Shown in pieces: positions 1-64,000 of a stretch of 64,000 nt of DNA (position 1 is its first letter; every line of letters begins with the position of its first letter). The notes beneath the pieces are model-generated. The model was not told the DNA's origin. It was given only the letters and a program-made list of their open reading frames with translations, and did not search any database. A program made the translations under genes and the position numbers. This DNA is from Planctomycetota bacterium (GTDB lineage Bacteria > Planctomycetota > PLA2 > JAEUHO01), in assembly GCA_050248855.1 (NCBI GenBank), contig JBFWRP010000007.1, forward strand, positions 76,695 through 140,694, in the 5' to 3' direction.

Positions 1-1294
1 GGTCGTCCACGGACGCCGGGCGTGCGTCGCGGGCCACGGCCAGGGCCGCATCGCAAAGGGCCGCGAGCGCCGGCGGCGCTTCGGGCTCGACCTCGAGGAC
101 GGGCGGTGGCGCCTCGGCCGCCACTTGCGCCAGGTAGGCCGGCCCGCGCCCCGGGTCCAACGGAAGGTGGCCCGTCAGGATCTCGTGCAGGATCACCCCC
201 AGCGCGTAGACGTCGGCGCGCTCGTCCAGCGCGTCGATCTCGCCCCGCGCCGCTTCGGGGGCCAGGTACCCGGGTGTGCCGATGACGGACGTCAGCGTGC
301 GCAGATCGCGCACCGAGCGGAACTGCTCGACGCGCTGGCGCCAGCGGGTCGCCGCGTGATCGACGCTGCCCACGAGCTTGGCCAGGCCCCAGTCGAGCAC
401 GACCACCTCGCCGTACTCGCCAAGGGCCACGTTGTCGGGCTTGAGATCGCGGTGGATCACGCCGCGGCTGTGCGCGTAGCGGATGGCGTCGCAGACCTTG
501 AGCAGGGGCTCGAGCAGGTGCAGGCGCTCGCCCACGGGCTTGCCGCGCGCTTCGTCCAGTGCGTCCGCCAACGTGCGCCGTCCGCGCACGAAGCGCATCG
601 TGTAGTACGGCACCCCGTGCTCGGTCGCGCCGATCTCGTACACGGGCACGATGCCCGGGTGCTCCATCCCGCCCGTGATCCAGGCCTCCATGAGGAAGCG
701 CGCCACGCCCGCCTCGAACGTCTCGCGCTCGGACGTATCGCCCGTCGGAGCGTGGAAGCCGATCGGAGCCGGCGGCGTGACGCCGGCATCCGCGGCCGGG
801 CCGGGCGGGCGCAGCACCTTGAACGCCACCGCCCGGTTCATCTCGCCATCGAGCGCCCAGTAGACGACGCCCATGCCGCCCTGCCCCACCGGCAGGTAGT
901 CCACGTAGCGATCGGGGGCGACCGGGCGCAAGGGGTGCCGCGAACGCGCTCCCAGCTTGCTCAAGCTGCGCGAGACCTTGTCGTCGCGCCGCGAGATCGC
1001 CGCACGCAAGCGACCGTCCATGCCCCCGCGCGCGTCGAGCGCGGCACGGGACGTCCCGTGCCGCACGCGCAGCTCGCCCGCGCGCGCCCGCAAGCCCTCG
1101 ACCTGGTCAGGCGCGAGACCTGCCGACTCGGCGAGGGCTTGGGCCAGCGCGCCGGCGCGCCGCGGGGCCTTCCCGTCCCACGCCCGCAGCAGCGCCATCG
1201 CGGCCTGCCGCCCGTCCACCTTGCCCTCGAGCAGGGCCAGGTCGAGCAGCAGCAGGTCCGCGAAGGCGTCGTCCTCTCCCGGCACGAGGGTCAT
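1..1294 (-). CDS. Hanks-type Ser/Thr protein kinase (3' end runs off the window)
   Basis: Not in the ORF track because there is no stop inside the window. ATG at 1294-1292. My translation MTLVPGEDDAF... contains GQGGMGVVY, AFKVL, HRDLKPDNV, DWGLAK and GTPGYLAPE. About 130-aa non-kinase N-terminal extension. It is the exact antisense of the spurious + ORF 125..1969. Confidence 0.85.
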   Translation of the reverse strand, partial: MTLVPGEDDAFADLLLLDLALLEGKVDGRQAAMALLRAWDGKAPRRAGALAQALAESAGLAPDQVEGLRARAGELRVRHGTSRAALDARGGMDGRLRAAISRRDDKVSRSLSKLGARSRHPLRPVAPDRYVDYLPVGQGGMGVVYWALDGEMNRAVAFKVLRPPGPAADAGVTPPAPIGFHAPTGDTSERETFEAGVARFLMEAWITGGMEHPGIVPVYEIGATEHGVPYYTMRFVRGRRTLADALDEARGKPVGERLHLLEPLLKVCDAIRYAHSRGVIHRDLKPDNVALGEYGEVVVLDWGLAKLVGSVDHAATRWRQRVEQFRSVRDLRTLTSVIGTPGYLAPEAARGEIDALDERADVYALGVILHEILTGHLPLDPGRGPAYLAQVAAEAPPPVLEVEPEAPPALAALCDAALAVARDARPASVDD

Positions 1295-1300
1295 GGGCGC

Positions 1301-1306
1301 ATCCTA
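1301..1306 (-). promoter_or_regulatory. -10-like box TAGGAT, 6 nt upstream of the kinase ATG (leaderless-type)
   Basis: Minus strand reads TAGGAT-gcgccc-ATG. Confidence 0.45.
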
Positions 1307-1475
1307 CGCAACGGCGTCTCCTGGGGGTCCTGGGCCAGCCCCTGGCTCGGGAGTGGTCCCCCCTCCTGTCGAGTACGGGTCCGCCCGCGTCGATCGCAGG
1401 GGGGACCGCACTGCGATCGGTCGTGGCAGCTGCGCACAGGTCCGGTGGGCGATGGCCGCCCCTCGGAGACCCACC

Positions 1476-1685
1476 ATGCGTCGCATCCTTCGCCTCGTCC
1501 CCCTGGCCCTTGTCGTGACCTTGGCGTCCGTGGCGGGAGGCTGCAAGCCCGCCGCGCGCGTGATCACGCGTGGGGTCGTGATCAAGAACATCCGCGACCA
1601 GCAGCGGGAGCAGCGCCCGCAGCTCGTGCGGGGGACGCGCCCCCCGGCCGTCCAGCAGCGCTGGCGCGCGACGCAGGGGCAGTAA
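1476..1685 (+). CDS. small basic lipoprotein (69 aa), hypothetical
   Basis: In-frame ATG inside track ORF 957..1685, with GGAGA 7 nt upstream. MRRILRLVPLALVVTLASVAGGC is a signal peptide plus lipobox Cys. Third codon positions are nearly all G/C. Confidence 0.45.
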   Translation: MRRILRLVPLALVVTLASVAGGCKPAARVITRGVVIKNIRDQQREQRPQLVRGTRPPAVQQRWRATQGQ

Positions 1686-1698
1686 GGCCGCGTACTCC

Positions 1699-3090
1699 CT
1701 ACGCCAGTCCCATCCGCAGGAGGGCGTGGGCCTTGAGGTCGGCGAGCGTGCGCACGCGGTCGCTGTCCGCCCTGGTGCCCGCGATGAAGACCGGGCCATC
1801 GTCGCCGTCCAACGACAGCACGCCGTGGCTGCCCTTGACGAGCGTGGCATCCAGCGGCACGACGTCCATCTTCATGCGCAGGCCCAGCTTCTTCTGCAGC
1901 AGGCGCCGCGCCACACGCAGCTGCGGGATGCGCAGCGTGGGATCGACGAACAGCTCGCAGGGGTCGTAGCCGGGCTTGCGGTGGATGTCGACCGTGCGTG
2001 CGTAGTCAGGCGCCTTCGCATCGTCGAGCCAGAAGGGATACGCGAACCAGGCATGCGGCTTGGCGAGCAGCACGAGCTCGCCGCTGCGCGGGTGCTCGAA
2101 CCCCATCGCGACGCGGGCGTCGTGGTCGAGCACGCGTCCGACCTCGGGCAGTCCCTCCAGCAACGCGGCGACTTCCGCGACGTCCACGGCCTCGCGCACG
2201 TAGACGTGGGCGATCTGGTGGTCGCAGACGGCGAAGGCGCGGCTGCGGAACACGTCGAGCCCTTCGCCGAAGGGCCCGTCACGGACCTCGAGCAGGCCCG
2301 CCTCGCGCAGCACGCGGTTGGGCCAGGCCACGTCGTCCACGGGCAGCAGCCCGTACTCGCTGAACACGACGACTTCGGTCCCCGTCTCGGCCGCCGCGTC
2401 GAGCACGAGGCCCGCCGCCTCGTCGACCTCCCGCACCCGATCGGCCGTGCCGGGCGCGTGCGGACCGAACCGCTGCAGGTCGTAGTCCAAGTGCGGCAAG
2501 TAGGCGAACGTGAACGAGGGGCAATGCGTGCGCAGGGTCCACGCGGTCGCACGTGCGATCCACGTGGTGGCCGGCAGCCCGGCGCGCGGCCCCCAGAAGG
2601 AGAAGAACGGAAACGGTCCCAGCGCGCGCTCGAGCCCCGCCGGATAGTCGACGGGGTCACCGTGGATGCCGAAGACCTTGCTGCCGTCGCAGCCGTACCA
2701 GGGCTTGGGCGTGACGCTGTAGTCGACGGGCGCGCCCTGGTTGAACCAGGCGAACACCGTGGCGCTCGTGTAGCGCACGCCGCGCTCGCGGGCGCGCTTG
2801 CGGGCTGCGACATGCACCGTCTCGCCCTGCACGAGCCGGTGCGACTGGGGCCAGAAGCGCACCTCACCGAGGTCGCGGTGGAACCAGCCGTTGCCGACGA
2901 TGCCGTGGCCGCTTGGCGTCAACCCCGTGAGCGCCGTGGCTTGTGCCGTGGTCGTCACGGCGGGCACGACGCCCCCGAGGGGCCTGGACACACCCTGCTT
3001 GGCCAGCGCCGACAGCCGCGGCGCATGCTGCAGCAGCCGCGGCGTCAGCCCGACCACGTCAAGCCACAGGAGGGGGCGGACCGTGGGCAA
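1699..3090 (-). CDS. alkaline-phosphatase-superfamily nucleotide pyrophosphatase/phosphodiesterase
   Basis: 463-aa ORF with a TTG start. LWLDVVGLTP and TTTAQATALTGLTPSGHGIVGNGW (nucleophile Thr plus GHG) are typical of type I phosphodiesterase / NPP enzymes. Confidence 0.75.
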   Translation of the reverse strand: MPTVRPLLWLDVVGLTPRLLQHAPRLSALAKQGVSRPLGGVVPAVTTTAQATALTGLTPSGHGIVGNGWFHRDLGEVRFWPQSHRLVQGETVHVAARKRARERGVRYTSATVFAWFNQGAPVDYSVTPKPWYGCDGSKVFGIHGDPVDYPAGLERALGPFPFFSFWGPRAGLPATTWIARATAWTLRTHCPSFTFAYLPHLDYDLQRFGPHAPGTADRVREVDEAAGLVLDAAAETGTEVVVFSEYGLLPVDDVAWPNRVLREAGLLEVRDGPFGEGLDVFRSRAFAVCDHQIAHVYVREAVDVAEVAALLEGLPEVGRVLDHDARVAMGFEHPRSGELVLLAKPHAWFAYPFWLDDAKAPDYARTVDIHRKPGYDPCELFVDPTLRIPQLRVARRLLQKKLGLRMKMDVVPLDATLVKGSHGVLSLDGDDGPVFIAGTRADSDRVRTLADLKAHALLRMGLA

Positions 3091-3096
3091 GCCCAG

Positions 3097-3102
3097 AGCC
3101 TA
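3097..3102 (-). promoter_or_regulatory. -10-like box TAGGCT, 6 nt upstream of the TTG start at 3090
   Basis: Minus strand reads TAGGCT-ctgggc-TTG. Confidence 0.35.
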
Positions 3103-3143
3103 CCCGCGGCGTGCGCGTCGCGGGGACGGCAGTGCCGAAACGA

Positions 3144-3178
3144 GACGACCCCCGCGACCGGGGATCGCGGGGGTCGTC
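3144..3178 (-). terminator. intrinsic terminator-like hairpin downstream of groEL
   Basis: Perfect 14-bp stem (GACGACCCCCGCGA / TCGCGGGGGTCGTC) with a 7-nt loop, 26 nt after the groEL stop. On the minus strand it is followed by TCGTTTCGG. Confidence 0.65.
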
Positions 3179-3203
3179 GCGCAGGGTGGCTGACGTAGGG
3201 ACG

Positions 3204-4865
<1,662 letters not shown>

Positions 4866-4916
4866 GCGAGGTCTCCTTCGAGGTCGGCGGGTTGGCGTGG
4901 CGCCGGGAGGGAGGGG

Positions 4917-5309
4917 TTACTTCTTCTTGCCCTTGGCCTTCTTGGCCGAAGCGCTCTTGCCGGCGGACGCCTTGCCCGCTTCGGCCTTCGCGCCACCGGC
5001 CGCCTTGGCGAACGGGGCGTCGTCGACGACGGCGAGGATCTCGCTCGCCTCGAGGATCAGGTACTCCTTGCCGCCCTCCTTGATCTGGGTTCCGGCGTAG
5101 GAGCTGAACAAGACGCGGTCGCCGACCTTGACGGCGAGCGGGACGCGCTGCCCGTTGTCGCGGGCCTTGCCCTGGCCGACGGCGATGACCTTGCCCTCCG
5201 TGGGCTTCTCCTTGGCGGAGTCGGGCAGCAGGATGCCCCCGGCGGTCTTGTCGCTGGCCTCGATGCGCTCGAGCAGCACCCGGTCGTTGAGCGGCTTGAT
5301 CTTGGACAT
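4917..5309 (-). CDS. groES: co-chaperonin GroES with a 35-aa Ala/Lys-rich C-terminal extension
   Basis: [45 protein letters not shown]... 51 nt upstream of groEL. 130 aa versus about 95 aa for the canonical protein. Confidence 0.95.
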
Positions 5310-5345
5310 GGTTCCCTCGTCGGTTGCGTCACGGAAAGGGTGTGG

Positions 5346-5744
5346 CTACCGCGTCCGCGTGTCGCCGCCGGTAGCCACCGCCAGGGCCGCCGCCAACGCG
5401 GCCGGCGCCCAGGGGTGGGGTACGACGGCGCCCACGCCGGAGCGCAGCGCCTCGAACCAGAGGGCCCGGCGCTCGTCGCGCAGGAGCAGGACCAGGCGCC
5501 TGCCGACCCACGGTCCGACCCGCTGCCAGGTCGGCTCGCCGTCGACCCCCAGCCCGCTGTCGAGCAGGCTGGCCGCGAAGGCCTCCCGCTCGTCCCGGAG
5601 CCAGGCGATGGCTTGGTCTGCGTCCGCGGCGAAGCGCGGCCGGAACCCCGATCCCCTCACCCACCCCTCGAGGTCGTCACGGACTTTGGGGTCCGCTTGG
5701 ACGTCGGGGCCCACGGCCACGAGGACGGCAGGCGGGGGGAGCAT
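5346..5744 (-). CDS. hypothetical protein, possibly a degenerate receiver-like domain
   Basis: Internal ATG chosen (MLPPPAVLVAVGPD...). The length and alternating hydrophobic pattern resemble a CheY-like fold, but the acidic pocket and Lys signature are not recognisable. Confidence 0.35.
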   Translation of the reverse strand: MLPPPAVLVAVGPDVQADPKVRDDLEGWVRGSGFRPRFAADADQAIAWLRDEREAFAASLLDSGLGVDGEPTWQRVGPWVGRRLVLLLRDERRALWFEALRSGVGAVVPHPWAPAALAAALAVATGGDTRTR

Positions 5745-5927
5745 GGGGGCCCCCTGGGCAAGCCGGATGCCGCCCGTCCGCCCAGGCTGCCCTTCACGCA
5801 CAAGTCGATACAGGAAAACGACTTGCGCGATCAAGACCGGGGCTGTGGCCCCCCGTGCGCACGCCAGGACCTGACAGGCTGGCAGGGGTTCGGGCGCCCC
5901 TGACTGACAAGCTGGCGCTGGAGCTCG

Positions 5928-6269
5928 CTACGGCGCCGCGAAGCTCTCGAGGGCCTCGCTCTCCGACGGGAAGTGGCGGAACGCGTGGACGAGGCCCGTG
6001 ATGTTGAACAGCCGCTCGACGAAGTCGTGGAGGCCGAACAGGCGCAGGTCGCCGCCGGCCTCGCGGAAGTTCTTGAGCGCCCAGACGAAGGTGCCCAGCA
6101 CGTTGCTGTCCATGAAGCTGACCTTGCGCATGTCGGCAGCGATGCGCACGTCCTCGTCCTGGCGCATGCGCACGAAGAGGCGCTTGAGCTCGGCGTCGGC
6201 CGCTCCGCTCAGGTCGCCCTCGAAGCGCAGCAGGCAGACCCCGGGGCGTTGCTCGAGCTCGTAGTCCAT
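5928..6269 (-). CDS. STAS-domain anti-sigma-factor antagonist (SpoIIAA/RsbV-like)
   Basis: MDYELEQRPGVCLLRFEGDLSGAADAELKRLF...VSFMDSNVLGTFVWALKNFREAGGDLRLFGL. GGAGAC SD upstream of the internal ATG. Confidence 0.75.
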   Translation of the reverse strand: MDYELEQRPGVCLLRFEGDLSGAADAELKRLFVRMRQDEDVRIAADMRKVSFMDSNVLGTFVWALKNFREAGGDLRLFGLHDFVERLFNITGLVHAFRHFPSESEALESFAAP

Positions 6270-6402
6270 GGACGTCTCCGCCGGTTGGAGTGCGACGAGG
6301 TCGCGTTTCCGCACGCATCCTGCCTCGGGAGGGAACGAACGGCCAGCGTCCGCGCCCCGCCAGCCCCGGACGGATGGCCCCGAGGCCGGCCGCCCCGTCC
6401 CC

Positions 6403-6408
6403 TAGAAT
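6403..6408 (+). promoter_or_regulatory. -10-like box TAGAAT, 7 nt upstream of ATG 6416 (leaderless-type)
   Basis: TAGAAT-ccggggc-ATG. Confidence 0.5.
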
Positions 6409-6415
6409 CCGGGGC

Positions 6416-7084
6416 ATGGACATGGCGGACGTGAGGGACGGTGCGCTGCTCTGCCTCGGGTGCGCCACGCCGCTGCCCACGGGTGCGCATGCCTGCCCGT
6501 CGTGCCTTCGCCCGCAGGACTGGATGGCCAACACGCTGGCCCCGTACGCGCAGTGGTCGCAGGGCTTCCTGCTGGGGAGCGCCGCCACCACGGACCAGCC
6601 CCGACTGATCACGGTGACGGGGCTCATGCTCTTCGCCCTGTCCGAGATCGTGATCCTCTCGTGGGTTGCCCTCGAGGGTGTGGATGACGCCCTCGCGGGC
6701 TTCGCGCACGGCGACATGGCGTGGGCGGTCTTGGTGCTCCTCCTGGGCATGTGGGCGCCCGCCGTGCTTTGGCTGGCTGCGACGTGCTCTGCGGTCGTGC
6801 GCTACCTACGACCCGCCGATGCGGCGCACTCCAAGGGACCAAGCCCTGCCCTGTTGATCCTGGCCCTGGCCGTTCCCGCGGGGCACGTGGTTGCGCGAAC
6901 CTGGGGCTGGCTGCCGGGCTCGTCCGCCCTTCACACGAGTCTCTTCTTCGTAGGCTTCGCCGCAGCCGGCTTGGTGCTCGGCGCCTTCTTGGCCCGCTCC
7001 CGCACGGAGCGGGTCTGGACCTCGGAGCTCCCGGACCTCGATGGCCCCGGATCGGGCGTCACGCCCCGAGGCGGCAGGACGTAA
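6416..7084 (+). CDS. membrane protein with an N-terminal zinc-ribbon-like motif
   Basis: Internal ATG of track ORF 6290..7084. CLGCATPLPTGAHACPSC (CxxC...CxxC) is followed by several hydrophobic helices. The 3' end overlaps the convergent gene 7059..7604 by 26 bp. Confidence 0.55.
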   Translation: MDMADVRDGALLCLGCATPLPTGAHACPSCLRPQDWMANTLAPYAQWSQGFLLGSAATTDQPRLITVTGLMLFALSEIVILSWVALEGVDDALAGFAHGDMAWAVLVLLLGMWAPAVLWLAATCSAVVRYLRPADAAHSKGPSPALLILALAVPAGHVVARTWGWLPGSSALHTSLFFVGFAAAGLVLGAFLARSRTERVWTSELPDLDGPGSGVTPRGGRT

Positions 7085-7604
7085 GCACGTCGAAGCCCGC
7101 TCGCACTTCCAGGTCCGTGCGCACGAGATCGATCGAGACGACGCGCGCCTCGAGGGGCACGAGGGCGCGCGCGCGATCCACGGCGCCGCCGACGCGCGCG
7201 ATCTCCACGCCGTGGCCGACTGTGATGTGCGGGCACCAGGCTCCCGGTCGATAGAGGGGCGAGCAGTCCGCGCCGGCGCGGGCGAACGCGCCCATGGCGA
7301 TCGCGTGCACGTCCAGCAGCTGGCGGGTGGTTGCCGGCGCGAGGAAGACCACGCCCCCGTCGCCGCCGAACGTCCCCACGGCGGGAACGTCGAGCGTGAA
7401 CGGCTGGACGCCGGCGAACGCCGCCTCGACCTCCGCCGCCAGCCGCTTGGGTGCCGGGTCCTCGCCCAGGGTCAGCGTGAGGTGCGCGGGCACCTTGAGG
7501 CCCACGAGGTCCACGCCCCCACAGGCCCGGTAGAGCATCTGCGTGTGCGTACGCACGCGCTGGGCAAGGGACTCCTCGAACCTGAGCACGATCCCGAACG
7601 ACAT
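7059..7604 (-). CDS. 2H phosphoesterase superfamily protein (LigT / 2'-5' RNA ligase-like)
   Basis: Two H-x-T/S-x motifs at the expected spacing: PAHLTLTLG and CPHITVGHG. 181 aa. Confidence 0.7.
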   Translation of the reverse strand: MSFGIVLRFEESLAQRVRTHTQMLYRACGGVDLVGLKVPAHLTLTLGEDPAPKRLAAEVEAAFAGVQPFTLDVPAVGTFGGDGGVVFLAPATTRQLLDVHAIAMGAFARAGADCSPLYRPGAWCPHITVGHGVEIARVGGAVDRARALVPLEARVVSIDLVRTDLEVRAGFDVLTSCRLGA

Positions 7605-7611
7605 CCGCGGG

Positions 7612-7617
7612 AGGATA
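7612..7617 (-). promoter_or_regulatory. -10-like box TATCCT, 7 nt upstream of ATG 7604 (leaderless-type)
   Basis: Minus strand reads TATCCT-cccgcgg-ATG. Confidence 0.45.
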
Positions 7618-7658
7618 CGCGCGACGGTGCCCGGCTCGCGTTGGCGCCGCAGCGGGCG

Positions 7659-8630
7659 TCAGCGCGACGGCTGGAGCGACGGCGCGACGGGCACCTTGAC
7701 GGTGGTGCGGATCTGGACGTGCATCATCTCGGGCAGCATCACGGTCACGGGCGCGAACGACGAGCCGAGCGTGGTCGCGAACAGGTCGATCGGACGGCGC
7801 AGCACGGTGAAGTCGTCGCGGATCTCGGTGGTCAGGTAGCCGCCATCGCCCGGCCGGCTCGCACCGCCCGCGGAGGTTCCCGCGGCCGCGGCGGCGCGCA
7901 CCTCGCGCGCACGCTGGACGAGCTTGTCCGCGGCGGCCAGAGCCTCGTCGATGCGCTCGCGCGGCACGCCGGTTTCCTCGGCCAGGGTGCGTAGCGCCTT
8001 GCGTGCTTCCTCGCGCTGGACGGGATCCGCGCTCACGAGCTGCCCCACCAGGCGACGGACCTCGTGCGAACGCGCCGCCAGACGCCGCGCCGTCTCCTGC
8101 GCGGCCGCGGCCTCACGGGCCGCGGCGTCGGCGTTGCGCCATTCCTCGGGCGTGTACCAGCGGTCGCCGTGACGCTCGAGGCCGCGCGCACGCTGGGCCT
8201 CGTCCGGGTGCATCCACTGGCCGCGGAAGCGCACGTGGCCCAGCACCTCGTGGGCCGTGGCGTCCTCGGGGTCGATCGCCAACACGGCGCGCGACAGCTG
8301 CTGCGCCTCGTCGAGACGGCCGACGTCGCGCAGCCATGCGGCGAGCGTCGCACGGCCCGCCGTGTCGTCGGGCTCGAGGCGCCGGAGCGCCTGCTCGATC
8401 TGCGCGTCGAGCGACGGGCCGGCGATGTGCTTGCGGACGTCGACGGCGGGCAGCTCGACGACGCCGAAGCGACTGGCCACGCGCCAGACGTCACCGTCGC
8501 GGACGGCCACGCCCTCGACGATGCGTCCATCGGCCAGCTCGAGAACGTCGGCGCGAGCCTCGGCGGCGACGCACGCCACCAAGGCCACCGCGAGCAAGGC
8601 GCCTACGCAGCGCACGAGGGCGCTCCTCAC
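7659..8630 (-). CDS. secreted hypothetical protein, paralogue A of a tandem pair
   Basis: GTG start overlapping the upstream stop (GTGA). Signal peptide MRSALVRCVGALLAVALVACVAAEARA. Shares ADVLEL.DGR.VEG and LGHVRFRGQWMHPDEA.RA.GLERHGDRWYTPEEW with 8627..9574. Confidence 0.7.
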   Translation of the reverse strand: MRSALVRCVGALLAVALVACVAAEARADVLELADGRIVEGVAVRDGDVWRVASRFGVVELPAVDVRKHIAGPSLDAQIEQALRRLEPDDTAGRATLAAWLRDVGRLDEAQQLSRAVLAIDPEDATAHEVLGHVRFRGQWMHPDEAQRARGLERHGDRWYTPEEWRNADAAAREAAAAQETARRLAARSHEVRRLVGQLVSADPVQREEARKALRTLAEETGVPRERIDEALAAADKLVQRAREVRAAAAAGTSAGGASRPGDGGYLTTEIRDDFTVLRRPIDLFATTLGSSFAPVTVMLPEMMHVQIRTTVKVPVAPSLQPSR

Positions 8631-9574
8631 GGACCGACGACGGGGATCACGCCCGTCGTGCGAACGCGGATGACCTCGAGCTCGGGCAGCTGGAGCGTGA
8701 CCGGTGCGCTGGGGAACGGGCCCGAAGCCAGGTTGGTCGTGACCTGCTGGATGGGCCGCTTGAGCTTGGCGAGCGTCACGCGGAAGGTGCTCATGACCTC
8801 ACCCATCATCATGCTGTCGCCGAGCTCCGCCGCGCGGGCCTGGGCTTCGTCCACGGCCTGGACGTACTCGTCCATGCGCGGGATGAGCGCCTCGATGGTC
8901 TCGTTGCCCGACTCCTTGGCCAGACGCTCCAAGCGCGTCCGTGCCCGCTGGCGCACGGCGCGGTCGGGGCTGGTCATGAGGTTCATGAGCCGCTGCGCCT
9001 CCCGCGCGGTGCGCGCGCGCTGCTCGCGCTCCTCCAGGGCCGAAGCCGCGTTGCGCTCTTCGGCGCCGACGTTGGCCCACTCCTCGGGCGTGTACCAACG
9101 ATCACCGTGACGCTCGAGCCCCTCGGCGCGTCGGGCTTCGTCGGGGTGCATCCACTGGCCGCGGAAGCGCACGTGGCCCAGCAGCGCGTGGGCGTCGGCC
9201 TGCTCGGGGTCGCAGGCCAGTACCTCTTCGGCCAGGGCGCGGGCCTCCTCGTCGCGCCCGAGACCCTTGAGCCACGCTGCGACGCGCACGCGGTTGGCGA
9301 AATCGTCCGCAGCCAGCTTGGCCAGGACGGCCTTCACCTGGGTGTCGGCCGCAGCGCCCTCGTGACGCGCGACGACGTCGGCAGCCGGGATGCTGCTGAC
9401 ACCGAAACGGCTGAGCACGAGCAGCTCGTCGCCGGACTTGACGACGACGCCCTCGACGAGCCGGCCGTCGGAGAGCTCCAGGACGTCGGCGCGGGCCGGG
9501 CCGGACGTGGCCGCGACGAGTCCGACGAGGCCGAGCGCCAGGGCAAGGGCGCGGCGGAGGCGGAAGGGCGTCAT
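8627..9574 (-). CDS. secreted hypothetical protein, paralogue B of a tandem pair
   Basis: Internal ATG of track ORF 8627..10240 (MTPFRLRRALALALGLVGLVAATSGPARA is a signal peptide). GAGGAG SD upstream. Same domain order as 7659..8630. Confidence 0.7.
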   Translation of the reverse strand: MTPFRLRRALALALGLVGLVAATSGPARADVLELSDGRLVEGVVVKSGDELLVLSRFGVSSIPAADVVARHEGAAADTQVKAVLAKLAADDFANRVRVAAWLKGLGRDEEARALAEEVLACDPEQADAHALLGHVRFRGQWMHPDEARRAEGLERHGDRWYTPEEWANVGAEERNAASALEEREQRARTAREAQRLMNLMTSPDRAVRQRARTRLERLAKESGNETIEALIPRMDEYVQAVDEAQARAAELGDSMMMGEVMSTFRVTLAKLKRPIQQVTTNLASGPFPSAPVTLQLPELEVIRVRTTGVIPVVGP

Positions 9575-9653
9575 GGAGGCATCTCCTCGGGCGGGGCACA
9601 CCTTGCAACGCCCCGGGCGTCGGCAAGTTGCAGGTTGTAGGACCGAGGCCCCA

Positions 9654-10133
9654 TCATCCGGCGTCGGGTCGCTCGGCGTCGCGGGCGGCCACGAGCTGCC
9701 AGCCCCGGGGGGCCGTCGCGTCGGGCTGCCAGACGAAGTCCACGGCGAGCGCCCCGGCCTCGCCCGCCCCCTGGCCCAGGCCGAACGGGGTGGGCTGGCG
9801 AAGCCCCAGGAAGACCACCGTCGTCCGGGCCCGGCTCGGGTCCACCGCGAGGACGCGCCACTTGGCTCCCTCCACGGTGCGGGCCAGCCGCTCCCAGCCG
9901 ACTGCGGCCTGGAAGCCCCGGGCCTCGGGCGCCAGGCGGGACCAGACGTCCGCCACGTCTCCGGCCGCCAGCGCCCGCGCGACGTCCTCCGCGGCGCCGT
10001 GGAGCCTCCCCGCGGGCGTAGCGGGCACGCGCCGGGCCACGAACACGGCCAGCGCCAGGAGCACGCCGAGCGCGACGAGGGGCAGCCAGGTGGCGGCATC
10101 GGGGCGGGGACGGAGCGGCGACATCCCCCCCAT
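9654..10133 (-). CDS. membrane-anchored hypothetical protein
   Basis: Internal ATG (MGGMSPLRPRPDAATWLPLVALGVLLALAVFVA is an N-terminal TM anchor), followed by a roughly 110-aa soluble domain. ATG 10124 is an alternative start. Confidence 0.45.
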   Translation of the reverse strand: MGGMSPLRPRPDAATWLPLVALGVLLALAVFVARRVPATPAGRLHGAAEDVARALAAGDVADVWSRLAPEARGFQAAVGWERLARTVEGAKWRVLAVDPSRARTTVVFLGLRQPTPFGLGQGAGEAGALAVDFVWQPDATAPRGWQLVAARDAERPDAG

Positions 10134-10270
10134 CCTGCCCCCAAGCACGCCTTCCCCGCGACCGTGGGCCCATCGCCCCGTCCGTTCCCAACGCAGCCCG
10201 GGCCGCCGACGTACGACAGGGGAGCGGAGCGGGTCCACACGGCGTGTCCGGCTCCTTCTCGGGAGGTCCC

Positions 10271-11296
10271 ATGTCACGTCCTGCGCTGCTCGCGTCCGTT
10301 CCCTTCCTGACCCTGGCGGCACTCGCTGCAGCCTTCGTGGCCGCGCCCGCCCCAGCGCGCGCCGACGAGCCCACGCCCACCGCTCCGTCCACGAGCGAGA
10401 CCGTCGAAGAGGAGGCGTTCGTCGTGGAGCACGACGGGCAGCCGCTGCGCGTGCGCGTACGTCGTCTGCTCGGCGGCGAGGGCGTGGAGGTCGAGGCCAC
10501 GGACGAGGCGCCGCGCGTGATGAAGGCCGTACGCATCGTGCGGCCGGGAGGCCCGGTCCAGGGTCTGCCGGGCGGTGGCCCGAGGATCCTGGGCGGCGAG
10601 CTGGAGGGCATGACCGACGCCCATCCGCGCATGCGGCGCTTGCGCGAGCTGTTCCTCCGGGGCGGCGCGACGGACGGTGACGACGCTCCCCTGATGCGGC
10701 GTGTCGAGCGCCTCGAGCAGGAGAACCGTCGCATGCGCGGCGAGCTCACGCGGCTGCAGCACCAGATGCAGCGCTTGATGGGCGCGCGCGGCATGGACCG
10801 CCCGCAGGCGCCGTCGCGCGGCAGCGAGGATCGCCTCGAGCGCATCGAGAAGCTGCTCGAGAAGCTCATCGCGCAGAAGGGGGACGCAGCCCGGGATCCC
10901 GGCCCGCGGCTCGGCGTGGGACCCGGCATCCTCCTGCGCACGCCGCACGTCGCCGAGCAGCCGTTGGGCATCGACTTCGAGCACGCCCAGCGCGAGATGC
11001 GCGAGCGCATGGAGCGGGCGCAGAAGGAAGCAGCCGAGCAGCGCGAGCGCATGCAGAAGGAACACGCTGCCCAGCGTGAGCACATGCAGGCGGAGCAGGC
11101 CCAGCAACGGATGCGCGTCGAGGCACGCATGCGCGAAGTCGAGCGCACGCTCGACCAGCTCGAGATGCGCTTGCGCGAGGCCGACCAGGCACGCCGTGCG
11201 GCCCTGGAAGAGGCCGCCGCGCTCCGCGCCCAGAAGGCCGCACTCGAGGAGGCACTGCGCGCCGCCCAGGAGAAGGCCGCCGCCGGCGCGAAGTAG
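10271..11296 (+). CDS. secreted coiled-coil protein, hypothetical
   Basis: GGGAGG SD. Signal peptide MSRPALLASVPFLTLAALAAAFVAAPAPARA. The C-terminal half is Glu/Arg/Gln/Ala-rich with heptad-like repeats. Confidence 0.6.
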   Translation: MSRPALLASVPFLTLAALAAAFVAAPAPARADEPTPTAPSTSETVEEEAFVVEHDGQPLRVRVRRLLGGEGVEVEATDEAPRVMKAVRIVRPGGPVQGLPGGGPRILGGELEGMTDAHPRMRRLRELFLRGGATDGDDAPLMRRVERLEQENRRMRGELTRLQHQMQRLMGARGMDRPQAPSRGSEDRLERIEKLLEKLIAQKGDAARDPGPRLGVGPGILLRTPHVAEQPLGIDFEHAQREMRERMERAQKEAAEQRERMQKEHAAQREHMQAEQAQQRMRVEARMREVERTLDQLEMRLREADQARRAALEEAAALRAQKAALEEALRAAQEKAAAGAK

Positions 11297-11410
11297 ACGC
11301 CGGGCCCCGAGGCGAGCGCTCGTCCCCCCGGGGACGGGCCGCGTGCGGAGGCGGGCGGGCTATAAGGGGGTGCCGCCCTGCCGGGGCGGCCCCGCGCCCG
11401 GAGCCTGCCC

Positions 11411-14194
11411 GTGATCCGACGACACCTGCCCCGCGTCCTGCTGGGTGCCGCCGCCCTCGCCCTCCTCGCCGCGGGACTGCTGCGCGGTGCCTCCGTCGAC
11501 GCCGGCAACACGTACCGCCTCGAGGGCGCCCCCGACGACATCTACGACGAGATCGCGAAGATCCACGAGCGCAAGGACGTGGAGGCGGCCCTGCCGCTGC
11601 TCGAGGCCGCGGTCGAGTTCTCCGACCCCTACCTCGCCGTCGCCGCGGGCGAAGCGCTGCGCGCCATGGGCGAGGAGGCCCTTGCGACCTCTCTCTTGGC
11701 GAACGGCGACTTCAAGAAGTGGTGGAAGAAGGCGCTGAAGGCCAAGGAGGACCGCGAGCAGATCGCGCTCGCCCACGTGCTCGGCGCCTGGCGACACCCC
11801 GAAGTCGACGAAGGCATGGCCCACCTTGCCAGCGGCCGCCGCTCGGTCGAAGTGCAAGCCGCAAGCCTCTGCCTGGCCGGCTCGCTCCAGCCGGGCAAGG
11901 GACGCGAGTTCCCCGAGACGAAGAGGGCCATCGGCGATGCGCTGCGCAAGGGGCGCAACCAGGAGATCCTCTGTGCGGCGGCGTCGGCCGCCGGTCGCTG
12001 GCGCGACAAGGACTTCGAGGAGGCCCTGGTCGGCATCGTCAAGGGTGACCGCGACGAGTACCCCGGGCTCTACGCCGTGTGGGCCCTCAAGCAGATCGGC
12101 TACGAGGGCGGCATCTCGTCTTTCGTCTACGTCGCGTCGAAGAGCCCGAAGAAGACGACGCTGCAGGCCAACCTGAAGGCCATCACCGAGCTGGCCACGC
12201 TCAGGGACGTGGACGAGCTCCTCGGCCTGAGCCGCACCTCCAAGCAGGACTTGCGCGACGCGGCCGTCTTGGCCCTGGCGCGCCTGCCGTGGCGTTCCGT
12301 GCGGGGTCGTCTTCCGGGTCAGGAGCCGCCTTCCGAGGCGGTCGTCACGGGCGAGAAGACCCGGAAGGCGATCATCGAACCGCTGCCCGACCCCAAGCTG
12401 GACATCCCGGACAAGGTCGTGGAGCGCCTGATCCAGATCGTGCGCGAGGACTCCAGCTGGGAAGTCCGTGACGCGGCACGCCAGGGGCTGCTCCGCTTCG
12501 GCAAGCGTGCCGAGGCCAAGGTCGTCGCCGACATGCCCTCCCTCGTGACGGCGAGCAGCGCAGACGTCGCCTACACGGCGATCGAGCTCTGTGGCCGCTT
12601 CGGAGCCAAGGCCGCGTACGACGACCTCCTCAAGATCGCGCTCTACGAACAGAAGGACCGCGCGCTGCGCATGTTCGCGTACCGCGCGCTCGAGGGCATC
12701 GACCCCGACAAGGCGGTGGCGGACTACAAGGAAGCCTTCCGCCCCCGACCCAAGCCCAAGGAGAGCGAAGTCTCCGCCGTGCGCGGCCTCGGCTACATCC
12801 GCACGAAGGCGTCCTTCGACGCCCTGCTCGACCTCGTCACCTCCGTGCAGCCCTACAGCGAGGAGATGCTGCGCGAGGGGGAGCTGGCCCTGGAGCGGCT
12901 CACCAGCCATCGCTTCGGGCGTCTGCGCAGCTCGTGGACGTCGTGGTACGAGCGCGTTGAGGCGCCCTTCTCGCCCCGCATCAAGGAGTTCGACCGGGCG
13001 GCCAATCGACGGGCGGCCATGGACAAGGGCCTGTTCGGCCTGACCCAGGCCACGGAGCGCGCCGTGGAGGACGGGCTCCGCTGGCTCGCCCGCCAGCAGC
13101 ATCCGATCGGCGTGTGGGACGGCAACGAGAAGGGCTTCGGCGGCGTCGTGAACTGCGAGCCCGCCTACACCGGCCTCTCGCTGCTGGCCTTCCTGGGCGC
13201 CGGGTACCAGGGCGACCACGGCAAGCACAGCGAGACCATCCGCCGCGCGTCCGAGTTCCTGGCGGCGACGCAGTTCTACGACGGCGGGTTCCCCGTCACG
13301 GGAGGCGGCGACGACAGCTGGATCTACGCGTACCTGATCGGCATGGCCGTCTGGGGGCTCAACGAGGCCTACGGCCTGACGGGCGACGAGGCCTTGGCCG
13401 AGCCCGCGCAATGGGGCATCGACTACCTCGTGCGCGTACAGACGCCGGGCGCCGGCTGGCGCTACGGGCCGCGGTACGTGCAGAGCGACACGTCGTGCAC
13501 GTCGTGGGTGCTGATGGCCACGAAGATGGCCGACATGCTGGGTCTGGATGTCGCCCAGAAGAGCTGGGACGGCATCGATGACTGGCTGGAGCGCTGCTCG
13601 CTGGACATCACGGGCGAGGTCGAGAAGCCCGAGGACCTCTCCGACGACTACGAGCATGAAGTCGGCATCCAGCGCCAGTTCGAGGCCTTCACCAGCTACT
13701 TCGAGCTGGAAGGCAAGGACACGCGCGGCGCCCAGAAGATCAGCATGACGGCAGTCGGCATGGTCTGCCGCTTCTTCATGGGCTGGAAGCGCAGCCACCC
13801 GTTCCAGATCGGGTCGGCGAACTTCCTGATGAAGTTCACGCCCGAGTGGATGAGCGGCATGACGCAAGACCAGAACGTCGCTTGGTACCACTACTACTGG
13901 TACTACGGCACTCTCGCGATGCATCAGATGGGTGGCAAGTACTGGCGCGCGTGGAACCAGAAGATCAAGAAGATGTATCCCGAGAAGCAACGCCAGTCGC
14001 CCGATGAGCTACGCGGCTCGTGGGACCCGGATCCCACCGTGCTCAACGGCGGCCGCATCTTCTCGACGGCCATGTCGATCCTGAGCCTGGAGTCCTACTA
14101 CCGATTCTCGCCCTTGCTTGGCGAGAAGGGGGCCGAGGACGGAGTCGGCGACGACAAGGACGCCGGCGCACCCGACGGCGGCGGCTCCAAGTAA
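11411..14194 (+). CDS. secreted HEAT-repeat protein fused to a prenyltransferase/terpene-cyclase-like alpha-alpha toroid domain
   Basis: GTG start with a signal peptide. About 500 aa of HEAT/ARM-like repeats. C-terminal repeats (RWLARQQHPIGVWDG, ATQFYDGGFP, RVQTPGAGWRYG, CTSWVLMA) are typical of prenyltransferase/squalene-oxidase repeats. Confidence 0.7.
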   Translation: MIRRHLPRVLLGAAALALLAAGLLRGASVDAGNTYRLEGAPDDIYDEIAKIHERKDVEAALPLLEAAVEFSDPYLAVAAGEALRAMGEEALATSLLANGDFKKWWKKALKAKEDREQIALAHVLGAWRHPEVDEGMAHLASGRRSVEVQAASLCLAGSLQPGKGREFPETKRAIGDALRKGRNQEILCAAASAAGRWRDKDFEEALVGIVKGDRDEYPGLYAVWALKQIGYEGGISSFVYVASKSPKKTTLQANLKAITELATLRDVDELLGLSRTSKQDLRDAAVLALARLPWRSVRGRLPGQEPPSEAVVTGEKTRKAIIEPLPDPKLDIPDKVVERLIQIVREDSSWEVRDAARQGLLRFGKRAEAKVVADMPSLVTASSADVAYTAIELCGRFGAKAAYDDLLKIALYEQKDRALRMFAYRALEGIDPDKAVADYKEAFRPRPKPKESEVSAVRGLGYIRTKASFDALLDLVTSVQPYSEEMLREGELALERLTSHRFGRLRSSWTSWYERVEAPFSPRIKEFDRAANRRAAMDKGLFGLTQATERAVEDGLRWLARQQHPIGVWDGNEKGFGGVVNCEPAYTGLSLLAFLGAGYQGDHGKHSETIRRASEFLAATQFYDGGFPVTGGGDDSWIYAYLIGMAVWGLNEAYGLTGDEALAEPAQWGIDYLVRVQTPGAGWRYGPRYVQSDTSCTSWVLMATKMADMLGLDVAQKSWDGIDDWLERCSLDITGEVEKPEDLSDDYEHEVGIQRQFEAFTSYFELEGKDTRGAQKISMTAVGMVCRFFMGWKRSHPFQIGSANFLMKFTPEWMSGMTQDQNVAWYHYYWYYGTLAMHQMGGKYWRAWNQKIKKMYPEKQRQSPDELRGSWDPDPTVLNGGRIFSTAMSILSLESYYRFSPLLGEKGAEDGVGDDKDAGAPDGGGSK

Positions 14195-14197
14195 CCA

Positions 14198-14227
14198 CGT
14201 ACGGTGCCAGAGCAATTCCTATCACTC
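14198..14227. repeat. left 30-bp terminal inverted repeat
   Basis: CGTACGGTGCCAGAGCAATTCCTATCACTC. Overlaps the transposase stop codon (14226-14228). Confidence 0.9.
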
Positions 14228-15215
14228 ACTGCGGCTCCAGGCAGGCGCCGGCGAGTCGGGCCGCGACCCTCGCGTACTCCTCGTCGATGCGGAGCAGGTT
14301 GGCGTGCTGCTCCACTCGACGCCTCGCCATGTTCGGCGAGCTGCCCGTTCTGCGACCGATCTCGGCGTAGGTCTGCCCGGCCAGGTCGCGAAGCAGCCCC
14401 ATTTCGAGGACCGGCCATGCATCCGGTATCCGCACGCCCGGAGACTTGTGGGCGAACGCTCCGTAGAGCCCACGCTCACGTGCGACGAGCTTCGCCACCC
14501 GGCTGGCGCTTACGTAGGGTTGGCCGGACTTCGTACCATCTGCCAGGCGGGCCTTGCTCAGCATCCAGGCCAGGACCTTGGGCGGGGCTGCTCCGACCAA
14601 GTCGTCCCAGTCGTCATCGGAGGCTGCGTGGGCCAGCCGCGCCTCCACGATGCGCCGCTCCTCGTCCATGAGCGGCCGCCCGAAGCACCGGGCATAGGCC
14701 ACCGCACGATCCCGAGGGGCCGGACTGCCCATGGTGCGGTCCACATAGTCCGTCGCCAGCCAGCGAGGCCGGCGTTCGCTGGCGTACAGGGCGGCACTGC
14801 CCCACGGGTAGCGATCCGCCGACGAGACAAGGCGAGCGTGGGGTGCGTTCTGGTCGATGTAGCGGACCAAGACGTACAGGTAGCGCGCCGATTCGACGGG
14901 CTTGGCACGGTAGCGCCCTCGGAAGAGCGGACCGTCACGCTTGCGCGTTCGATTGAAGTAGCGGACGTACCGATTCGTTACGCGTTGCATGACGCAAGCG
15001 AGCTCGCCGGTTTGGCTTCGCACGAGCAAGTGGAAGTGCGTCGTGAGGATGACGAACGCCAAGACCTCGATGCGACGCGCTCGGACCTCCAGCGCCAGCA
15101 GGGCCAGGAAGTAGCGGACGTCACGCCGAGTCTCGAACGTGGTCCGGCGCGCGATGCCCCGGTTCATCACATGGTGCAGCAGTCCGGGTGCATCGAAGCG
15201 CCGAGGGCGAGACAT
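14226..15215 (-). CDS. REP-associated tyrosine transposase (Y1 HUH, IS200-like) with a C-terminal DnaA-domain-IV-like HTH
   Basis: 329 aa with a GGAGGA SD. LLHHVMNRG, the HUH motif THFHLLV, and the catalytic-Tyr motif VRYIDQN. The C-terminal LAGQTYAEIGRRTGSSPNMARRRVEQH is HTH-like. Confidence 0.85.
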   Translation of the reverse strand: MSRPRRFDAPGLLHHVMNRGIARRTTFETRRDVRYFLALLALEVRARRIEVLAFVILTTHFHLLVRSQTGELACVMQRVTNRYVRYFNRTRKRDGPLFRGRYRAKPVESARYLYVLVRYIDQNAPHARLVSSADRYPWGSAALYASERRPRWLATDYVDRTMGSPAPRDRAVAYARCFGRPLMDEERRIVEARLAHAASDDDWDDLVGAAPPKVLAWMLSKARLADGTKSGQPYVSASRVAKLVARERGLYGAFAHKSPGVRIPDAWPVLEMGLLRDLAGQTYAEIGRRTGSSPNMARRRVEQHANLLRIDEEYARVAARLAGACLEPQ

Positions 15216-15270
15216 GGCGATCCTCCGGGAGTCGCCTTCGCCTCGCGGAGCCAGCCGGACCGGTCACGCC

Positions 15271-15300
15271 GAGTGATAGGAATTGCTCTGGCACCGTACG
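15271..15300. repeat. right 30-bp terminal inverted repeat
   Basis: GAGTGATAGGAATTGCTCTGGCACCGTACG, the exact reverse complement of 14198-14227. Confidence 0.9.
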
Positions 15301-15317
15301 GTCAAGTAACCGTACGG

Positions 15318-16106
15318 TCAGGTGCGGGGGATGAGGAGCTCGCGGAGGGCGAGCGGCGGCGTCTGATCGGCGACGAGGCCGATCTCGACGGGGTCGGTGG
15401 CGCGTGCGCCGGGCCGCACGGCGGCGGGGCGCGCGAGCGTCGTCCAGATGTCCGCACCGTTGCGGCGCACCACGACGCGAAGCGGTGCATCGCCGACCGT
15501 CTCGAACACGCCGCGGTCCCGGGCGATGTAGCTGGCCACGCAGAGCGCCGTCCCCCCCATGCCGACCAGCCGACCGACGAACTTGGGGCCGGCCAGATGC
15601 TGGTCGCCGAAGGCGAGCACGTCCAGGGACACGCCCGGCTTGACGAGCAGCGGCAGGGCCTCGAGCAGGACCGGCTCGGTCCAGTCGGGCGTCAGAAGCG
15701 GTCGGCGCTCGTCGAGCAGCCCGACGCGTCGCTGCTCGGAGACGGTCAACGGCCTCGTGAAACGGCAGCCGACGTAGGTGAGGTCGTCCTCGCCCATGCG
15801 CGTGGCGACGCGTACGGGCAAGGCGTCGCGCTCCAGCTCGACGCCGTCGAACACGAGCACGAACCCGGTCGCCAGACGCTCATGGAGCGACATCATGGCG
15901 AGCCCGCCGGCCACGCCCTCGGCAGCCAGGTCCGCCGAGCTGATGGCCACGAGGGCGCCCCCCTCGGAGACGTCGACCACGAGGGCCAGCACGTCGAGCG
16001 CGGGGGCGCGGACGCGCGCCCGCAAGCGCATCTCGACGCGCGGCGAACGGCGCTTCCCGGACAGGAACGCGCGCAGGGGGTCGGCCAGCGGCGGGGCGGA
16101 GGACAT
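15318..16106 (-). CDS. PilZ-domain protein (c-di-GMP receptor)
   Basis: Internal ATG 5 nt after the upstream stop. RRSPRVEMR (RxxxR) and DVSEGGA (DxSxxG) are the PilZ c-di-GMP binding motifs. 262 aa, with a second beta-rich half. Confidence 0.8.
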   Translation of the reverse strand: MSSAPPLADPLRAFLSGKRRSPRVEMRLRARVRAPALDVLALVVDVSEGGALVAISSADLAAEGVAGGLAMMSLHERLATGFVLVFDGVELERDALPVRVATRMGEDDLTYVGCRFTRPLTVSEQRRVGLLDERRPLLTPDWTEPVLLEALPLLVKPGVSLDVLAFGDQHLAGPKFVGRLVGMGGTALCVASYIARDRGVFETVGDAPLRVVVRRNGADIWTTLARPAAVRPGARATDPVEIGLVADQTPPLALRELLIPRT

Positions 16107-16111
16107 GGTCC

Positions 16112-17236
16112 CTATCGGGTGCCTACCCGGGCCTTGACCATCTTCTGGACACCGGCGCGATCGGGCAGCTGGCCAAGACCGATGGCCTCGATCTCCTTGC
16201 GGTAGCGCTCGGTGGCATCTTGCGTGAGCGCCTCGATGCGCGGCAGGGCGCGCTCGAAGGCCTCGACGACCGTGGGATCGAACTGCGTGCCCGCGCAGCG
16301 GCGGAGCTCGGCGATGGCCACCGACGAGGGCTGGGGGCCCTTGTAGCAACGCTCGCTGATGATGGCGTCGTAGGCATCCACGCACGCGAAGATGCGCGCG
16401 GCCAACGGGATCTCCTCACCGGACAGGCCATCCGGATACCCGCCACCGTCCCAGCGTTCGTGGTGATGGCGGATCACCGTGCTGGCGGCCGCCAGGAACG
16501 GGATGCGCGCCACGAAGTCCGCGCCGAACTCGGGGTGCATCCGCATCACCTTCCACTCGTCTTCGTCGAGCGGACCGGGCTTGGTCAGGATGGCGTCGGG
16601 CACGCGGTACTTGCCGACGTCGTGCAGCATGGCGCCCAGCTGCACATCGCGCAGCTCGCGCTCGCTGAAACCCATCTCGCGGGCCAGCAGCGTGCAGATG
16701 TCGCGCACGCGCCACAAGTGGCCCATCGTGCTGGCGTCCTTGCCTTCGATCATCGAGGCGAAGCCGATCACCGTGCCGTCGTAGGTGCGGCGCAGCTCGT
16801 CTTCCTTCTCGGCGAGGCGCTGTTCGAGCTGTGCCTTGTAGTTGATGCGCAGCTTGTAGACCTGACGGAGCTCGAGCGCGCGGTTGACGGCGTCGGCGAT
16901 CTCGACGAGGTCGAAGGGGTTCTTCTGCAGGAAGTTGCAGGCGCCGAGGCGGATCGCCTCCATGGCGTACTTCCACTCGTCGTAGGCCGTCAGGATCATG
17001 AACGGCGTGACGGACTCGACGTAGGGGCGCACCCGCCGCAGGAAGGCCAAACCGTCCATCTTCGGCATGTGGATGTCGCTGATGATCAGGTCGTAGCCGT
17101 CCTTGTCGGCCAGGATCTTGCGGACCCCCTCCTCGCCGTTGCCCGCTTGTTCGCACGTATGGCCCTGGCTGGTGAGGTGCCGGGCGAGCACGTCACGCAG
17201 GGTCTCCTCGTCTTCGACGATCAGGATGCGTCCCAT
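16112..17236 (-). CDS. response regulator with HD-GYP domain (RpfG-type c-di-GMP phosphodiesterase)
   Basis: Receiver: ILIVEDEE...DLIISDIHMPKMDG. HD-GYP: HDVGKYRVP and HHERWDGGGYPDGL. GGAG SD. Confidence 0.9.
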   Translation of the reverse strand: MGRILIVEDEETLRDVLARHLTSQGHTCEQAGNGEEGVRKILADKDGYDLIISDIHMPKMDGLAFLRRVRPYVESVTPFMILTAYDEWKYAMEAIRLGACNFLQKNPFDLVEIADAVNRALELRQVYKLRINYKAQLEQRLAEKEDELRRTYDGTVIGFASMIEGKDASTMGHLWRVRDICTLLAREMGFSERELRDVQLGAMLHDVGKYRVPDAILTKPGPLDEDEWKVMRMHPEFGADFVARIPFLAAASTVIRHHHERWDGGGYPDGLSGEEIPLAARIFACVDAYDAIISERCYKGPQPSSVAIAELRRCAGTQFDPTVVEAFERALPRIEALTQDATERYRKEIEAIGLGQLPDRAGVQKMVKARVGTR

Positions 17237-17299
17237 GGGGCTCCGGGGGGCTGACAGGGCGTCATCCTTCTTGTCGGACCGTCTCCCCCCCCTGCTTGA

Positions 17300-21169
<3,870 letters not shown>

Positions 21170-21341
21170 ACCCGGGGGAACGAGGCCGCCCTTGCCTCGG
21201 GCCGCCGAGCCGCCGATGCAAAGGTCGTGGGAACGCGCGGCGTGCCGCTGCGTCCAACCCACGGGATGGGGCCCTGCGGCCCCCGCCGCGCCCGTAGTCT
21301 CGGACCGGGGCCCACCCGGCGCCCGGAAGGAGAAGAGGTCC

Positions 21342-23219
21342 ATGCAGAGTCACCAGCAGGCCGCCCGCCGACGTGCCGCGACCACGTGGGCGGTGGTTGC
21401 CCTCTTCGGCGCGCTTCTGCTCACGAGCGGCGGTACCGCCGAGGCCGGCGCACCGCCGACCAACTGGACGTACCGCGACCGGGCGCACAAGTTCTCGCTG
21501 AAGATGTTCAGGGGGTTCGAGCGCGTCCCCTTGCAGCCGGGCGAAGAAGAGAACCGGGGCATGGTCGTGCGCTTTGCCGACCCCAAGAGCAAGGGCCAGA
21601 ACCGCGGCACCTACGACGTCGAGGTCGAAGTCGTCAAGATCGACACGGTCGAAGGGGGCGTCGGCGGCGGCGTGACCACCGGGGACGGGTTGCCGGACGG
21701 AATGCCGCCCGAGATTGCCCGCGCCATGCGCGGGTTCCGACCCAAGAGCGCCTGGGACGCCACGATCGTCCAGGCCCTCTCCGTCTCCGGGGTCGAAGAC
21801 GACGAGATGTCCGAGCTCAAGGACAAGCCCGACAAGAAGATCGAGTCCAAGGACAAGCCGAAGATCCCCGGCGTGCTCTACAAGATCGAGCGCGCCGTGC
21901 CCACGCTCTATGGCGAGGAGCTCAGCTTGTTCATGGTGCTGGCCGTCTTCGTCAAGGACAACGTCGAGTACGGCGTCTACATGACCTGTGGCGGCAAGCT
22001 CCGCAAGAGCTACGAGAGCTCGTTCGAGCGCATCGCCAAGTCCTTCATGTGGTTCGACGACAAGGCCAAGGACATCGAGAGCCTGGACATCCTGGACGGC
22101 GTCAACATCAGCGCGAAGCGCCGCCGCGAGATCGAGCGCGGCCTGGTCAAGGGCTGGGACGTCGTGGTGAGTCCCAAGAAGAACTACATCGTCGTCTACA
22201 ACACCAACAACAACAAAAACAAGCTGCTTGCGAAGATCATCGCCGAGCGGATCGAAGCGATTCGCGAGCAGATCTACGAGGTGCAGTTCCCGCCGTCCGA
22301 GCCCATCGAAGCCGTGTCCATCGTGCGCGTCTGCAAGGATCGCCGCGAGTACATGGCCTACGGCGCGCCGGGCGGCAGCGCCGGCTACTGGAGCAGCGCC
22401 GACGAGGAGCTGGTCTTCTACGATGCCAGCCCGAGCAAGAAGCCCGATGACGACACCCTCGCGGTGCTCTATCACGAGGCGTTCCACCAGTACATCTTCT
22501 ACAGCGTGGGCAACGTCGCCCCGCACTCGTGGTTCAACGAAGGCCACGGCGACTACTACGCCGGCGCCGAGTTCAAGGGCGGCAAGTTCCGCATCGAGCC
22601 GTTCGACTGGCGCCAGGGCACGATCCGCGGCGCCATCGTGACCGGGCCGCGCGGAGTCGTCAGCGAGAAGGAGGGTCGTCGCCAGTACGACGGCAACGGC
22701 GGCTACACGCCGCTCTGCGACTTCGTGCGCTTCACGCAGGGAGAGTACTACTCCTACCCCGGCATCTGCTACGCGCAGGGCTGGTCGCTCATCTACTTCC
22801 TGCGCGAGATCGTCCCGAAGAACAAGAAGTACAACGAGAAGTGGGGCCGCATCCTCGAGGTCTACTTCGACACGCTGAAGGCCGAGGTCAAGCAGGACAG
22901 GGAGTTCGGCGGCTTCCGTCCGCGCCCGCGCGACGACGATGACGACGACGACGGGGGTGACGAGGGGGACGAGGGCGGGGATGAAGACGGTCCTCCGCCC
23001 CCCGGTGACGGTCCTCCGGTCGGCCCCCCCGGCGACGGCGAGGGTGACGGTGGTGGGGACGAGCCCGACGACCCGGACGCCACGTTCTCCGCGCCCCGGC
23101 CCACCGGCGGCTTCGGTCCCAGCGCGGCGCTCGAGAAGGCCGTCCAGGAGGCGTTCAAGGACGTCGACTGGGAGGAGCTCGAAGAGGCTTGGCGCGAGGC
23201 CACCAAGCGCGGGAAGTGA
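21342..23219 (+). CDS. secreted putative zinc metallopeptidase (DUF1570 / peptidase-MA-like) with an acidic C-terminal tail
   Basis: GGAAGGAGAAGAGG SD and a signal peptide. YHEAFHQY (HExxH) followed by WFNEGHGDYY. Asp/Gly/Pro-rich low-complexity stretch near the C-terminus. Confidence 0.6.
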   Translation: MQSHQQAARRRAATTWAVVALFGALLLTSGGTAEAGAPPTNWTYRDRAHKFSLKMFRGFERVPLQPGEEENRGMVVRFADPKSKGQNRGTYDVEVEVVKIDTVEGGVGGGVTTGDGLPDGMPPEIARAMRGFRPKSAWDATIVQALSVSGVEDDEMSELKDKPDKKIESKDKPKIPGVLYKIERAVPTLYGEELSLFMVLAVFVKDNVEYGVYMTCGGKLRKSYESSFERIAKSFMWFDDKAKDIESLDILDGVNISAKRRREIERGLVKGWDVVVSPKKNYIVVYNTNNNKNKLLAKIIAERIEAIREQIYEVQFPPSEPIEAVSIVRVCKDRREYMAYGAPGGSAGYWSSADEELVFYDASPSKKPDDDTLAVLYHEAFHQYIFYSVGNVAPHSWFNEGHGDYYAGAEFKGGKFRIEPFDWRQGTIRGAIVTGPRGVVSEKEGRRQYDGNGGYTPLCDFVRFTQGEYYSYPGICYAQGWSLIYFLREIVPKNKKYNEKWGRILEVYFDTLKAEVKQDREFGGFRPRPRDDDDDDDGGDEGDEGGDEDGPPPPGDGPPVGPPGDGEGDGGGDEPDDPDATFSAPRPTGGFGPSAALEKAVQEAFKDVDWEELEEAWREATKRGK

Positions 23220-23240
23220 CCCGTCCCGACGCGGGTTTTG
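23219..23240 (+). terminator. weak terminator-like hairpin plus T-tract after 21342..23219
   Basis: ACCCG-tcccgacg-CGGGT followed by TTTTG. Confidence 0.35.
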
Positions 23241-23308
23241 CCCAGCTCCTGCGTTCGGCCCCCGCCGGGCCGGGCCACCATGGCTCCCCGTCCGTAGGGA
23301 GCCCGTCC

Positions 23309-24727
23309 ATGCGCCGTCTGCTCGCCATCCTGCTCGTCACGACCTTCGGCGCCGCGCTGCTGCCGCCGCAGGCGGCGCGCGCCGACGACGTGGACGCGCA
23401 AGCCGTCGAGGCCCGCCGCCTGGGTCGCCGCCTGCTCGCCCACGATCCCGCGCGGCGGGTGGAGGCGCTCGGCGCGCTGTTCGAGCTGCTCGAAGGCGCG
23501 CCCGAGCGCCGTGACGAGCTGCTCGCGGAAGCCACGGGCGCCCTGGCCGACTGGGCCGATCGCAGCGAACGGCTCGCAGAGACCTGGGAGCGGGATCTGG
23601 CAGAGGGCGACCCCGTGCTGCGCTCGCGCGCCGCGCGGCTCTTGGCGGCGCTCGTGCTGGAGCGCGGGGCCCGTGCGTGGGCTGACGCCGACGGCGACAT
23701 GGGCGCACCGCTCGGCGACGCACCGGCGACGGTCGGGGCGACGCCTGGCGAGCCCCCCACACCGTCCGCGCCGCGGCCCCTGCCGGCGGACCTGCGCGAG
23801 CACCGTTTGGTCGACACGGGCGTGCTCGTGGGCCTCGGCGCCACGTCGCTGGACGTCCGCACCTTCCTCATGCGTCACGCGGATGCCAGCCAGGTCGTCG
23901 ACTTCGGCTCGGGGCTGTGGATGGTGCTGGCGGACCCGGAGGGGCATGCCCGCCTGGCCGAGGCGCTGGCCGCCGTGGCGCGTGGCGAGGATCTGGAGGC
24001 ACGCGCGGAGCCGACGACGCCCCCCGCCGCGGGCGCGCCGGAGCCTCGCGATGGACCCCCTGCGGGCGGCGCCGGCGAAGCGCCGCCGCCGGCGGCGGAA
24101 GACGCGGCCGGGACAGCGGCGCCCGACCACGGGGTCGATGGCCCGCGTTGGAAGGCCTCGGGCTTCGCGCTGCGGGTACCTCACGCGGAGTCGGGCCAGG
24201 ACGACGCGGCACCCACCGGCGTGCGTACGGGGACGCTCGACGAGGCGGCAGCGTGGCTGGCGCGGGAGCGCAAGCGTCGCGATGCGCGCGAGATGCGCTC
24301 CTGGACCACGCCGCTCGCGGTTGGCGCGCCACCCATGGAATGGCGCGCCGGCCGGGAGATCCCCTACAACCGCAGTATCGTGGCCGTGGGCGACGGAGCC
24401 TACCGCGTGGACAGCTCGACGCTGCACGAGGGCTACGCCTTCTCCCTACGCCTCGTCGCTCCGGAGGGGGATCCGACGTCCACGCGCCTCGTGGTCGAAG
24501 CCTCGCGTACCGACGTCGTGGAGCCGCTGACCGAGCTGCAAGTGCGGCCCGCGGCCGATGCCGAGCCGCTCACCGTGCACCGCGCACGCTGGACGCGCAG
24601 CACGCGCACCGAGACGGTCGACCTCGCGCCCGCGGGCGGCGTCGTCGTGATCGGCTTCGACCTTCCCGCCGGCGACGTCAGCGAGCGCGTGATCCTCGTC
24701 CTGACGCTCACGCCCCCGGATCGTTGA
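23309..24727 (+). CDS. secreted hypothetical protein
   Basis: Internal ATG with GGGAG upstream. Signal peptide MRRLLAILLVTTFGAALLPPQAARA. Ala/Pro-rich linker and a beta-rich C-terminal region. No catalytic motif recognised. Confidence 0.55.
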   Translation: MRRLLAILLVTTFGAALLPPQAARADDVDAQAVEARRLGRRLLAHDPARRVEALGALFELLEGAPERRDELLAEATGALADWADRSERLAETWERDLAEGDPVLRSRAARLLAALVLERGARAWADADGDMGAPLGDAPATVGATPGEPPTPSAPRPLPADLREHRLVDTGVLVGLGATSLDVRTFLMRHADASQVVDFGSGLWMVLADPEGHARLAEALAAVARGEDLEARAEPTTPPAAGAPEPRDGPPAGGAGEAPPPAAEDAAGTAAPDHGVDGPRWKASGFALRVPHAESGQDDAAPTGVRTGTLDEAAAWLARERKRRDAREMRSWTTPLAVGAPPMEWRAGREIPYNRSIVAVGDGAYRVDSSTLHEGYAFSLRLVAPEGDPTSTRLVVEASRTDVVEPLTELQVRPAADAEPLTVHRARWTRSTRTETVDLAPAGGVVVIGFDLPAGDVSERVILVLTLTPPDR

Positions 24728-24783
24728 AGCGCGAGGGGCCCTGGCCCCAGCCGGCGACCCCCAGCCGGCGACCCCCAGCAGGG

Positions 24784-24789
24784 TAGGCT
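24784..24789 (+). promoter_or_regulatory. -10-like box TAGGCT, 6 nt upstream of ATG 24796 (leaderless-type)
   Basis: TAGGCT-tgcgcc-ATG. Confidence 0.45.
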
Positions 24790-24795
24790 TGCGCC

Positions 24796-27378
24796 ATGCA
24801 TCGCGATCGCTGGTTGCTCGTCCTGCTCACGGCGCTTGCGATCGCTGCCGGCTGGTGGCTGGCCAGCGGTGCAGGGACGCCGGGCGGCGACGTCCCCGCG
24901 TCCGACGGCGAGGACCTGGAAGCCGTCGAGGCACGCCTGTTCGAGCGCCTGGGGCGCGAGGCGGACGCGCGGCGCCTCCCGGGTCTGGAAGCGCGACCGC
25001 GGGGCGAGGGCGTGCTTCGGGGAACCGTCTTGCACCACGTTCCCGAAGTGGGTGTCCGCCCCCTGACCGACGTCATCGTGCGCGTGTACTGGCGCAGCGA
25101 CGCGGCGCTCGAGGGTCCGGCCGCGCCGGACGAAGCCTCCCCCGAGGGTCGCGCCACCGCGCGCACGGACGCGGAGGGCACGTTCGTCTTCCAGCGCCTG
25201 CCGGCGTTCACCGGCGGCGTGCTCGTGTTGCGCCATGCCCCCTACCGCGACGTGCAGCGTCGAGGCGTGCATGTCCGCGTGGGCGAGACGACGGACCTGG
25301 GCGAGATCCTGTTGGGGGCGCCGACGTCGCTCCGCGGCGAGGTCGTGGACGCGCGGGGCCGGCCCCTGGAGGGTGCACGCGTGCAGGCCTTTGCAGCGCG
25401 ACCCGGGACAGGGGACGGCTTCGACCTCCGGCGCGGGTTGCTCGAGCTGCAGGAGGGCGCCGTGGCGTTGGCCGACGTGGAGGTCGACCGGTTCGGCGAG
25501 TTCGTGCTCGATGATCTTCCGCCGGGCACGTACACGCTCCGCGCCTCGGCCCGCGGTCACGCGACGGCCTTCCGCGGAGGCGTCGTCGTCTCGCTGGACG
25601 AGCATGGCTCCGCCGTTCGCATGGTCCTGGACGAAGGCGCAGGATTCCGGGGCCGCGTACGCGAGAGCGGGGGCCGGGGCCTGATGGGCGCCCGCGTCAT
25701 CGCCGTCGCCTTGCCCGCGGGGGGCGAAGTGCGCGTGGATCGGGTCGAGACCACCTCCGGACCCGATGGCGTGTACGAGCTGGATGTCCTCGTCCCCGGC
25801 ATGCGGTACTTCCTCGAAGCGGCGCATCCGGACCACGCGCCGTCCGGCACGTTCGTCGTGGCGACCACGGGCTTCCTGGAGCGCGACTTCGTGCTCGAAG
25901 CCAGCGGTCGCGTGCAAGGCGTCATCCGCGACGCCGAGACCGGCAAGCCGGTGCCCTACGCGGAGGTGACGCTGGCGAGCGGATCGCTCGCCGGCGTGTC
26001 GCCGCTCAGCACCACGGCGGACGGCGCGGGCCAGTACGTCTTCCCGCATGCGCACCCGGGCCCCGTGCTGCTCTTCTTGGCGCGCGCGCCGGGCTTCGTG
26101 CAGACGGACGAGGCCGACCTGAAGGGCTTGGGCGGGCTGGTCGTGGAAGCAGGCGGCCTGCTCGAGATCGACCGCGAGCTCGTGGCGGGCGGCGAGGTGA
26201 CGGGGACGGTGAGGGACCAAGCGGGTCGCGTCGTTCCCTACGCGACCGTCGGGCTCACGGAGCGCCGGGCCCGCTGGCGCGGCGAACGGACCACCACGAC
26301 CGACCTCGGCGGCGCCTACCGATTGGCCGGTATCCGCGCGGGGGAGCACGTGCTGCGGGTCGATGCGACGGGCTACGCGCCGCTGGTCGCCGACGCGGAC
26401 GTGAAGGTCGTGATGCCGCCCGCCGCCACGTCGATCGTGCACGACGTGGTGCTGGACGACGGGGCCGTGCTGACGGGGCGGGTGCGCACCGAGGAGAACG
26501 CCCCCGTCAGCGGGGCGGTGGCCCGCGTGGAGGTCGACGGGGATCGCCGCGCGCGCGAGCGCGTCGCAGGCCGCCAGGCCGTCACCCATCCCGATGGCAG
26601 CTACCGCCTGGGCGGGCTACCGGCCGGCGTGCCGATCACGCTCGTCGTGCAGCACGCGAGCCACGCCGCCGCGCGCAAGGGTCCCTACCGTCTCCAGGCG
26701 GGGCAGGTGATGCCCGTGGACATCACGCTCGACCAGGGCGCCCGGCTCGTCGGCCGTGCGGAGGACCCCGACGGCCGTCCCATCGAGCGCGCCCGCGTGC
26801 GCTGGGGCGTCGTGCGTCCCGAAGACGAGGGCGAGCTGCGGGATGCCTTCCGCGCCGACGCACTGCTCGGGACGCGCTCGCTGGGGACGGACGCGTTGGG
26901 CGGCTTCGTCATCGAGGGCCTCGAGCCCGGTCGCCATGTCGTGAAGGTCGAGCACGAGGGGTACGGCACGTGGTACCGCCACGACGTGATGGTGCCCGCG
27001 GAGGACGACCCGCCCCCGCTCGTGGCCGTCCTGCAGCCAGCGCTCGCCATCGAAGGCGTCGTTCGTGGAGAAGGCGGCGGCGTGGCCGCGGGCGCCTTCG
27101 TCTACGCGCGCGAGCCGCGGGGCGACGGCGAACCACGCGTCGCGGACGGCCGCGTCCGCGCGCTCGTCAGCGGCGAGACCGACGCCGCGGGTCGCTTCCG
27201 CTTGGAGCCGCTCGCTCCGGGCCTCTACGAAGTAGTCGTCTGGTACGCAGCGGGCTTCGTCGCCGAAGCGCAAGACCACCGCGACGCCCGCGTGCGCAAG
27301 GCGGGCGTCAACGCGGGCGCGCGCAACGTGGTCTTCGAGCTCTTGCCCTGGCCGCCACCCGATCCGGGGGGCGGCTAG
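24796..27378 (+). CDS. membrane-anchored protein with multiple carboxypeptidase-regulatory-like (CarboxypepD_reg) beta-sandwich repeats
   Basis: N-terminal TM (WLLVLLTALAIAAGWWLA). Repeated G.V.D..G.P..GA.V signatures, e.g. GEVVDARGRPLEGARV, GRVRESGGRGLMGARV, GVIRDAETGKPVPYAEV. Confidence 0.7.
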   Translation: MHRDRWLLVLLTALAIAAGWWLASGAGTPGGDVPASDGEDLEAVEARLFERLGREADARRLPGLEARPRGEGVLRGTVLHHVPEVGVRPLTDVIVRVYWRSDAALEGPAAPDEASPEGRATARTDAEGTFVFQRLPAFTGGVLVLRHAPYRDVQRRGVHVRVGETTDLGEILLGAPTSLRGEVVDARGRPLEGARVQAFAARPGTGDGFDLRRGLLELQEGAVALADVEVDRFGEFVLDDLPPGTYTLRASARGHATAFRGGVVVSLDEHGSAVRMVLDEGAGFRGRVRESGGRGLMGARVIAVALPAGGEVRVDRVETTSGPDGVYELDVLVPGMRYFLEAAHPDHAPSGTFVVATTGFLERDFVLEASGRVQGVIRDAETGKPVPYAEVTLASGSLAGVSPLSTTADGAGQYVFPHAHPGPVLLFLARAPGFVQTDEADLKGLGGLVVEAGGLLEIDRELVAGGEVTGTVRDQAGRVVPYATVGLTERRARWRGERTTTTDLGGAYRLAGIRAGEHVLRVDATGYAPLVADADVKVVMPPAATSIVHDVVLDDGAVLTGRVRTEENAPVSGAVARVEVDGDRRARERVAGRQAVTHPDGSYRLGGLPAGVPITLVVQHASHAAARKGPYRLQAGQVMPVDITLDQGARLVGRAEDPDGRPIERARVRWGVVRPEDEGELRDAFRADALLGTRSLGTDALGGFVIEGLEPGRHVVKVEHEGYGTWYRHDVMVPAEDDPPPLVAVLQPALAIEGVVRGEGGGVAAGAFVYAREPRGDGEPRVADGRVRALVSGETDAAGRFRLEPLAPGLYEVVVWYAAGFVAEAQDHRDARVRKAGVNAGARNVVFELLPWPPPDPGGG

Positions 27379-27398
27379 CGCGCGGAGGTGTCTGAACC

Positions 27399-27440
27399 CC
27401 GTGAGAGGTGCAGGAGGGACCGTGAGGGGTGCAGGGGGGT
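27399..27440. repeat. 2 x 21-bp tandem repeat in the convergent intergenic region
   Basis: CCGTGAGAGGTGCAGGAGGGA / CCGTGAGGGGTGCAGGGGGGT (18/21 identical). The second unit forms the 5' arm of a 9-bp hairpin (27431-27458). Confidence 0.7.
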
Positions 27441-27681
27441 ACGGAATAGCCCCCCTGCTGCGCAGGCGAAGCCGGAGCACCGAGTCCGCGCGGTAGCGCG
27501 GAACGAGCGTGGAGCGACCAGACACCGAAGTGCGACGTTCGCCGGCGATCGCACCGCGACCCCTGCGTGTCAGGCACCTTGCCCACGTTGCCGCTGCGCG
27601 GCGCCGCGGCAAGGGTCCTGACACATCCGGGGTCGCCAGGCGCGCGGAGGCGTCGGGGAGCGCGGCGACACGGAGGCGGGC

Positions 27682-30396
27682 TCAGCGTCCGCCGCGGCCA
27701 CCGAAGGGCAAGTCGGCCTCGGTGGCCTTCTCCAGGCGGAACTCGACGTCGTTGACGCCGGGGACGGTCTGGTCGTCACGAACGGCCGCCGCCGAGCCGC
27801 TGCTGAACCCGCGCCAGCCGGCGGCGAACCACACGTAGATCGAATAGCTGCCCGGCGGCACGTTGGTGATCTCGAAGCTGCCGTCCGCCTCGCTGCGCGC
27901 GAAGAGCGCCGGCGCCACGTCGTCGGTGACGGGCTCGGCCGCCGACTCCCCTTCGCCGTCGCGGCCACGTCCCATGACGGGACGCCCGCCGAGGTTCATG
28001 CCGACCATGGCGCCCTCGACCGGCTTCAGGTCGTCTCCCAGCACGCGGCCGCGGATCGTCTCGCCGCGACGCACGGTCAGCTGGTAGCCGGTACGCACCT
28101 GGCCGGCTTCCATGCGCACGTCGCGCTTGATCAGCGTGACGAAGCCCTCCGCCTCGACCTGGATGACCTGCTGGCCGGTCTGGAGCTCGGTCAAGCGGAA
28201 GGTGCCGTCGTCGGCCGTGACGACGACCTCCGGCTCGAGCTGTCCGCCGATCTCCCAGGCGTTGATGCGGGGGCGACGGGACATGTCGTCGTCGAGCAGG
28301 CCGTGGCGTATGCGCGCCCCGGCGACCCAGCGACCGTCTTCGTCGACGACACGGCCCTCGAGCACGCCCCCGGGCTGCAGGACGACGCGCACCTCGCGCG
28401 TGTCGCCCTCGGCGATGCGCACGCGCTCGCTCTCCGTCTCGACGAAGCCCTCGGCCATCACGGCCGCCTTCCACGCCAGACGCGGCGCGAGGCCGTCGAG
28501 GACGAAGCGCCCCTCCTCGTCGGTCACCGTCAGGTGCGGGTCGAGCTCCTCGCGGAGACGCTCCATGGCCCGGCCGCCGGGACCACGCTGCCGTCCCTCT
28601 TCGCCCTCGGGCGCCTGGCCTCGCGCGAAGACCTTGGCCCCGGCCACGGGCTCGTCCGCGGCGTCCACGACGATGCCGACGAGGCGCCCTGCCCCGGAGA
28701 GCGCCACGTTGATCTCCCCCTCGTTGCCTTGGTCCGAGATCGTGACGGTCGGCTCCGTCTGGGCGTCGGCGAAGCCCGCCGCGCGCACGGACACGCCGTA
28801 CGTACCCGGCATGAGGCCGACGATCTCGTAGCGCCCCTCGGCATCCGTCACGGCGGTCGGCGCGCCGGTCCACATCATGGCGAAGTTGCCGGTGGTCTCG
28901 ACGGCGGCACCCACGATGGGCTTGCCGCCCTCGGCTTCGGTCACGCGTCCGACGATGCGGCCCCCGCGCTCGAGCTCGATGTCGTGCTCGAGCGTCTCGC
29001 CCGCGACGAGGTCCGGCAGGGCGTTGCCCGTGAACATGCTGGCGGCCGAGGCCGTGTACCCGACGGCCTTCACGCTGAGCGTCATGACCGGGCCCGCTTG
29101 CACGGGGTCCAGGACGTACTTGCCCTGCTCGTCGGTGCGTGCGGTTTGCGTGCCCATGGTGGCATCGCTCGCGGCCCCACCGCGCCCGCGACGCCCCCCA
29201 CCACCCATGGCGCCCATCTGGCCCGCCATGACCACGATCTCGGCGTCGGCGACGGGCTTGCCGGTGCCCTTCTCCCGCACGACGCCCTCGATGCGCGCCC
29301 CGCGCGGCAGCACGAAGTCCTTCGTCATGCCCGCTTCGACCGCCACCGCCTGCACTTGCCACTGGGTGGGGTAGCCGTCGGCGATCACGCCGAAGCGGTA
29401 GCTCGAGCCCGGGGCCAGGGTGTCGATGACGTAGCGACCCGCTTCGTCCGTCACGGCATCTTCGCGCTGCACGAAACCGCCGGGGCTGAAGCGACGACCC
29501 TCGTCCCGTACGGCCCGCACGAGGGCCCCGGGAACCGGCTTGCCCTGGTCGTCCTTGACCACGCCCCGGATGTCGGCTCCTCGGCCCAGCACCAGCGTGA
29601 GCACGGTGGCATCGCGGTCCGTGCGGACGAGGACGTTCTCTTCGTAGTCCGTGGAGTAGCCCGACGAACGAGCCGACAGCCGGTACCGCCCGCTGTCGAG
29701 CGTGCCGAACGTGAACATGCCGTTCTCGTCCGTCTGCGTGTCGGCCAGCGGCGTGTCTTCGCCCGCGGCCATGTCGACCATCGCGAAGATCACGCCGCGC
29801 TGGAACAAGTCGGTGCGCATGGCGTGCACGCTGACGGCGCTCCCGGGCACGGGGCGGCCCGAGGCATCGACCACGCGCCCCGACAGGACGACCTTGTCGC
29901 CCAGGTTCAGGTCGGCCAACTCGGTGATGCGACCGGGCAGCACCTCGACGTTGCGCAGCAACACCTCGGCGAAGCCCTCGCCCTTGACATGCAGCGTGTA
30001 GCGGCTGCCCGGCGGCACGCGCCGGAACAGCACGCGGCCCTGTCCATCCGTGGCCAGGTCCTCGACGTGCACGCCGCGCACGCCGAGCAGGTGCACGGGC
30101 TGGTTGGTGACGGGCGTGCCGTCGGCCAGCCAGAGCAGGCGCACCTGGATGCCGCCCGCCTCCTGGCCCGTCGTGGCGCCGGCCAAGGTGGCGCCGGAGA
30201 GCGCGTCGTCCTCGCCGGTCTCCTGGCCGGATCGGCCGAGCAACGCATCCTCGCGCGCCGTGTCCTCGGTGCCGCCACGCCCGCCGAGCACGCCGTCGAG
30301 CAGGCCGCTGCCCATGGCGAGCCAGACGAGGGCACCGACGGCGGCCACGATGAGGAGCAGGACGGGCAGGGACAGGGCGCCACGGGAGCGGCTCAT
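27682..30396 (-). CDS. membrane-anchored protein with multiple CarboxypepD_reg-like repeats (second copy, convergent)
   Basis: ATG 30396 chosen (GGAG 7 nt upstream); the track starts at 30411. N-terminal TM LSLPVLLLIVAAVGALVWLAMG. Repeats such as GRVVDASGRPVPGSAV, GVVKDDQGKPVPGALV, GRVVDEDGRWVAGARI. Confidence 0.7.
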   Translation of the reverse strand: MSRSRGALSLPVLLLIVAAVGALVWLAMGSGLLDGVLGGRGGTEDTAREDALLGRSGQETGEDDALSGATLAGATTGQEAGGIQVRLLWLADGTPVTNQPVHLLGVRGVHVEDLATDGQGRVLFRRVPPGSRYTLHVKGEGFAEVLLRNVEVLPGRITELADLNLGDKVVLSGRVVDASGRPVPGSAVSVHAMRTDLFQRGVIFAMVDMAAGEDTPLADTQTDENGMFTFGTLDSGRYRLSARSSGYSTDYEENVLVRTDRDATVLTLVLGRGADIRGVVKDDQGKPVPGALVRAVRDEGRRFSPGGFVQREDAVTDEAGRYVIDTLAPGSSYRFGVIADGYPTQWQVQAVAVEAGMTKDFVLPRGARIEGVVREKGTGKPVADAEIVVMAGQMGAMGGGGRRGRGGAASDATMGTQTARTDEQGKYVLDPVQAGPVMTLSVKAVGYTASAASMFTGNALPDLVAGETLEHDIELERGGRIVGRVTEAEGGKPIVGAAVETTGNFAMMWTGAPTAVTDAEGRYEIVGLMPGTYGVSVRAAGFADAQTEPTVTISDQGNEGEINVALSGAGRLVGIVVDAADEPVAGAKVFARGQAPEGEEGRQRGPGGRAMERLREELDPHLTVTDEEGRFVLDGLAPRLAWKAAVMAEGFVETESERVRIAEGDTREVRVVLQPGGVLEGRVVDEDGRWVAGARIRHGLLDDDMSRRPRINAWEIGGQLEPEVVVTADDGTFRLTELQTGQQVIQVEAEGFVTLIKRDVRMEAGQVRTGYQLTVRRGETIRGRVLGDDLKPVEGAMVGMNLGGRPVMGRGRDGEGESAAEPVTDDVAPALFARSEADGSFEITNVPPGSYSIYVWFAAGWRGFSSGSAAAVRDDQTVPGVNDVEFRLEKATEADLPFGGRGGR

Positions 30397-30490
30397 GGAC
30401 ATCTCCGGCATCGACGGGGACGCGCCCCGGGTCGTGTCTTGTACCGCTCCGCGGCGGGCGCGGCCGTCTCCGCGCGGACGCCCGCCCGGC

Positions 30491-31459
30491 TCAGGTCCGC
30501 GCGAGGACCAGCCACGCCAGGAACGGCGCGCCCAGGAGGGCCGTCACCACGCCCAACGGCAGGACCTCGGGCGCCACGGCGGTGCGGGCCAGCGCGTCGG
30601 CCAGCACGAGGAGCCCGGCACCCAGCAAGGCGGACGCCGGCAGCACGCGCCGATGGCTCGTCCCGACCACGCCGCGGGCGAGGTGGGGAACGACGAGTCC
30701 CACGAAGCCGACGAGGCCCGCCACGGCCACCGTGGAGGCGGCCAGGAGACAGGCCGTGCCGCCGAGCCAGGCCAGGGCCCGCGGCACGGCCACGCCCCCG
30801 AACCACGCGGCCTCGTCGCCCAGGGTCATCACGTCCAGGGCGCGAGCTCGCGACCCGGCGAGCGCGCCCCCCACCACGAACACGCCCGCGACAAAGGCGA
30901 TGTCCCCCCACGTGGCCAGCCCCAAGTCGCCGAGCATCCACCGCACCACGACATGCCAGTCGCTCACCGCGGCATGGAGCAGCAGCGTCGCGACGGCGTG
31001 CACGAACGCCCCCACCGCGATGCCGGCCAGCAGCACGCTCGCCGTCGGCGATCGCACGCTGCGCCGCGCCACGGAGAAGATCAGGGCGCCGACGGCCAGC
31101 GCGCCGAGGAACGCAGCACCCCCCCGCAGGCCGGCGGGAGGCAGCGCCGACACGCCCGTGGCGACGGCCGCCACCGTGACGCCCAACAACGCACCGGGGC
31201 CGACGCCCAGCAAGTACGGTTCGGCCAGGGCGTTGCGCAGCAACGCCTGGAACAGGGCGCCCGCCACGGCCAGCGACGCCCCGACCACCAAGCCGGCTGC
31301 GACGCGCGGCAGCCGCACGGTCTCGACGATGCGATCGCCCTCCCCGCCCGTCAGCGAGGCGAGCACGTCGCCAGGCGACACGAACACCGGGCCGACGCCC
31401 ACGCCGAGTACCGCGGCGGCGACCACGAAGCTGCCGAGCAGGAGGAAGCGCAGCTTCAC
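30491..31459 (-). CDS. FecCD/BtuC-type ABC transporter permease (iron-chelate / cobalamin class)
   Basis: GTG start overlapping the upstream stop (GTGA). RLPRVAAGLVVGASLAVAGALFQALLRNALAEPYLLGVG and LLGAPFLAWLVL are typical of the FecCD family. Confidence 0.85.
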   Translation of the reverse strand: MKLRFLLLGSFVVAAAVLGVGVGPVFVSPGDVLASLTGGEGDRIVETVRLPRVAAGLVVGASLAVAGALFQALLRNALAEPYLLGVGPGALLGVTVAAVATGVSALPPAGLRGGAAFLGALAVGALIFSVARRSVRSPTASVLLAGIAVGAFVHAVATLLLHAAVSDWHVVVRWMLGDLGLATWGDIAFVAGVFVVGGALAGSRARALDVMTLGDEAAWFGGVAVPRALAWLGGTACLLAASTVAVAGLVGFVGLVVPHLARGVVGTSHRRVLPASALLGAGLLVLADALARTAVAPEVLPLGVVTALLGAPFLAWLVLART

Positions 31460-32448
31460 CGCGCTTCGTCCTCGGCAGGCTCGTCGGCCCCGAGGCCGAG
31501 CATGCGCCGGGCCAGCAAGGCGGTGGCCTCGAGGATGCGCGGGCCCCCCCGCGCGAAGGCATCGACACCGACGACGGGCAGGACGCGCCCTTCGCGCAAG
31601 GCCGGCGACCCCGCAAGCAGCGTCTCCAGGCGTCGCGGCATCGGGCCGCTCGGCCCGAGGACCCAGTCCGGGCTGCGCTCCACGGCCAGCTCGTCGCTGA
31701 ACACGCCCGACGCGTCGCTCGGGAGGTCGCACGCCACGTTGACGGCGCCGAGCGTGGCCAGCACGTCGTCGAGCAGCGATCCCGGTCCCAGCGCGAACAG
31801 GGGCTCCCACTGGCCGACGAGCAGCACACGCGGCGCCGGGGTTCGCCAGTGCGCCGCCGCGGCCTGCTGCAGCTCGACACGGCGCACGTTCCAGGCGCGG
31901 GCGGCCTCGCGCGCCCGCTCGTCGTCGAGCACTTCGGCCAGCAACGAGAAGCTGGCCCCGAGCTGGCCCAGCGAACGGCTCGTCTCGAGCAGCAGGACGT
32001 GTGGCACGTGGCGCAGGATGGCATCCAGGTCCTGGCGATGCAGCCGGCGGTCCAGGATCACGAGGTCAGGCTCGAGCGCCAGGAGCTCCTCCGCAGACAG
32101 CGGCTGCACGGAGACCACGGGCAGCACCGCCACGGTGGAGGGCGTGTCGCACCAGGTCGAGCGACCCACCAGCCGATCGAGCGCGCCCAGGTGGGCCAGC
32201 ATCTCGGTGAGGCCCGGGAGCGTGCTCACGATGCGCTGCGGGGCCAAGCGCACGTCGAGGTCCAGCCCATCGCGGTAATGCACCGTGGCCGCCAACGCCG
32301 TACGCCGCTCGACGTGGGCGAAGGCCACGGAGTCGCCCGGCGTCCGCGGGGCGGCCAGACAGCGTCCCCCGGGGGCCCGCCCGATCAGCGCCGTCACCAC
32401 CACGGCAAGACCGATCACGACCAGGGCGACAGGCACGAGGCGATGCAT
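31456..32448 (-). CDS. ABC transporter periplasmic substrate-binding protein (BtuF/FhuD class)
   Basis: ATG overlapping the upstream stop (ATGA). N-terminal anchor MHRLVPVALVVIGLAVVVTALIG. RIVSTLPGLTEMLAHLGALDRLVG...LEPDLVIL pattern. Confidence 0.7.
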   Translation of the reverse strand: MHRLVPVALVVIGLAVVVTALIGRAPGGRCLAAPRTPGDSVAFAHVERRTALAATVHYRDGLDLDVRLAPQRIVSTLPGLTEMLAHLGALDRLVGRSTWCDTPSTVAVLPVVSVQPLSAEELLALEPDLVILDRRLHRQDLDAILRHVPHVLLLETSRSLGQLGASFSLLAEVLDDERAREAARAWNVRRVELQQAAAAHWRTPAPRVLLVGQWEPLFALGPGSLLDDVLATLGAVNVACDLPSDASGVFSDELAVERSPDWVLGPSGPMPRRLETLLAGSPALREGRVLPVVGVDAFARGGPRILEATALLARRMLGLGADEPAEDEAR

Positions 32449-33242
32449 CAGCGCGGGCCTCCGCGCGCCACGAGCAGGCGCGGGCGTTCGCCCGGCGACA
32501 CGACGACTTCCACGAGGGGGACACCGAGCCAGCCCTCGAGACGGTCGGCCGCGAGGACGTCGGCGGCGGGCCCGTCGGCCACGACGCGACCGCCCGCCAG
32601 CACCAGGACGCGATGGGCCCACGCCGCGGCCAAGTCCAGGTCGTGCATCACGGCGACGACGGCCCGACCGCGTTGGTCGCTCTCTTCGGCGAGCACGCGC
32701 GCGAGCTCCTCGCGCCGCGCCAGGTCCAGGTGTGCGGTGGCTTCGTCGACGAGCAGCACGGCCGCATCCTGGGCCAGGGCGCGGGCGAGCGTCACGCGTT
32801 GCCGCTCGCCCGAGCTGAGCGTGGTGATGACGCGGTCCGCGAACGGGTCCAGCCCCGTGCGCGCGAGGGCCCGTGCGACCTGCTCGTCGTCCTCGGCGCG
32901 CGTGGCGCCCAGCCGTCCGCCCCAGGGGTGGCGCCCCAAAGCCACGACGTCGCGCACCCTCGCGGCGAACGGGGCCTCCTCCTCGGCCAGGACGGCGGCG
33001 ATGCGGCGGGCCGCGGCGCGGCGCCCGACCCGTGCCAGCGGCACGCCGTCCAGGCGCACCTCGCCGGCCTCGGGCCGCGTCCAGCCCCCGGCCACGCGCA
33101 GCCACGTGGTCTTGCCCGCGCCGTTGGCCCCGAGCAGCGCGATGCGCTCGCCCGCGCGCACGCTGCCCCGCTCGACGCTCAAGCGCGGCCTCTCCACGGG
33201 GCCGACGCGCACGCCCTCGAGCTCGAGCAGCGGCGCGCTCAC
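32448..33242 (-). CDS. ABC transporter ATP-binding protein
   Basis: GTG start overlapping the DoxX-like stop (GTGA). Walker A GANGAGKTT, signature LSSGERQR, Walker B LLVDEATAHLD. Confidence 0.9.
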   Translation of the reverse strand: MSAPLLELEGVRVGPVERPRLSVERGSVRAGERIALLGANGAGKTTWLRVAGGWTRPEAGEVRLDGVPLARVGRRAAARRIAAVLAEEEAPFAARVRDVVALGRHPWGGRLGATRAEDDEQVARALARTGLDPFADRVITTLSSGERQRVTLARALAQDAAVLLVDEATAHLDLARREELARVLAEESDQRGRAVVAVMHDLDLAAAWAHRVLVLAGGRVVADGPAADVLAADRLEGWLGVPLVEVVVSPGERPRLLVARGGPR

Positions 33243-33796
33243 GAGAGCCACCGCGGCCAGCGGCCGGCGACTTTGGCGTCCAAGCCCAGCACGCGGCCGG
33301 CTGCCAAGAAGGCTGCCGCGACCAGCAACACCACGAGCAGCCAGTTCGAGGTGTTGGGCGTGAAGATCCACGCGGCCTTGGCCAAGCCGAACACGGTCAT
33401 CAACAGCGCCGCCAGCACGGCCACCAGTCGCGTGCCGAGGCCCAGGACCAAGAGCGCACCGAGCAGCAGCTCGGCCGCCAGCAGACTGCCGCAGACGAAC
33501 CGCTCCCAGGAGGGCGTCCCCAGGGCGACGTCCTGCACGAACGAGGCGAACCCGTGCCACGGCACGCCGAAGATCCTGGGCGGGTCGAGCACCGCGTCCT
33601 CCACGAGCCGGTGGAAGTCGACGGTGCGGAAGTTCTCGATGTGCCCGCCGAGCGACGTGTCGGGGAGAAACGTGAGCTTGTAGATCGCTGAATCGAGCAA
33701 CACGGCGCCCGGGAACACGCGGATCAGCACGAGCGCCAAGCGCTGCAGGAACGGATGCGGAGGCGGGGGACCCTTCCGCCGTGAGCGCGCGGCCAC
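33239..33796 (-). CDS. DoxX/DoxD-like integral membrane protein
   Basis: GTG start with GGCGGAG upstream. Four hydrophobic helices and a general resemblance to the DoxX family. The assignment is tentative. Confidence 0.45.
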   Translation of the reverse strand: MAARSRRKGPPPPHPFLQRLALVLIRVFPGAVLLDSAIYKLTFLPDTSLGGHIENFRTVDFHRLVEDAVLDPPRIFGVPWHGFASFVQDVALGTPSWERFVCGSLLAAELLLGALLVLGLGTRLVAVLAALLMTVFGLAKAAWIFTPNTSNWLLVVLLVAAAFLAAGRVLGLDAKVAGRWPRWLS

Positions 33797-33808
33797 GTCA
33801 GCTCCGCC

Positions 33809-34177
33809 TCACCGCAACGCCTCGGGCGCCGGCTCGTCGGACGGCGGCCGAAGCAGCGGCCCACCGTAGTCCTTGCGCGCCAGGATCCCGTTCGCGTCGA
33901 ACCACAGCACCAGCGGCCGGTTGTCGCCCGCCGGGTCCTTGACCCAGTAGGCCAGCCGGCGAACGCGGCCCGTCCGCGGGTCGCGCTCGACCTCGCGAAC
34001 ATCGGGGTGCTCACGCAACAACCACTCGCCGTCCACGCCCGGGTTCAGCGCCTGCATCGTGGCAAACGAAAGGCCCTCGTCGGTCGGCCCGGCGAACGAA
34101 CCGCAGGCGGCCACGACGGGCAAGGCCAACAAGGCGGCCAGGAAGCGGACGGCGCGGCGCGGGCGGGCAGGTCGCAT
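33809..34177 (-). CDS. lipoprotein, hypothetical
   Basis: MRPARPRRAVRFLAALLALPVVAAC is a lipoprotein signal peptide. ATG 34177 is preferred over 34192/34246 because TACGAT lies 6 nt upstream. Confidence 0.55.
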   Translation of the reverse strand: MRPARPRRAVRFLAALLALPVVAACGSFAGPTDEGLSFATMQALNPGVDGEWLLREHPDVREVERDPRTGRVRRLAYWVKDPAGDNRPLVLWFDANGILARKDYGGPLLRPPSDEPAPEALR

Positions 34178-34183
34178 CGGCTG

Positions 34184-34189
34184 ATCGTA
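34184..34189 (-). promoter_or_regulatory. -10-like box TACGAT, 6 nt upstream of ATG 34177 (leaderless-type)
   Basis: Minus strand reads TACGAT-cagccg-ATG. Confidence 0.45.
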
Positions 34190-34197
34190 CATGCCGG

Positions 34198-34203
34198 TAT
34201 CCT
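34198..34203 (+). promoter_or_regulatory. -10-like box TATCCT, 6 nt upstream of ATG 34210 (leaderless-type)
   Basis: TATCCT-cgggcg-ATG. Only 8 bp from the divergent -10 box at 34184-34189. Confidence 0.45.
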
Positions 34204-34209
34204 CGGGCG

Positions 34210-36330
34210 ATGCACGCCGACGGCGCGGCCCCCCTCGCGGGCGCACCCAACCAGTTCCGCGGGCTGACGCTGTTCCCGTTCCAGCAGCGCGCCCTCCAGG
34301 CGATCTTCGACGGTCATAGCGTGGTCGTGGCCGCGCCGACCGGCGCGGGCAAGACCCTGGTCGCGGACTACGCCATCGAGCGCGCGCTCGGCGCGGGTCG
34401 CCGCGTGGTCTACACGTCCCCGATCAAGGCCCTGAGCAACCAGAAGTTCCGTGACTTCCGCGAGGCCTACGGCGACGGCCGCGTCGGCCTCATGACGGGC
34501 GACGTGACGATGCAGCCCGACGCGGCGCTGCTCATCATGACGACGGAGATCTTCCGCAACACGCTGTTCGAGGACCCGGCGCGGCTGGACGGGTTCGACT
34601 TCGTGATCTTCGACGAGGTCCACTACCTGGACGACCGCGAGCGGGGCACGGTCTGGGAGGAAGCGATCATCTTCGCCCCCGACCACCTGCGGATCGTGGC
34701 GCTCTCGGCCACGATCCCCAACGTCGAGGCCCTCGCCGCGTGGATCGCCCGCGTGCGCGGCCACCACGTCGACGTCATCGTCGAAGAGGCGCGCCCGGTG
34801 CCCCTGGTGCACAAGCTCTGGGTGCCCGCCAAGGGCCCCCGCGCCCTGGACGAGGTCCGCAGGCACTACCGGGCCATCGGCCGCATCACGCCGGACGGAC
34901 GCGCCGTGCGGGCGCGCGGTGGGCGCGGTGGCGGCCGCGGGCGGTCGCGGGCCCTGCAGGCACGGATCATGGACGAGGCCGGTGATGCCCTCGGCGACTA
35001 CCTGGAGGAGCGCGACCTCCTGCCGGCCATCTGGTTCTGCTTCAGCCGCCGCGAGTGCGAGGGGCTGGCCCGTCATCACGCCGCGCGCCGCGAGCTGCTG
35101 AAGGGCGAGGACCGGCGGCGCATGCTGGACGCGTTCGACGACTTGGCCAGGCGCTACGAGTGCCAGGACTCTCCCTCCACGCGGGAGCTGCGCGGCTTGG
35201 CAGGACGCGGCGTGCTGTTCCACCATGCGGGCATGCTGCCGATCGACAAGGAGATCGTGGAGCGGCTGTTCACCAGTGGCCGCGTGCAGCTGCTCTTCGC
35301 CACGGAGACCTTCGCGCTGGGCGTGAACATGCCCGCGCGCTCGGTCTGCTTCCAGTCGCTGCTCAAGTACGACGGGATCGCGTTCGGACCGCTCTTGGCG
35401 CGGCAGTACTGGCAGATGGCCGGCCGCGCCGGGCGGCAGGGCCTGGACGACCGCGGCCACGTGTTCGCCCTCCTCGATGACGGCGAAGTGGACTACGCCG
35501 TGCTCGAGCGGCTGCTCGACGGACGGACCGAGCCCGTGCGCAGCCGCTTCAACCTGAACTACGCCGCGATCTTGAGCCTCTACGGACGCATGGGCGACCG
35601 GGTGATCGAAGCCTGGGAGCGCTCCTTCGCCCACGACCAGCAACGGCGCTGGGCAGCGGCTCGGCACGAGGGGAAGCCGCGCGACAAGCGCCGGAAGGGA
35701 CGCAAGCACGAGGACCCGCTGGCGGCGGGGCCGCCCAAGCCGGCACGCGGGGGCGGCGCACGCCTCATCCGCTCGCGTCTCGACGTGCTCCGGGCGGCGC
35801 GCTACCTCGAAGACGGCGGTCTCACGCGCAAGGGCCGCCTCTGCGAACAGGTCAACGGCTACGAGATCGCCGTCACCGAGGCCATCGAGGGCGGGTTCCT
35901 CTTCCGCTGCGACGCCGTCCAGGCCGCGGTGCTCTTCGCCGCCATGGTCTACGAGTCACGTCCGTCGGATGCGTCGGCGCGCCCGGGGGTGGACTTGCGT
36001 GGGATCCGCGTGCCGTTCGAGGAGCGCATGGCCGCGTTCGCCACGCTCGAGGCCGACCACGGCATCCGTCACCCCACCCGGGGGCCGGACTTCGGGCTGG
36101 CGGCGCCAGTCGAGCGCTGGGCCCAGGGCGGCACGCTGGACGAGATGCTCGACCGCACGACGCTCGCCGCAGGCGACCTGGTGCGCGTGCTGCGGATGAC
36201 GATCCAGCTGCTGCGCCAGGCCGCGCACGCGCTGCCGGCGGGCGACCCCAGCATCGGGGTCCTCCACGAGGCGCGCGCCCGCTTGGACCGCGACGTCGTC
36301 GATGCACGTCGGCAGCTGGAGCTGGGGTAG
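34210..36330 (+). CDS. Ski2/HelY-like DEAD/DEAH-box (DExH) superfamily-2 RNA helicase
   Basis: AAPTGAGKT (motif I), DEVH (II), SAT (III), HHAGMLP, and QMAGRAGRQG (VI). The C-terminal region resembles the HelY/Ski2 DSHCT-type domain. Confidence 0.85.
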   Translation: MHADGAAPLAGAPNQFRGLTLFPFQQRALQAIFDGHSVVVAAPTGAGKTLVADYAIERALGAGRRVVYTSPIKALSNQKFRDFREAYGDGRVGLMTGDVTMQPDAALLIMTTEIFRNTLFEDPARLDGFDFVIFDEVHYLDDRERGTVWEEAIIFAPDHLRIVALSATIPNVEALAAWIARVRGHHVDVIVEEARPVPLVHKLWVPAKGPRALDEVRRHYRAIGRITPDGRAVRARGGRGGGRGRSRALQARIMDEAGDALGDYLEERDLLPAIWFCFSRRECEGLARHHAARRELLKGEDRRRMLDAFDDLARRYECQDSPSTRELRGLAGRGVLFHHAGMLPIDKEIVERLFTSGRVQLLFATETFALGVNMPARSVCFQSLLKYDGIAFGPLLARQYWQMAGRAGRQGLDDRGHVFALLDDGEVDYAVLERLLDGRTEPVRSRFNLNYAAILSLYGRMGDRVIEAWERSFAHDQQRRWAAARHEGKPRDKRRKGRKHEDPLAAGPPKPARGGGARLIRSRLDVLRAARYLEDGGLTRKGRLCEQVNGYEIAVTEAIEGGFLFRCDAVQAAVLFAAMVYESRPSDASARPGVDLRGIRVPFEERMAAFATLEADHGIRHPTRGPDFGLAAPVERWAQGGTLDEMLDRTTLAAGDLVRVLRMTIQLLRQAAHALPAGDPSIGVLHEARARLDRDVVDARRQLELG

Positions 36331-36347
36331 CCCCGGGGCGTTCCGCG

Positions 36348-36353
36348 TAGGAT
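36348..36353 (+). promoter_or_regulatory. -10-like box TAGGAT, 6 nt upstream of ATG 36360 (leaderless-type)
   Basis: TAGGAT-gccgcg-ATG. Lies 18 nt after the helicase stop. Confidence 0.4.
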
Positions 36354-36359
36354 GCCGCG

Positions 36360-38390
36360 ATGAGCCCTGATCCCGCTCGTCGTCGCCCTGGTGGTCCCGC
36401 CTCCACGCCTGCGTCCACGGGGGCCCGGCCCGCCCCCGTCAAGGCCAAGGCCGTCGCCGATCCGTGGATCGGCAAGGTCATCGCCCGCTGCAAGGTCCTC
36501 GAGCAGGTCGGCCTGGGCCGCACGGCGGTCGTGTACCGCGCCCACCACGAGGCGCTGCACCAAGACGTCGCCATCAAGGTGTTGCTGCCCGAGGCCGCGG
36601 CCAACGCCGAGCTCGTCGACCGCTTCCGGCGCGAGGGCCGCTGGATCGCCCAGATCGACAACGAGAACGTGCTCAAGATCCAGGACGTCGGCGTCGAGGA
36701 AGGGCGCCCGTTCATGGTCGTCGAGCTGCTCGAGGGCGAGGAGATCTACGACCTCGTGCAGCGCGAAGGGGCGCTCGACCTCACCGACGCCATGCGCATC
36801 CTGCGTCAGGCGGCTGCGGGCTTGGCCGGCATCCACGCTCGTGACGTGGTGCACCGCGACATCAAGCCGCAGAACCTCTTCCTCCTCGAAGACGGCACCG
36901 TCAAGGTCGTCGACTTCGGTCTTGCGGCCGAGGTGCCGGCGTCCAAGGAGCGCGTGGGCACGCCGCACTTCATGGCACCCGAGACGTGCTCGGACGGCAC
37001 GTCCGGGCCTGCCAGCGACGTCTACAGCCTGGGCATCTCGCTCTACATGCTCCTGACGGGCACGGCTCCCTACGCGGGCAAGTCGGTACGCGAGCTCATG
37101 CAGGCGCACATCGACGCCGTGCCCTTGCGACCCGAGCGGCAGCGCCGCGACCTGCCTGCCCCCCTGGCCGACCTGCTGCGCGAGATGACGGCCAAGGACC
37201 CGGCCGCCCGCCCCACGGCGCAGGAGGTCGTGCGGCGGCTGGACGAGCTGGGCGGCGCGGCACTGCAGGAGAAGGGCACGCTGAAGGGGCGCCGCGGCCG
37301 TCGCACGTCCCGCTCGCGCGCGGCCGTGAAGCGGCGCGAGCGGCAAGCAGCCAAGCAGGGCTCGGGCTCCCAGGTCGTCGTGATCGCCGTGATCGTGGCG
37401 GCGGTCGTGGGCGGCATCGCGTTCCTCGCCAAGGGAGGCGGCGACGAGGGCGAGCCGGGCGGCGCGTCCTCGGGCACCTCGTCCTCCTCCTCGACCTCGT
37501 CGACCGGCTCGAGCGGCACCCCGGGCACGACGCCCGGCTTCACGTCGACCGTCGAGGACCCGGCCGTGACGCGTGCGCGGGAGGAACGCGAGCGGGAGAT
37601 CCGCGAGCGTGAAGCGGCCGTGGCCCTCGAGAAGGAGGCCGCCGACGCACTCACGCGTGCCGAGCAGTTCGCGCGTGACACGTGGCACGGACCGGCCGAC
37701 ACCCAGGTTGTGGTGGACCGCTTCCGCAAGGTGGCTCGCGATCACAAGGACACGGTGGCCGGCGCCAAGGCGAAGGAGCGCGCCCAGGGCATCGAAGCCG
37801 GCGAGGTCCACCCGCACCCGGATCGGACGTGGACGAGTGTCGACCAAGTCGCGGAGGTGCGCGCCGCGTGGCCCGAGAAGCGCGCCGAGCTCGCCGCCAT
37901 GCTGGAGGAGGGCAAGTTCCGCGATGCACTCGCCGCGCTCCCGCCCGAGGTGCATGACGCGGCCGGCACGCTCGCTGCCGACGTGCGGTTCTGGCGCGAC
38001 CACGTTCGTCGCCTCGTCTCGCTGCGCCGCCGCTTGGTCGACGCGGTCAACCGTCGTCATGGGACGGCCGAGCCGCTGACCTTCGAGGCGGATGGCGACG
38101 AGCTGATCCTCGTCAAGATGCAGGAGGAAGGCGTGGACGTGCGCCGCGGGCTCAAGGCCGAACGGCTGCCGTGGTCCGCCGTCCCGGCCGCGGCGGTCCA
38201 GGACTGGGCGGTCGAGCTCCTCAACCAACAGGACGCCGAGGTGCTGCTCGAGGAGATGGCGTTTGCCCTGGTGCACCGCCTGGAGGATGCGTTCTGGTCG
38301 CGCGAGCTGGACCTCGGCTCCCACGACCGCGGCAACGACCTCGCCGCGATCCGCAAGAGCTACCGCGAGGCCTACGAGAAGGGCCAGTAG
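36360..38390 (+). CDS. transmembrane Hanks-type Ser/Thr protein kinase
   Basis: VAIKVL, HRDIKPQNLFL, DFGLA and GTPHFMAPE. TM helix VVVIAVIVAAVVGGIAFLA, a Ser/Thr-rich linker, and a roughly 290-aa extracytoplasmic domain. Confidence 0.9.
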   Translation: MSPDPARRRPGGPASTPASTGARPAPVKAKAVADPWIGKVIARCKVLEQVGLGRTAVVYRAHHEALHQDVAIKVLLPEAAANAELVDRFRREGRWIAQIDNENVLKIQDVGVEEGRPFMVVELLEGEEIYDLVQREGALDLTDAMRILRQAAAGLAGIHARDVVHRDIKPQNLFLLEDGTVKVVDFGLAAEVPASKERVGTPHFMAPETCSDGTSGPASDVYSLGISLYMLLTGTAPYAGKSVRELMQAHIDAVPLRPERQRRDLPAPLADLLREMTAKDPAARPTAQEVVRRLDELGGAALQEKGTLKGRRGRRTSRSRAAVKRRERQAAKQGSGSQVVVIAVIVAAVVGGIAFLAKGGGDEGEPGGASSGTSSSSSTSSTGSSGTPGTTPGFTSTVEDPAVTRAREEREREIREREAAVALEKEAADALTRAEQFARDTWHGPADTQVVVDRFRKVARDHKDTVAGAKAKERAQGIEAGEVHPHPDRTWTSVDQVAEVRAAWPEKRAELAAMLEEGKFRDALAALPPEVHDAAGTLAADVRFWRDHVRRLVSLRRRLVDAVNRRHGTAEPLTFEADGDELILVKMQEEGVDVRRGLKAERLPWSAVPAAAVQDWAVELLNQQDAEVLLEEMAFALVHRLEDAFWSRELDLGSHDRGNDLAAIRKSYREAYEKGQ

Positions 38391-38414
38391 GCCGCGCGAA
38401 GGACATGCCCTACC

Positions 38415-38786
38415 TTACGGCCGGTACCCCACGCAAGCCAGGGCCAGGGCCACGAGGTAGACGGCGACCGAGACGCGCGCGATGAGGGGGTGCCGCGGCC
38501 AGCGCTGCATGCCGCTCCAAGCGGTGAGCAGCAGCAGCGCCGTGGAGACGTAGGCCACGCGGCGATGCCACAGGACGACCTCGGTGAAGCGGTGGGGCAC
38601 GCGCCAGCCCATGACGTAGGTCAGGGCCAGCACGACGAGGATCCCGCCCAGGGCCAGGAGGACGCCCGCGATGCCGAAGCGCTTGTGGCGGGGCGTGTCC
38701 TTGCGCACCCGGTACGCCTGGGCGAAGCACACGGCCGCCGCGAACATGACGGCCAGGTAGGTCCAGAACAGGATCGCCGAGCCCAT
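38415..38786 (-). CDS. small 4-TM membrane protein (DUF420-like?), hypothetical
   Basis: Internal ATG (MGSAILFWTYLAVMF...). Four hydrophobic helices, 123 aa. Confidence 0.45.
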   Translation of the reverse strand: MGSAILFWTYLAVMFAAAVCFAQAYRVRKDTPRHKRFGIAGVLLALGGILVVLALTYVMGWRVPHRFTEVVLWHRRVAYVSTALLLLTAWSGMQRWPRHPLIARVSVAVYLVALALACVGYRP

Positions 38787-38794
38787 GGCGCGGG

Positions 38795-38800
38795 AGGATA
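38795..38800 (-). promoter_or_regulatory. -10-like box TATCCT, 8 nt upstream of ATG 38786
   Basis: Minus strand reads TATCCT-cccgcgcc-ATG. Confidence 0.35.
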
Positions 38801-38907
38801 GACGCTGGTCCTCGGGACCCGGCCAGCCGTCCGGGCCCCGACCGGGTCGCTCCCGGCGACGCGGCCGCCCGTCCGGCAACCCGGCGCGACCTCGGGGGCG
38901 GCGGGGG

Positions 38908-38935
38908 TTGACGGGACGGGCCGGTCCCGTACATT
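38908..38935 (+). promoter_or_regulatory. sigma70-type promoter of tRNA-Gly
   Basis: TTGACG (38908-38913), a 16-nt spacer, then TACATT (38930-38935). The -10 box ends 12 nt before the mature tRNA 5' end. Confidence 0.6.
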
Positions 38936-38947
38936 CCCCCCCGCCTT

Positions 38948-39023
38948 GCGGCTGTAGCTCAATTGGTAGAGCACCAGCTTGCCATGCTGGTTGTTGTCGG
39001 TTCGAGTCCGATCAGCCGCTCCA
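38948..39023 (+). tRNA. tRNA-Gly (anticodon GCC)
   Basis: Cloverleaf folded by hand. Acceptor GCGGCTG/CAGCCGC, D arm GCTC-AATTGGTA-GAGC, anticodon arm CCAGC-TTGCCAT-GCTGG, T arm GTCGG-TTCGAGT-CCGAT, encoded CCA. Confidence 0.95.
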
Positions 39024-39032
39024 TTCCCTTGA

Positions 39033-39070
39033 CGAGCCCCGTGGGCCTGACCGCCTCCGGGGCTCGTTTC
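39033..39070 (+). terminator. terminator-like hairpin after tRNA-Gly
   Basis: CGAGCCCCG / CGGGGCTCG 9-bp stem, 16-nt loop, followed by TTTC. Confidence 0.5.
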
Positions 39071-39096
39071 GTCTCGCCGGCTCGCACGGAGGGCAT

Positions 39097-39480
39097 GTGT
39101 CCACGAATCCGCCCTCTGGCCGACCGCCCACCCCGCTCGACGCCCCGCCGCTCGAGCTCCCCACGCGCCCGGCGGCCGACGAGCTCGTGACGGTCGGCGT
39201 CAGCGGCATCCATGGCACCGGGCTCTTTGCCGTACGGGACATCCCTGCCGACACGCCCCTCGGCGTGGCCGAGGGCGTGGCCACGCGCCGCAACGGCCCG
39301 CACGTGCTGTGGTACGACGACGAACGGGGTGTCCAGCGGGGCTTGGTCGTGACCAACGTGCTTCGCTACGCCAACCACGCGCGCCCCGGCAACGCGGCCT
39401 TCTACGGGCTCGAGATGTGGAGCACGGCGGCCATCCCCGCCGGCGCCGAGGTCACCCTGGACTACGGGACGGACTGGTAG
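39097..39480 (+). CDS. SET-domain protein (putative lysine methyltransferase)
   Basis: GTG start (uncertain). GIHGTGLFA, RYANHARPGNA (NHxCxPN-like) and EVTLDYG are SET signatures. 127 aa. Confidence 0.65.
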   Translation: MSTNPPSGRPPTPLDAPPLELPTRPAADELVTVGVSGIHGTGLFAVRDIPADTPLGVAEGVATRRNGPHVLWYDDERGVQRGLVVTNVLRYANHARPGNAAFYGLEMWSTAAIPAGAEVTLDYGTDW

Positions 39481-39593
39481 TCCCCCTCGCTCGCACGGAA
39501 GTCGCGCCCGCCCTTGGTCGATGATGGAAGCGGGTAGGTGCCACGGCAGCGGGCCGCGGCGCCCCGGCGGGCAACGCGGCGGAGGCACCGGGC

Positions 39594-40382
39594 ATGGGCA
39601 TCGGCCTCCTGCTGCTCGTCGCGATCGTGCAGGGCCTGACCGAGTTCCTGCCCGTCAGCTCGTCGGGCCATCTCGTGGCAGCGGCCGAGCTGTTCGACCT
39701 CGGGCTGACCGGCCGTGGGCGCGAGGCGTTCTTCGTCCTCCTGCACGGCGCCTCGCTGCTGGCCGTGCTGATCGGCTTGGCCCCCACGTGGCTCCGTCTG
39801 CTACGCGGTGGGGCTTGGAAGCGGACTGTCGGCCTCGCACTGCTCGGGAGCGTGCCGGCCGCGGCGGCGGGCTTGGGCCTGCGGGCCCTGGGCGCCACGG
39901 GGCTGTTCGAAAGCCTCGCGCTGGTCGCTTTCGGCTGGGGGGTGACCGCCGTCGTGCTGCGCGCAACGCGCGGCCGCAACGGAGGGACCGACCCGTTCCA
40001 CGGCACGTTCCCCACGGCGCTCGTGCTGCTGGTCGGTGCGGCGCAGGCCCTGGCGCTGGTTCCGGGCATCAGTCGCTCGGGGGCGACGATCGCGGCCGCG
40101 CTGCTCCTGGGGACGAAGCGGCGCGAGGCCTTCGAGCTGAGCTTCCTCCTCGCCATCCCCGCCATTGGCGGCGCGCTGCTGCTTGACGCCGGCGAGCTGG
40201 GGCACCTGCCGGAGGCGGCAGGCGGACTTCCCTTGGGCCTGGCGTTCGCCGCCGCGTTCGGCGTCAGCCTGGCCGCCCTCGTCCTGCTGCGCCGCGTCGT
40301 CGAGCGCGAACGCCTCCACGTCTTCGCGCCCTATTGCGCGCTGCTGGCGGTTGCGACAGCCGTGTACCTGCTCGTCGGGTGA
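39594..40382 (+). CDS. uppP: undecaprenyl-diphosphate phosphatase
   Basis: VQGLTEFLPVSSSGHL signature with about 8 TM helices. GGAGG SD. Confidence 0.9.
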   Translation: MGIGLLLLVAIVQGLTEFLPVSSSGHLVAAAELFDLGLTGRGREAFFVLLHGASLLAVLIGLAPTWLRLLRGGAWKRTVGLALLGSVPAAAAGLGLRALGATGLFESLALVAFGWGVTAVVLRATRGRNGGTDPFHGTFPTALVLLVGAAQALALVPGISRSGATIAAALLLGTKRREAFELSFLLAIPAIGGALLLDAGELGHLPEAAGGLPLGLAFAAAFGVSLAALVLLRRVVERERLHVFAPYCALLAVATAVYLLVG

Positions 40383-40423
40383 GACGCGGCGCACGCAGCC
40401 AGTCGCAGTACCGCCGTACGCAG

Positions 40424-41098
40424 CTACGGTCGGCGCGCCAACGTCGCCTGCTGCAGGAAGACACGCGAAAGGCCCAGACCACGCCCGATGCTCTCGACGA
40501 GACCGGAGCCCGGCAGGTCGACGGGCAGCGGCATGTAGCGCACACCGCGGACGACATCGAAGCCAGCGCCCTCGAGGTGTTGGCGCGTCTCGCGCAAGGA
40601 CCAGCGGTGCGCGAGCCAGCGCGGGTCGAAGTGACCCCGCCAAAGCCCCAGCCGGAGTCCCCACGGCGTGGGGTCGGCCACCACGAGCACGCCGCCCGGT
40701 CGCAGCACGCGGGCCAGCTCGCGCAGCGCCCCATCGGCATCGGGCACGTGCTTGAGCGTGGCGACGAGCGTGGCCACGTCGATGCTGGCGTCATCGAACG
40801 GCAGGGCTTCGGCGCGCGCCGCCACGACGTCGTGCCCGGCCTCCCGAGCCGTGGCCACGAGGTCCTCGGAGGCCTCGACGCCGACACGCTCGCTGGCCGG
40901 GAACGACGCGGCGAAGGCGGCCAACATGCGCCCATCGGCGGTGCCCACGTCCAGCAGCCGGAAGGCCTCCCCCGCCGCGGCCCCACGGCCCTCGCGGACG
41001 AGGCTCGTGACCATGGCCGTACGGCGCAGGAACCCGTCGCGGAACAGACGGGACCGGCCGCGGAGCTCGGCGTACTGGCGGAAGCCCTCGGCGGTCAT
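40424..41098 (-). CDS. class I SAM-dependent methyltransferase
   Basis: Motif I LLDVGTADGRM, and post-motif LRPGGVLVVAD. GGAGGTG SD. Confidence 0.75.
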   Translation of the reverse strand: MTAEGFRQYAELRGRSRLFRDGFLRRTAMVTSLVREGRGAAAGEAFRLLDVGTADGRMLAAFAASFPASERVGVEASEDLVATAREAGHDVVAARAEALPFDDASIDVATLVATLKHVPDADGALRELARVLRPGGVLVVADPTPWGLRLGLWRGHFDPRWLAHRWSLRETRQHLEGAGFDVVRGVRYMPLPVDLPGSGLVESIGRGLGLSRVFLQQATLARRP

Positions 41099-41211
41099 GG
41101 CACCTCCAGGCGGGACGGGGCCCCACCCCTTGTATGCACCTGTTCACCTACTCCGAGAAGCAACCGGCAAGGGTGCGTTGGCGCCACTCGGAGCCGAGCG
41201 CAAGCGCCACG

Positions 41212-41253
41212 GGTCGGGTCGCCAGGGCGACGGTAGCGCGCCCGCATCGGCGA
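41212..41253. repeat. intergenic repeat, copy 2 (see 19058-19099)
   Basis: GGTCGGGTCGCCAGGGCGACGGTAGCGCGCC, followed by cgcatcggcga. Confidence 0.8.
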
Positions 41254-41389
41254 CGACTCGTAGCCGAGCTACTCGAGGAGCCGATGCGGGTGCGGGACCG
41301 AGCATCTGGCGAGCCGTCCGCCCGCACCTCGGGGGCTGAACGCTCGCCACCCCTTCCAGCATCGACCGATCCGGGGGAGCATCCGAGGC

Positions 41390-41869
41390 GTGAGCACCCC
41401 GCCCCCGCTCCCGCCGATCCGCCTGGCCGGGCTGGACGACGTGCCGGCCCTGGTGGCTGCCAACGTCGCCATGGCCCTCGAGACGGAGGGCAAGGCCCTG
41501 GACCCGGCCCGGGTGGAGCTGGGCGTGCGGGGCCTCCTCGAGCGTCCGGAGGCCGGCTTCTACCTCGTGGCGGCCGACGGCCAGGCCAGCGCCGGCTCGC
41601 TGATGGTCACGCCCGAGTGGACCGACTGGCGCAACGGCTGGTTCTGGTGGATCCAGAGCGTCTACGTGGCCCCCCCTTGGCGCGGCCAGGGGGTCTACCG
41701 GGCGCTCCACGAGGACGTCGAACGCCGGGCCCGGGAGCACGGGCGCGTCGTGGGGCTACGCCTCTATGTCGAGCGGGAGAACGAGGGCGCACGGCGCGTC
41801 TACGAGCGCCTGGGGATGACCGAGACGGCCTACCGCCTCTACGAAGTGGCCATCGGGCGCTCCGGGTAG
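41390..41869 (+). CDS. GNAT-family N-acetyltransferase
   Basis: GTG start. WWIQSVYVAPPWRGQGVYRALHEDVERRA (acetyl-CoA binding loop) and YERLGM. Confidence 0.8.
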   Translation: MSTPPPLPPIRLAGLDDVPALVAANVAMALETEGKALDPARVELGVRGLLERPEAGFYLVAADGQASAGSLMVTPEWTDWRNGWFWWIQSVYVAPPWRGQGVYRALHEDVERRAREHGRVVGLRLYVERENEGARRVYERLGMTETAYRLYEVAIGRSG

Positions 41870-41909
41870 GCTCCGCCTCCCAACCCCATTCCCACCAAGG
41901 AGGACTCCC

Positions 41910-42113
41910 ATGTCGGTCGGCAAGGTCATCGAAATCACGGCGAGCAGCGGCAAGAGCTTCGAGAAGGCCATCGAGAAGGGCATCGAGCGTGCCCACAAGA
42001 CCGTCAAGAACGTCCGCGGCGCGTGGGTCAAGGAAATGAAGGTCGCGGTCGTCGATGGCGTGATCACCGAGTACCGCGTGAACATGCAGGTCACCTTCCT
42101 GCTCGAGGAGTGA
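41910..42113 (+). CDS. dodecin-family flavin-binding protein
   Basis: 67 aa with an AAGGAGG SD. MSVGKVIEITASSGKSFEKAIEKGIERAHKTVKNVRGAWVKE...YRVNMQVTFLLE matches the dodecin pattern. Confidence 0.8.
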   Translation: MSVGKVIEITASSGKSFEKAIEKGIERAHKTVKNVRGAWVKEMKVAVVDGVITEYRVNMQVTFLLEE

Positions 42114-42347
42114 CCCCACGGGCAGGACCCGGAGCCGGAGACGATCGGAAACCTCGATGGATCCGTCGCGACGGATCGCCGCTTCCGGACACTCTCGTCA
42201 AGGTTCCATGAAGACGCCCTGGAACGTGGCTCTGGCAGGCGCGCGACTGCAAGGCATCATGGGCCCTCACGTCCCTCGAGGGAGGGACAGGGACCCCCCT
42301 CGCGCCGGCGCCGCCGGACCTGCGAGCACTTCCAAGGAGCATCACCC

Positions 42348-42482
42348 ATGCGCACCCTTCGTGCGTTCCTCGTCCTCGGGCTCGTGGCCGGCATGCTGGC
42401 CCTCTCCGGTTGCTGCGGCAGCCTCTGCGACGACCCCTGCGACGCGCCGGCTTGCGAGCCCTGCGCGAAGCCCTGCTGCTGA
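42348..42482 (+). CDS. 44-aa Cys-rich mini-lipoprotein (not in ORF track)
   Basis: AAGGAG 8 nt upstream of the ATG. MRTLRAFLVLGLVAGMLALSG|CCGSLCDDPCDAPACEPCAKPCC. 40/44 third positions are G/C. A terminator hairpin follows directly. Confidence 0.6.
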   Translation: MRTLRAFLVLGLVAGMLALSGCCGSLCDDPCDAPACEPCAKPCC

Positions 42483-42488
42483 TCGCCT

Positions 42489-42513
42489 GACCGCGCCTGG
42501 CGCGGTCTTGCTT
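42489..42513 (+). terminator. intrinsic terminator after the Cys-rich ORF
   Basis: GACCGCGCC-t-GGCGCGGTC palindrome followed by TTGCTT. Starts 7 nt after the stop. Confidence 0.6.
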
Positions 42514-42566
42514 CCCGACGGCGAGGTCCTCGCGGACCCCGCCGTCGTTCGTTTTGCCCCGCGCGC

Positions 42567-43484
42567 TCAAGGCGCGTGGGCCGCGACCTCCAGGGCTCGC
42601 CAGCCGACCGCCTCGATGGCCGGGTCGTCCGTGTCGCGGCCGTAGGGCACCAGCACGACGCCGTAGAAGAGCGCCTTCCACCGTGCGCGCGCCCACGCGA
42701 TCTCGTCGACGCCCCCGTACGCGGCCCGAAACGCGGCGTGCGACGACGTGGGCAAGAGCGTAAACGCGATCGAGAGATCCAGGGAGGGGTCGCCCTGGTG
42801 CGCATCGCCCCAGTCGATGACGCCCGCGAGCGCACCCCCGTCGTCGACGACGACGTGGCGCGGATACAGGTCACCGTGCACGAGGCACGAGGGCGGCGCC
42901 GGCAGGGCCTCGGGGTCCAGGGCTTCGAAGCGTCGGAAGGCCGCGTGGACACGCTCGTCGTCGCAGGCGGCGGCCAGCTCGGCGAAGCGTCGCTTCGTCA
43001 CCGGGGTGCGACGCACGAGGTCGGCGCGATGGATCGTGTCGCCGGGCGTCTTCGTGGGCAGCGGCGTGTCGTGCAGCGCGCGCAGGAAGCGCCCGAGGGG
43101 CGCCGCCCACGTCGCACGCACCTCGTCCTCCACCGCCACGCGACAGGCCGTGGTCCCCGGCAGCCACGACAGTCCGACGAAGGGCGCGGTCACGCCGTAC
43201 CCGGGCTGGCCGCGGAACAGCAGGCGCGGCACGGCGAGGGGGAGGCGGTCGTCGAGCGCGGGCAGGATCGCCGCCTCGGCCTCGAGCGTGGGGACGGCCA
43301 TGTGGCGGCGTGGAAAGCGGAAGACGTAGTCGTCGTTCACGCGCCAGATGTGGTGGTCCCAGCCGGGCACCAGGGCCGTCAGGCTGGCCGGGGCCAGCTC
43401 CGGGAAGGCGGCCTCGAGGGCGGCCCGGGCCGTGGCCTCGTCGAGGGGGATCTCCTCGGCCCAGGGTCGACGCGGATCCGGCAT
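42567..43484 (-). CDS. aminoglycoside-phosphotransferase (APH) family kinase
   Basis: Internal ATG of track ORF 42567..44396. CLVHGDLYPRHVVV and GVIDWGDA (the HxD...D catalytic/Mg motifs of the family). Confidence 0.75.
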   Translation of the reverse strand: MPDPRRPWAEEIPLDEATARAALEAAFPELAPASLTALVPGWDHHIWRVNDDYVFRFPRRHMAVPTLEAEAAILPALDDRLPLAVPRLLFRGQPGYGVTAPFVGLSWLPGTTACRVAVEDEVRATWAAPLGRFLRALHDTPLPTKTPGDTIHRADLVRRTPVTKRRFAELAAACDDERVHAAFRRFEALDPEALPAPPSCLVHGDLYPRHVVVDDGGALAGVIDWGDAHQGDPSLDLSIAFTLLPTSSHAAFRAAYGGVDEIAWARARWKALFYGVVLVPYGRDTDDPAIEAVGWRALEVAAHAP

Positions 43485-43613
43485 CGGTGCGTTCGCGCCT
43501 CCAGCGGTCCGGTTCTTGCGTACGTGGTCGGGGCCCGAGGGCGGGGCGCGCCGACCGCCGCCCTGCCCCGGTCCGCTTCTACCCTGGACGTCGCCTTTGG
43601 AGGACGCCCCCCC

Positions 43614-44441
43614 GTGATCCGCACCGCCTTCCTCCTGACCTTGCTGACGATGCTGCTCGTGTTCGTCGGTCGCCTCGTCGGCGGCCAGAACGGCATGATC
43701 ATCGCTCTGGCCATCGGCCTCGTGCTGAACTTCGTCAACTTCTGGTTCAGCAGCAGCATCGTGCTGAAAGTCCACGGCGCGAAGATCCTCGAGCCCGGCG
43801 AGCTGCAGTGGCTTCAGGACGACGTACGGGAGATGGCCGCCAAGGCCGGCATGCCGATGCCGAAGGTCGCCTACATCGCCAAGTCGGCGCCCAATGCGTT
43901 CGCCACGGGCCGCAACCCGGAGCACGCGGTCGTTGCCGTCACCCAGGGGCTGCTCGACATCTGCGACCGACGCGAGGTGCGTGCCGTCATGGCGCATGAG
44001 CTGGGCCACGTGCGCCACCGTGACATGCTCACGATGACGCTGGTTTCCGGCGCCGTGTCCGCCATCGGCATGCTGGCCATGATCGCCCGCTTCGGCGCCT
44101 TCTTCGGTGGCCGCGACGACGAGGACAGCAGCCCCGTCGGCATGCTCGTGGTGGCCCTCCTGGCCCCGCTCATGGCCGCCCTGGTCCAGATGGCCATCAG
44201 CCGGGCGCGCGAGTACGAAGCCGACCGCGGCGGCGCCGAGCTGTCCGGTGACCCCGAAGCCCTGGCCAGCGCGCTCGAGCGCCTGCACGCGGGCATCCCG
44301 CAGCGGCCGCCGCTGTCCTCCACGGGCGCCACGGCGCACATGATGATCGCCAACCCGTTCTTCGGGATGAGCCTCGGGCAGCTGTTCTCGACGCACCCGG
44401 ACCCCCGCGAGCGCATTCGCCGCCTACGGGCCATGGCGTAG
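43614..44441 (+). CDS. htpX: M48 zinc metalloprotease HtpX
   Basis: GTG start with GGAGG upstream. HELGHV zinc motif, EYEADRGGA, STHPDPRERI, four TM helices. Confidence 0.9.
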   Translation: MIRTAFLLTLLTMLLVFVGRLVGGQNGMIIALAIGLVLNFVNFWFSSSIVLKVHGAKILEPGELQWLQDDVREMAAKAGMPMPKVAYIAKSAPNAFATGRNPEHAVVAVTQGLLDICDRREVRAVMAHELGHVRHRDMLTMTLVSGAVSAIGMLAMIARFGAFFGGRDDEDSSPVGMLVVALLAPLMAALVQMAISRAREYEADRGGAELSGDPEALASALERLHAGIPQRPPLSSTGATAHMMIANPFFGMSLGQLFSTHPDPRERIRRLRAMA

Positions 44442-44516
44442 CTGCCCCGCACCCGCGGCCCTGGCCTGACGTTCATGATGGGAGAGGCGTCCGCCTTCGA
44501 GCGGGCGCCGGGTCCC

Positions 44517-47060
44517 ATGAAGCTCGCGCGGTCGTTCCCCTCCGCTTGCCTCGCCCTCGCTCTCCTGCTGGGCGGCGCCGCGCCGCAGGCTGCGGCCCAG
44601 GACCCCACGCCGAAGGACGCTGCCGAGCGAGGTGTGCGCGAGGCCGAGCGGCTCCTGAAGCGCCCGGGGCCATGGGCGCCGGAGCTGGTGCAGGCACTCG
44701 ACGAGGTGCTCGATGCCCATGACGCCGCGCTGGACGCAGGCGGGCCTGGTCTCTCGGGGCTCCAGCGCGCCGTCCACGCGTTCGTCCTGGATGCGCTCGT
44801 GACCGAGCGCACGACCTCCGGCTCCAAGGCCAACCTCCGCTTGCCCGTGCAGCTCGCCGCCGCGCGCGCGTTGGGGCGACTGGACGTGTCGCGCATCCAT
44901 GCCTTCCTGCCGACCGTCGAGCGTCTGCTCTTCGACGAGGGAGGCGCAGAGGTGCCGCCAGCCGTGTACGAGGCCGTGTTCCACGCGGTGGCGCGCGACA
45001 TGGGCGACGAGGGGGCCCGCTGGCTGATCGAACGCGCGGTGCACCCCGACGCCACCGAGAAGCGCACGGCGCGCGCCCACGCGGCGCTCCGCGAGCTGGG
45101 CGACACCGCGGAGCGCCTCCCGGGCCCTCTGCGCCAAGCCGCCATCGACCGCTTCATCGACGTGTTCCAGTCGTACGAGTACCACTGGGTCGACAAGATG
45201 GAGGCCGTCGCGGGCTTCCGCGGCGGCTCGATCCGTTTCCGGCAGGCAGCCTCCAACAACCGTCCCTACTGGCTGCAGCTGCGCCCCGTGCTCTTCGAGA
45301 CCATGCGCCGCCTCGGAACGGACGCGCGCTCCGGGGAGGTGCCCCGAACGCCCGAAGGCGAGGAGCTCGCGACCATCGCGGACTGGGGCAACTGGAACCT
45401 GCGCCGGCGCATCACGACCGGCGCGCCCTGGCTGCCCGCGGAAGGCGACGACGGGACACGCCGCCTGGCCGACGTGGCCGACCGCCCCGTGCGCCCGTTC
45501 GCCGACATCTGGGTGCGCCAGTACGGCGAACCCTGGACGGGGGAGTACGCGCGAACGCGTGCCGATCTCGAGCTGCCCCTGGACGTGCAGGGCTTGGCGC
45601 TCCCGGCGCGCGCTCGACTTGCGGCGACGTGGCTGCCTGCGTGGCGCGAAGCATGGGCGGAGGACCCGGCCCCCGAAGTGCGCGCGGCCGCGCTTGCTGC
45701 CTACGGCCGCGAAGGGAACCCTGCGGCGCGCACCCGCCTGCTTGCGGCCCTCCTCGGCGATCCCTCGCCGCGCGTGCGCGAGGCCGCTGCGTTGGCCTTG
45801 GTCGGCCTGCCACCCGAGCCGGGCATCGTGATCGCGCTGCGGCGCGTGCTCGGTGACGCCGGACGCCCGCTGCGCGAGCGCTCCTACGCGCTGCTGGCGC
45901 TGGGCGCGCAGGGCGACACCGAGACCCTGACCGCGTTGTTGCGTGCGCCGCTGCCGCGCTCGCGCGCCGAGGCCCGCGTGTCGGAGGACCTGCGCGTGAT
46001 GGCGCTTCGCGCGCTTGCGGCGTTGCCCGGCGACGATGCCACCGCGGACCTGGAAGACGTCGTCCGCGAGGTCCTCGTCGATCGCGACGCGCCGCTCGCC
46101 CTGCGCGTCGCGGCCGGCTGCACGCTCGCCGAGCTGGGCTCGGCCCGCTCGCGCGGTGTCGTGGCCGCCTTGCTCGAGGAGGCGGCGGAGGAACGGCTCG
46201 ATCCGTCGCTGTCGATCGCCGTGCTCGCCGCAGCGCCACGTACCCTCGCGGACGATCCCGAGGCCGCCGCGCGGATCGAGCGTGTGGCCGCCCGACGCCG
46301 CACGCCCTTCGCGGGAGTGCGCATCGCGGCCGCGGCCGCGTTGGCCGAGCTGGGTGGACCCGCCGCGGAAGCGGCGCTCGTCCGCCTCTGGCACGACCTG
46401 TCGGAGGACACCTCGCAGGTGGTGGCGTGGGGCCCCGCACTCATGGCCCTAGCCCGCTCCACCGGGGACGCCGCACGCACCACGTTCCAGGTGGCGCGTT
46501 CCGACATCGACCACGAGCTGGACCGGGGCGCGTTGCTCATGGCCGCCGCCCGTCGCGGCCTCGTGGCCAACCTGGAGATCGAGGAAGTGCGCGCGATCCG
46601 CGATGCGCGCTTCGAGCTGATCGGCCCCGGGCTGCTGATGCTGGCCTGGCTCCGCGACAGCCGCGGGCCCATGATCCAGCGCGCCGCGCTGGACCGCGAG
46701 GCCGCGGGCGACGTGATCGTGCACGCGGCCTGGGCCGACGTGGTGCGCGATCCGGCCACCGCCACGGCGGGCCTGCTCGACGCGTGGCAGCGCGCCCGCG
46801 GCCCCGACGAGCGGGACGCGATCTCGCAGGCGTGGCGTCACGCACCGTCCGAAGAGGGAATCACCTTCCTGGCCGGCATCGCCCGCTCCTCGCGCGCTCG
46901 CGCCGACGTCCGCGCCCAGGCGGTGCTGACGTTGGCCCGCATGGCCTGGCCGGACGTCCGCGACCCGTGGTCGAAGTGGGCCGAGCACGTCGTGCCCTAC
47001 GTCCATGTACCCGCGTGGACGGCCGTGGCGCGGTGGCGCGAGGCGGCCTTCCTCGAGTAG
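44517..47060 (+). CDS. secreted HEAT-repeat protein
   Basis: Internal ATG (MKLARSFPSACLALALLLGGAAPQAAAQ is a signal peptide). Repeated D.S.RVREAAALALVGL-type HEAT/PBS-lyase motifs. Confidence 0.65.
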   Translation: MKLARSFPSACLALALLLGGAAPQAAAQDPTPKDAAERGVREAERLLKRPGPWAPELVQALDEVLDAHDAALDAGGPGLSGLQRAVHAFVLDALVTERTTSGSKANLRLPVQLAAARALGRLDVSRIHAFLPTVERLLFDEGGAEVPPAVYEAVFHAVARDMGDEGARWLIERAVHPDATEKRTARAHAALRELGDTAERLPGPLRQAAIDRFIDVFQSYEYHWVDKMEAVAGFRGGSIRFRQAASNNRPYWLQLRPVLFETMRRLGTDARSGEVPRTPEGEELATIADWGNWNLRRRITTGAPWLPAEGDDGTRRLADVADRPVRPFADIWVRQYGEPWTGEYARTRADLELPLDVQGLALPARARLAATWLPAWREAWAEDPAPEVRAAALAAYGREGNPAARTRLLAALLGDPSPRVREAAALALVGLPPEPGIVIALRRVLGDAGRPLRERSYALLALGAQGDTETLTALLRAPLPRSRAEARVSEDLRVMALRALAALPGDDATADLEDVVREVLVDRDAPLALRVAAGCTLAELGSARSRGVVAALLEEAAEERLDPSLSIAVLAAAPRTLADDPEAAARIERVAARRRTPFAGVRIAAAAALAELGGPAAEAALVRLWHDLSEDTSQVVAWGPALMALARSTGDAARTTFQVARSDIDHELDRGALLMAAARRGLVANLEIEEVRAIRDARFELIGPGLLMLAWLRDSRGPMIQRAALDREAAGDVIVHAAWADVVRDPATATAGLLDAWQRARGPDERDAISQAWRHAPSEEGITFLAGIARSSRARADVRAQAVLTLARMAWPDVRDPWSKWAEHVVPYVHVPAWTAVARWREAAFLE

Positions 47061-47096
47061 TCCGCTGCACGGGAGCGGCCCACGGCCCGTGCCGGG

Positions 47097-47102
47097 TACG
47101 CT
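47097..47102 (+). promoter_or_regulatory. -10-like box TACGCT, 6 nt upstream of ATG 47109 (leaderless-type)
   Basis: TACGCT-cgcgcc-ATG. Confidence 0.45.
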
Positions 47103-47108
47103 CGCGCC

Positions 47109-50075
47109 ATGCTGCTCCGAACGCTTCTCCTGACCGTCCTCCTCGTGCCTCTTGCCATGCCCGCGCCGGTAGGCGCGGAGGACGAGGCGCCGGCCACGTA
47201 CACCCCGGACGAGCTGGCCGCCCTGGACCGTGCCCTCGATGCGGCCAACCTGACGCGCGAGGACCTGCGCTTCGAGAAGGACCTGGCGCAAGGGCATGCG
47301 TGCCTCGAGCGCGTGCGGGCACTGTTGCGCGACCCGCTGGAGATCGCGCCGACGATCGATGCGCTCGCGGCCCGGTTGCGCCCCGACAGCGACGACGTGC
47401 TGTCGCCAGGGGTCGTGTTGCAGCAAGCACGTGACCTGCTCGATCTTCCGGCAGTCGAGCGCGATCGCGCCGCGCCGCCGCCAGCCCCTACGTCTCCGGA
47501 GGCCGCGCTGGCGCGGCTGGCCGAGCTGGTAGGGGAAGACCTGGAGCCCCTCTTCGCCCCCGTCGGCGACGACGACGTCGCGCGCCAAGCAGTGCGTCGG
47601 TACCTGCCGGAGCAGATGGCGTGGCACGAGGTGTTCGGCTCGCCGCTCGACGCGGAGGCCGAAGCGGCGGTGAAAGCGTGGCGCGAGGGCCAACCCGAGA
47701 GCTGGCTGCACGACCGGCTGGTCCGGTTGGACGTGGGCGGCGTGCTGCTGGCGGCCGACGCGATCCTGCTCGACACGCTCGACGAGGTGCTGTCGTGGCC
47801 CGCGGCTGCCTACCCGCTGGACGCCGCGCTCGTCCTCGAGACGCCGCACGGCCGCATCGGCCTGGGCACGGCGGACGACGACGTGTGGACCGGCGACTTC
47901 GCCGCGATCGTCGATCCCGGCGGGAACGACCGCTACGTCGGGGGGCGCATGGGCGCCGCCAACGGCCTGCCGGGGCAGCGCATCGGCCTCTTGATCGACC
48001 GGGGCGGGGACGACGTCTACGACACCCCGGACGTGGACCTCACGCTGGGCAGTGCCGTCCTGGGCATCGCCCTGCTGGCCGACCTGGGGCTCGGCAACGA
48101 CCGCTACAGCGCGGGGCACGGGAGCCTGGGCGCGGCGATGGGCGGCGTGGGCATCCTCGTGGACGACGGCGGGAGCGACACGTACGAGGGCAAGGCGTAC
48201 ACGCAGGGGGCCGCGGGCTTCGGCGTGGGCGCCCTGCTCGACATGGGCGCCAGTCGCAAGCCCGTGCTGTCGCGCGACGAGGGCACGCCGGATCCCGTCA
48301 ACATCGGCGCGTTCGACAACGACCGCTTCACGGCGTGGTCCTCGGCCCAGGCTTTCGCCCGCTGCCGCGGCATCGCCTTGCTCGTCAACGCGCGGGGCAA
48401 CGACCGCTACGAGGCGGGGGGCGTGTACCTGCACGCACCGCTGTTCGCCGACCGCTACCAGTCGTTCTCGCAGGGCTTCGCCATCGGCGAGCGGGGCGTG
48501 GACTACGCCGGGGGCGTCGCGCTGCTGGCCGACTTCGACGGCAACGACCGCTACCTCGGCGACATCTACAACCAAGGCGTGGGCTATTGGTACGCGGCGG
48601 GGCTGCTCTACGACGGCGGTGGCAACGACCTCTACGAGATGACGCAGTACGGCCAGGGCAGCGGCATCCACTTGGCCGTCGGCGGCCTCGTGGACGAGAG
48701 CGGCAACGACACCTACGTCATGCACAGCGGCCTGGGCCAGGGCGGCAGCCACGACTACGCGGCCAGCGTCCTGCACGATCGCGGCGGCAACGACCGCTAC
48801 CTCGGTAGCACCTCGTGCAACGGCTGCGGCCTGACCAACAGCGTAGGGCTGCACCTGGACCGCAGCGGCGACGACATCTACGGGGCGCGGCGCGAGGGCG
48901 GGATCAACACGGGACGCCCCGCGCGGGGCTTCGGCAGCATCGGCGTGCTCGTGGACCTCCTCGGCAAGGACGACTACCTGGGCGTCATGGCCGACGACAC
49001 GGGGTGGATGCACACGGACGTCGGCGTGGGCCTGGACCTGACGCCGCCCGCACCCGACGAGGAGACGCCCACGGCCCCCACCACGCCCGAGGAGGGCGAG
49101 CAAGCCCCGCTCCCCCCCATCTGCACCTACGAGGGCGAGCTCACGGACGCCGTCTTCGACGCGCTCTGGAAGGTCGCCATCCGCTGGGAGGTCGGCGACA
49201 ACCGCCACATCGTGCCCGTGGCCCGCACGCGCATCGCGGCCTTCGGCCCGGACGTGCTGCCGCACATCGACCGCGTGTTCGGCCAGAGTGCCAGCGGTCT
49301 CGAGATCCGCGGCTTCGTCGGCGTGTTGCGGCTCTTGGTGGACGCCGGGCACGAGGACGCCGTGGCCGACGTGCTGCGCAAGAACCTCGCGCACGACGAC
49401 GCCACGCGCTCCACCGGCGCGCTGGCCACGTTGGCCGACTTGAAGCTGGCCTCGCTCGCACCGGACGTGGCCCAGCTGCTCGAGAGCTCGGACCGCCGTC
49501 GTGCGCGGCGCGCTGCGGGCGTCCTGAAGGCACTGTCGAGCGACGCGGGGCGCGAGGTCCTGCTCACGTGGCTCGAGCCCGAGGGCGACGAGCGCGACGT
49601 GGCCGCCGCGCTGGACGCCCTGCTGGGCACGGGGGCCGACGTCTACGACGCGGTGCGACCCTTGCTCGTCCACCCCCACCTCTCGGTTCGCGGGCGCTTG
49701 GTGGGGCTGCTCGCAGCGCGGCCCGACGACTACCTGGCGCACGTGCAGGAGGACTGGCGTGATGCATCGCTGGCGCGACGCGTCCGGCGCACGCTGTACC
49801 AGGTGCTCGTGCAGACGGAGCAAGCGGTCCCTTCCGAGCGCGACCTACGGCGTCTGGACGACGACCTCAGGAGCGACGATCCCGGGCTGCGCGCCGACGC
49901 CGCGCGCTTGCTGCGCGCATGGGGCGAGCGGGAAGCGATGAACCCCACGGAAGCGGTGCAGGACAAGCTCGAAGACATGGAACGGCTTCTGCAGAGCGAG
50001 GCGGACCCGTTCGTACGGGCCGCGCTGCGCAGCGACCGTGGCGGGCAGGGGGCAGGCCAGCAAGGTAGAAAGTAG
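47109..50075 (+). CDS. secreted protein with 12 x ~27-aa G-N-D-x-Y repeats and C-terminal HEAT repeats
   Basis: Signal peptide MLLRTLLLTVLLVPLAMPAPVGA. Motifs GGNDRY, GGDDVY, GNDRY, GSDTY, DNDRF, GNDRY, GNDRY, GNDLY, GNDTY, GNDRY, GDDIY, GKDDY. A Pro-rich linker is followed by HEAT-like repeats. Confidence 0.65.
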   Translation: MLLRTLLLTVLLVPLAMPAPVGAEDEAPATYTPDELAALDRALDAANLTREDLRFEKDLAQGHACLERVRALLRDPLEIAPTIDALAARLRPDSDDVLSPGVVLQQARDLLDLPAVERDRAAPPPAPTSPEAALARLAELVGEDLEPLFAPVGDDDVARQAVRRYLPEQMAWHEVFGSPLDAEAEAAVKAWREGQPESWLHDRLVRLDVGGVLLAADAILLDTLDEVLSWPAAAYPLDAALVLETPHGRIGLGTADDDVWTGDFAAIVDPGGNDRYVGGRMGAANGLPGQRIGLLIDRGGDDVYDTPDVDLTLGSAVLGIALLADLGLGNDRYSAGHGSLGAAMGGVGILVDDGGSDTYEGKAYTQGAAGFGVGALLDMGASRKPVLSRDEGTPDPVNIGAFDNDRFTAWSSAQAFARCRGIALLVNARGNDRYEAGGVYLHAPLFADRYQSFSQGFAIGERGVDYAGGVALLADFDGNDRYLGDIYNQGVGYWYAAGLLYDGGGNDLYEMTQYGQGSGIHLAVGGLVDESGNDTYVMHSGLGQGGSHDYAASVLHDRGGNDRYLGSTSCNGCGLTNSVGLHLDRSGDDIYGARREGGINTGRPARGFGSIGVLVDLLGKDDYLGVMADDTGWMHTDVGVGLDLTPPAPDEETPTAPTTPEEGEQAPLPPICTYEGELTDAVFDALWKVAIRWEVGDNRHIVPVARTRIAAFGPDVLPHIDRVFGQSASGLEIRGFVGVLRLLVDAGHEDAVADVLRKNLAHDDATRSTGALATLADLKLASLAPDVAQLLESSDRRRARRAAGVLKALSSDAGREVLLTWLEPEGDERDVAAALDALLGTGADVYDAVRPLLVHPHLSVRGRLVGLLAARPDDYLAHVQEDWRDASLARRVRRTLYQVLVQTEQAVPSERDLRRLDDDLRSDDPGLRADAARLLRAWGEREAMNPTEAVQDKLEDMERLLQSEADPFVRAALRSDRGGQGAGQQGRK

Positions 50076-50110
50076 GGCTCCGCCTGTTCTTCCCCCCTGG
50101 AGGTCCTCCC

Positions 50111-50581
50111 ATGCGTCTCGTCGCCGTTTGCGTTCTCGCCCTCGCCGGCTCCGTCTTCGCCCTCTCGCTGCCCAGCACCCCCGCCGGGGCCCACTGCGAA
50201 GTGCCGTGCGGCATCTTCGACGACGCCGGGCGCTTCACGCAGATGCTGGAGGATCACTCGACGATCGCCAAGGCGATGGTGCAGATCCGCGACCTCGCCG
50301 AGAAGAAGGACGCCCTGTCCCTGAACCAGGGCGTGCGCTGGGTCATGACCAAGGAAGACCACGCCACCAAGGTCATGGACACCATCGCGCAGTACTTCAT
50401 GGCCCAGCGCATCAAGCCCGGCGCGGACGAAGCTGCGCAGGGCGTCTACATCGACCAGCTCACCAAGGCCCACGCCGTGATGACCTCGGCGATGCGCTGC
50501 AAGCAGAGCGTGGCCGACGCGGACGCCAAGGGGCTGCACGACGCGATCCACGCGTTCCAGACCGCCTACACCAAGAAGTAG
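50111..50581 (+). CDS. sodN: nickel superoxide dismutase precursor
   Basis: GGAGG SD. Leader MRLVAVCVLALAGSVFALSLPSTPAGA followed by the Ni-hook HCEVPCGIFDD (canonical HCxxPCGxY). The rest is a four-helix-bundle-like sequence. Confidence 0.85.
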   Translation: MRLVAVCVLALAGSVFALSLPSTPAGAHCEVPCGIFDDAGRFTQMLEDHSTIAKAMVQIRDLAEKKDALSLNQGVRWVMTKEDHATKVMDTIAQYFMAQRIKPGADEAAQGVYIDQLTKAHAVMTSAMRCKQSVADADAKGLHDAIHAFQTAYTKK

Positions 50582-50657
50582 GTCCGGGAACACGTCTCCG
50601 CCGCGAGCGAACTCGCCCGCGGCGAGCGGTCCCGCGCCACGCCGGCGTCTCCCGTTC

Positions 50658-50696
50658 GAGGCCGCGCGGCCCTCATTCCAGGGCCCGCGCGGCCTC
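50658..50696. terminator. strong hairpin between convergent sodN and the HAD gene
   Basis: 16-bp stem with one bulged C (GAGGCCGCGCGGCCCT / AGGGCCCGCGCGGCCTC) and a 6-nt loop. The + strand continues GTCGTGTTCGG. Confidence 0.5.
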
Positions 50697-50879
50697 GTCG
50701 TGTTCGGGCACGGGGCTTGCTCCCCTGCCGCACGCGTCGCACCGAGCGGCGCGAGACTCCGTCGCCGAACGGGCCGGACCTCCGGAAGTCGGTTGGCATG
50801 AGCCCCAAGCTGCCAGCCGGCGCGGATTGCACGGGCGGCGGCGGAGTCCCGCGCCGGCAGTGCGGCCACGCGTTGCGCG

Positions 50880-51584
50880 CTAGCCTTCGCCGAAGCGGAC
50901 TTCGAGCTGCTTGGCGGCGAGGTGGAGGTCGTCGGCGGCCCAGCCGTCGTCGGGGTGCGGGCCGCGGACGAGGAGCGCGGGCAGGCCGATGGCCTCGGCG
51001 CCGCGGATGTCGGCGTCGAGGTTGTCGCCGACCATCACGATGGTGTCGGCGCCGTTGCACGCCGCGATCGCGGCCAGGAAGGCCTGCGGGTGCGGCTTCT
51101 CCACGCCCAGGTGCGCTGACGACAGCACGGCATCCACGAGGTCCCGCAGCCCCAGGGCTTGCACGATGTCGTGAAGCTCGGGCACGTGGTTGGAGAGGAT
51201 CACGTGCCGCCAGCCGGATGCGCGCAGACGCGTCAGGGCGGCCAGCGTGTCCGGGAAGAGGTGGAACTCCTCGGCGCGCGTGTACCGGGGTCGCACGGCC
51301 GCAGCCAAGCGACGTGCCGTTGGCGCGTCGACACCGACGCGCTCGTACGCACGGGCGAGGCCGCCGTTGACGTGGTCCCACCACGCGTCTGCTTCGCACA
51401 AGTGCGGATGGGGCTCCTCCGGCGTGTGCCACGGGAAGCCATGGCGAAGGGCCGCGCGCAGATCGTCGCGCGACACCCGGAGGTCGGGCAGCTCCTCTTC
51501 GAGCAGGTCGAGCATGACGCCCGACCAACGTCCCGGCCGGAAGGCGAGCGTCTCGTCGAAGTCCCACAGGGCCACGCGCACCAT
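50880..51584 (-). CDS. HAD-superfamily hydrolase
   Basis: Internal ATG (MVRVALWDFDETL is the DxDxT motif I), SNH (motif II region), and GDNLDADIRGA (motif IV). Confidence 0.8.
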   Translation of the reverse strand: MVRVALWDFDETLAFRPGRWSGVMLDLLEEELPDLRVSRDDLRAALRHGFPWHTPEEPHPHLCEADAWWDHVNGGLARAYERVGVDAPTARRLAAAVRPRYTRAEEFHLFPDTLAALTRLRASGWRHVILSNHVPELHDIVQALGLRDLVDAVLSSAHLGVEKPHPQAFLAAIAACNGADTIVMVGDNLDADIRGAEAIGLPALLVRGPHPDDGWAADDLHLAAKQLEVRFGEG

Positions 51585-51591
51585 GCCCACG

Positions 51592-51597
51592 AGAGTA
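51592..51597 (-). promoter_or_regulatory. -10-like box TACTCT, 7 nt upstream of ATG 51584 (leaderless-type)
   Basis: Minus strand reads TACTCT-cgtgggc-ATG. Confidence 0.45.
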
Positions 51598-51705
51598 CCT
51601 GGGTCCGGACCGGAGGACGGACGGACACCCCCGCTCGCACTTCCCACGGGCCCGGGTCAGGATCGGCGGCTCGGTGCTGGACCCGTCCCGGCCCCAGGTG
51701 GAGTC

Positions 51706-52668
51706 ATGAGCGGTCCGACCCTGCCCCCCGCTGCCACCCGCGAGGCCTTCCTGGCAGCGCGTGAGCAGTCCACGCGTCTGCGCGAGGCCGTGGCGGCGCT
51801 GGCCCGCGAGCAGGGCTGGTCCAGCGCCGTGCCCGAGCGGTTCGACGAGGGCTCGCTCCCCGTGTTCGCCCTCGGCAACGACCTGGTCGTCAAGCTGTTT
51901 CCGCCCGCGTTCCCCGAGGACGCGGTCGTCGAGCGCGCCGCGCTGGAGGCCCTTGCGGGTCGCTTGCCGGTGGCGACGCCCATCGTCCAAGCCCACGGCG
52001 TGCGCGACGACTGGACGTGGCTGGCCATGGACCGCCTGCCGGGCTGGCCGCTGGACCAGGTCTGGCCCTCGATCCCCAGGGAGCAGCAGCTGGCCCTGAT
52101 GCGCTCGCTCGGGCACTGCTTGAAGGTGCTGCATCGCGTGCCGCTCGGGACCACGGCGATCCTGCATCCCCACTGGCCCACATGGATGGCCGAGCAACGC
52201 GCACGCGTTCGCGAGCGTCAAGCCGCCAAGGGCCTGCCCGAGCGTTGGCTCGAGGGCCTCGAGCCGTTCCTCGACAGCGTGGAGCTTCCGACCGACGTCG
52301 CGCCCGTGTTCCTGCACACGGAGATCATGGCCGCGCACGTGCTGGCGTTGCCCACGGGCGGAACGTGGCGCTTGTCGGGCCTGCTCGACTTCGAGCCCGC
52401 GATGGCGGGCGCCCCCGAGTACGAGCTCGCATCGGTCGGGCTCTTCGTGACCGAGGGGGATCCGTTCCTGTTCGATGCGGTGCTCGAGGGCTACGGCCTT
52501 CCACCCGAGGCGCGCGACGAGTCGCTGCAGCGTCGCTGCCTCGCCTACGCGCTGCTGCACACCTACGCGAACCTGCCGTGGTTCCTCGATCGCTTGGGCG
52601 AGCCGCCCGAAGGCCCTTCCTACGAGGCCCTCGCGCGCCGCTGGTGGGCGTTGCCTACGCGGGCGTGA
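51706..52668 (+). CDS. phosphotransferase (APH/choline-kinase-like) family protein
   Basis: Internal ATG with GGTGGAG SD. VVKLFPP, FLHTEIMAAHVL and GLLDFEPA resemble the APH family, but with HTE in place of HGD. Confidence 0.6.
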   Translation: MSGPTLPPAATREAFLAAREQSTRLREAVAALAREQGWSSAVPERFDEGSLPVFALGNDLVVKLFPPAFPEDAVVERAALEALAGRLPVATPIVQAHGVRDDWTWLAMDRLPGWPLDQVWPSIPREQQLALMRSLGHCLKVLHRVPLGTTAILHPHWPTWMAEQRARVRERQAAKGLPERWLEGLEPFLDSVELPTDVAPVFLHTEIMAAHVLALPTGGTWRLSGLLDFEPAMAGAPEYELASVGLFVTEGDPFLFDAVLEGYGLPPEARDESLQRRCLAYALLHTYANLPWFLDRLGEPPEGPSYEALARRWWALPTRA

Positions 52669-52683
52669 TCGCTCCTCCGTACT

Positions 52684-53280
52684 TCAGGCCACGAGCCCGT
52701 GCAGGAGCACGTCGATGACTTCGCGCGTGTAGCCCGGGTCGTCGGCCACGGCCAGGGGAACGGGGTGGAGCTGCGCGGCGCCCAGGCCCACTTGCAGCAG
52801 GAAGTAGCCCGCGGTGCTGCGGCGCACACCGCGCCGCAGGCCCTTCGCGGGTAGCGCCGCCACGAGCGCATCGCCCAGCAGCCCCAACGCCCCGCTGGCC
52901 GCCTCGCGCACGCGCGCGTCCTCGACCGCGCCCGCCGCCGCCGCCAGCACGAGGAGCTCGTCGCGGTGCGAGCCCAGCCAGGCGTGCAGGCCGCTGGCCA
53001 GGGCTTCGAGCCGCTCGGCGACCTCGCGGTGGCCTTTCACGGCCGCGGCCGGCAGCGGTGCCAGGCGCCCGGCCGCGTGGGCCACTGCGGCGCAGAACAG
53101 CCCCAGCTTGTCGCCGAAGTGTCGGTACAGGAGCGGCTCGCTGACCTCGGCGGCGGCGGCCAGATCCCGGGTTCCCGCCCCCTCCAGGCCACGGCGGGCA
53201 AAGATGGGGAGCACGGCGTCCAGGATCTGGAGCCGCCGCTCGGCGGCCGGAAGACGCGGGGAAGAATCTCGCTTGACCAT
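52684..53280 (-). CDS. TetR-family transcriptional regulator
   Basis: N-terminal HTH RRLQILDAVLPIFARRGLEGAGTRDLAAAAEVSEPLLYRHFGDK. Confidence 0.9.
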   Translation of the reverse strand: MVKRDSSPRLPAAERRLQILDAVLPIFARRGLEGAGTRDLAAAAEVSEPLLYRHFGDKLGLFCAAVAHAAGRLAPLPAAAVKGHREVAERLEALASGLHAWLGSHRDELLVLAAAAGAVEDARVREAASGALGLLGDALVAALPAKGLRRGVRRSTAGYFLLQVGLGAAQLHPVPLAVADDPGYTREVIDVLLHGLVA

Positions 53281-53301
53281 TTGGTTAGCCTACGCTAACT
53301 T
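53273..53301 (+). promoter_or_regulatory. sigma70-type promoter for the DUF2339-like gene
   Basis: TTGACC (53273-53278), a 17-nt spacer, then TAACTT (53296-53301). Operator 1 lies in the spacer. Confidence 0.5.
53284..53299. promoter_or_regulatory. putative TetR operator 1 (perfect palindrome)
   Basis: GTTAGC-ctac-GCTAAC. Overlaps the minus-strand TAGGCT box (53287-53292), which sits 6 nt upstream of the TetR ATG. Confidence 0.55.
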
Positions 53302-53307
53302 CCTCTT

Positions 53308-53323
53308 GTTAGCGAACGCTAGC
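53308..53323. promoter_or_regulatory. putative TetR operator 2
   Basis: GTTAGC-gaac-GCTAGC (one mismatch from a perfect palindrome), 24 bp centre-to-centre from operator 1 and just upstream of the AGGAGG SD. Confidence 0.5.
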
Positions 53324-53337
53324 AAGTAGGAGGCGCC

Positions 53338-55983
53338 ATGGACCCCCATCTCGAGCAGCGTCTGGCACGGATCGAGGAGCGGCTGGACGCCCTGGAGGAG
53401 ACGCAAGCCGCCGGCCGGCCTCTCCACCTCCTGTCGCCCGCCAGGCCCCACCTGCCCGCCGCGGGGCTCGCGACGAGGGCGACGGCCAAAGCGCCGCCGG
53501 CTCCGCCGCCGCCTCCGCCTGTGACGTCTGCGCAGGCCACACCCCCCACCGTCGCGACCGTGCCAGCCAAGACGCGACGCCCTGCCCCAGCCCGCTCCGC
53601 GCTGGACCTCGAGCGATTCCTCGGCGTCGCCGTGCTCGGCCGCATCGGCGTCGGCGCCGTCCTGTTGGCCGCCGCCTACTTCGCGCGCATGTGGTACGAC
53701 GCCTCCGCGCCGCTGGGCCGCGTGTTGCTGCTCCACGCGGCGGGCGCGTTGTTCTTCGCTGCGGGCTGGTGGGCGCGCGGCCGGGCCATTGCGCGCTACG
53801 TCGGCCTCCTCTGGGGTGCCGGCACGGCCCTCTTGTGGCTGGCCGCCGCGGCGGCCTACCTGCGCTTCGGGCTCGTGGGTCCCGAGGTCGCCTTGGGCAT
53901 GGCCTTGGCCACGAGCGTGCTCGCCACCTGGCATGCGCACGTGCTCGACAGCGAATGGCTGGCGAGCGCCGCGCTCGGCGGGGCCTTCGGCGCCGTCTTC
54001 CTCCTGCCGCTCACCGCCGACCCGCGCACCTTCCTCACGGCCTATGCGCTCGTGCTGCTCGCCTGGAGCCAGATGCTCGACCTCCGACGCGGCTGGGCGA
54101 TCGCGCGAGCGGTGGGCAGCGCCGGCGTGCTGCTGCTCACCGCCACGTGGGTCCTCCCGGGCGTGCGCTGGGACGCGAACCTGTGGTGGCACCTGCAAGC
54201 CATCGCCCTGGCGCTGGCCGCGCCCGAGCTTGTCCGCTTCCTGCTCGGCGGACGCCTCTCGCGCGCCCGCGGCGCCGCGGGGGCGACGCTCCTGGTCGTT
54301 CCGCAGGGCCTGTTGGCCCTGACGGATCTCGTGTGCGGCCACCTGCCGGGAGCCGGGACGCACGGCTTCGTCCTGGGGGTCGGGGCCGTGGCCCTGACCG
54401 GCGCCGTCCTGCGCATGCGCGAGGCCCGCGGGGGCACGCTCCTCGTGGGCTTCGCGGTGGCCGGCTTGGCGAGCGCGCTGCTCCCCTTCGGCGCCTCGCT
54501 CTGGGCCTTCCGCCTGGACGCGACGACGGCCCTGCGCTGCCACGTCGCGCTCGCCGCCCTGGCGGCGAGCGCGATCGTGCTGGTCGCGAGCTCGCGCTGG
54601 ACACGACGCGGCGAGGACGGCGCCGCCGGCGCCGGGGCGCTCGCGCTGCTCTGGCTGTTCCTCACGCCCCGGGGCGAACAGCTCGCGCCGGCGCTCGCCG
54701 ATTTCACGCTGGCGCTGCTGCCGGGTGCCCTGCTGCTGGCGCGCGCCCGCCGCACGCTCTGGTGCGGTGCAGGCGTCGCCCTCTTCGGCGCGGCGGCGGC
54801 CATCGAGCCGCTGCTCCTGGGGCTCGACACGCCGTGGGCCGCTCCCATGGCCTTCGGTCTGGCAGCCATCATCACCCTGGTGCTCCCGCTGGTGGCCCGA
54901 CCGGGGCGCAGTGCGCGGCTGCAGACGCTGCCCGCCGCACTGCCCCCCGTCTTCGCCGCGGCGTGGCTGGCCACGCTGGCCGCCGTCCCGCGGGCGGCTG
55001 ACGCCCTGCCCCTCTTCGAGCCCGTCACGATCTCCGCGCTCGTGATCGCGCTCACGGGCGCGGTCGTGCGCTGGCGCGGCGTCCGCGCCACGCGGGCAGG
55101 CACGACCGAGCGGGGTCTGGCCGAGGTGGCCGGTCTCGTGTCGACTCTCGTCGTCGTGATCGCCGGCCACCGCGAGATCGACGCGGCCACCGCGACGTGG
55201 GCCGCCGCCCAGGCAGGCCTCGCACGGATGGCGTGGTACGCCGCGGCCACGTTGCTGCTCGCCGCGCGCGGGCGCCGCACGCAGGCCCCGTGGGTGCCCG
55301 GCACGGTCATCGCGCTGGGCGCCGTGGCCGTGCTGCACGCGGGAGTCGTCGCCGCCGCGGCGCCCTGGACGCTCTCCACCACGACGATCGCCTTCCTGGC
55401 TGCGGTCGCGCTGCCGCTCGCGGCCGAGCGCGTCCTCCCGCGAGCTCGTGCGCTGTCCGCCGGGCGTGCGTGCTTGCTCCTGGTGGCGGCCTGCCTCTGG
55501 CTGGCGACGGGGCAACACGGGGTGCACGAGGGCGCCCTGCTCGGCAACGCGCGATTCCTGGCCGGCCTGGGCGTGGTGTTGGCCCTGCTCGTCGGCGCGC
55601 GCCTCGATCGCCATCGCGACGGGGCCCAGGGGCTGCGCGCGACCCAGCTCGGGGTCGCGCTTCCGCTGGGCTGGTTCGTCGGGCTGGGCGAGGTCCTGCA
55701 CCTCGTGCAGCCGCTGGACACGGCGTGGCGAGCCGTGGCGGTGAGCCTGTACACGACGGCCTGGGCCGCACTGCTGCTGCTCGGCGGGTTCCGCCTGCGC
55801 GTGCCGATCCTGCGCTACGTCGCGTTGGCCACCTTCGGTGCGGTCATCCTGAAGGTCGGGTTCTACGACCTGCGTGCCACGTCGCTGCCGCTGCGCGTCC
55901 TCGTGACGGGCGTCCTGGGCATCGTGCTGCTGGTCGCCGCCTACGGCTACGCACGGCGCAAGGAGGAACCGCGGGCCGGGTAA
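53338..55983 (+). CDS. large polytopic membrane protein (DUF2339-like)
   Basis: N-terminal coiled coil MDPHLEQRLARIEERLDALEE, a Pro/Ala linker, then more than 20 hydrophobic helices. AGGAGG SD. Confidence 0.6.
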   Translation: MDPHLEQRLARIEERLDALEETQAAGRPLHLLSPARPHLPAAGLATRATAKAPPAPPPPPPVTSAQATPPTVATVPAKTRRPAPARSALDLERFLGVAVLGRIGVGAVLLAAAYFARMWYDASAPLGRVLLLHAAGALFFAAGWWARGRAIARYVGLLWGAGTALLWLAAAAAYLRFGLVGPEVALGMALATSVLATWHAHVLDSEWLASAALGGAFGAVFLLPLTADPRTFLTAYALVLLAWSQMLDLRRGWAIARAVGSAGVLLLTATWVLPGVRWDANLWWHLQAIALALAAPELVRFLLGGRLSRARGAAGATLLVVPQGLLALTDLVCGHLPGAGTHGFVLGVGAVALTGAVLRMREARGGTLLVGFAVAGLASALLPFGASLWAFRLDATTALRCHVALAALAASAIVLVASSRWTRRGEDGAAGAGALALLWLFLTPRGEQLAPALADFTLALLPGALLLARARRTLWCGAGVALFGAAAAIEPLLLGLDTPWAAPMAFGLAAIITLVLPLVARPGRSARLQTLPAALPPVFAAAWLATLAAVPRAADALPLFEPVTISALVIALTGAVVRWRGVRATRAGTTERGLAEVAGLVSTLVVVIAGHREIDAATATWAAAQAGLARMAWYAAATLLLAARGRRTQAPWVPGTVIALGAVAVLHAGVVAAAAPWTLSTTTIAFLAAVALPLAAERVLPRARALSAGRACLLLVAACLWLATGQHGVHEGALLGNARFLAGLGVVLALLVGARLDRHRDGAQGLRATQLGVALPLGWFVGLGEVLHLVQPLDTAWRAVAVSLYTTAWAALLLLGGFRLRVPILRYVALATFGAVILKVGFYDLRATSLPLRVLVTGVLGIVLLVAAYGYARRKEEPRAG

Positions 55984-55986
55984 CCT
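55981..55986 (+). promoter_or_regulatory. -10-like box TAACCT, 7 nt upstream of GTG 55994
   Basis: TAACCT-gcgagcc-GTG. The TAA is the stop codon of the upstream gene. Confidence 0.3.
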
Positions 55987-55993
55987 GCGAGCC

Positions 55994-57010
55994 GTGCCGA
56001 CCAACGCCCCGCTCGCGATGAAGCTCCCGCTGCTGCGCCTGGGCGCGCTGCCGCTCGAGAGCCCCTTCGTGCAGGCGGCGCTCAGCGGCTACAGCGACCG
56101 ACCCATGCGCGTGCTCGCGCGCCGTCACGGTGCGGCCTACACCGTGCACGAAGTGCTGATCGACCGGTTCGTGCGCGAAGTCCGGAGTGCCACGGCCCGC
56201 GCGCGGCACTTCGCCGTCGGCGACGAGGAACACCCCGTCGGCGCGCAGCTCATGGGCAGCGAGCCGTCCGACTTCCCCGCCGCGGCCGAGCGGTTGGTCG
56301 AGGCCGGTTACGACGCCATCGACATCAACTTCGGCTGCCCCGTGCGCTCGGCCATGGGCGGCTGCCGCGGCGGCTACCACCTGGGCCAGCCCGACGTGGC
56401 CCTGGACATCGTGCGCACCGTGCGCAGTGCCGTTCCCGCCCACCTGCCCGTGACCGTCAAGATGCGACGCGGCATCGACGACACGCCGGCCAGCCGCAGC
56501 GCGTTCTTCCGCATCCTCGACGGCGCCTTCGACGCGGGGGTCGCCGCCATCACCGTGCACGGGCGCACCGTGGAGCAGAAGTACGTCGGTCCCAGCAGCT
56601 GGCCGTTCCTGCGCGACGTCAAGGCGCACGCCGGCGACCGCACGATCCTCGGCAGCGGTGACCTCTTCACCGCCGACGACGCGCTGCGCATGCTCGCCGA
56701 GACCGGCGTGGACGGCGTCAGCCTCGCCCGCGGCGCGATCGGCAACCCGTGGATCTTCCGCGACTGCCAGGAGCTGGCCGCGGGGCGCGTGCCGACACCG
56801 CCGACCGTCGCGGAACAACGCGCCGTGCTGGAAGCGCACCGCGACCTCCTGGCCGCGATCCATGGTCCACGTGGTTGGCTGACGCCGCTGCGCCGCCATG
56901 CGGTGAAGTACGCGCGCCATCACCCGGACGGCAACGCCGTACGCGATGCCTTCGGTCGCGCGCATGCACCGGAGGCGTTCGACGCGGTGGTGGCGAGCTA
57001 CTACGCGTAG
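55994..57010 (+). CDS. tRNA-dihydrouridine synthase (Dus family)
   Basis: FVQAALSGYSDRPMR, DINFGCPV and VTVKMRRG motifs of the FMN-dependent Dus TIM barrel. ATG 56018 is an alternative start. Confidence 0.85.
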   Translation: MPTNAPLAMKLPLLRLGALPLESPFVQAALSGYSDRPMRVLARRHGAAYTVHEVLIDRFVREVRSATARARHFAVGDEEHPVGAQLMGSEPSDFPAAAERLVEAGYDAIDINFGCPVRSAMGGCRGGYHLGQPDVALDIVRTVRSAVPAHLPVTVKMRRGIDDTPASRSAFFRILDGAFDAGVAAITVHGRTVEQKYVGPSSWPFLRDVKAHAGDRTILGSGDLFTADDALRMLAETGVDGVSLARGAIGNPWIFRDCQELAAGRVPTPPTVAEQRAVLEAHRDLLAAIHGPRGWLTPLRRHAVKYARHHPDGNAVRDAFGRAHAPEAFDAVVASYYA

Positions 57011-57013
57011 GCG

Positions 57014-58513
57014 TCAGAAGCCTCCGCCCGTGCGGAAGCCACCGCTTCGCGACGAGCCGCCGCTGCGCGAGGAGCCACCGCCGCTCCAGCCGCCGCCGGA
57101 CGAGCCACGGCTCGAGGAACCGCCCCCCCACGACCACCCACCGCCGCTGGAGCGGCCACCACCGCCACGCGAGGACCCGCCCCAGCTCCAGCTTCCGCCC
57201 CAGCTGCCGCTGCGACGCGAGGACGGCGGGGTCTCGAACCACTGGTTGCGGCTCATGGTGGCCCAGATCTCGGCGGCCGTGAGCACGCCCGCGAGCAGGC
57301 TCTTGAGCAGCTGGCCCCAGTCGAGGCCCCCCTTCAGGACCGAGCTCGACGCGTCGTAGTCGTTGCGCCGGAAGCGCCGCCGGAGGTCCTCGACACGCCC
57401 AAGGGCCTCGAGCGCCTTCCGGTGCGCCTCGTGTTGTTCGGCGAGCATGGCGCCGAGCCTCGAGCGCTCGGCCTGCAGGGCCGCGAGCGCCGTGACGGCG
57501 AGGTCGTCCACGCTGGTGGGCGTCGCGGTCGCGTCGCGCTGCAACGTGGCCAGCGGCTCGCTCTCCACGTGGGCCACCAGCAGGCCGTAGGCCTTGCGGC
57601 TGAGCTCGTCTTCGTCCGCGTCGAAGGCGGCCAAGCGCTCGCGCCCCTTGGCAATCCGCGCTTCCGCCTCCTCCACGGCCTCCTCGGCCTTGGTCAACAC
57701 CGCGGCGCGCCCATCGACGTCGGCCAGCAGCTCGAGGATGCCCGCCTTCTCCTCGGCTTCCGCGACGGAGGCGGCGACCGCGTCGGTCTCCGCCGTCGCC
57801 TTCTCGGCAGCACGCCGGGCGTGCTCGGCCAAGCGCACGGGAATCTCGAGCAGGCGGGCGTAGTTGCGGCGCGCGCCGTCGTAGCGGCAGAGCTTGGCGA
57901 CCCAGCCGTCGAGCGTCCGGATCAGCGCGTTCGCCCGGTAGCGCTCCGTGCCGTAGCCGCGCTTCCAGAGGTAGGCGAAGAGCTTGTCCTTCTCGTAGGG
58001 CTCGCCTTTGGCGACGCGGTCGGCGGCGCTGGCCTCGGCCTTCTCGTGCGCCGCCTGGGCCTGGGCCGTCGCCCGCTCCGCGCGCTGGACGAGCATCTCG
58101 TGGCGGGGCGAGGCGGCCAACGCTTCCGCAACGGCTTCGCGACGCGCCTCCAGCGCCGCCACGGCCGCGTCCAGCTCCGCCCGCCGCTCCACGCGCACGC
58201 CTTCGCGGCGCTCGCGGTCGGCCGCCGCGTCGGCGATGGCCTCTTCCGTCTCGAGGCGCGCCGCATCGCGCTCGGCGAGCAGAGCGAGGACCCGCTGGTC
58301 GACGGCATCGAGGTCTGCGGTGACCTGCTTGGCCTCGAGCGCGTCGAAGCGCGCCCGCGCCACGTCCGCCAGCTGGCGGGTCTCCTCCTCGCGCAGGCCC
58401 TCGAGGCGGTCGGCCGTGGCCCGCAGCTCGCGACCGGCGCGCTCGGCGCGCTCGGCACCCGCCGCCACGGTGGCCTCGATGTCGCGCAGGACGGCGGCGC
58501 CGCGGCTCACCAC
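57014..58513 (-). CDS. coiled-coil protein with a 69-aa Gly/Ser/Trp/Arg-rich C-terminal tail, hypothetical
   Basis: Tandem GTG starts (58513/58510); the second overlaps the upstream stop (GTGA). Long Ala/Glu/Arg coiled coils and a conserved-looking core KGEPYEKDKLFAYLWKRGYGTERYRANALIRTLDGWVAKL. Confidence 0.6.
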   Translation of the reverse strand: MVSRGAAVLRDIEATVAAGAERAERAGRELRATADRLEGLREEETRQLADVARARFDALEAKQVTADLDAVDQRVLALLAERDAARLETEEAIADAAADRERREGVRVERRAELDAAVAALEARREAVAEALAASPRHEMLVQRAERATAQAQAAHEKAEASAADRVAKGEPYEKDKLFAYLWKRGYGTERYRANALIRTLDGWVAKLCRYDGARRNYARLLEIPVRLAEHARRAAEKATAETDAVAASVAEAEEKAGILELLADVDGRAAVLTKAEEAVEEAEARIAKGRERLAAFDADEDELSRKAYGLLVAHVESEPLATLQRDATATPTSVDDLAVTALAALQAERSRLGAMLAEQHEAHRKALEALGRVEDLRRRFRRNDYDASSSVLKGGLDWGQLLKSLLAGVLTAAEIWATMSRNQWFETPPSSRRSGSWGGSWSWGGSSRGGGGRSSGGGWSWGGGSSSRGSSGGGWSGGGSSRSGGSSRSGGFRTGGGF

Positions 58514-59976
58514 GACACGATCCAGCCGCCTGCGGTCGCGAAGCGGTATGTGGGCTCGAAGGCTCCGGCCCGCTTCGCCCCGAACACCGCATCGTCGACG
58601 ATGCCGTTGTCCTGCTTGTCGCGCTTGACCTGCTCGTAGACGGCCTCGGGCACGCGCACGCCGAAGCGCGTCGCCGTGTGCACGCGCTGGTCTTCGTCAC
58701 TGACGATGGTCAGCGGGACCAGCCGCCCGTCCTCGCCGACGGCCTCGACGATGATGTAGTAGCTGCGGACGTCGTGGCGCTCGACCGGCGTGCGCCACAC
58801 CCCGCTGCGTTCGTCGGGCCGGGAGACGATGCGCAGCGTGTAGGACTGCTCCAGGCGCGTGAGCAAGCGCTCCAGCTGTTCGAGGGCGTCTCGCAGGGTC
58901 GCGTCGTCGCCCGATGCGAGCGCCCCCTGCACGGCCTTCGTGCGATCCGCCACGCGTGGCGCGGCGCGCTCGTCGAGCGTCATGCGCGCCACGCGCGCGG
59001 CCGCCACGTCCAAGGCGTGACGCGCCTGCGCGCGCAAGGCCTCCGCGCCCAGGACGGAGCCCACCGCCGTACGCAACGCCTGCACCCGGCTCTTGCTGTC
59101 GGCGGCGTCCCCGCGGTCGATGGCCGCCAGCGCATCGTCGCGCAACCGGTTCAGACGGGCCTGCGTGCCTTCGTCCAGCGACAGCCCGCCCAGGCGATCC
59201 AGCTCGATGCCGACGGCGCGGGCCGCGAGCGCAAGCTCGCGGACGACATCGAGGCGGCCGGCGATCTCGCCCAGCGCCGACTGCACGACGCCGTAGTCGC
59301 GCCGGGCCGCGCCCAGCTCGTCCTCCATCTTCCCGGGCGCCGCGTCGAACGCGTCCTGGTCCACCGTGCCGTCAAGGCGCTCGATCACCCGCTGCAAGCG
59401 CGAGCGGGTCGCCACGAGCTCCTCGGCCGTCTCCTGCCCCAGGCGGTGCCAGGGGCCCGGCTTGTCGTCCGGTCCGGGCAGCTGCCGCTCGAGGTCCTCC
59501 AGACGGCGCCCGGCCCGCTCGACCTCATGCTCGAGCGCCGTGCGCGCCGCTCCGTACGCCTCGCGACGCGCCTTGGCCTTGCGCGAGCGGTCCCAGGCCA
59601 CGAGCCCGAACGCCACGAGAGCGAGCGCCAGCACGACGCCTGACCGCACGAACCACTTGCCGCGATCGACGTAGATCTCCGCCAGGCGAACGCGAAGCGT
59701 GCGCTCGGGCGGACGGTACACGAACCGGTCCCGCACGAGGGCCTCGACGCCCTCCTCGATGACCTCCTGGGGCACCTCGATGCCCTGGTCGGCATAGATG
59801 CCGCGGACCCGCTGGACGAGCGCGGCGCGCCGACCCTCCTCGCCGAGCTCCGCCTCCACGATCGCCCGTTGGTGGCGGAGCGTGTCCACCACGTCCATGG
59901 CCAGCATGACCTCGTCCAGCGGCGCGGCGGCCGTCGGCGCAGGCAGCGAGTCGGTCGTGGGCGCGTCCGAAGACAT
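58507..59976 (-). CDS. single-pass membrane coiled-coil protein, hypothetical
   Basis: N-terminal module LDEVMLAMDVVDTLRHQRAIVE..., TM helix VVLALALVAFGLVAW, about 230 aa of coiled coil, and a roughly 110-aa beta-rich C-terminal domain. 12 nt after the upstream stop. Confidence 0.6.
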   Translation of the reverse strand: MSSDAPTTDSLPAPTAAAPLDEVMLAMDVVDTLRHQRAIVEAELGEEGRRAALVQRVRGIYADQGIEVPQEVIEEGVEALVRDRFVYRPPERTLRVRLAEIYVDRGKWFVRSGVVLALALVAFGLVAWDRSRKAKARREAYGAARTALEHEVERAGRRLEDLERQLPGPDDKPGPWHRLGQETAEELVATRSRLQRVIERLDGTVDQDAFDAAPGKMEDELGAARRDYGVVQSALGEIAGRLDVVRELALAARAVGIELDRLGGLSLDEGTQARLNRLRDDALAAIDRGDAADSKSRVQALRTAVGSVLGAEALRAQARHALDVAAARVARMTLDERAAPRVADRTKAVQGALASGDDATLRDALEQLERLLTRLEQSYTLRIVSRPDERSGVWRTPVERHDVRSYYIIVEAVGEDGRLVPLTIVSDEDQRVHTATRFGVRVPEAVYEQVKRDKQDNGIVDDAVFGAKRAGAFEPTYRFATAGGWIVSW

Positions 59977-59988
59977 CGCGGTGTGGGA

Positions 59989-61197
59989 TCAGGCCGGGGA
60001 CGGAGCCGGCAGCGCGGCGGCCTGCTCTTCGAGACGGATCATGCGCAGCTTCCCGTCCTCGACCGCCGCCCGCACCTCTTCCTCGTTCTTGCGACTGAGC
60101 TCGCGCATCTCCGTGATGATCTCGCGCGAGCGCTGCTGCCAGGCGACCACGGCGTCCACGAGCTTCTTCACGGACTCGACGCGGATCGTGGGGCCGTAGC
60201 CGGCCTTGATCGCGGCCTCCTGGATCTTGGTGCCCTCGTCGCCCAAGGTCTCCAGGCTCTTCTCGATGCCCTTCTTCATGGCCTCGAGCGTCTGCGTCGC
60301 CTCGTGCAGCCCGCTCATGCCCGTGAAGGAGGCGGAGAGCGCCGTGAACACGGTCTCGTTGGTACCGAAGAACGTGACGGCCTGGGAGTAGACGCGCTCC
60401 TTGGCGTTGGTGATCTGGTGCAGGCGCGCCATGATCACTTCCGTGGTGTTGTAGGCGATGGAGAGGTTCTCGGCGAGGTCCTTGCAGATCTGGTAGCGCT
60501 TGTCTTCGTCTTGCAGCTCGCGCATGGCGAGGTCGCGCGTCATCTCGAGGCGGGCGGCCTTCTCGCGGTCGTCGCCCTTCTGCTTGCCCACGGCCTCCGC
60601 GGCCTTGGCCAGCGCCTTCTTGTCCTTCTCCAGCTCGGCGTCGGCCTTCTTGAGCAGCCGGAAGCCGAGGATCTCCGCTTCCTTCAGCGCGCCTCGGAAG
60701 TCGGCATACGCCTCGAGGACGCGGCGCTCGCGCTCGATCTGGTCGCGCGTGTCGCCTGCCACGTCGAGGTAGGTCGTGCGGATCTTGTCGAAGCGGGCGG
60801 GAATGTCGCCGCGCGTCACCTTCATCCAGACGTTGGAGACCCGCTCCATCGTGCTGAGCTTGCCGTCGTCGACCTGCTCCACCATGCGCTTGGCATCTTC
60901 GCGGATGCTGTCGAAGGCATTGGTGATGGACGCGTAGCGCTCGCCGACCGAGACGGCGCTGATCTCCTCGCGGACCACCTTGTTGAACAACGTGGCCTGG
61001 GAGAGCGTGCGCGCAATGAGGGCCGCGGTGTCGGGATCGAGCGGCGCCACGCGCTCGATGAGCGCCACGACGGGCGCGGGCTCGTTGCCTTCGGGCAGGA
61101 TGCCCATGGTGCGCAGCGCCCCGAGGGCCTTGTCGAGCAGCTTGAGGGGCTTGGGCCTGGGAGCGGACTTGGGCGCGGGCTTGGCCTTGCCGGACAT
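59989..61197 (-). CDS. TelA/YaaN-like (toxic-anion-resistance family) all-alpha protein - tentative
   Basis: Internal ATG with GGAG upstream. 402 aa, all-helical, Lys/Glu-rich. The overall length and pattern resemble the TelA family. No search was possible. Confidence 0.4.
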   Translation of the reverse strand: MSGKAKPAPKSAPRPKPLKLLDKALGALRTMGILPEGNEPAPVVALIERVAPLDPDTAALIARTLSQATLFNKVVREEISAVSVGERYASITNAFDSIREDAKRMVEQVDDGKLSTMERVSNVWMKVTRGDIPARFDKIRTTYLDVAGDTRDQIERERRVLEAYADFRGALKEAEILGFRLLKKADAELEKDKKALAKAAEAVGKQKGDDREKAARLEMTRDLAMRELQDEDKRYQICKDLAENLSIAYNTTEVIMARLHQITNAKERVYSQAVTFFGTNETVFTALSASFTGMSGLHEATQTLEAMKKGIEKSLETLGDEGTKIQEAAIKAGYGPTIRVESVKKLVDAVVAWQQRSREIITEMRELSRKNEEEVRAAVEDGKLRMIRLEEQAAALPAPSPA

Positions 61198-61281
61198 GGG
61201 AGGGTCTCCGGGGTGTCGAGGGGCCGCATGATGGCGCGACCTGCCACCCGACGGCAACGCCAAGCCCGGAGAAGTGCCCAC

Positions 61282-62244
61282 TTAGAACAGGACGTACGCC
61301 AGGTAGGCCGCCACTTCGCGCATCACGGCGAACGGCTTGGTCGGCCAACGCTGGGTCTCGCGGCAGGGCAGCGTGTAGGACACGACACCCTCCCGCTCGA
61401 GCGCCCAGCGCACGCGGGCGACGTGGTAGTCGTGACTCACCACGAGCACGCTTCGCCACCCCCGCTCGCGGGCCAGCTCGGCCACGGCCCGTGCGGTGGC
61501 GTGCGTGTCGACGCCGCTCTCGTCGAGCACCAAGCGCTCGGCGGGCACGCCCCGCTCGCGGCAGAGGCGCGCCATCACGCTCGGCTCGGAGCGCGGCGCA
61601 CCCTCGCCGAGTCCCCCCGAGAGCACGAGGGGCCGCCCGGGGTCGCCGGCCGCGTAGGCGCGGCACGCCTCGACCGTGCGGTCCCGCAGCGCCGTCGAGG
61701 CACGCCCGTCGTGGGTGACGCGGGCGCCCAGCACGACGATGGCGTCGCCACGTGTCGGGTCGAAGCGCGTCCCCCCGATCCAGAGCAGGTGCGCCAGCAC
61801 CGACACGAGCCCCATCCCCACGACCGCCACGCCGAGCACCGCGTTCGCGGCCAGTCCACGGGAGCGCGGCAGCGGCGGCAGCGCGGCCCAGGCGCCGAGC
61901 AGGATCGCCAGCACCAGGCTCTCGGGCACGGGCGAGCCGGCCACGACACCCGCACCACCCGCCGTGATGCCGAACAGACGCACGGCGTCGGCGAGCGCCA
62001 GGCAGGCGAGGCCGGCCGCCAGGCCGCGGCGGTGGCGCCAGCGGGTCACGACGGCGAGCCCGAACGCCGCCGTCACGACGGTCAGCACGATCCGCGGCAG
62101 ACCGCCACCCTGGATCCAGAGCGCCATGCGATCGTGCCCATCGGCCAGCTGTCGGACGACGCCGACCAGCGCGAAGAGGGCCACGGCAAGTACCCAGGCG
62201 TCGAGTGCGCGTCGGGCGAGGTTCGAGATGCGAAACGGCGCCAT
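61282..62244 (-). CDS. DUF218 (YdcF/ElyC/SanA-like) membrane protein
   Basis: Internal ATG. Several TM helices, then AIVVLGARV...LVLSGGLG...SEPSVMARL...VLDESGVDTHATA...VLVVSHDYH, typical of the DUF218 fold. Confidence 0.7.
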   Translation of the reverse strand: MAPFRISNLARRALDAWVLAVALFALVGVVRQLADGHDRMALWIQGGGLPRIVLTVVTAAFGLAVVTRWRHRRGLAAGLACLALADAVRLFGITAGGAGVVAGSPVPESLVLAILLGAWAALPPLPRSRGLAANAVLGVAVVGMGLVSVLAHLLWIGGTRFDPTRGDAIVVLGARVTHDGRASTALRDRTVEACRAYAAGDPGRPLVLSGGLGEGAPRSEPSVMARLCRERGVPAERLVLDESGVDTHATARAVAELARERGWRSVLVVSHDYHVARVRWALEREGVVSYTLPCRETQRWPTKPFAVMREVAAYLAYVLF

Positions 62245-62289
62245 GGGACGGAGGATCGGACACATGCGAGCACGCATGGAGCGCACATC

Positions 62290-62709
62290 ATGAAATGCTG
62301 CGAACAACGACTCGAGATCGCCACGTCGGGGCGCGGCTTGGTCGACATCACGACCGACGTACAGCACGCCGTCGGGCGCGCTGGCATCACCACGGGCTTC
62401 GTGGTGGTCTTCTGCCAGCACACCTCCTGCAGCTTGCTGATCCAGGAGAACGCCGATCCCAGCGCACGCCGCGACCTCCTGGCTTGGCTCGAGCGCCTCG
62501 CCCCGGACGGCGACCCGCGCTACACGCACGACGCCGAAGGGCCCGACGACATGGCGGCGCACCTGCGCAGCGCCGTCACGAGGACCTCGGAGACGATCCC
62601 CATCCACGGGAGTCGGCTGGCCCTCGGCATGTGGCAGGGTCTGTTCCTGGCCGAGCACCGGACCCGACCGCACCGCCGCCGGTTGGCGGTGACGGTCGTG
62701 GGAACCTGA
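62290..62709 (+). CDS. YjbQ/UPF0047-family protein (secondary thiamine-phosphate synthase-like)
   Basis: Internal ATG at the end of track ORF 59869..62709. FCQHTSCSLLIQENADPSARRDL...YTHDAEGPDDMAAHLRS...LGMWQGLFLAEHR. Confidence 0.8.
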   Translation: MKCCEQRLEIATSGRGLVDITTDVQHAVGRAGITTGFVVVFCQHTSCSLLIQENADPSARRDLLAWLERLAPDGDPRYTHDAEGPDDMAAHLRSAVTRTSETIPIHGSRLALGMWQGLFLAEHRTRPHRRRLAVTVVGT

Positions 62710-62716
62710 CGGCGAC

Positions 62717-63010
62717 CTACTTGAGGACGCCGAGGAAGCGCAGCGCGATGATCAGCAGCACCGAGCCGCCCAGGGCCAGCAGCGCGACGCCCACCCAGCC
62801 CGAGACCGAGATGCCGAGCACCCCGCCGAGCCACCCGCCGATGTAGGCGCCCGCGACGCCCACGAGCACGTTGGCGACCAAACCCATCTGCCCGCTCGTC
62901 TTCATGACGATGCTGGCCAGCCAGCCGATGAGGCCGCCGATGACCAAGAAGACGATCGTGTGTCCGATCGAGTCGAAGGGGTAGGAGGCAGCGATCAGAT
63001 CGTGCGGCAT
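62717..63010 (-). CDS. GlsB/YeaQ/YmgE-family (transglycosylase-associated) stress membrane protein
   Basis: 97 aa, Gly-zipper helices IGGLIGWLASIVM...GLVANVLVGVAGAYIGGWLGG. GGAGAC SD. Confidence 0.8.
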   Translation of the reverse strand: MPHDLIAASYPFDSIGHTIVFLVIGGLIGWLASIVMKTSGQMGLVANVLVGVAGAYIGGWLGGVLGISVSGWVGVALLALGGSVLLIIALRFLGVLK

Positions 63011-63142
63011 GGGGAGTCTCCAAGGACGTGGGGTCGCCGGACGCCAGGCCGGTCAGTCCAGGTCTACACCCTGGCGTCCGTCTTGACGCCGTCCGGGCAC
63101 TCCCCCCCTTGCCAATCCGCATCGCCTGCGCCCTGCTAGGGC

Positions 63143-63922
63143 GTGTCCAGGGGGAACGCCGTGGCCCGAACGGACGAGAGCCTCGCCAAGCAAGCCGAGC
63201 GCTGGTGCCACTACGGGGCCCAGCTCGTGGCCCACGCCGCGGTCCACGCCCTGCCCGGTCGCGGGCTGCGCGAGCGCTGCTCGCTCGACGAACCGGCCTG
63301 TGCGCGCAACTTCGCCGTACGCGGCTACCGCCACCACGTCCTCGGTCACGACACTCCGGCTTGTTGCCGGATGCATCTGCTCGGCGTCCTCGACGACGTC
63401 GTGGCCTGCCTCGAACCGACGGACTGGACGTGGTTCGTGTTCTGGGGTGGGTTTCTCGGCTCCGCGCGCGATGGCGAGCTCGTGCCCTGGGACCGCGACC
63501 TCGACATCGCGGTGGTGGACGTTGCTGCGTCGGACCTGCTCGCGGTCCTCGAGCCCCTGACCGGCCGTGGTCGCCACCTGCGACTGCGCGGCGCGACGAC
63601 GCCCCACCTCGTGCGCGTGCAAGCCAGCAGCCGCAACGGCATCGGGGTCGATGTCGAACGCTGGCGGCGGGAGGGCGATGTCTTGGTGGCCCTCGACCCC
63701 GACATCGCTGCGCGTCCGCGCGTGGACCTCGTCCTCCCCTTGGTCGGGCGGCCCCTGGCCGGTCGCGGCCTGCGCATGCCGCGCTCGCCCGCTCTCCTTG
63801 CGGACCTGTACGGACCTGACTGGGCGACGCGTGGAGTGCGCGTCGAGCAGCGCTTCGGCCGACGCGTCGTGGACCTGCTCCCGGCCGGCGGGCCCCAGGC
63901 CCTCGCGCTCCCGATCCCCTGA
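63143..63922 (+). CDS. LicD-family nucleotidyl/phosphocholine-transfer protein (tentative)
   Basis: WGGFLGSARDGELVPWDRDLDIAV resembles the LicD GxLLGxxRxxxxIPWDDDxD motif. The start is uncertain (GTG 63143 or 63161). Confidence 0.5.
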   Translation: MSRGNAVARTDESLAKQAERWCHYGAQLVAHAAVHALPGRGLRERCSLDEPACARNFAVRGYRHHVLGHDTPACCRMHLLGVLDDVVACLEPTDWTWFVFWGGFLGSARDGELVPWDRDLDIAVVDVAASDLLAVLEPLTGRGRHLRLRGATTPHLVRVQASSRNGIGVDVERWRREGDVLVALDPDIAARPRVDLVLPLVGRPLAGRGLRMPRSPALLADLYGPDWATRGVRVEQRFGRRVVDLLPAGGPQALALPIP

Positions 63923-64000
63923 AGCGGACGTCCGTGACAGCGCGACCGGGGCGACGTAGGGTCCTCCGGTGCCCGGACTCGCGCTCACGTTGGTGCTGCT

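Follow-up and report, generated by a model that had tools for sequence, protein, structure and literature searches.

A conserved three-gene bacterial cassette that probably builds a membrane-anchored protein complex

What do three adjacent genes do when none of their products has a match to an enzyme, a defence system or a solved structure? Such a group is found in the window, the 64,000-nt stretch of DNA analysed here. The genome closest to the window is a Planctomycetota MAG with identical gene order, not one from Myxococcota. Genes A (59989..61197, 402 aa), B (58507..59976, 489 aa) and C (57014..58513, 499 aa) are ORFs on the minus strand, to which all feature coordinates below refer, and are translationally coupled. 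Specifically, the TGA stop of A is followed by 12 nt and the ATG of B, and GTGA is common to the stop of B and the start of C, in agreement with the tight coupling described in the initial annotation; C and the convergent dus gene likewise have 3 bases between their stops. A starts with the ATG at 61197, preceded by an 84-nt spacer (61198..61281) that contains a GGAG Shine-Dalgarno ribosome-binding site and no recognised promoter, with a DUF218 gene further upstream. Homologue alignments favour this 402-aa form of A and disfavour a longer ORF starting with GTG. Neither a sigma-70-like site nor a terminator was found in 56900-61500.

Examined across phyla, as the initial annotation proposed, the gene neighbourhood is conserved. 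The order A-B-C, with C downstream of B, is kept in 59 of the 60 non-redundant loci with enough downstream DNA, distributed over Planctomycetota, Lysobacterales, Desulfobacterales, Pseudomonadales and others in several bacterial phyla, which excludes chance. In homologous cassettes, most of the intergenic gaps are short or give way to overlaps. No conserved flanking family surrounds the genes; at most 16 of ~80 loci have one in common. The cassette is a conserved, self-contained three-gene unit with varying flanks, carried in chromosomes as well as on the mobile elements described below, and we found no published description of it.

The cassette is present in 529 of 185,579 species genomes, those of free-living environmental bacteria. 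This patchy distribution and the varying flanks would suit a primary role in mobile-element conflict, namely a membrane-level barrier that stops competitors, whether phages or plasmids, from entering or developing, by superinfection exclusion or by a 'phage inhibition' of the Ter/TelA kind, and not a general stress device. Carriage on mobile elements points the same way. The cassette is found on 11 of 72,556 plasmid records, all megaplasmids or chromids and one of them from P. aeruginosa, and its non-chromosomal carriers range in size from 262 kb to 1.4 Mb. In the jumbo Yersinia phage phiR1-37 it corresponds to g190-g192, of which g191 is, like B, a DUF6384 member (E 4.7e-26). These phage genes are not annotated as virion proteins and are among the highest-expressed genes in the early, middle and late stages (PMC4848604 Table S2). 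Iyer et al. (2021) proposed that TelA builds sub-membrane structures hindering the entry of phages or xenobiotics, and that Ter/TelA components serve jumbo phages in fending off superinfecting phages (PMC7824862). Against such a role, a survey of 2.9 million viral contigs and of 50,697 phage records turned up the cassette in phiR1-37 only, PADLOC and PHROGs give no match, and effector domains (nuclease, protease, NTPase or other) are missing from A, B and C. The neighbours are housekeeping or miscellaneous genes with no recognisable defence genes among them. Cassettes from one taxon share higher identities than those from different taxa, which suggests mostly vertical inheritance in these lineages. 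Mean pairwise identity, taken for all three proteins over one set of 52 cassettes, is 67% for A, 39% for B and 37% for C, and defence proteins are usually much less conserved than A. We regard a role primarily in mobile-element conflict as unlikely, though worth serious consideration.

The membrane component is B, a single-pass protein of the DUF6384 family (PF19911; Pfam E 3.1e-93). PF19911 is present in all 994 listed homologues of B, with full membership in all 120 among the matches listed. In the AlphaFold2 model (pLDDT 88), a single helix through the membrane span is followed by helical bundles and then by an alpha/beta C-terminal domain, and the model has no significant fold match in the PDB. 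Conservation, hydropathy and model agree on an N-terminal module, one transmembrane (TM) helix and a C-terminal domain, as initially described. The coiled coil assigned to the region between the last two fared less well: heptad periodicity is patchy, and the model shows helical bundles, not one long coiled coil. Conservation in B is highest in the N-terminal helical domain (residues 20-103; 59668..59919), where M24, L25, A26, M27, D28, D31, T32, L33 and R34 are invariant; this domain is predicted to be cytoplasmic from the charge bias of the TM flanks. The TM helix (residues 108-128; 59593..59655) is an uncharged span with a hydropathy of 2.26, and each of 72 homologues has an uncharged span too, 19-26 residues long. 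In these 72, the N-terminal flank averages 4.39 K+R and 0.82 D+E, and the C-terminal flank 3.19 and 2.29; the more basic flank is the N-terminal one in 49 and the C-terminal one in 9. This family-wide bias favours an N-in/C-out topology, an assignment to be read as a family average only, because the B of the window itself runs the other way, with 6 K+R following the TM helix and 4 preceding it.

The segment following the TM helix, a helical stalk (residues 129-376; 58849..59592), is predicted to be periplasmic. Its helices, modelled with pLDDT >90, are broken into bundles, and it is gapped in the alignment and variable in length between homologues. Homologues of B cluster at ~303-314, 360-364, 416-432 and 481-502 aa; the stalk changes length in steps of ~60 aa between two conserved end domains. 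The C-terminal alpha/beta domain (residues 377-489; 58510..58848), modelled with high confidence as beta strands plus one helix, ends in GGWIVSW and has Y379, G392, R395, Y407, E428, R441, D453 and K468 invariant.

C is an Ala/Arg/Glu-rich protein, presumably helical, with no match in Pfam, NCBIfam or PADLOC. Its 175 homologues have 27-44% identity, except for one close relative at 82%. A conserved core (residues 150-235; 57809..58066), which includes PYEKDKLFAYLWKRGYG...LDGWVAKL, stands out in the conservation profile, with A155, K158, F179, Y181, L182, Y192, D202, A206, L221 and P225 invariant. Of the earlier description of C, this core and the 69-aa G/S/W/R tail stand, while heptad periodicity for a long coiled coil is only patchy. 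The hydropathy maximum of C (1.36, under transmembrane level) is in an amphipathic segment (residues 395-420; 57254..57331), a candidate membrane-surface helix, and an LLGxLLxG...W...RxQ pattern recurs in homologues ahead of the tail. The tail (residues 431-499; 57017..57223) is rich in Gly, Ser, Trp and Arg here, and among the tails of 53 homologues most are rich in Gly and Phe. Its terminal motif, GGF[RK]TGGGF, is conserved, with G491, G492, F493, T495, G496, G497 and F499 invariant or almost invariant. One C homologue is labelled 'uncharacterized membrane protein YgcG' by JGI.

Some sources automatically annotate C as 'chromosome segregation ATPase' or 'SbcCD ATPase subunit'. Together with the size of the carrier replicons given above, this would suit a cytoskeleton-like structure that tethers very large replicons at the membrane for positioning or segregation; the replicon could be a chromosome region, a megaplasmid or the replication compartment of a jumbo phage. 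Self-assembling proteins show extreme conservation like that of A. However, the labels mirror the coiled-coil composition of C only, and searches of the cassette proteins revealed neither an ATPase nor a DNA-binding or ParA/ParB-like domain. Most megaplasmids do not have the cassette, as the count among plasmid records indicates, and partition or replication genes are not adjacent in the loci examined. A replicon tether thus seems very improbable to us.

A is the most constrained component, a soluble protein. Its homologues, which number more than 7,775 in various phyla and have 64-77% identity, contain no Pfam domain; A itself belongs to no Pfam or NCBIfam family. Its AlphaFold2 model (pLDDT 72, moderate confidence) is all-helical, as initially described, with long helices at 131-205, 211-295 and 340-394. 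Charge is balanced (K+R 66, D+E 65). Three motifs are conserved. WMKVTRGDIP (residues 124-133; 60799..60828) forms a turn between helices 117-128 and 131-205 in the model; W124, M125, K126, T128, R129, G130, D131 and P133 are invariant in 29 sequences, and G130 is nearly invariant among 36 diverse representatives. FFGTNETVFTALSASFTG (residues 276-293; 60319..60372), with invariant columns at the end of long helix 211-295, is the most conserved stretch of A and mildly hydrophobic (hydropathy 0.89, among the three highest-scoring windows of A), and is kept in phiR1-37 g190 as FFSTNETVFTG. AGYGPTIR (residues 332-339; 60181..60204), with G333, Y334, G335, P336 and T337 invariant, is a non-helical loop of low pLDDT between helices 320-331 and 340-394.

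A had been taken for a TelA/YaaN-like protein. This identification is not supported in that form: Pfam TelA (PF05816) matches neither the window protein nor 36 diverse family members. An exhaustive profile search with A yields a closed family of 657 clusters only, and so the family does not merge with TelA. A missing TelA match combined with missing co-occurrence had been named as grounds for abandoning the idea of a novel system; the Pfam match is absent, but the idea survives because co-occurrence of A, B and C is strong. Some traces of kinship were detected. An HMM of the A family ranks four of eight genuine TelA proteins above all 714 decoys (best TelA E 3.6e-5, best decoy 0.79), the aligned regions are at equivalent positions (A 270-380 on TelA 250-385 and A 82-146 on TelA 80-145), and four phage TelA models are within A's top 27 viral fold matches. 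Conversely, hhalign gives A versus TelA a probability of 2%, with unrelated controls scoring equally high, and a reciprocal TelA HMM detects 1 of 241 A-family proteins. The signal is weak and inconsistent, and A is possibly a remote relative of the TelA superfamily. Genuine TelA and the cassette occur together on two plasmids (P. aeruginosa and P. alcaligenes), and so are not interchangeable.

The fold of A raises a further alternative, in which A, together with B and C, makes up an alpha-helical system for pore formation or lysis, akin to the ClyA/XaxA/AhlB/Nhe/Mak family. Operons of that family likewise carry two or three genes for helical proteins, each 350-400 aa long. Foldseek matches A to XaxA, AhlB, SmhB, NheA, MakA and Hbl-B (probability <=0.97, TM-scores 0.35-0.50), but no E-value reaches 1e-3 and the model has no significant fold match; generic long-helix proteins (chemoreceptors, Rad50, I-BAR) score as well or better. 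Weak sequence matches exist for A (MakB, phmmer E 0.25), for B (xenorhabdolysin subunit A, NCBIfam E 0.042) and for phage g191 (a holin family across the TM segment, E 0.002). A lacks a hydrophobic head, however, its hydropathy maximum of 1.12 being below TM level, and its hairpin has a variable, hydrophilic tip. Identities of 60-69% across phyla, as seen for A, are atypical of toxins, the hosts are free-living environmental bacteria, and steady high expression of the phage copy from the early stage is ill-suited to a lysis timer. We consider a pore or lysis function highly unlikely.

The cassette probably builds a membrane-anchored protein complex. Our best reading is a membrane-spanning scaffold that would be linked to envelope stress or mobile-element conflict. 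The initial annotation had suggested a novel membrane-associated scaffold or stress-sensing module; conservation as a unit, the membrane anchoring of B and the lack of a match to any known system support this in part, whereas the TelA/YaaN label for A is not supported as it stood. The absence of catalytic motifs noted there also agrees with our finding that no enzyme family matches A, B or C.

The data show the linkage of the genes, the domain architecture, the TM helix, the patterns of conservation, the presence on mobile elements and the strong transcription in a phage. From these we infer a physical complex, its topology, its docking sites and its physiological role as follows. The products of A, B and C would assemble as one stoichiometric complex. 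B would be its anchor, a single-pass inner-membrane protein whose conserved N-terminal domain lies in the cytoplasm and would serve A and/or C as a docking site, while the stalk of modular length and the C-terminal alpha/beta domain would be in the periplasm, contacting or sensing an envelope component. A and C have no hydrophobic segment of TM level and are not membrane-spanning. A, possibly a very distant TelA relative, would be an elongated soluble helical bundle assembling under the membrane, with its three invariant non-helical motifs forming a functional end that docks on B, C or other copies of A; its far stronger constraint relative to B and C is as expected for a protein with many interfaces. 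C would lie on the inner membrane face through its amphipathic helix, with the Gly/aromatic tail as a conserved interaction motif. The complex may stabilise or monitor the cytoplasmic membrane and the envelope under stress, including stress caused by or directed against large mobile elements. We put forward this single stoichiometric A-B-C complex with an envelope-stress role tentatively, as a reading that is quite possible. Counting against stress, no sigma-54 or ECF stress-type promoter lies upstream of the cassette (a sigma-54-like site upstream of A in 0 of 82 loci, an ECF-like pattern in 2 of 82 only). Most loci also have no envelope-stress genes nearby.

Among known families, only DUF6384 includes a cassette protein as a full member, and it is itself a sequence definition, for which we found no paper, function or structure. 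Its Pfam model of 308 positions corresponds to the short form; the window's B has ~180 extra stalk residues. YgcG-type proteins (COG1512, TPM-domain membrane proteins) carry GGGGF/GGGSW tails similar to the Gly/aromatic low-complexity end of C, but C has neither a TPM domain nor a TM helix, and the likeness is compositional. PspA, Vipp1, ESCRT-III and other sub-membrane stress scaffolds offer a conceptual likeness, in that soluble helical proteins are recruited to the inner membrane face by a membrane partner. Sequence or fold matches to PspA/Vipp1 are not above chance (E 0.3-0.4, coiled-coil segments of B), none of the three is in A's top 50 fold matches, and whereas the E. coli psp operon is driven by a sigma-54 promoter, the cassette lacks one. 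We know of no established mechanism for TelA itself, and so the analogy with TelA/KlaB/YaaN (PF05816; klaA-klaB-klaC, xpaC-yaaN) explains little. The partners also differ, B and C having no similarity to KlaA, KlaC or XpaC. Nevertheless, these proteins resemble A in size (358-390 versus 402 aa) and in an all-alpha architecture, which we take to be general in the TelA family and which is predicted for A by its model. Like the cassette, they are encoded in small operons beside a membrane protein, and both are found on plasmids and in jumbo phages (PMC7824862).

The cassette consists of three genes on the minus strand, A (59989-61197, 402 aa), B (58507-59976, 489 aa) and C (57014-58513, 499 aa). 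The reading frames and the tight coupling described in the initial annotation were reproduced: 12 nt lie between the stop codon of A and the ATG of B, and the GTG start codon of C overlaps the stop codon of B as GTGA. Alignments with homologues start close to residues 9-17 of A in its 402-aa version, which supports this start. Downstream, the stop codon of C lies 3 bp from that of the convergent dus gene (Pfam Dus, E = 2.9e-54), and upstream a same-strand DUF218 gene (Pfam E = 1.3e-25) precedes A, both as originally reported; 84 nt containing a GGAG ribosome-binding site separate the DUF218 gene from A. No sigma-70-like promoter or terminator was found in the region of the window around the cassette. 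Of 82 loci, none has a sigma-54 motif upstream of A, and only two have an ECF-like pattern there.

The region from 50001 to 64000 is colinear with a contig of the Planctomycetota MAG HK-STAS-PLAN-1, with nucleotide identity of 78-85%; the two A proteins are 95% identical. The host is therefore probably a high-GC planctomycete and not, as the initial annotation assumed, a member of Myxococcota. Just upstream of dus, an 881-aa multi-pass membrane protein with a Pro/Ala-rich N-terminus and a DUF2339 match (E = 1.7e-18) is encoded at 53338-55983 (+). On the far side of the cassette, a UPF0047 (YjbQ-like) protein (62293-62709 (+), E = 1e-39) lies beside a 97-aa Gly-rich small membrane protein (62717-63010 (-)), which has no Pfam match at E = 1e-3 and which we take to resemble the GlsB/YeaQ/YmgE stress-protein type.

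More than 7,775 homologues of A are detectable, some of them named 'cell surface protein' by NCBI. The best 120 share 64-77% identity with A (96% in one case), represent several phyla and are without any Pfam domain. In a scan of 185,579 genomes, one per species, relatives of A are present in 529, mainly of Planctomycetota, Lysobacterales/Rhodanobacteraceae, Desulfobacterales and other 'delta' lineages, Pseudomonadales, Chromatiales and Nitrospirota. Conservation of the neighbourhood across phyla was confirmed in 60 non-redundant loci with at least 3.3 kb of DNA downstream of A, searched by tblastn in a first pass and then with HMMs of B and C: 59 of them have both B and C in the order A-B-C. 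The sole adequate locus without recognisable B and C is on a 5,509-bp contig of a Lysobacteraceae MAG, with 3.7 kb downstream of A; it could reflect an assembly problem or a genuine loss. No fourth gene is conserved, the most widely shared flanking family being found in 16 of about 80 loci, and the same three genes stand between unrelated flanks in Pseudofulvimonas gallinarii and two Planctomycetota genomes. The cassette is real, widespread, self-contained and uncharacterised in the resources searched.

The three proteins evolve at different rates. In a common set of 52 cassettes, pairwise identity averages 66.7% in A, 39.1% in B and 36.7% in C. Identity of A is so far above that of B and C that A must be under much stronger purifying selection; this constraint suggests an assembly in which many interfaces are fixed. 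Identity of A is 72-79% within taxa versus 60-69% between taxa, while its B and C partners drift to 32-44% between phyla. Because identity within taxa exceeds that between taxa for A, B and C alike, inheritance in these lineages looks largely vertical.

The cassette also occurs on large mobile elements. By tblastn, 11 megaplasmids or chromids carry a homologue of A. Seven are from Pseudomonas, of which P. aeruginosa accounts for two and P. alcaligenes for one, and the other four are from Microvirga, Bradyrhizobium, Methylorubrum extorquens AM1 and Rhizobium, one each. On the PA83 plasmid of P. aeruginosa (398 kb, NZ_CP017294.1), the genes are labelled 'merozoite surface protein 3b', 'DUF6384 family protein' and 'hypothetical protein'; the first of these names and 'cell surface protein' both look spurious for homologues of A. 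A genuine TelA and the cassette occur together on two Pseudomonas megaplasmids, NZ_AP025274.1 and the PA83 plasmid, on which TelA ('toxic anion resistance protein') lies around 165 kb and the cassette around 288 kb.

Among phages, tblastn identified one with a homologue of A, the 262-kb Yersinia phage phiR1-37. Its g190 is 40% identical to A, and its g191 is a DUF6384 protein (E = 4.7e-26). Its g192 resembles C only by its place in the cassette, its size and a Ser/Gly tail that ends in GGGGGFSSSDSF, and was undetected by the C HMM (E = 0.7). Mean RNA-seq values (early, middle and late) are 32.7-42.0k for g190, 13.9-16.0k for g191 and 16.3-24.4k for g192, versus tens to low thousands for most other phage genes in that listing, which assigns none of the three to a temporal class (PMC4848604 Table S2). 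None of the three carries a virion-protein flag in the phage annotation. Three scans of IMG/VR (2.9 million viral contigs) and a relaxed tblastn of phage records revealed no further phage copy, and the copy in phiR1-37 seems isolated among phages. E. coli genomes do not match the phage cassette at the DNA level, and a phage toxicity-screen paper mentions neither phiR1-37 nor g190-g192.

Scans of the three proteins against Pfam, NCBIfam, PADLOC and PHROGs gave a single match, that of B to DUF6384 (PF19911), with a score of 312.7 bits (E = 3.1e-93; gathering score 25 bits). The match comprises two stretches that together reach both ends of the DUF6384 model. We found no paper on DUF6384 or PF19911. 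The predicted structure of B is confident (pLDDT 88) and contains a conserved N-terminal helical domain, a long helix that includes a hydrophobic span (residues 108-128), a stalk of helical bundles that extends to residue 376 and is gapped in the alignment, and a conserved C-terminal alpha/beta domain after residue 376. Lengths of B homologues in loci L001-L085 cluster at about 303-314, 360-364, 416-432 and 481-502 aa. All of this variation falls within the stalk that joins the TM helix to the C-terminal domain, and the classes are about 60 aa apart, as if helical modules had been gained or lost.

An uncharged span of 19-26 residues is present in all 72 B homologues compared. On average its N-terminal flank has 4.39 Lys and Arg and 0.82 Asp and Glu, versus 3.19 and 2.29 for the C-terminal flank; the N-terminal flank is the more basic in 49 homologues and the C-terminal flank in nine. 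By the positive-inside rule, the more basic N-terminal flank of the family average favours an N-in/C-out topology, a trend to which the B of the window is itself an exception. In phiR1-37 g191 (8127-9449 of the phage locus), the TM region weakly matches Phage_holin_6_1 (E = 0.002, under the Pfam cut-off), probably through TM-helix composition only. Foldseek of the B model against the PDB gave nothing at E = 1e-3; a weak match to DnaK extends over about 100 residues, possibly in the C-terminal domain.

A is predicted to be soluble, having no hydrophobic segment (maximum hydropathy 1.12). Its model is all-helical with moderate confidence (pLDDT 72) and has long helices at residues 131-205, 211-295 and 340-394. 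Invariant positions are concentrated in three motifs, WMKVTRGDIP (residues 124-133), FFGTNETVFTALSASFTG (residues 276-293) and AGYGPT (residues 332-337), which are non-helical or at helix ends. Where the long hairpin turns (about residues 205-211), the homologue alignment is variable and gapped.

C has no family match in Pfam or NCBIfam. Homologue conservation defines a core around residues 150-235; about residues 395-420 form a weakly hydrophobic amphipathic segment, and the Gly-rich tail has terminal residues, GGF[RK]TGGGF, that are nearly universal in homologues. The 'long coiled coil' of the initial annotation over-describes both B and C, in which heptad periodicity is patchy. C as a paralogue of A or of TelA found no support, hhalign giving short chance-level matches only.

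Other known families were compared with the three proteins. Enzyme and phage-family matches are absent for A, B and C in NCBIfam and PHROGs, in line with the earlier remark that no catalytic motif is visible. In PADLOC-DB 2.0, the only resemblance to a known anti-phage defence system is a chance-level LeoBC match of B (E = 0.012, no stretch over threshold). PDB sequence and profile searches with the three proteins returned only coiled-coil noise and no significant relative of solved structure. A ClyA-family alpha-pore-forming toxin was considered for A and rejected. Specifically, the best Foldseek matches have E-values of 0.07-0.2 and TM-scores of at most 0.5, phmmer matches MakB at E = 0.25, and A has no hydrophobic segment; its likeness to these toxins is that of generic long helical bundles. 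PspA/Vipp1/ESCRT-III proteins were rejected likewise, with no Pfam match and none among the top 50 PDB fold matches of A; their only trace is coiled-coil noise for B, at E = 0.3-0.4. In the literature on TelA and PspA, we found nothing relevant to the cassette.

A was originally described as TelA/YaaN-like. The Pfam check of this description failed: PF05816, the TelA model, gave no match to A at E up to 10 and none to 36 diverse members of its family at E up to 0.1, while detecting phage Kp34 TelA, the positive control, at 1e-34. A is outside the Pfam TelA family. Searched exhaustively by profile, 1.84 billion representatives yielded only 657 clusters, which indicates that the A family is closed. 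The clusters of diverse A-family representatives that were looked up contain metagenomic sequences only.

A remoter relationship was examined with eight genuine TelA proteins (B. subtilis YaaN, IncP KlaB, phage Kp34 TelA and those from Pseudomonas luteola, Acinetobacter, Clostridium, Comamonas and Aeromonas). With the A-family HMM run unfiltered on 758 sequences, four of the TelA proteins rank directly after the A family, with E-values of 3.6e-5, 0.0026, 0.0066 and 0.051, versus 0.79 for the best of 714 decoys; reversed TelA sequences score 5 bits at most. The alignments fall on equivalent positions, residues 270-380 of A on 250-385 of TelA and 82-146 on 80-145. Four phage TelA models are within the top 27 BFVD fold matches of A (probability 0.85-1.0, E = 0.007-0.03), and no fold match reaches E = 1e-3 in the PDB or the viral structure library. 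In the reciprocal direction, the TelA HMM places only one of 241 A-family proteins above B and C decoys. The hhalign alignment of A with TelA runs colinearly through 323 columns and scores 25.3, more than any of 60 block-shuffled controls (mean 18.0, maximum 24.9), but its probability is only 2.2%, and the score is not distinctive, since unrelated control pairs score equally high (C with TelA, P = 0.0086; C with A, P = 0.016). On balance, the evidence leans slightly towards A being a true remote homologue of TelA.

These observations suggest how the cassette may work. On the best-supported reading, A, B and C would assemble into a stoichiometric complex around B, the single-pass membrane protein, with the conserved N-terminal domain of B in the cytoplasm, where it would meet the two soluble partners A and C, and its stalk and C-terminal domain in the periplasm. 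A is so extremely constrained that it probably makes many fixed contacts, like the subunits of a self-assembling layer or oligomer, and C may contribute a membrane-surface helix and its conserved terminal motif. TelA has been proposed by Iyer et al. to form sub-membrane structures that hinder entry of phage or xenobiotics (PMC7824862). If A is a deep relative of TelA, a similar sub-membrane barrier role is plausible by analogy.

Carriage on megaplasmids and top expression in the phage fit either envelope protection in demanding infection or exclusion of competitors. Tentatively, and as a possibility that we rate below even, A-B-C may be an undescribed inner-membrane-spanning machine, with a self-assembling sub-membrane A and a DUF6384 anchor, by which bacteria, megaplasmids and a jumbo phage reinforce or remodel the envelope. 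Its spread over chromosomes, megaplasmids (one of a clinical P. aeruginosa) and a jumbo phage suggests a function at the level of the envelope from which hosts and large mobile elements alike would benefit. Two of the three proteins, A and C, are without a Pfam or NCBIfam model, A despite its thousands of homologues, and B is only a DUF. Cultured or cloned sources are available in P. gallinarii DSM 21944, phiR1-37 with Yersinia enterocolitica, and the Pseudomonas megaplasmids.

To our knowledge, the mechanism of the TelA family remains unknown, and should A prove to be a deep relative of TelA, the cassette would give the first tractable way into the workings of TelA-type proteins. The cassette resembles a small module in which a TelA-like helical protein is at the centre and is paired with a membrane protein, although its link to that kind is uncertain. 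Consistent with the initial annotation, Ter proteins and XpaC, and also KlaA and KlaC, are absent among the called neighbours in five loci (L001-L005), and no flanking family is conserved. The TelA partners KlaA, KlaC and XpaC have no similarity to B or C. Plasmid TelA genes of Pseudomonas luteola, Comamonas, Aeromonas and IncP (L094, L097, L098 and L092, respectively) have a recurrent klaA-klaB-klaC-like layout of three genes, with a shorter gene first, TelA second and another gene third; the gene upstream of TelA is labelled 'toxic anion resistance protein' in the P. luteola and Aeromonas loci and 'hypothetical protein' in the Comamonas locus. Although the partner proteins have no detectable homology, this three-gene layout parallels the cassette, which, if the remote link is real, would provide a defined three-partner system for studying TelA.
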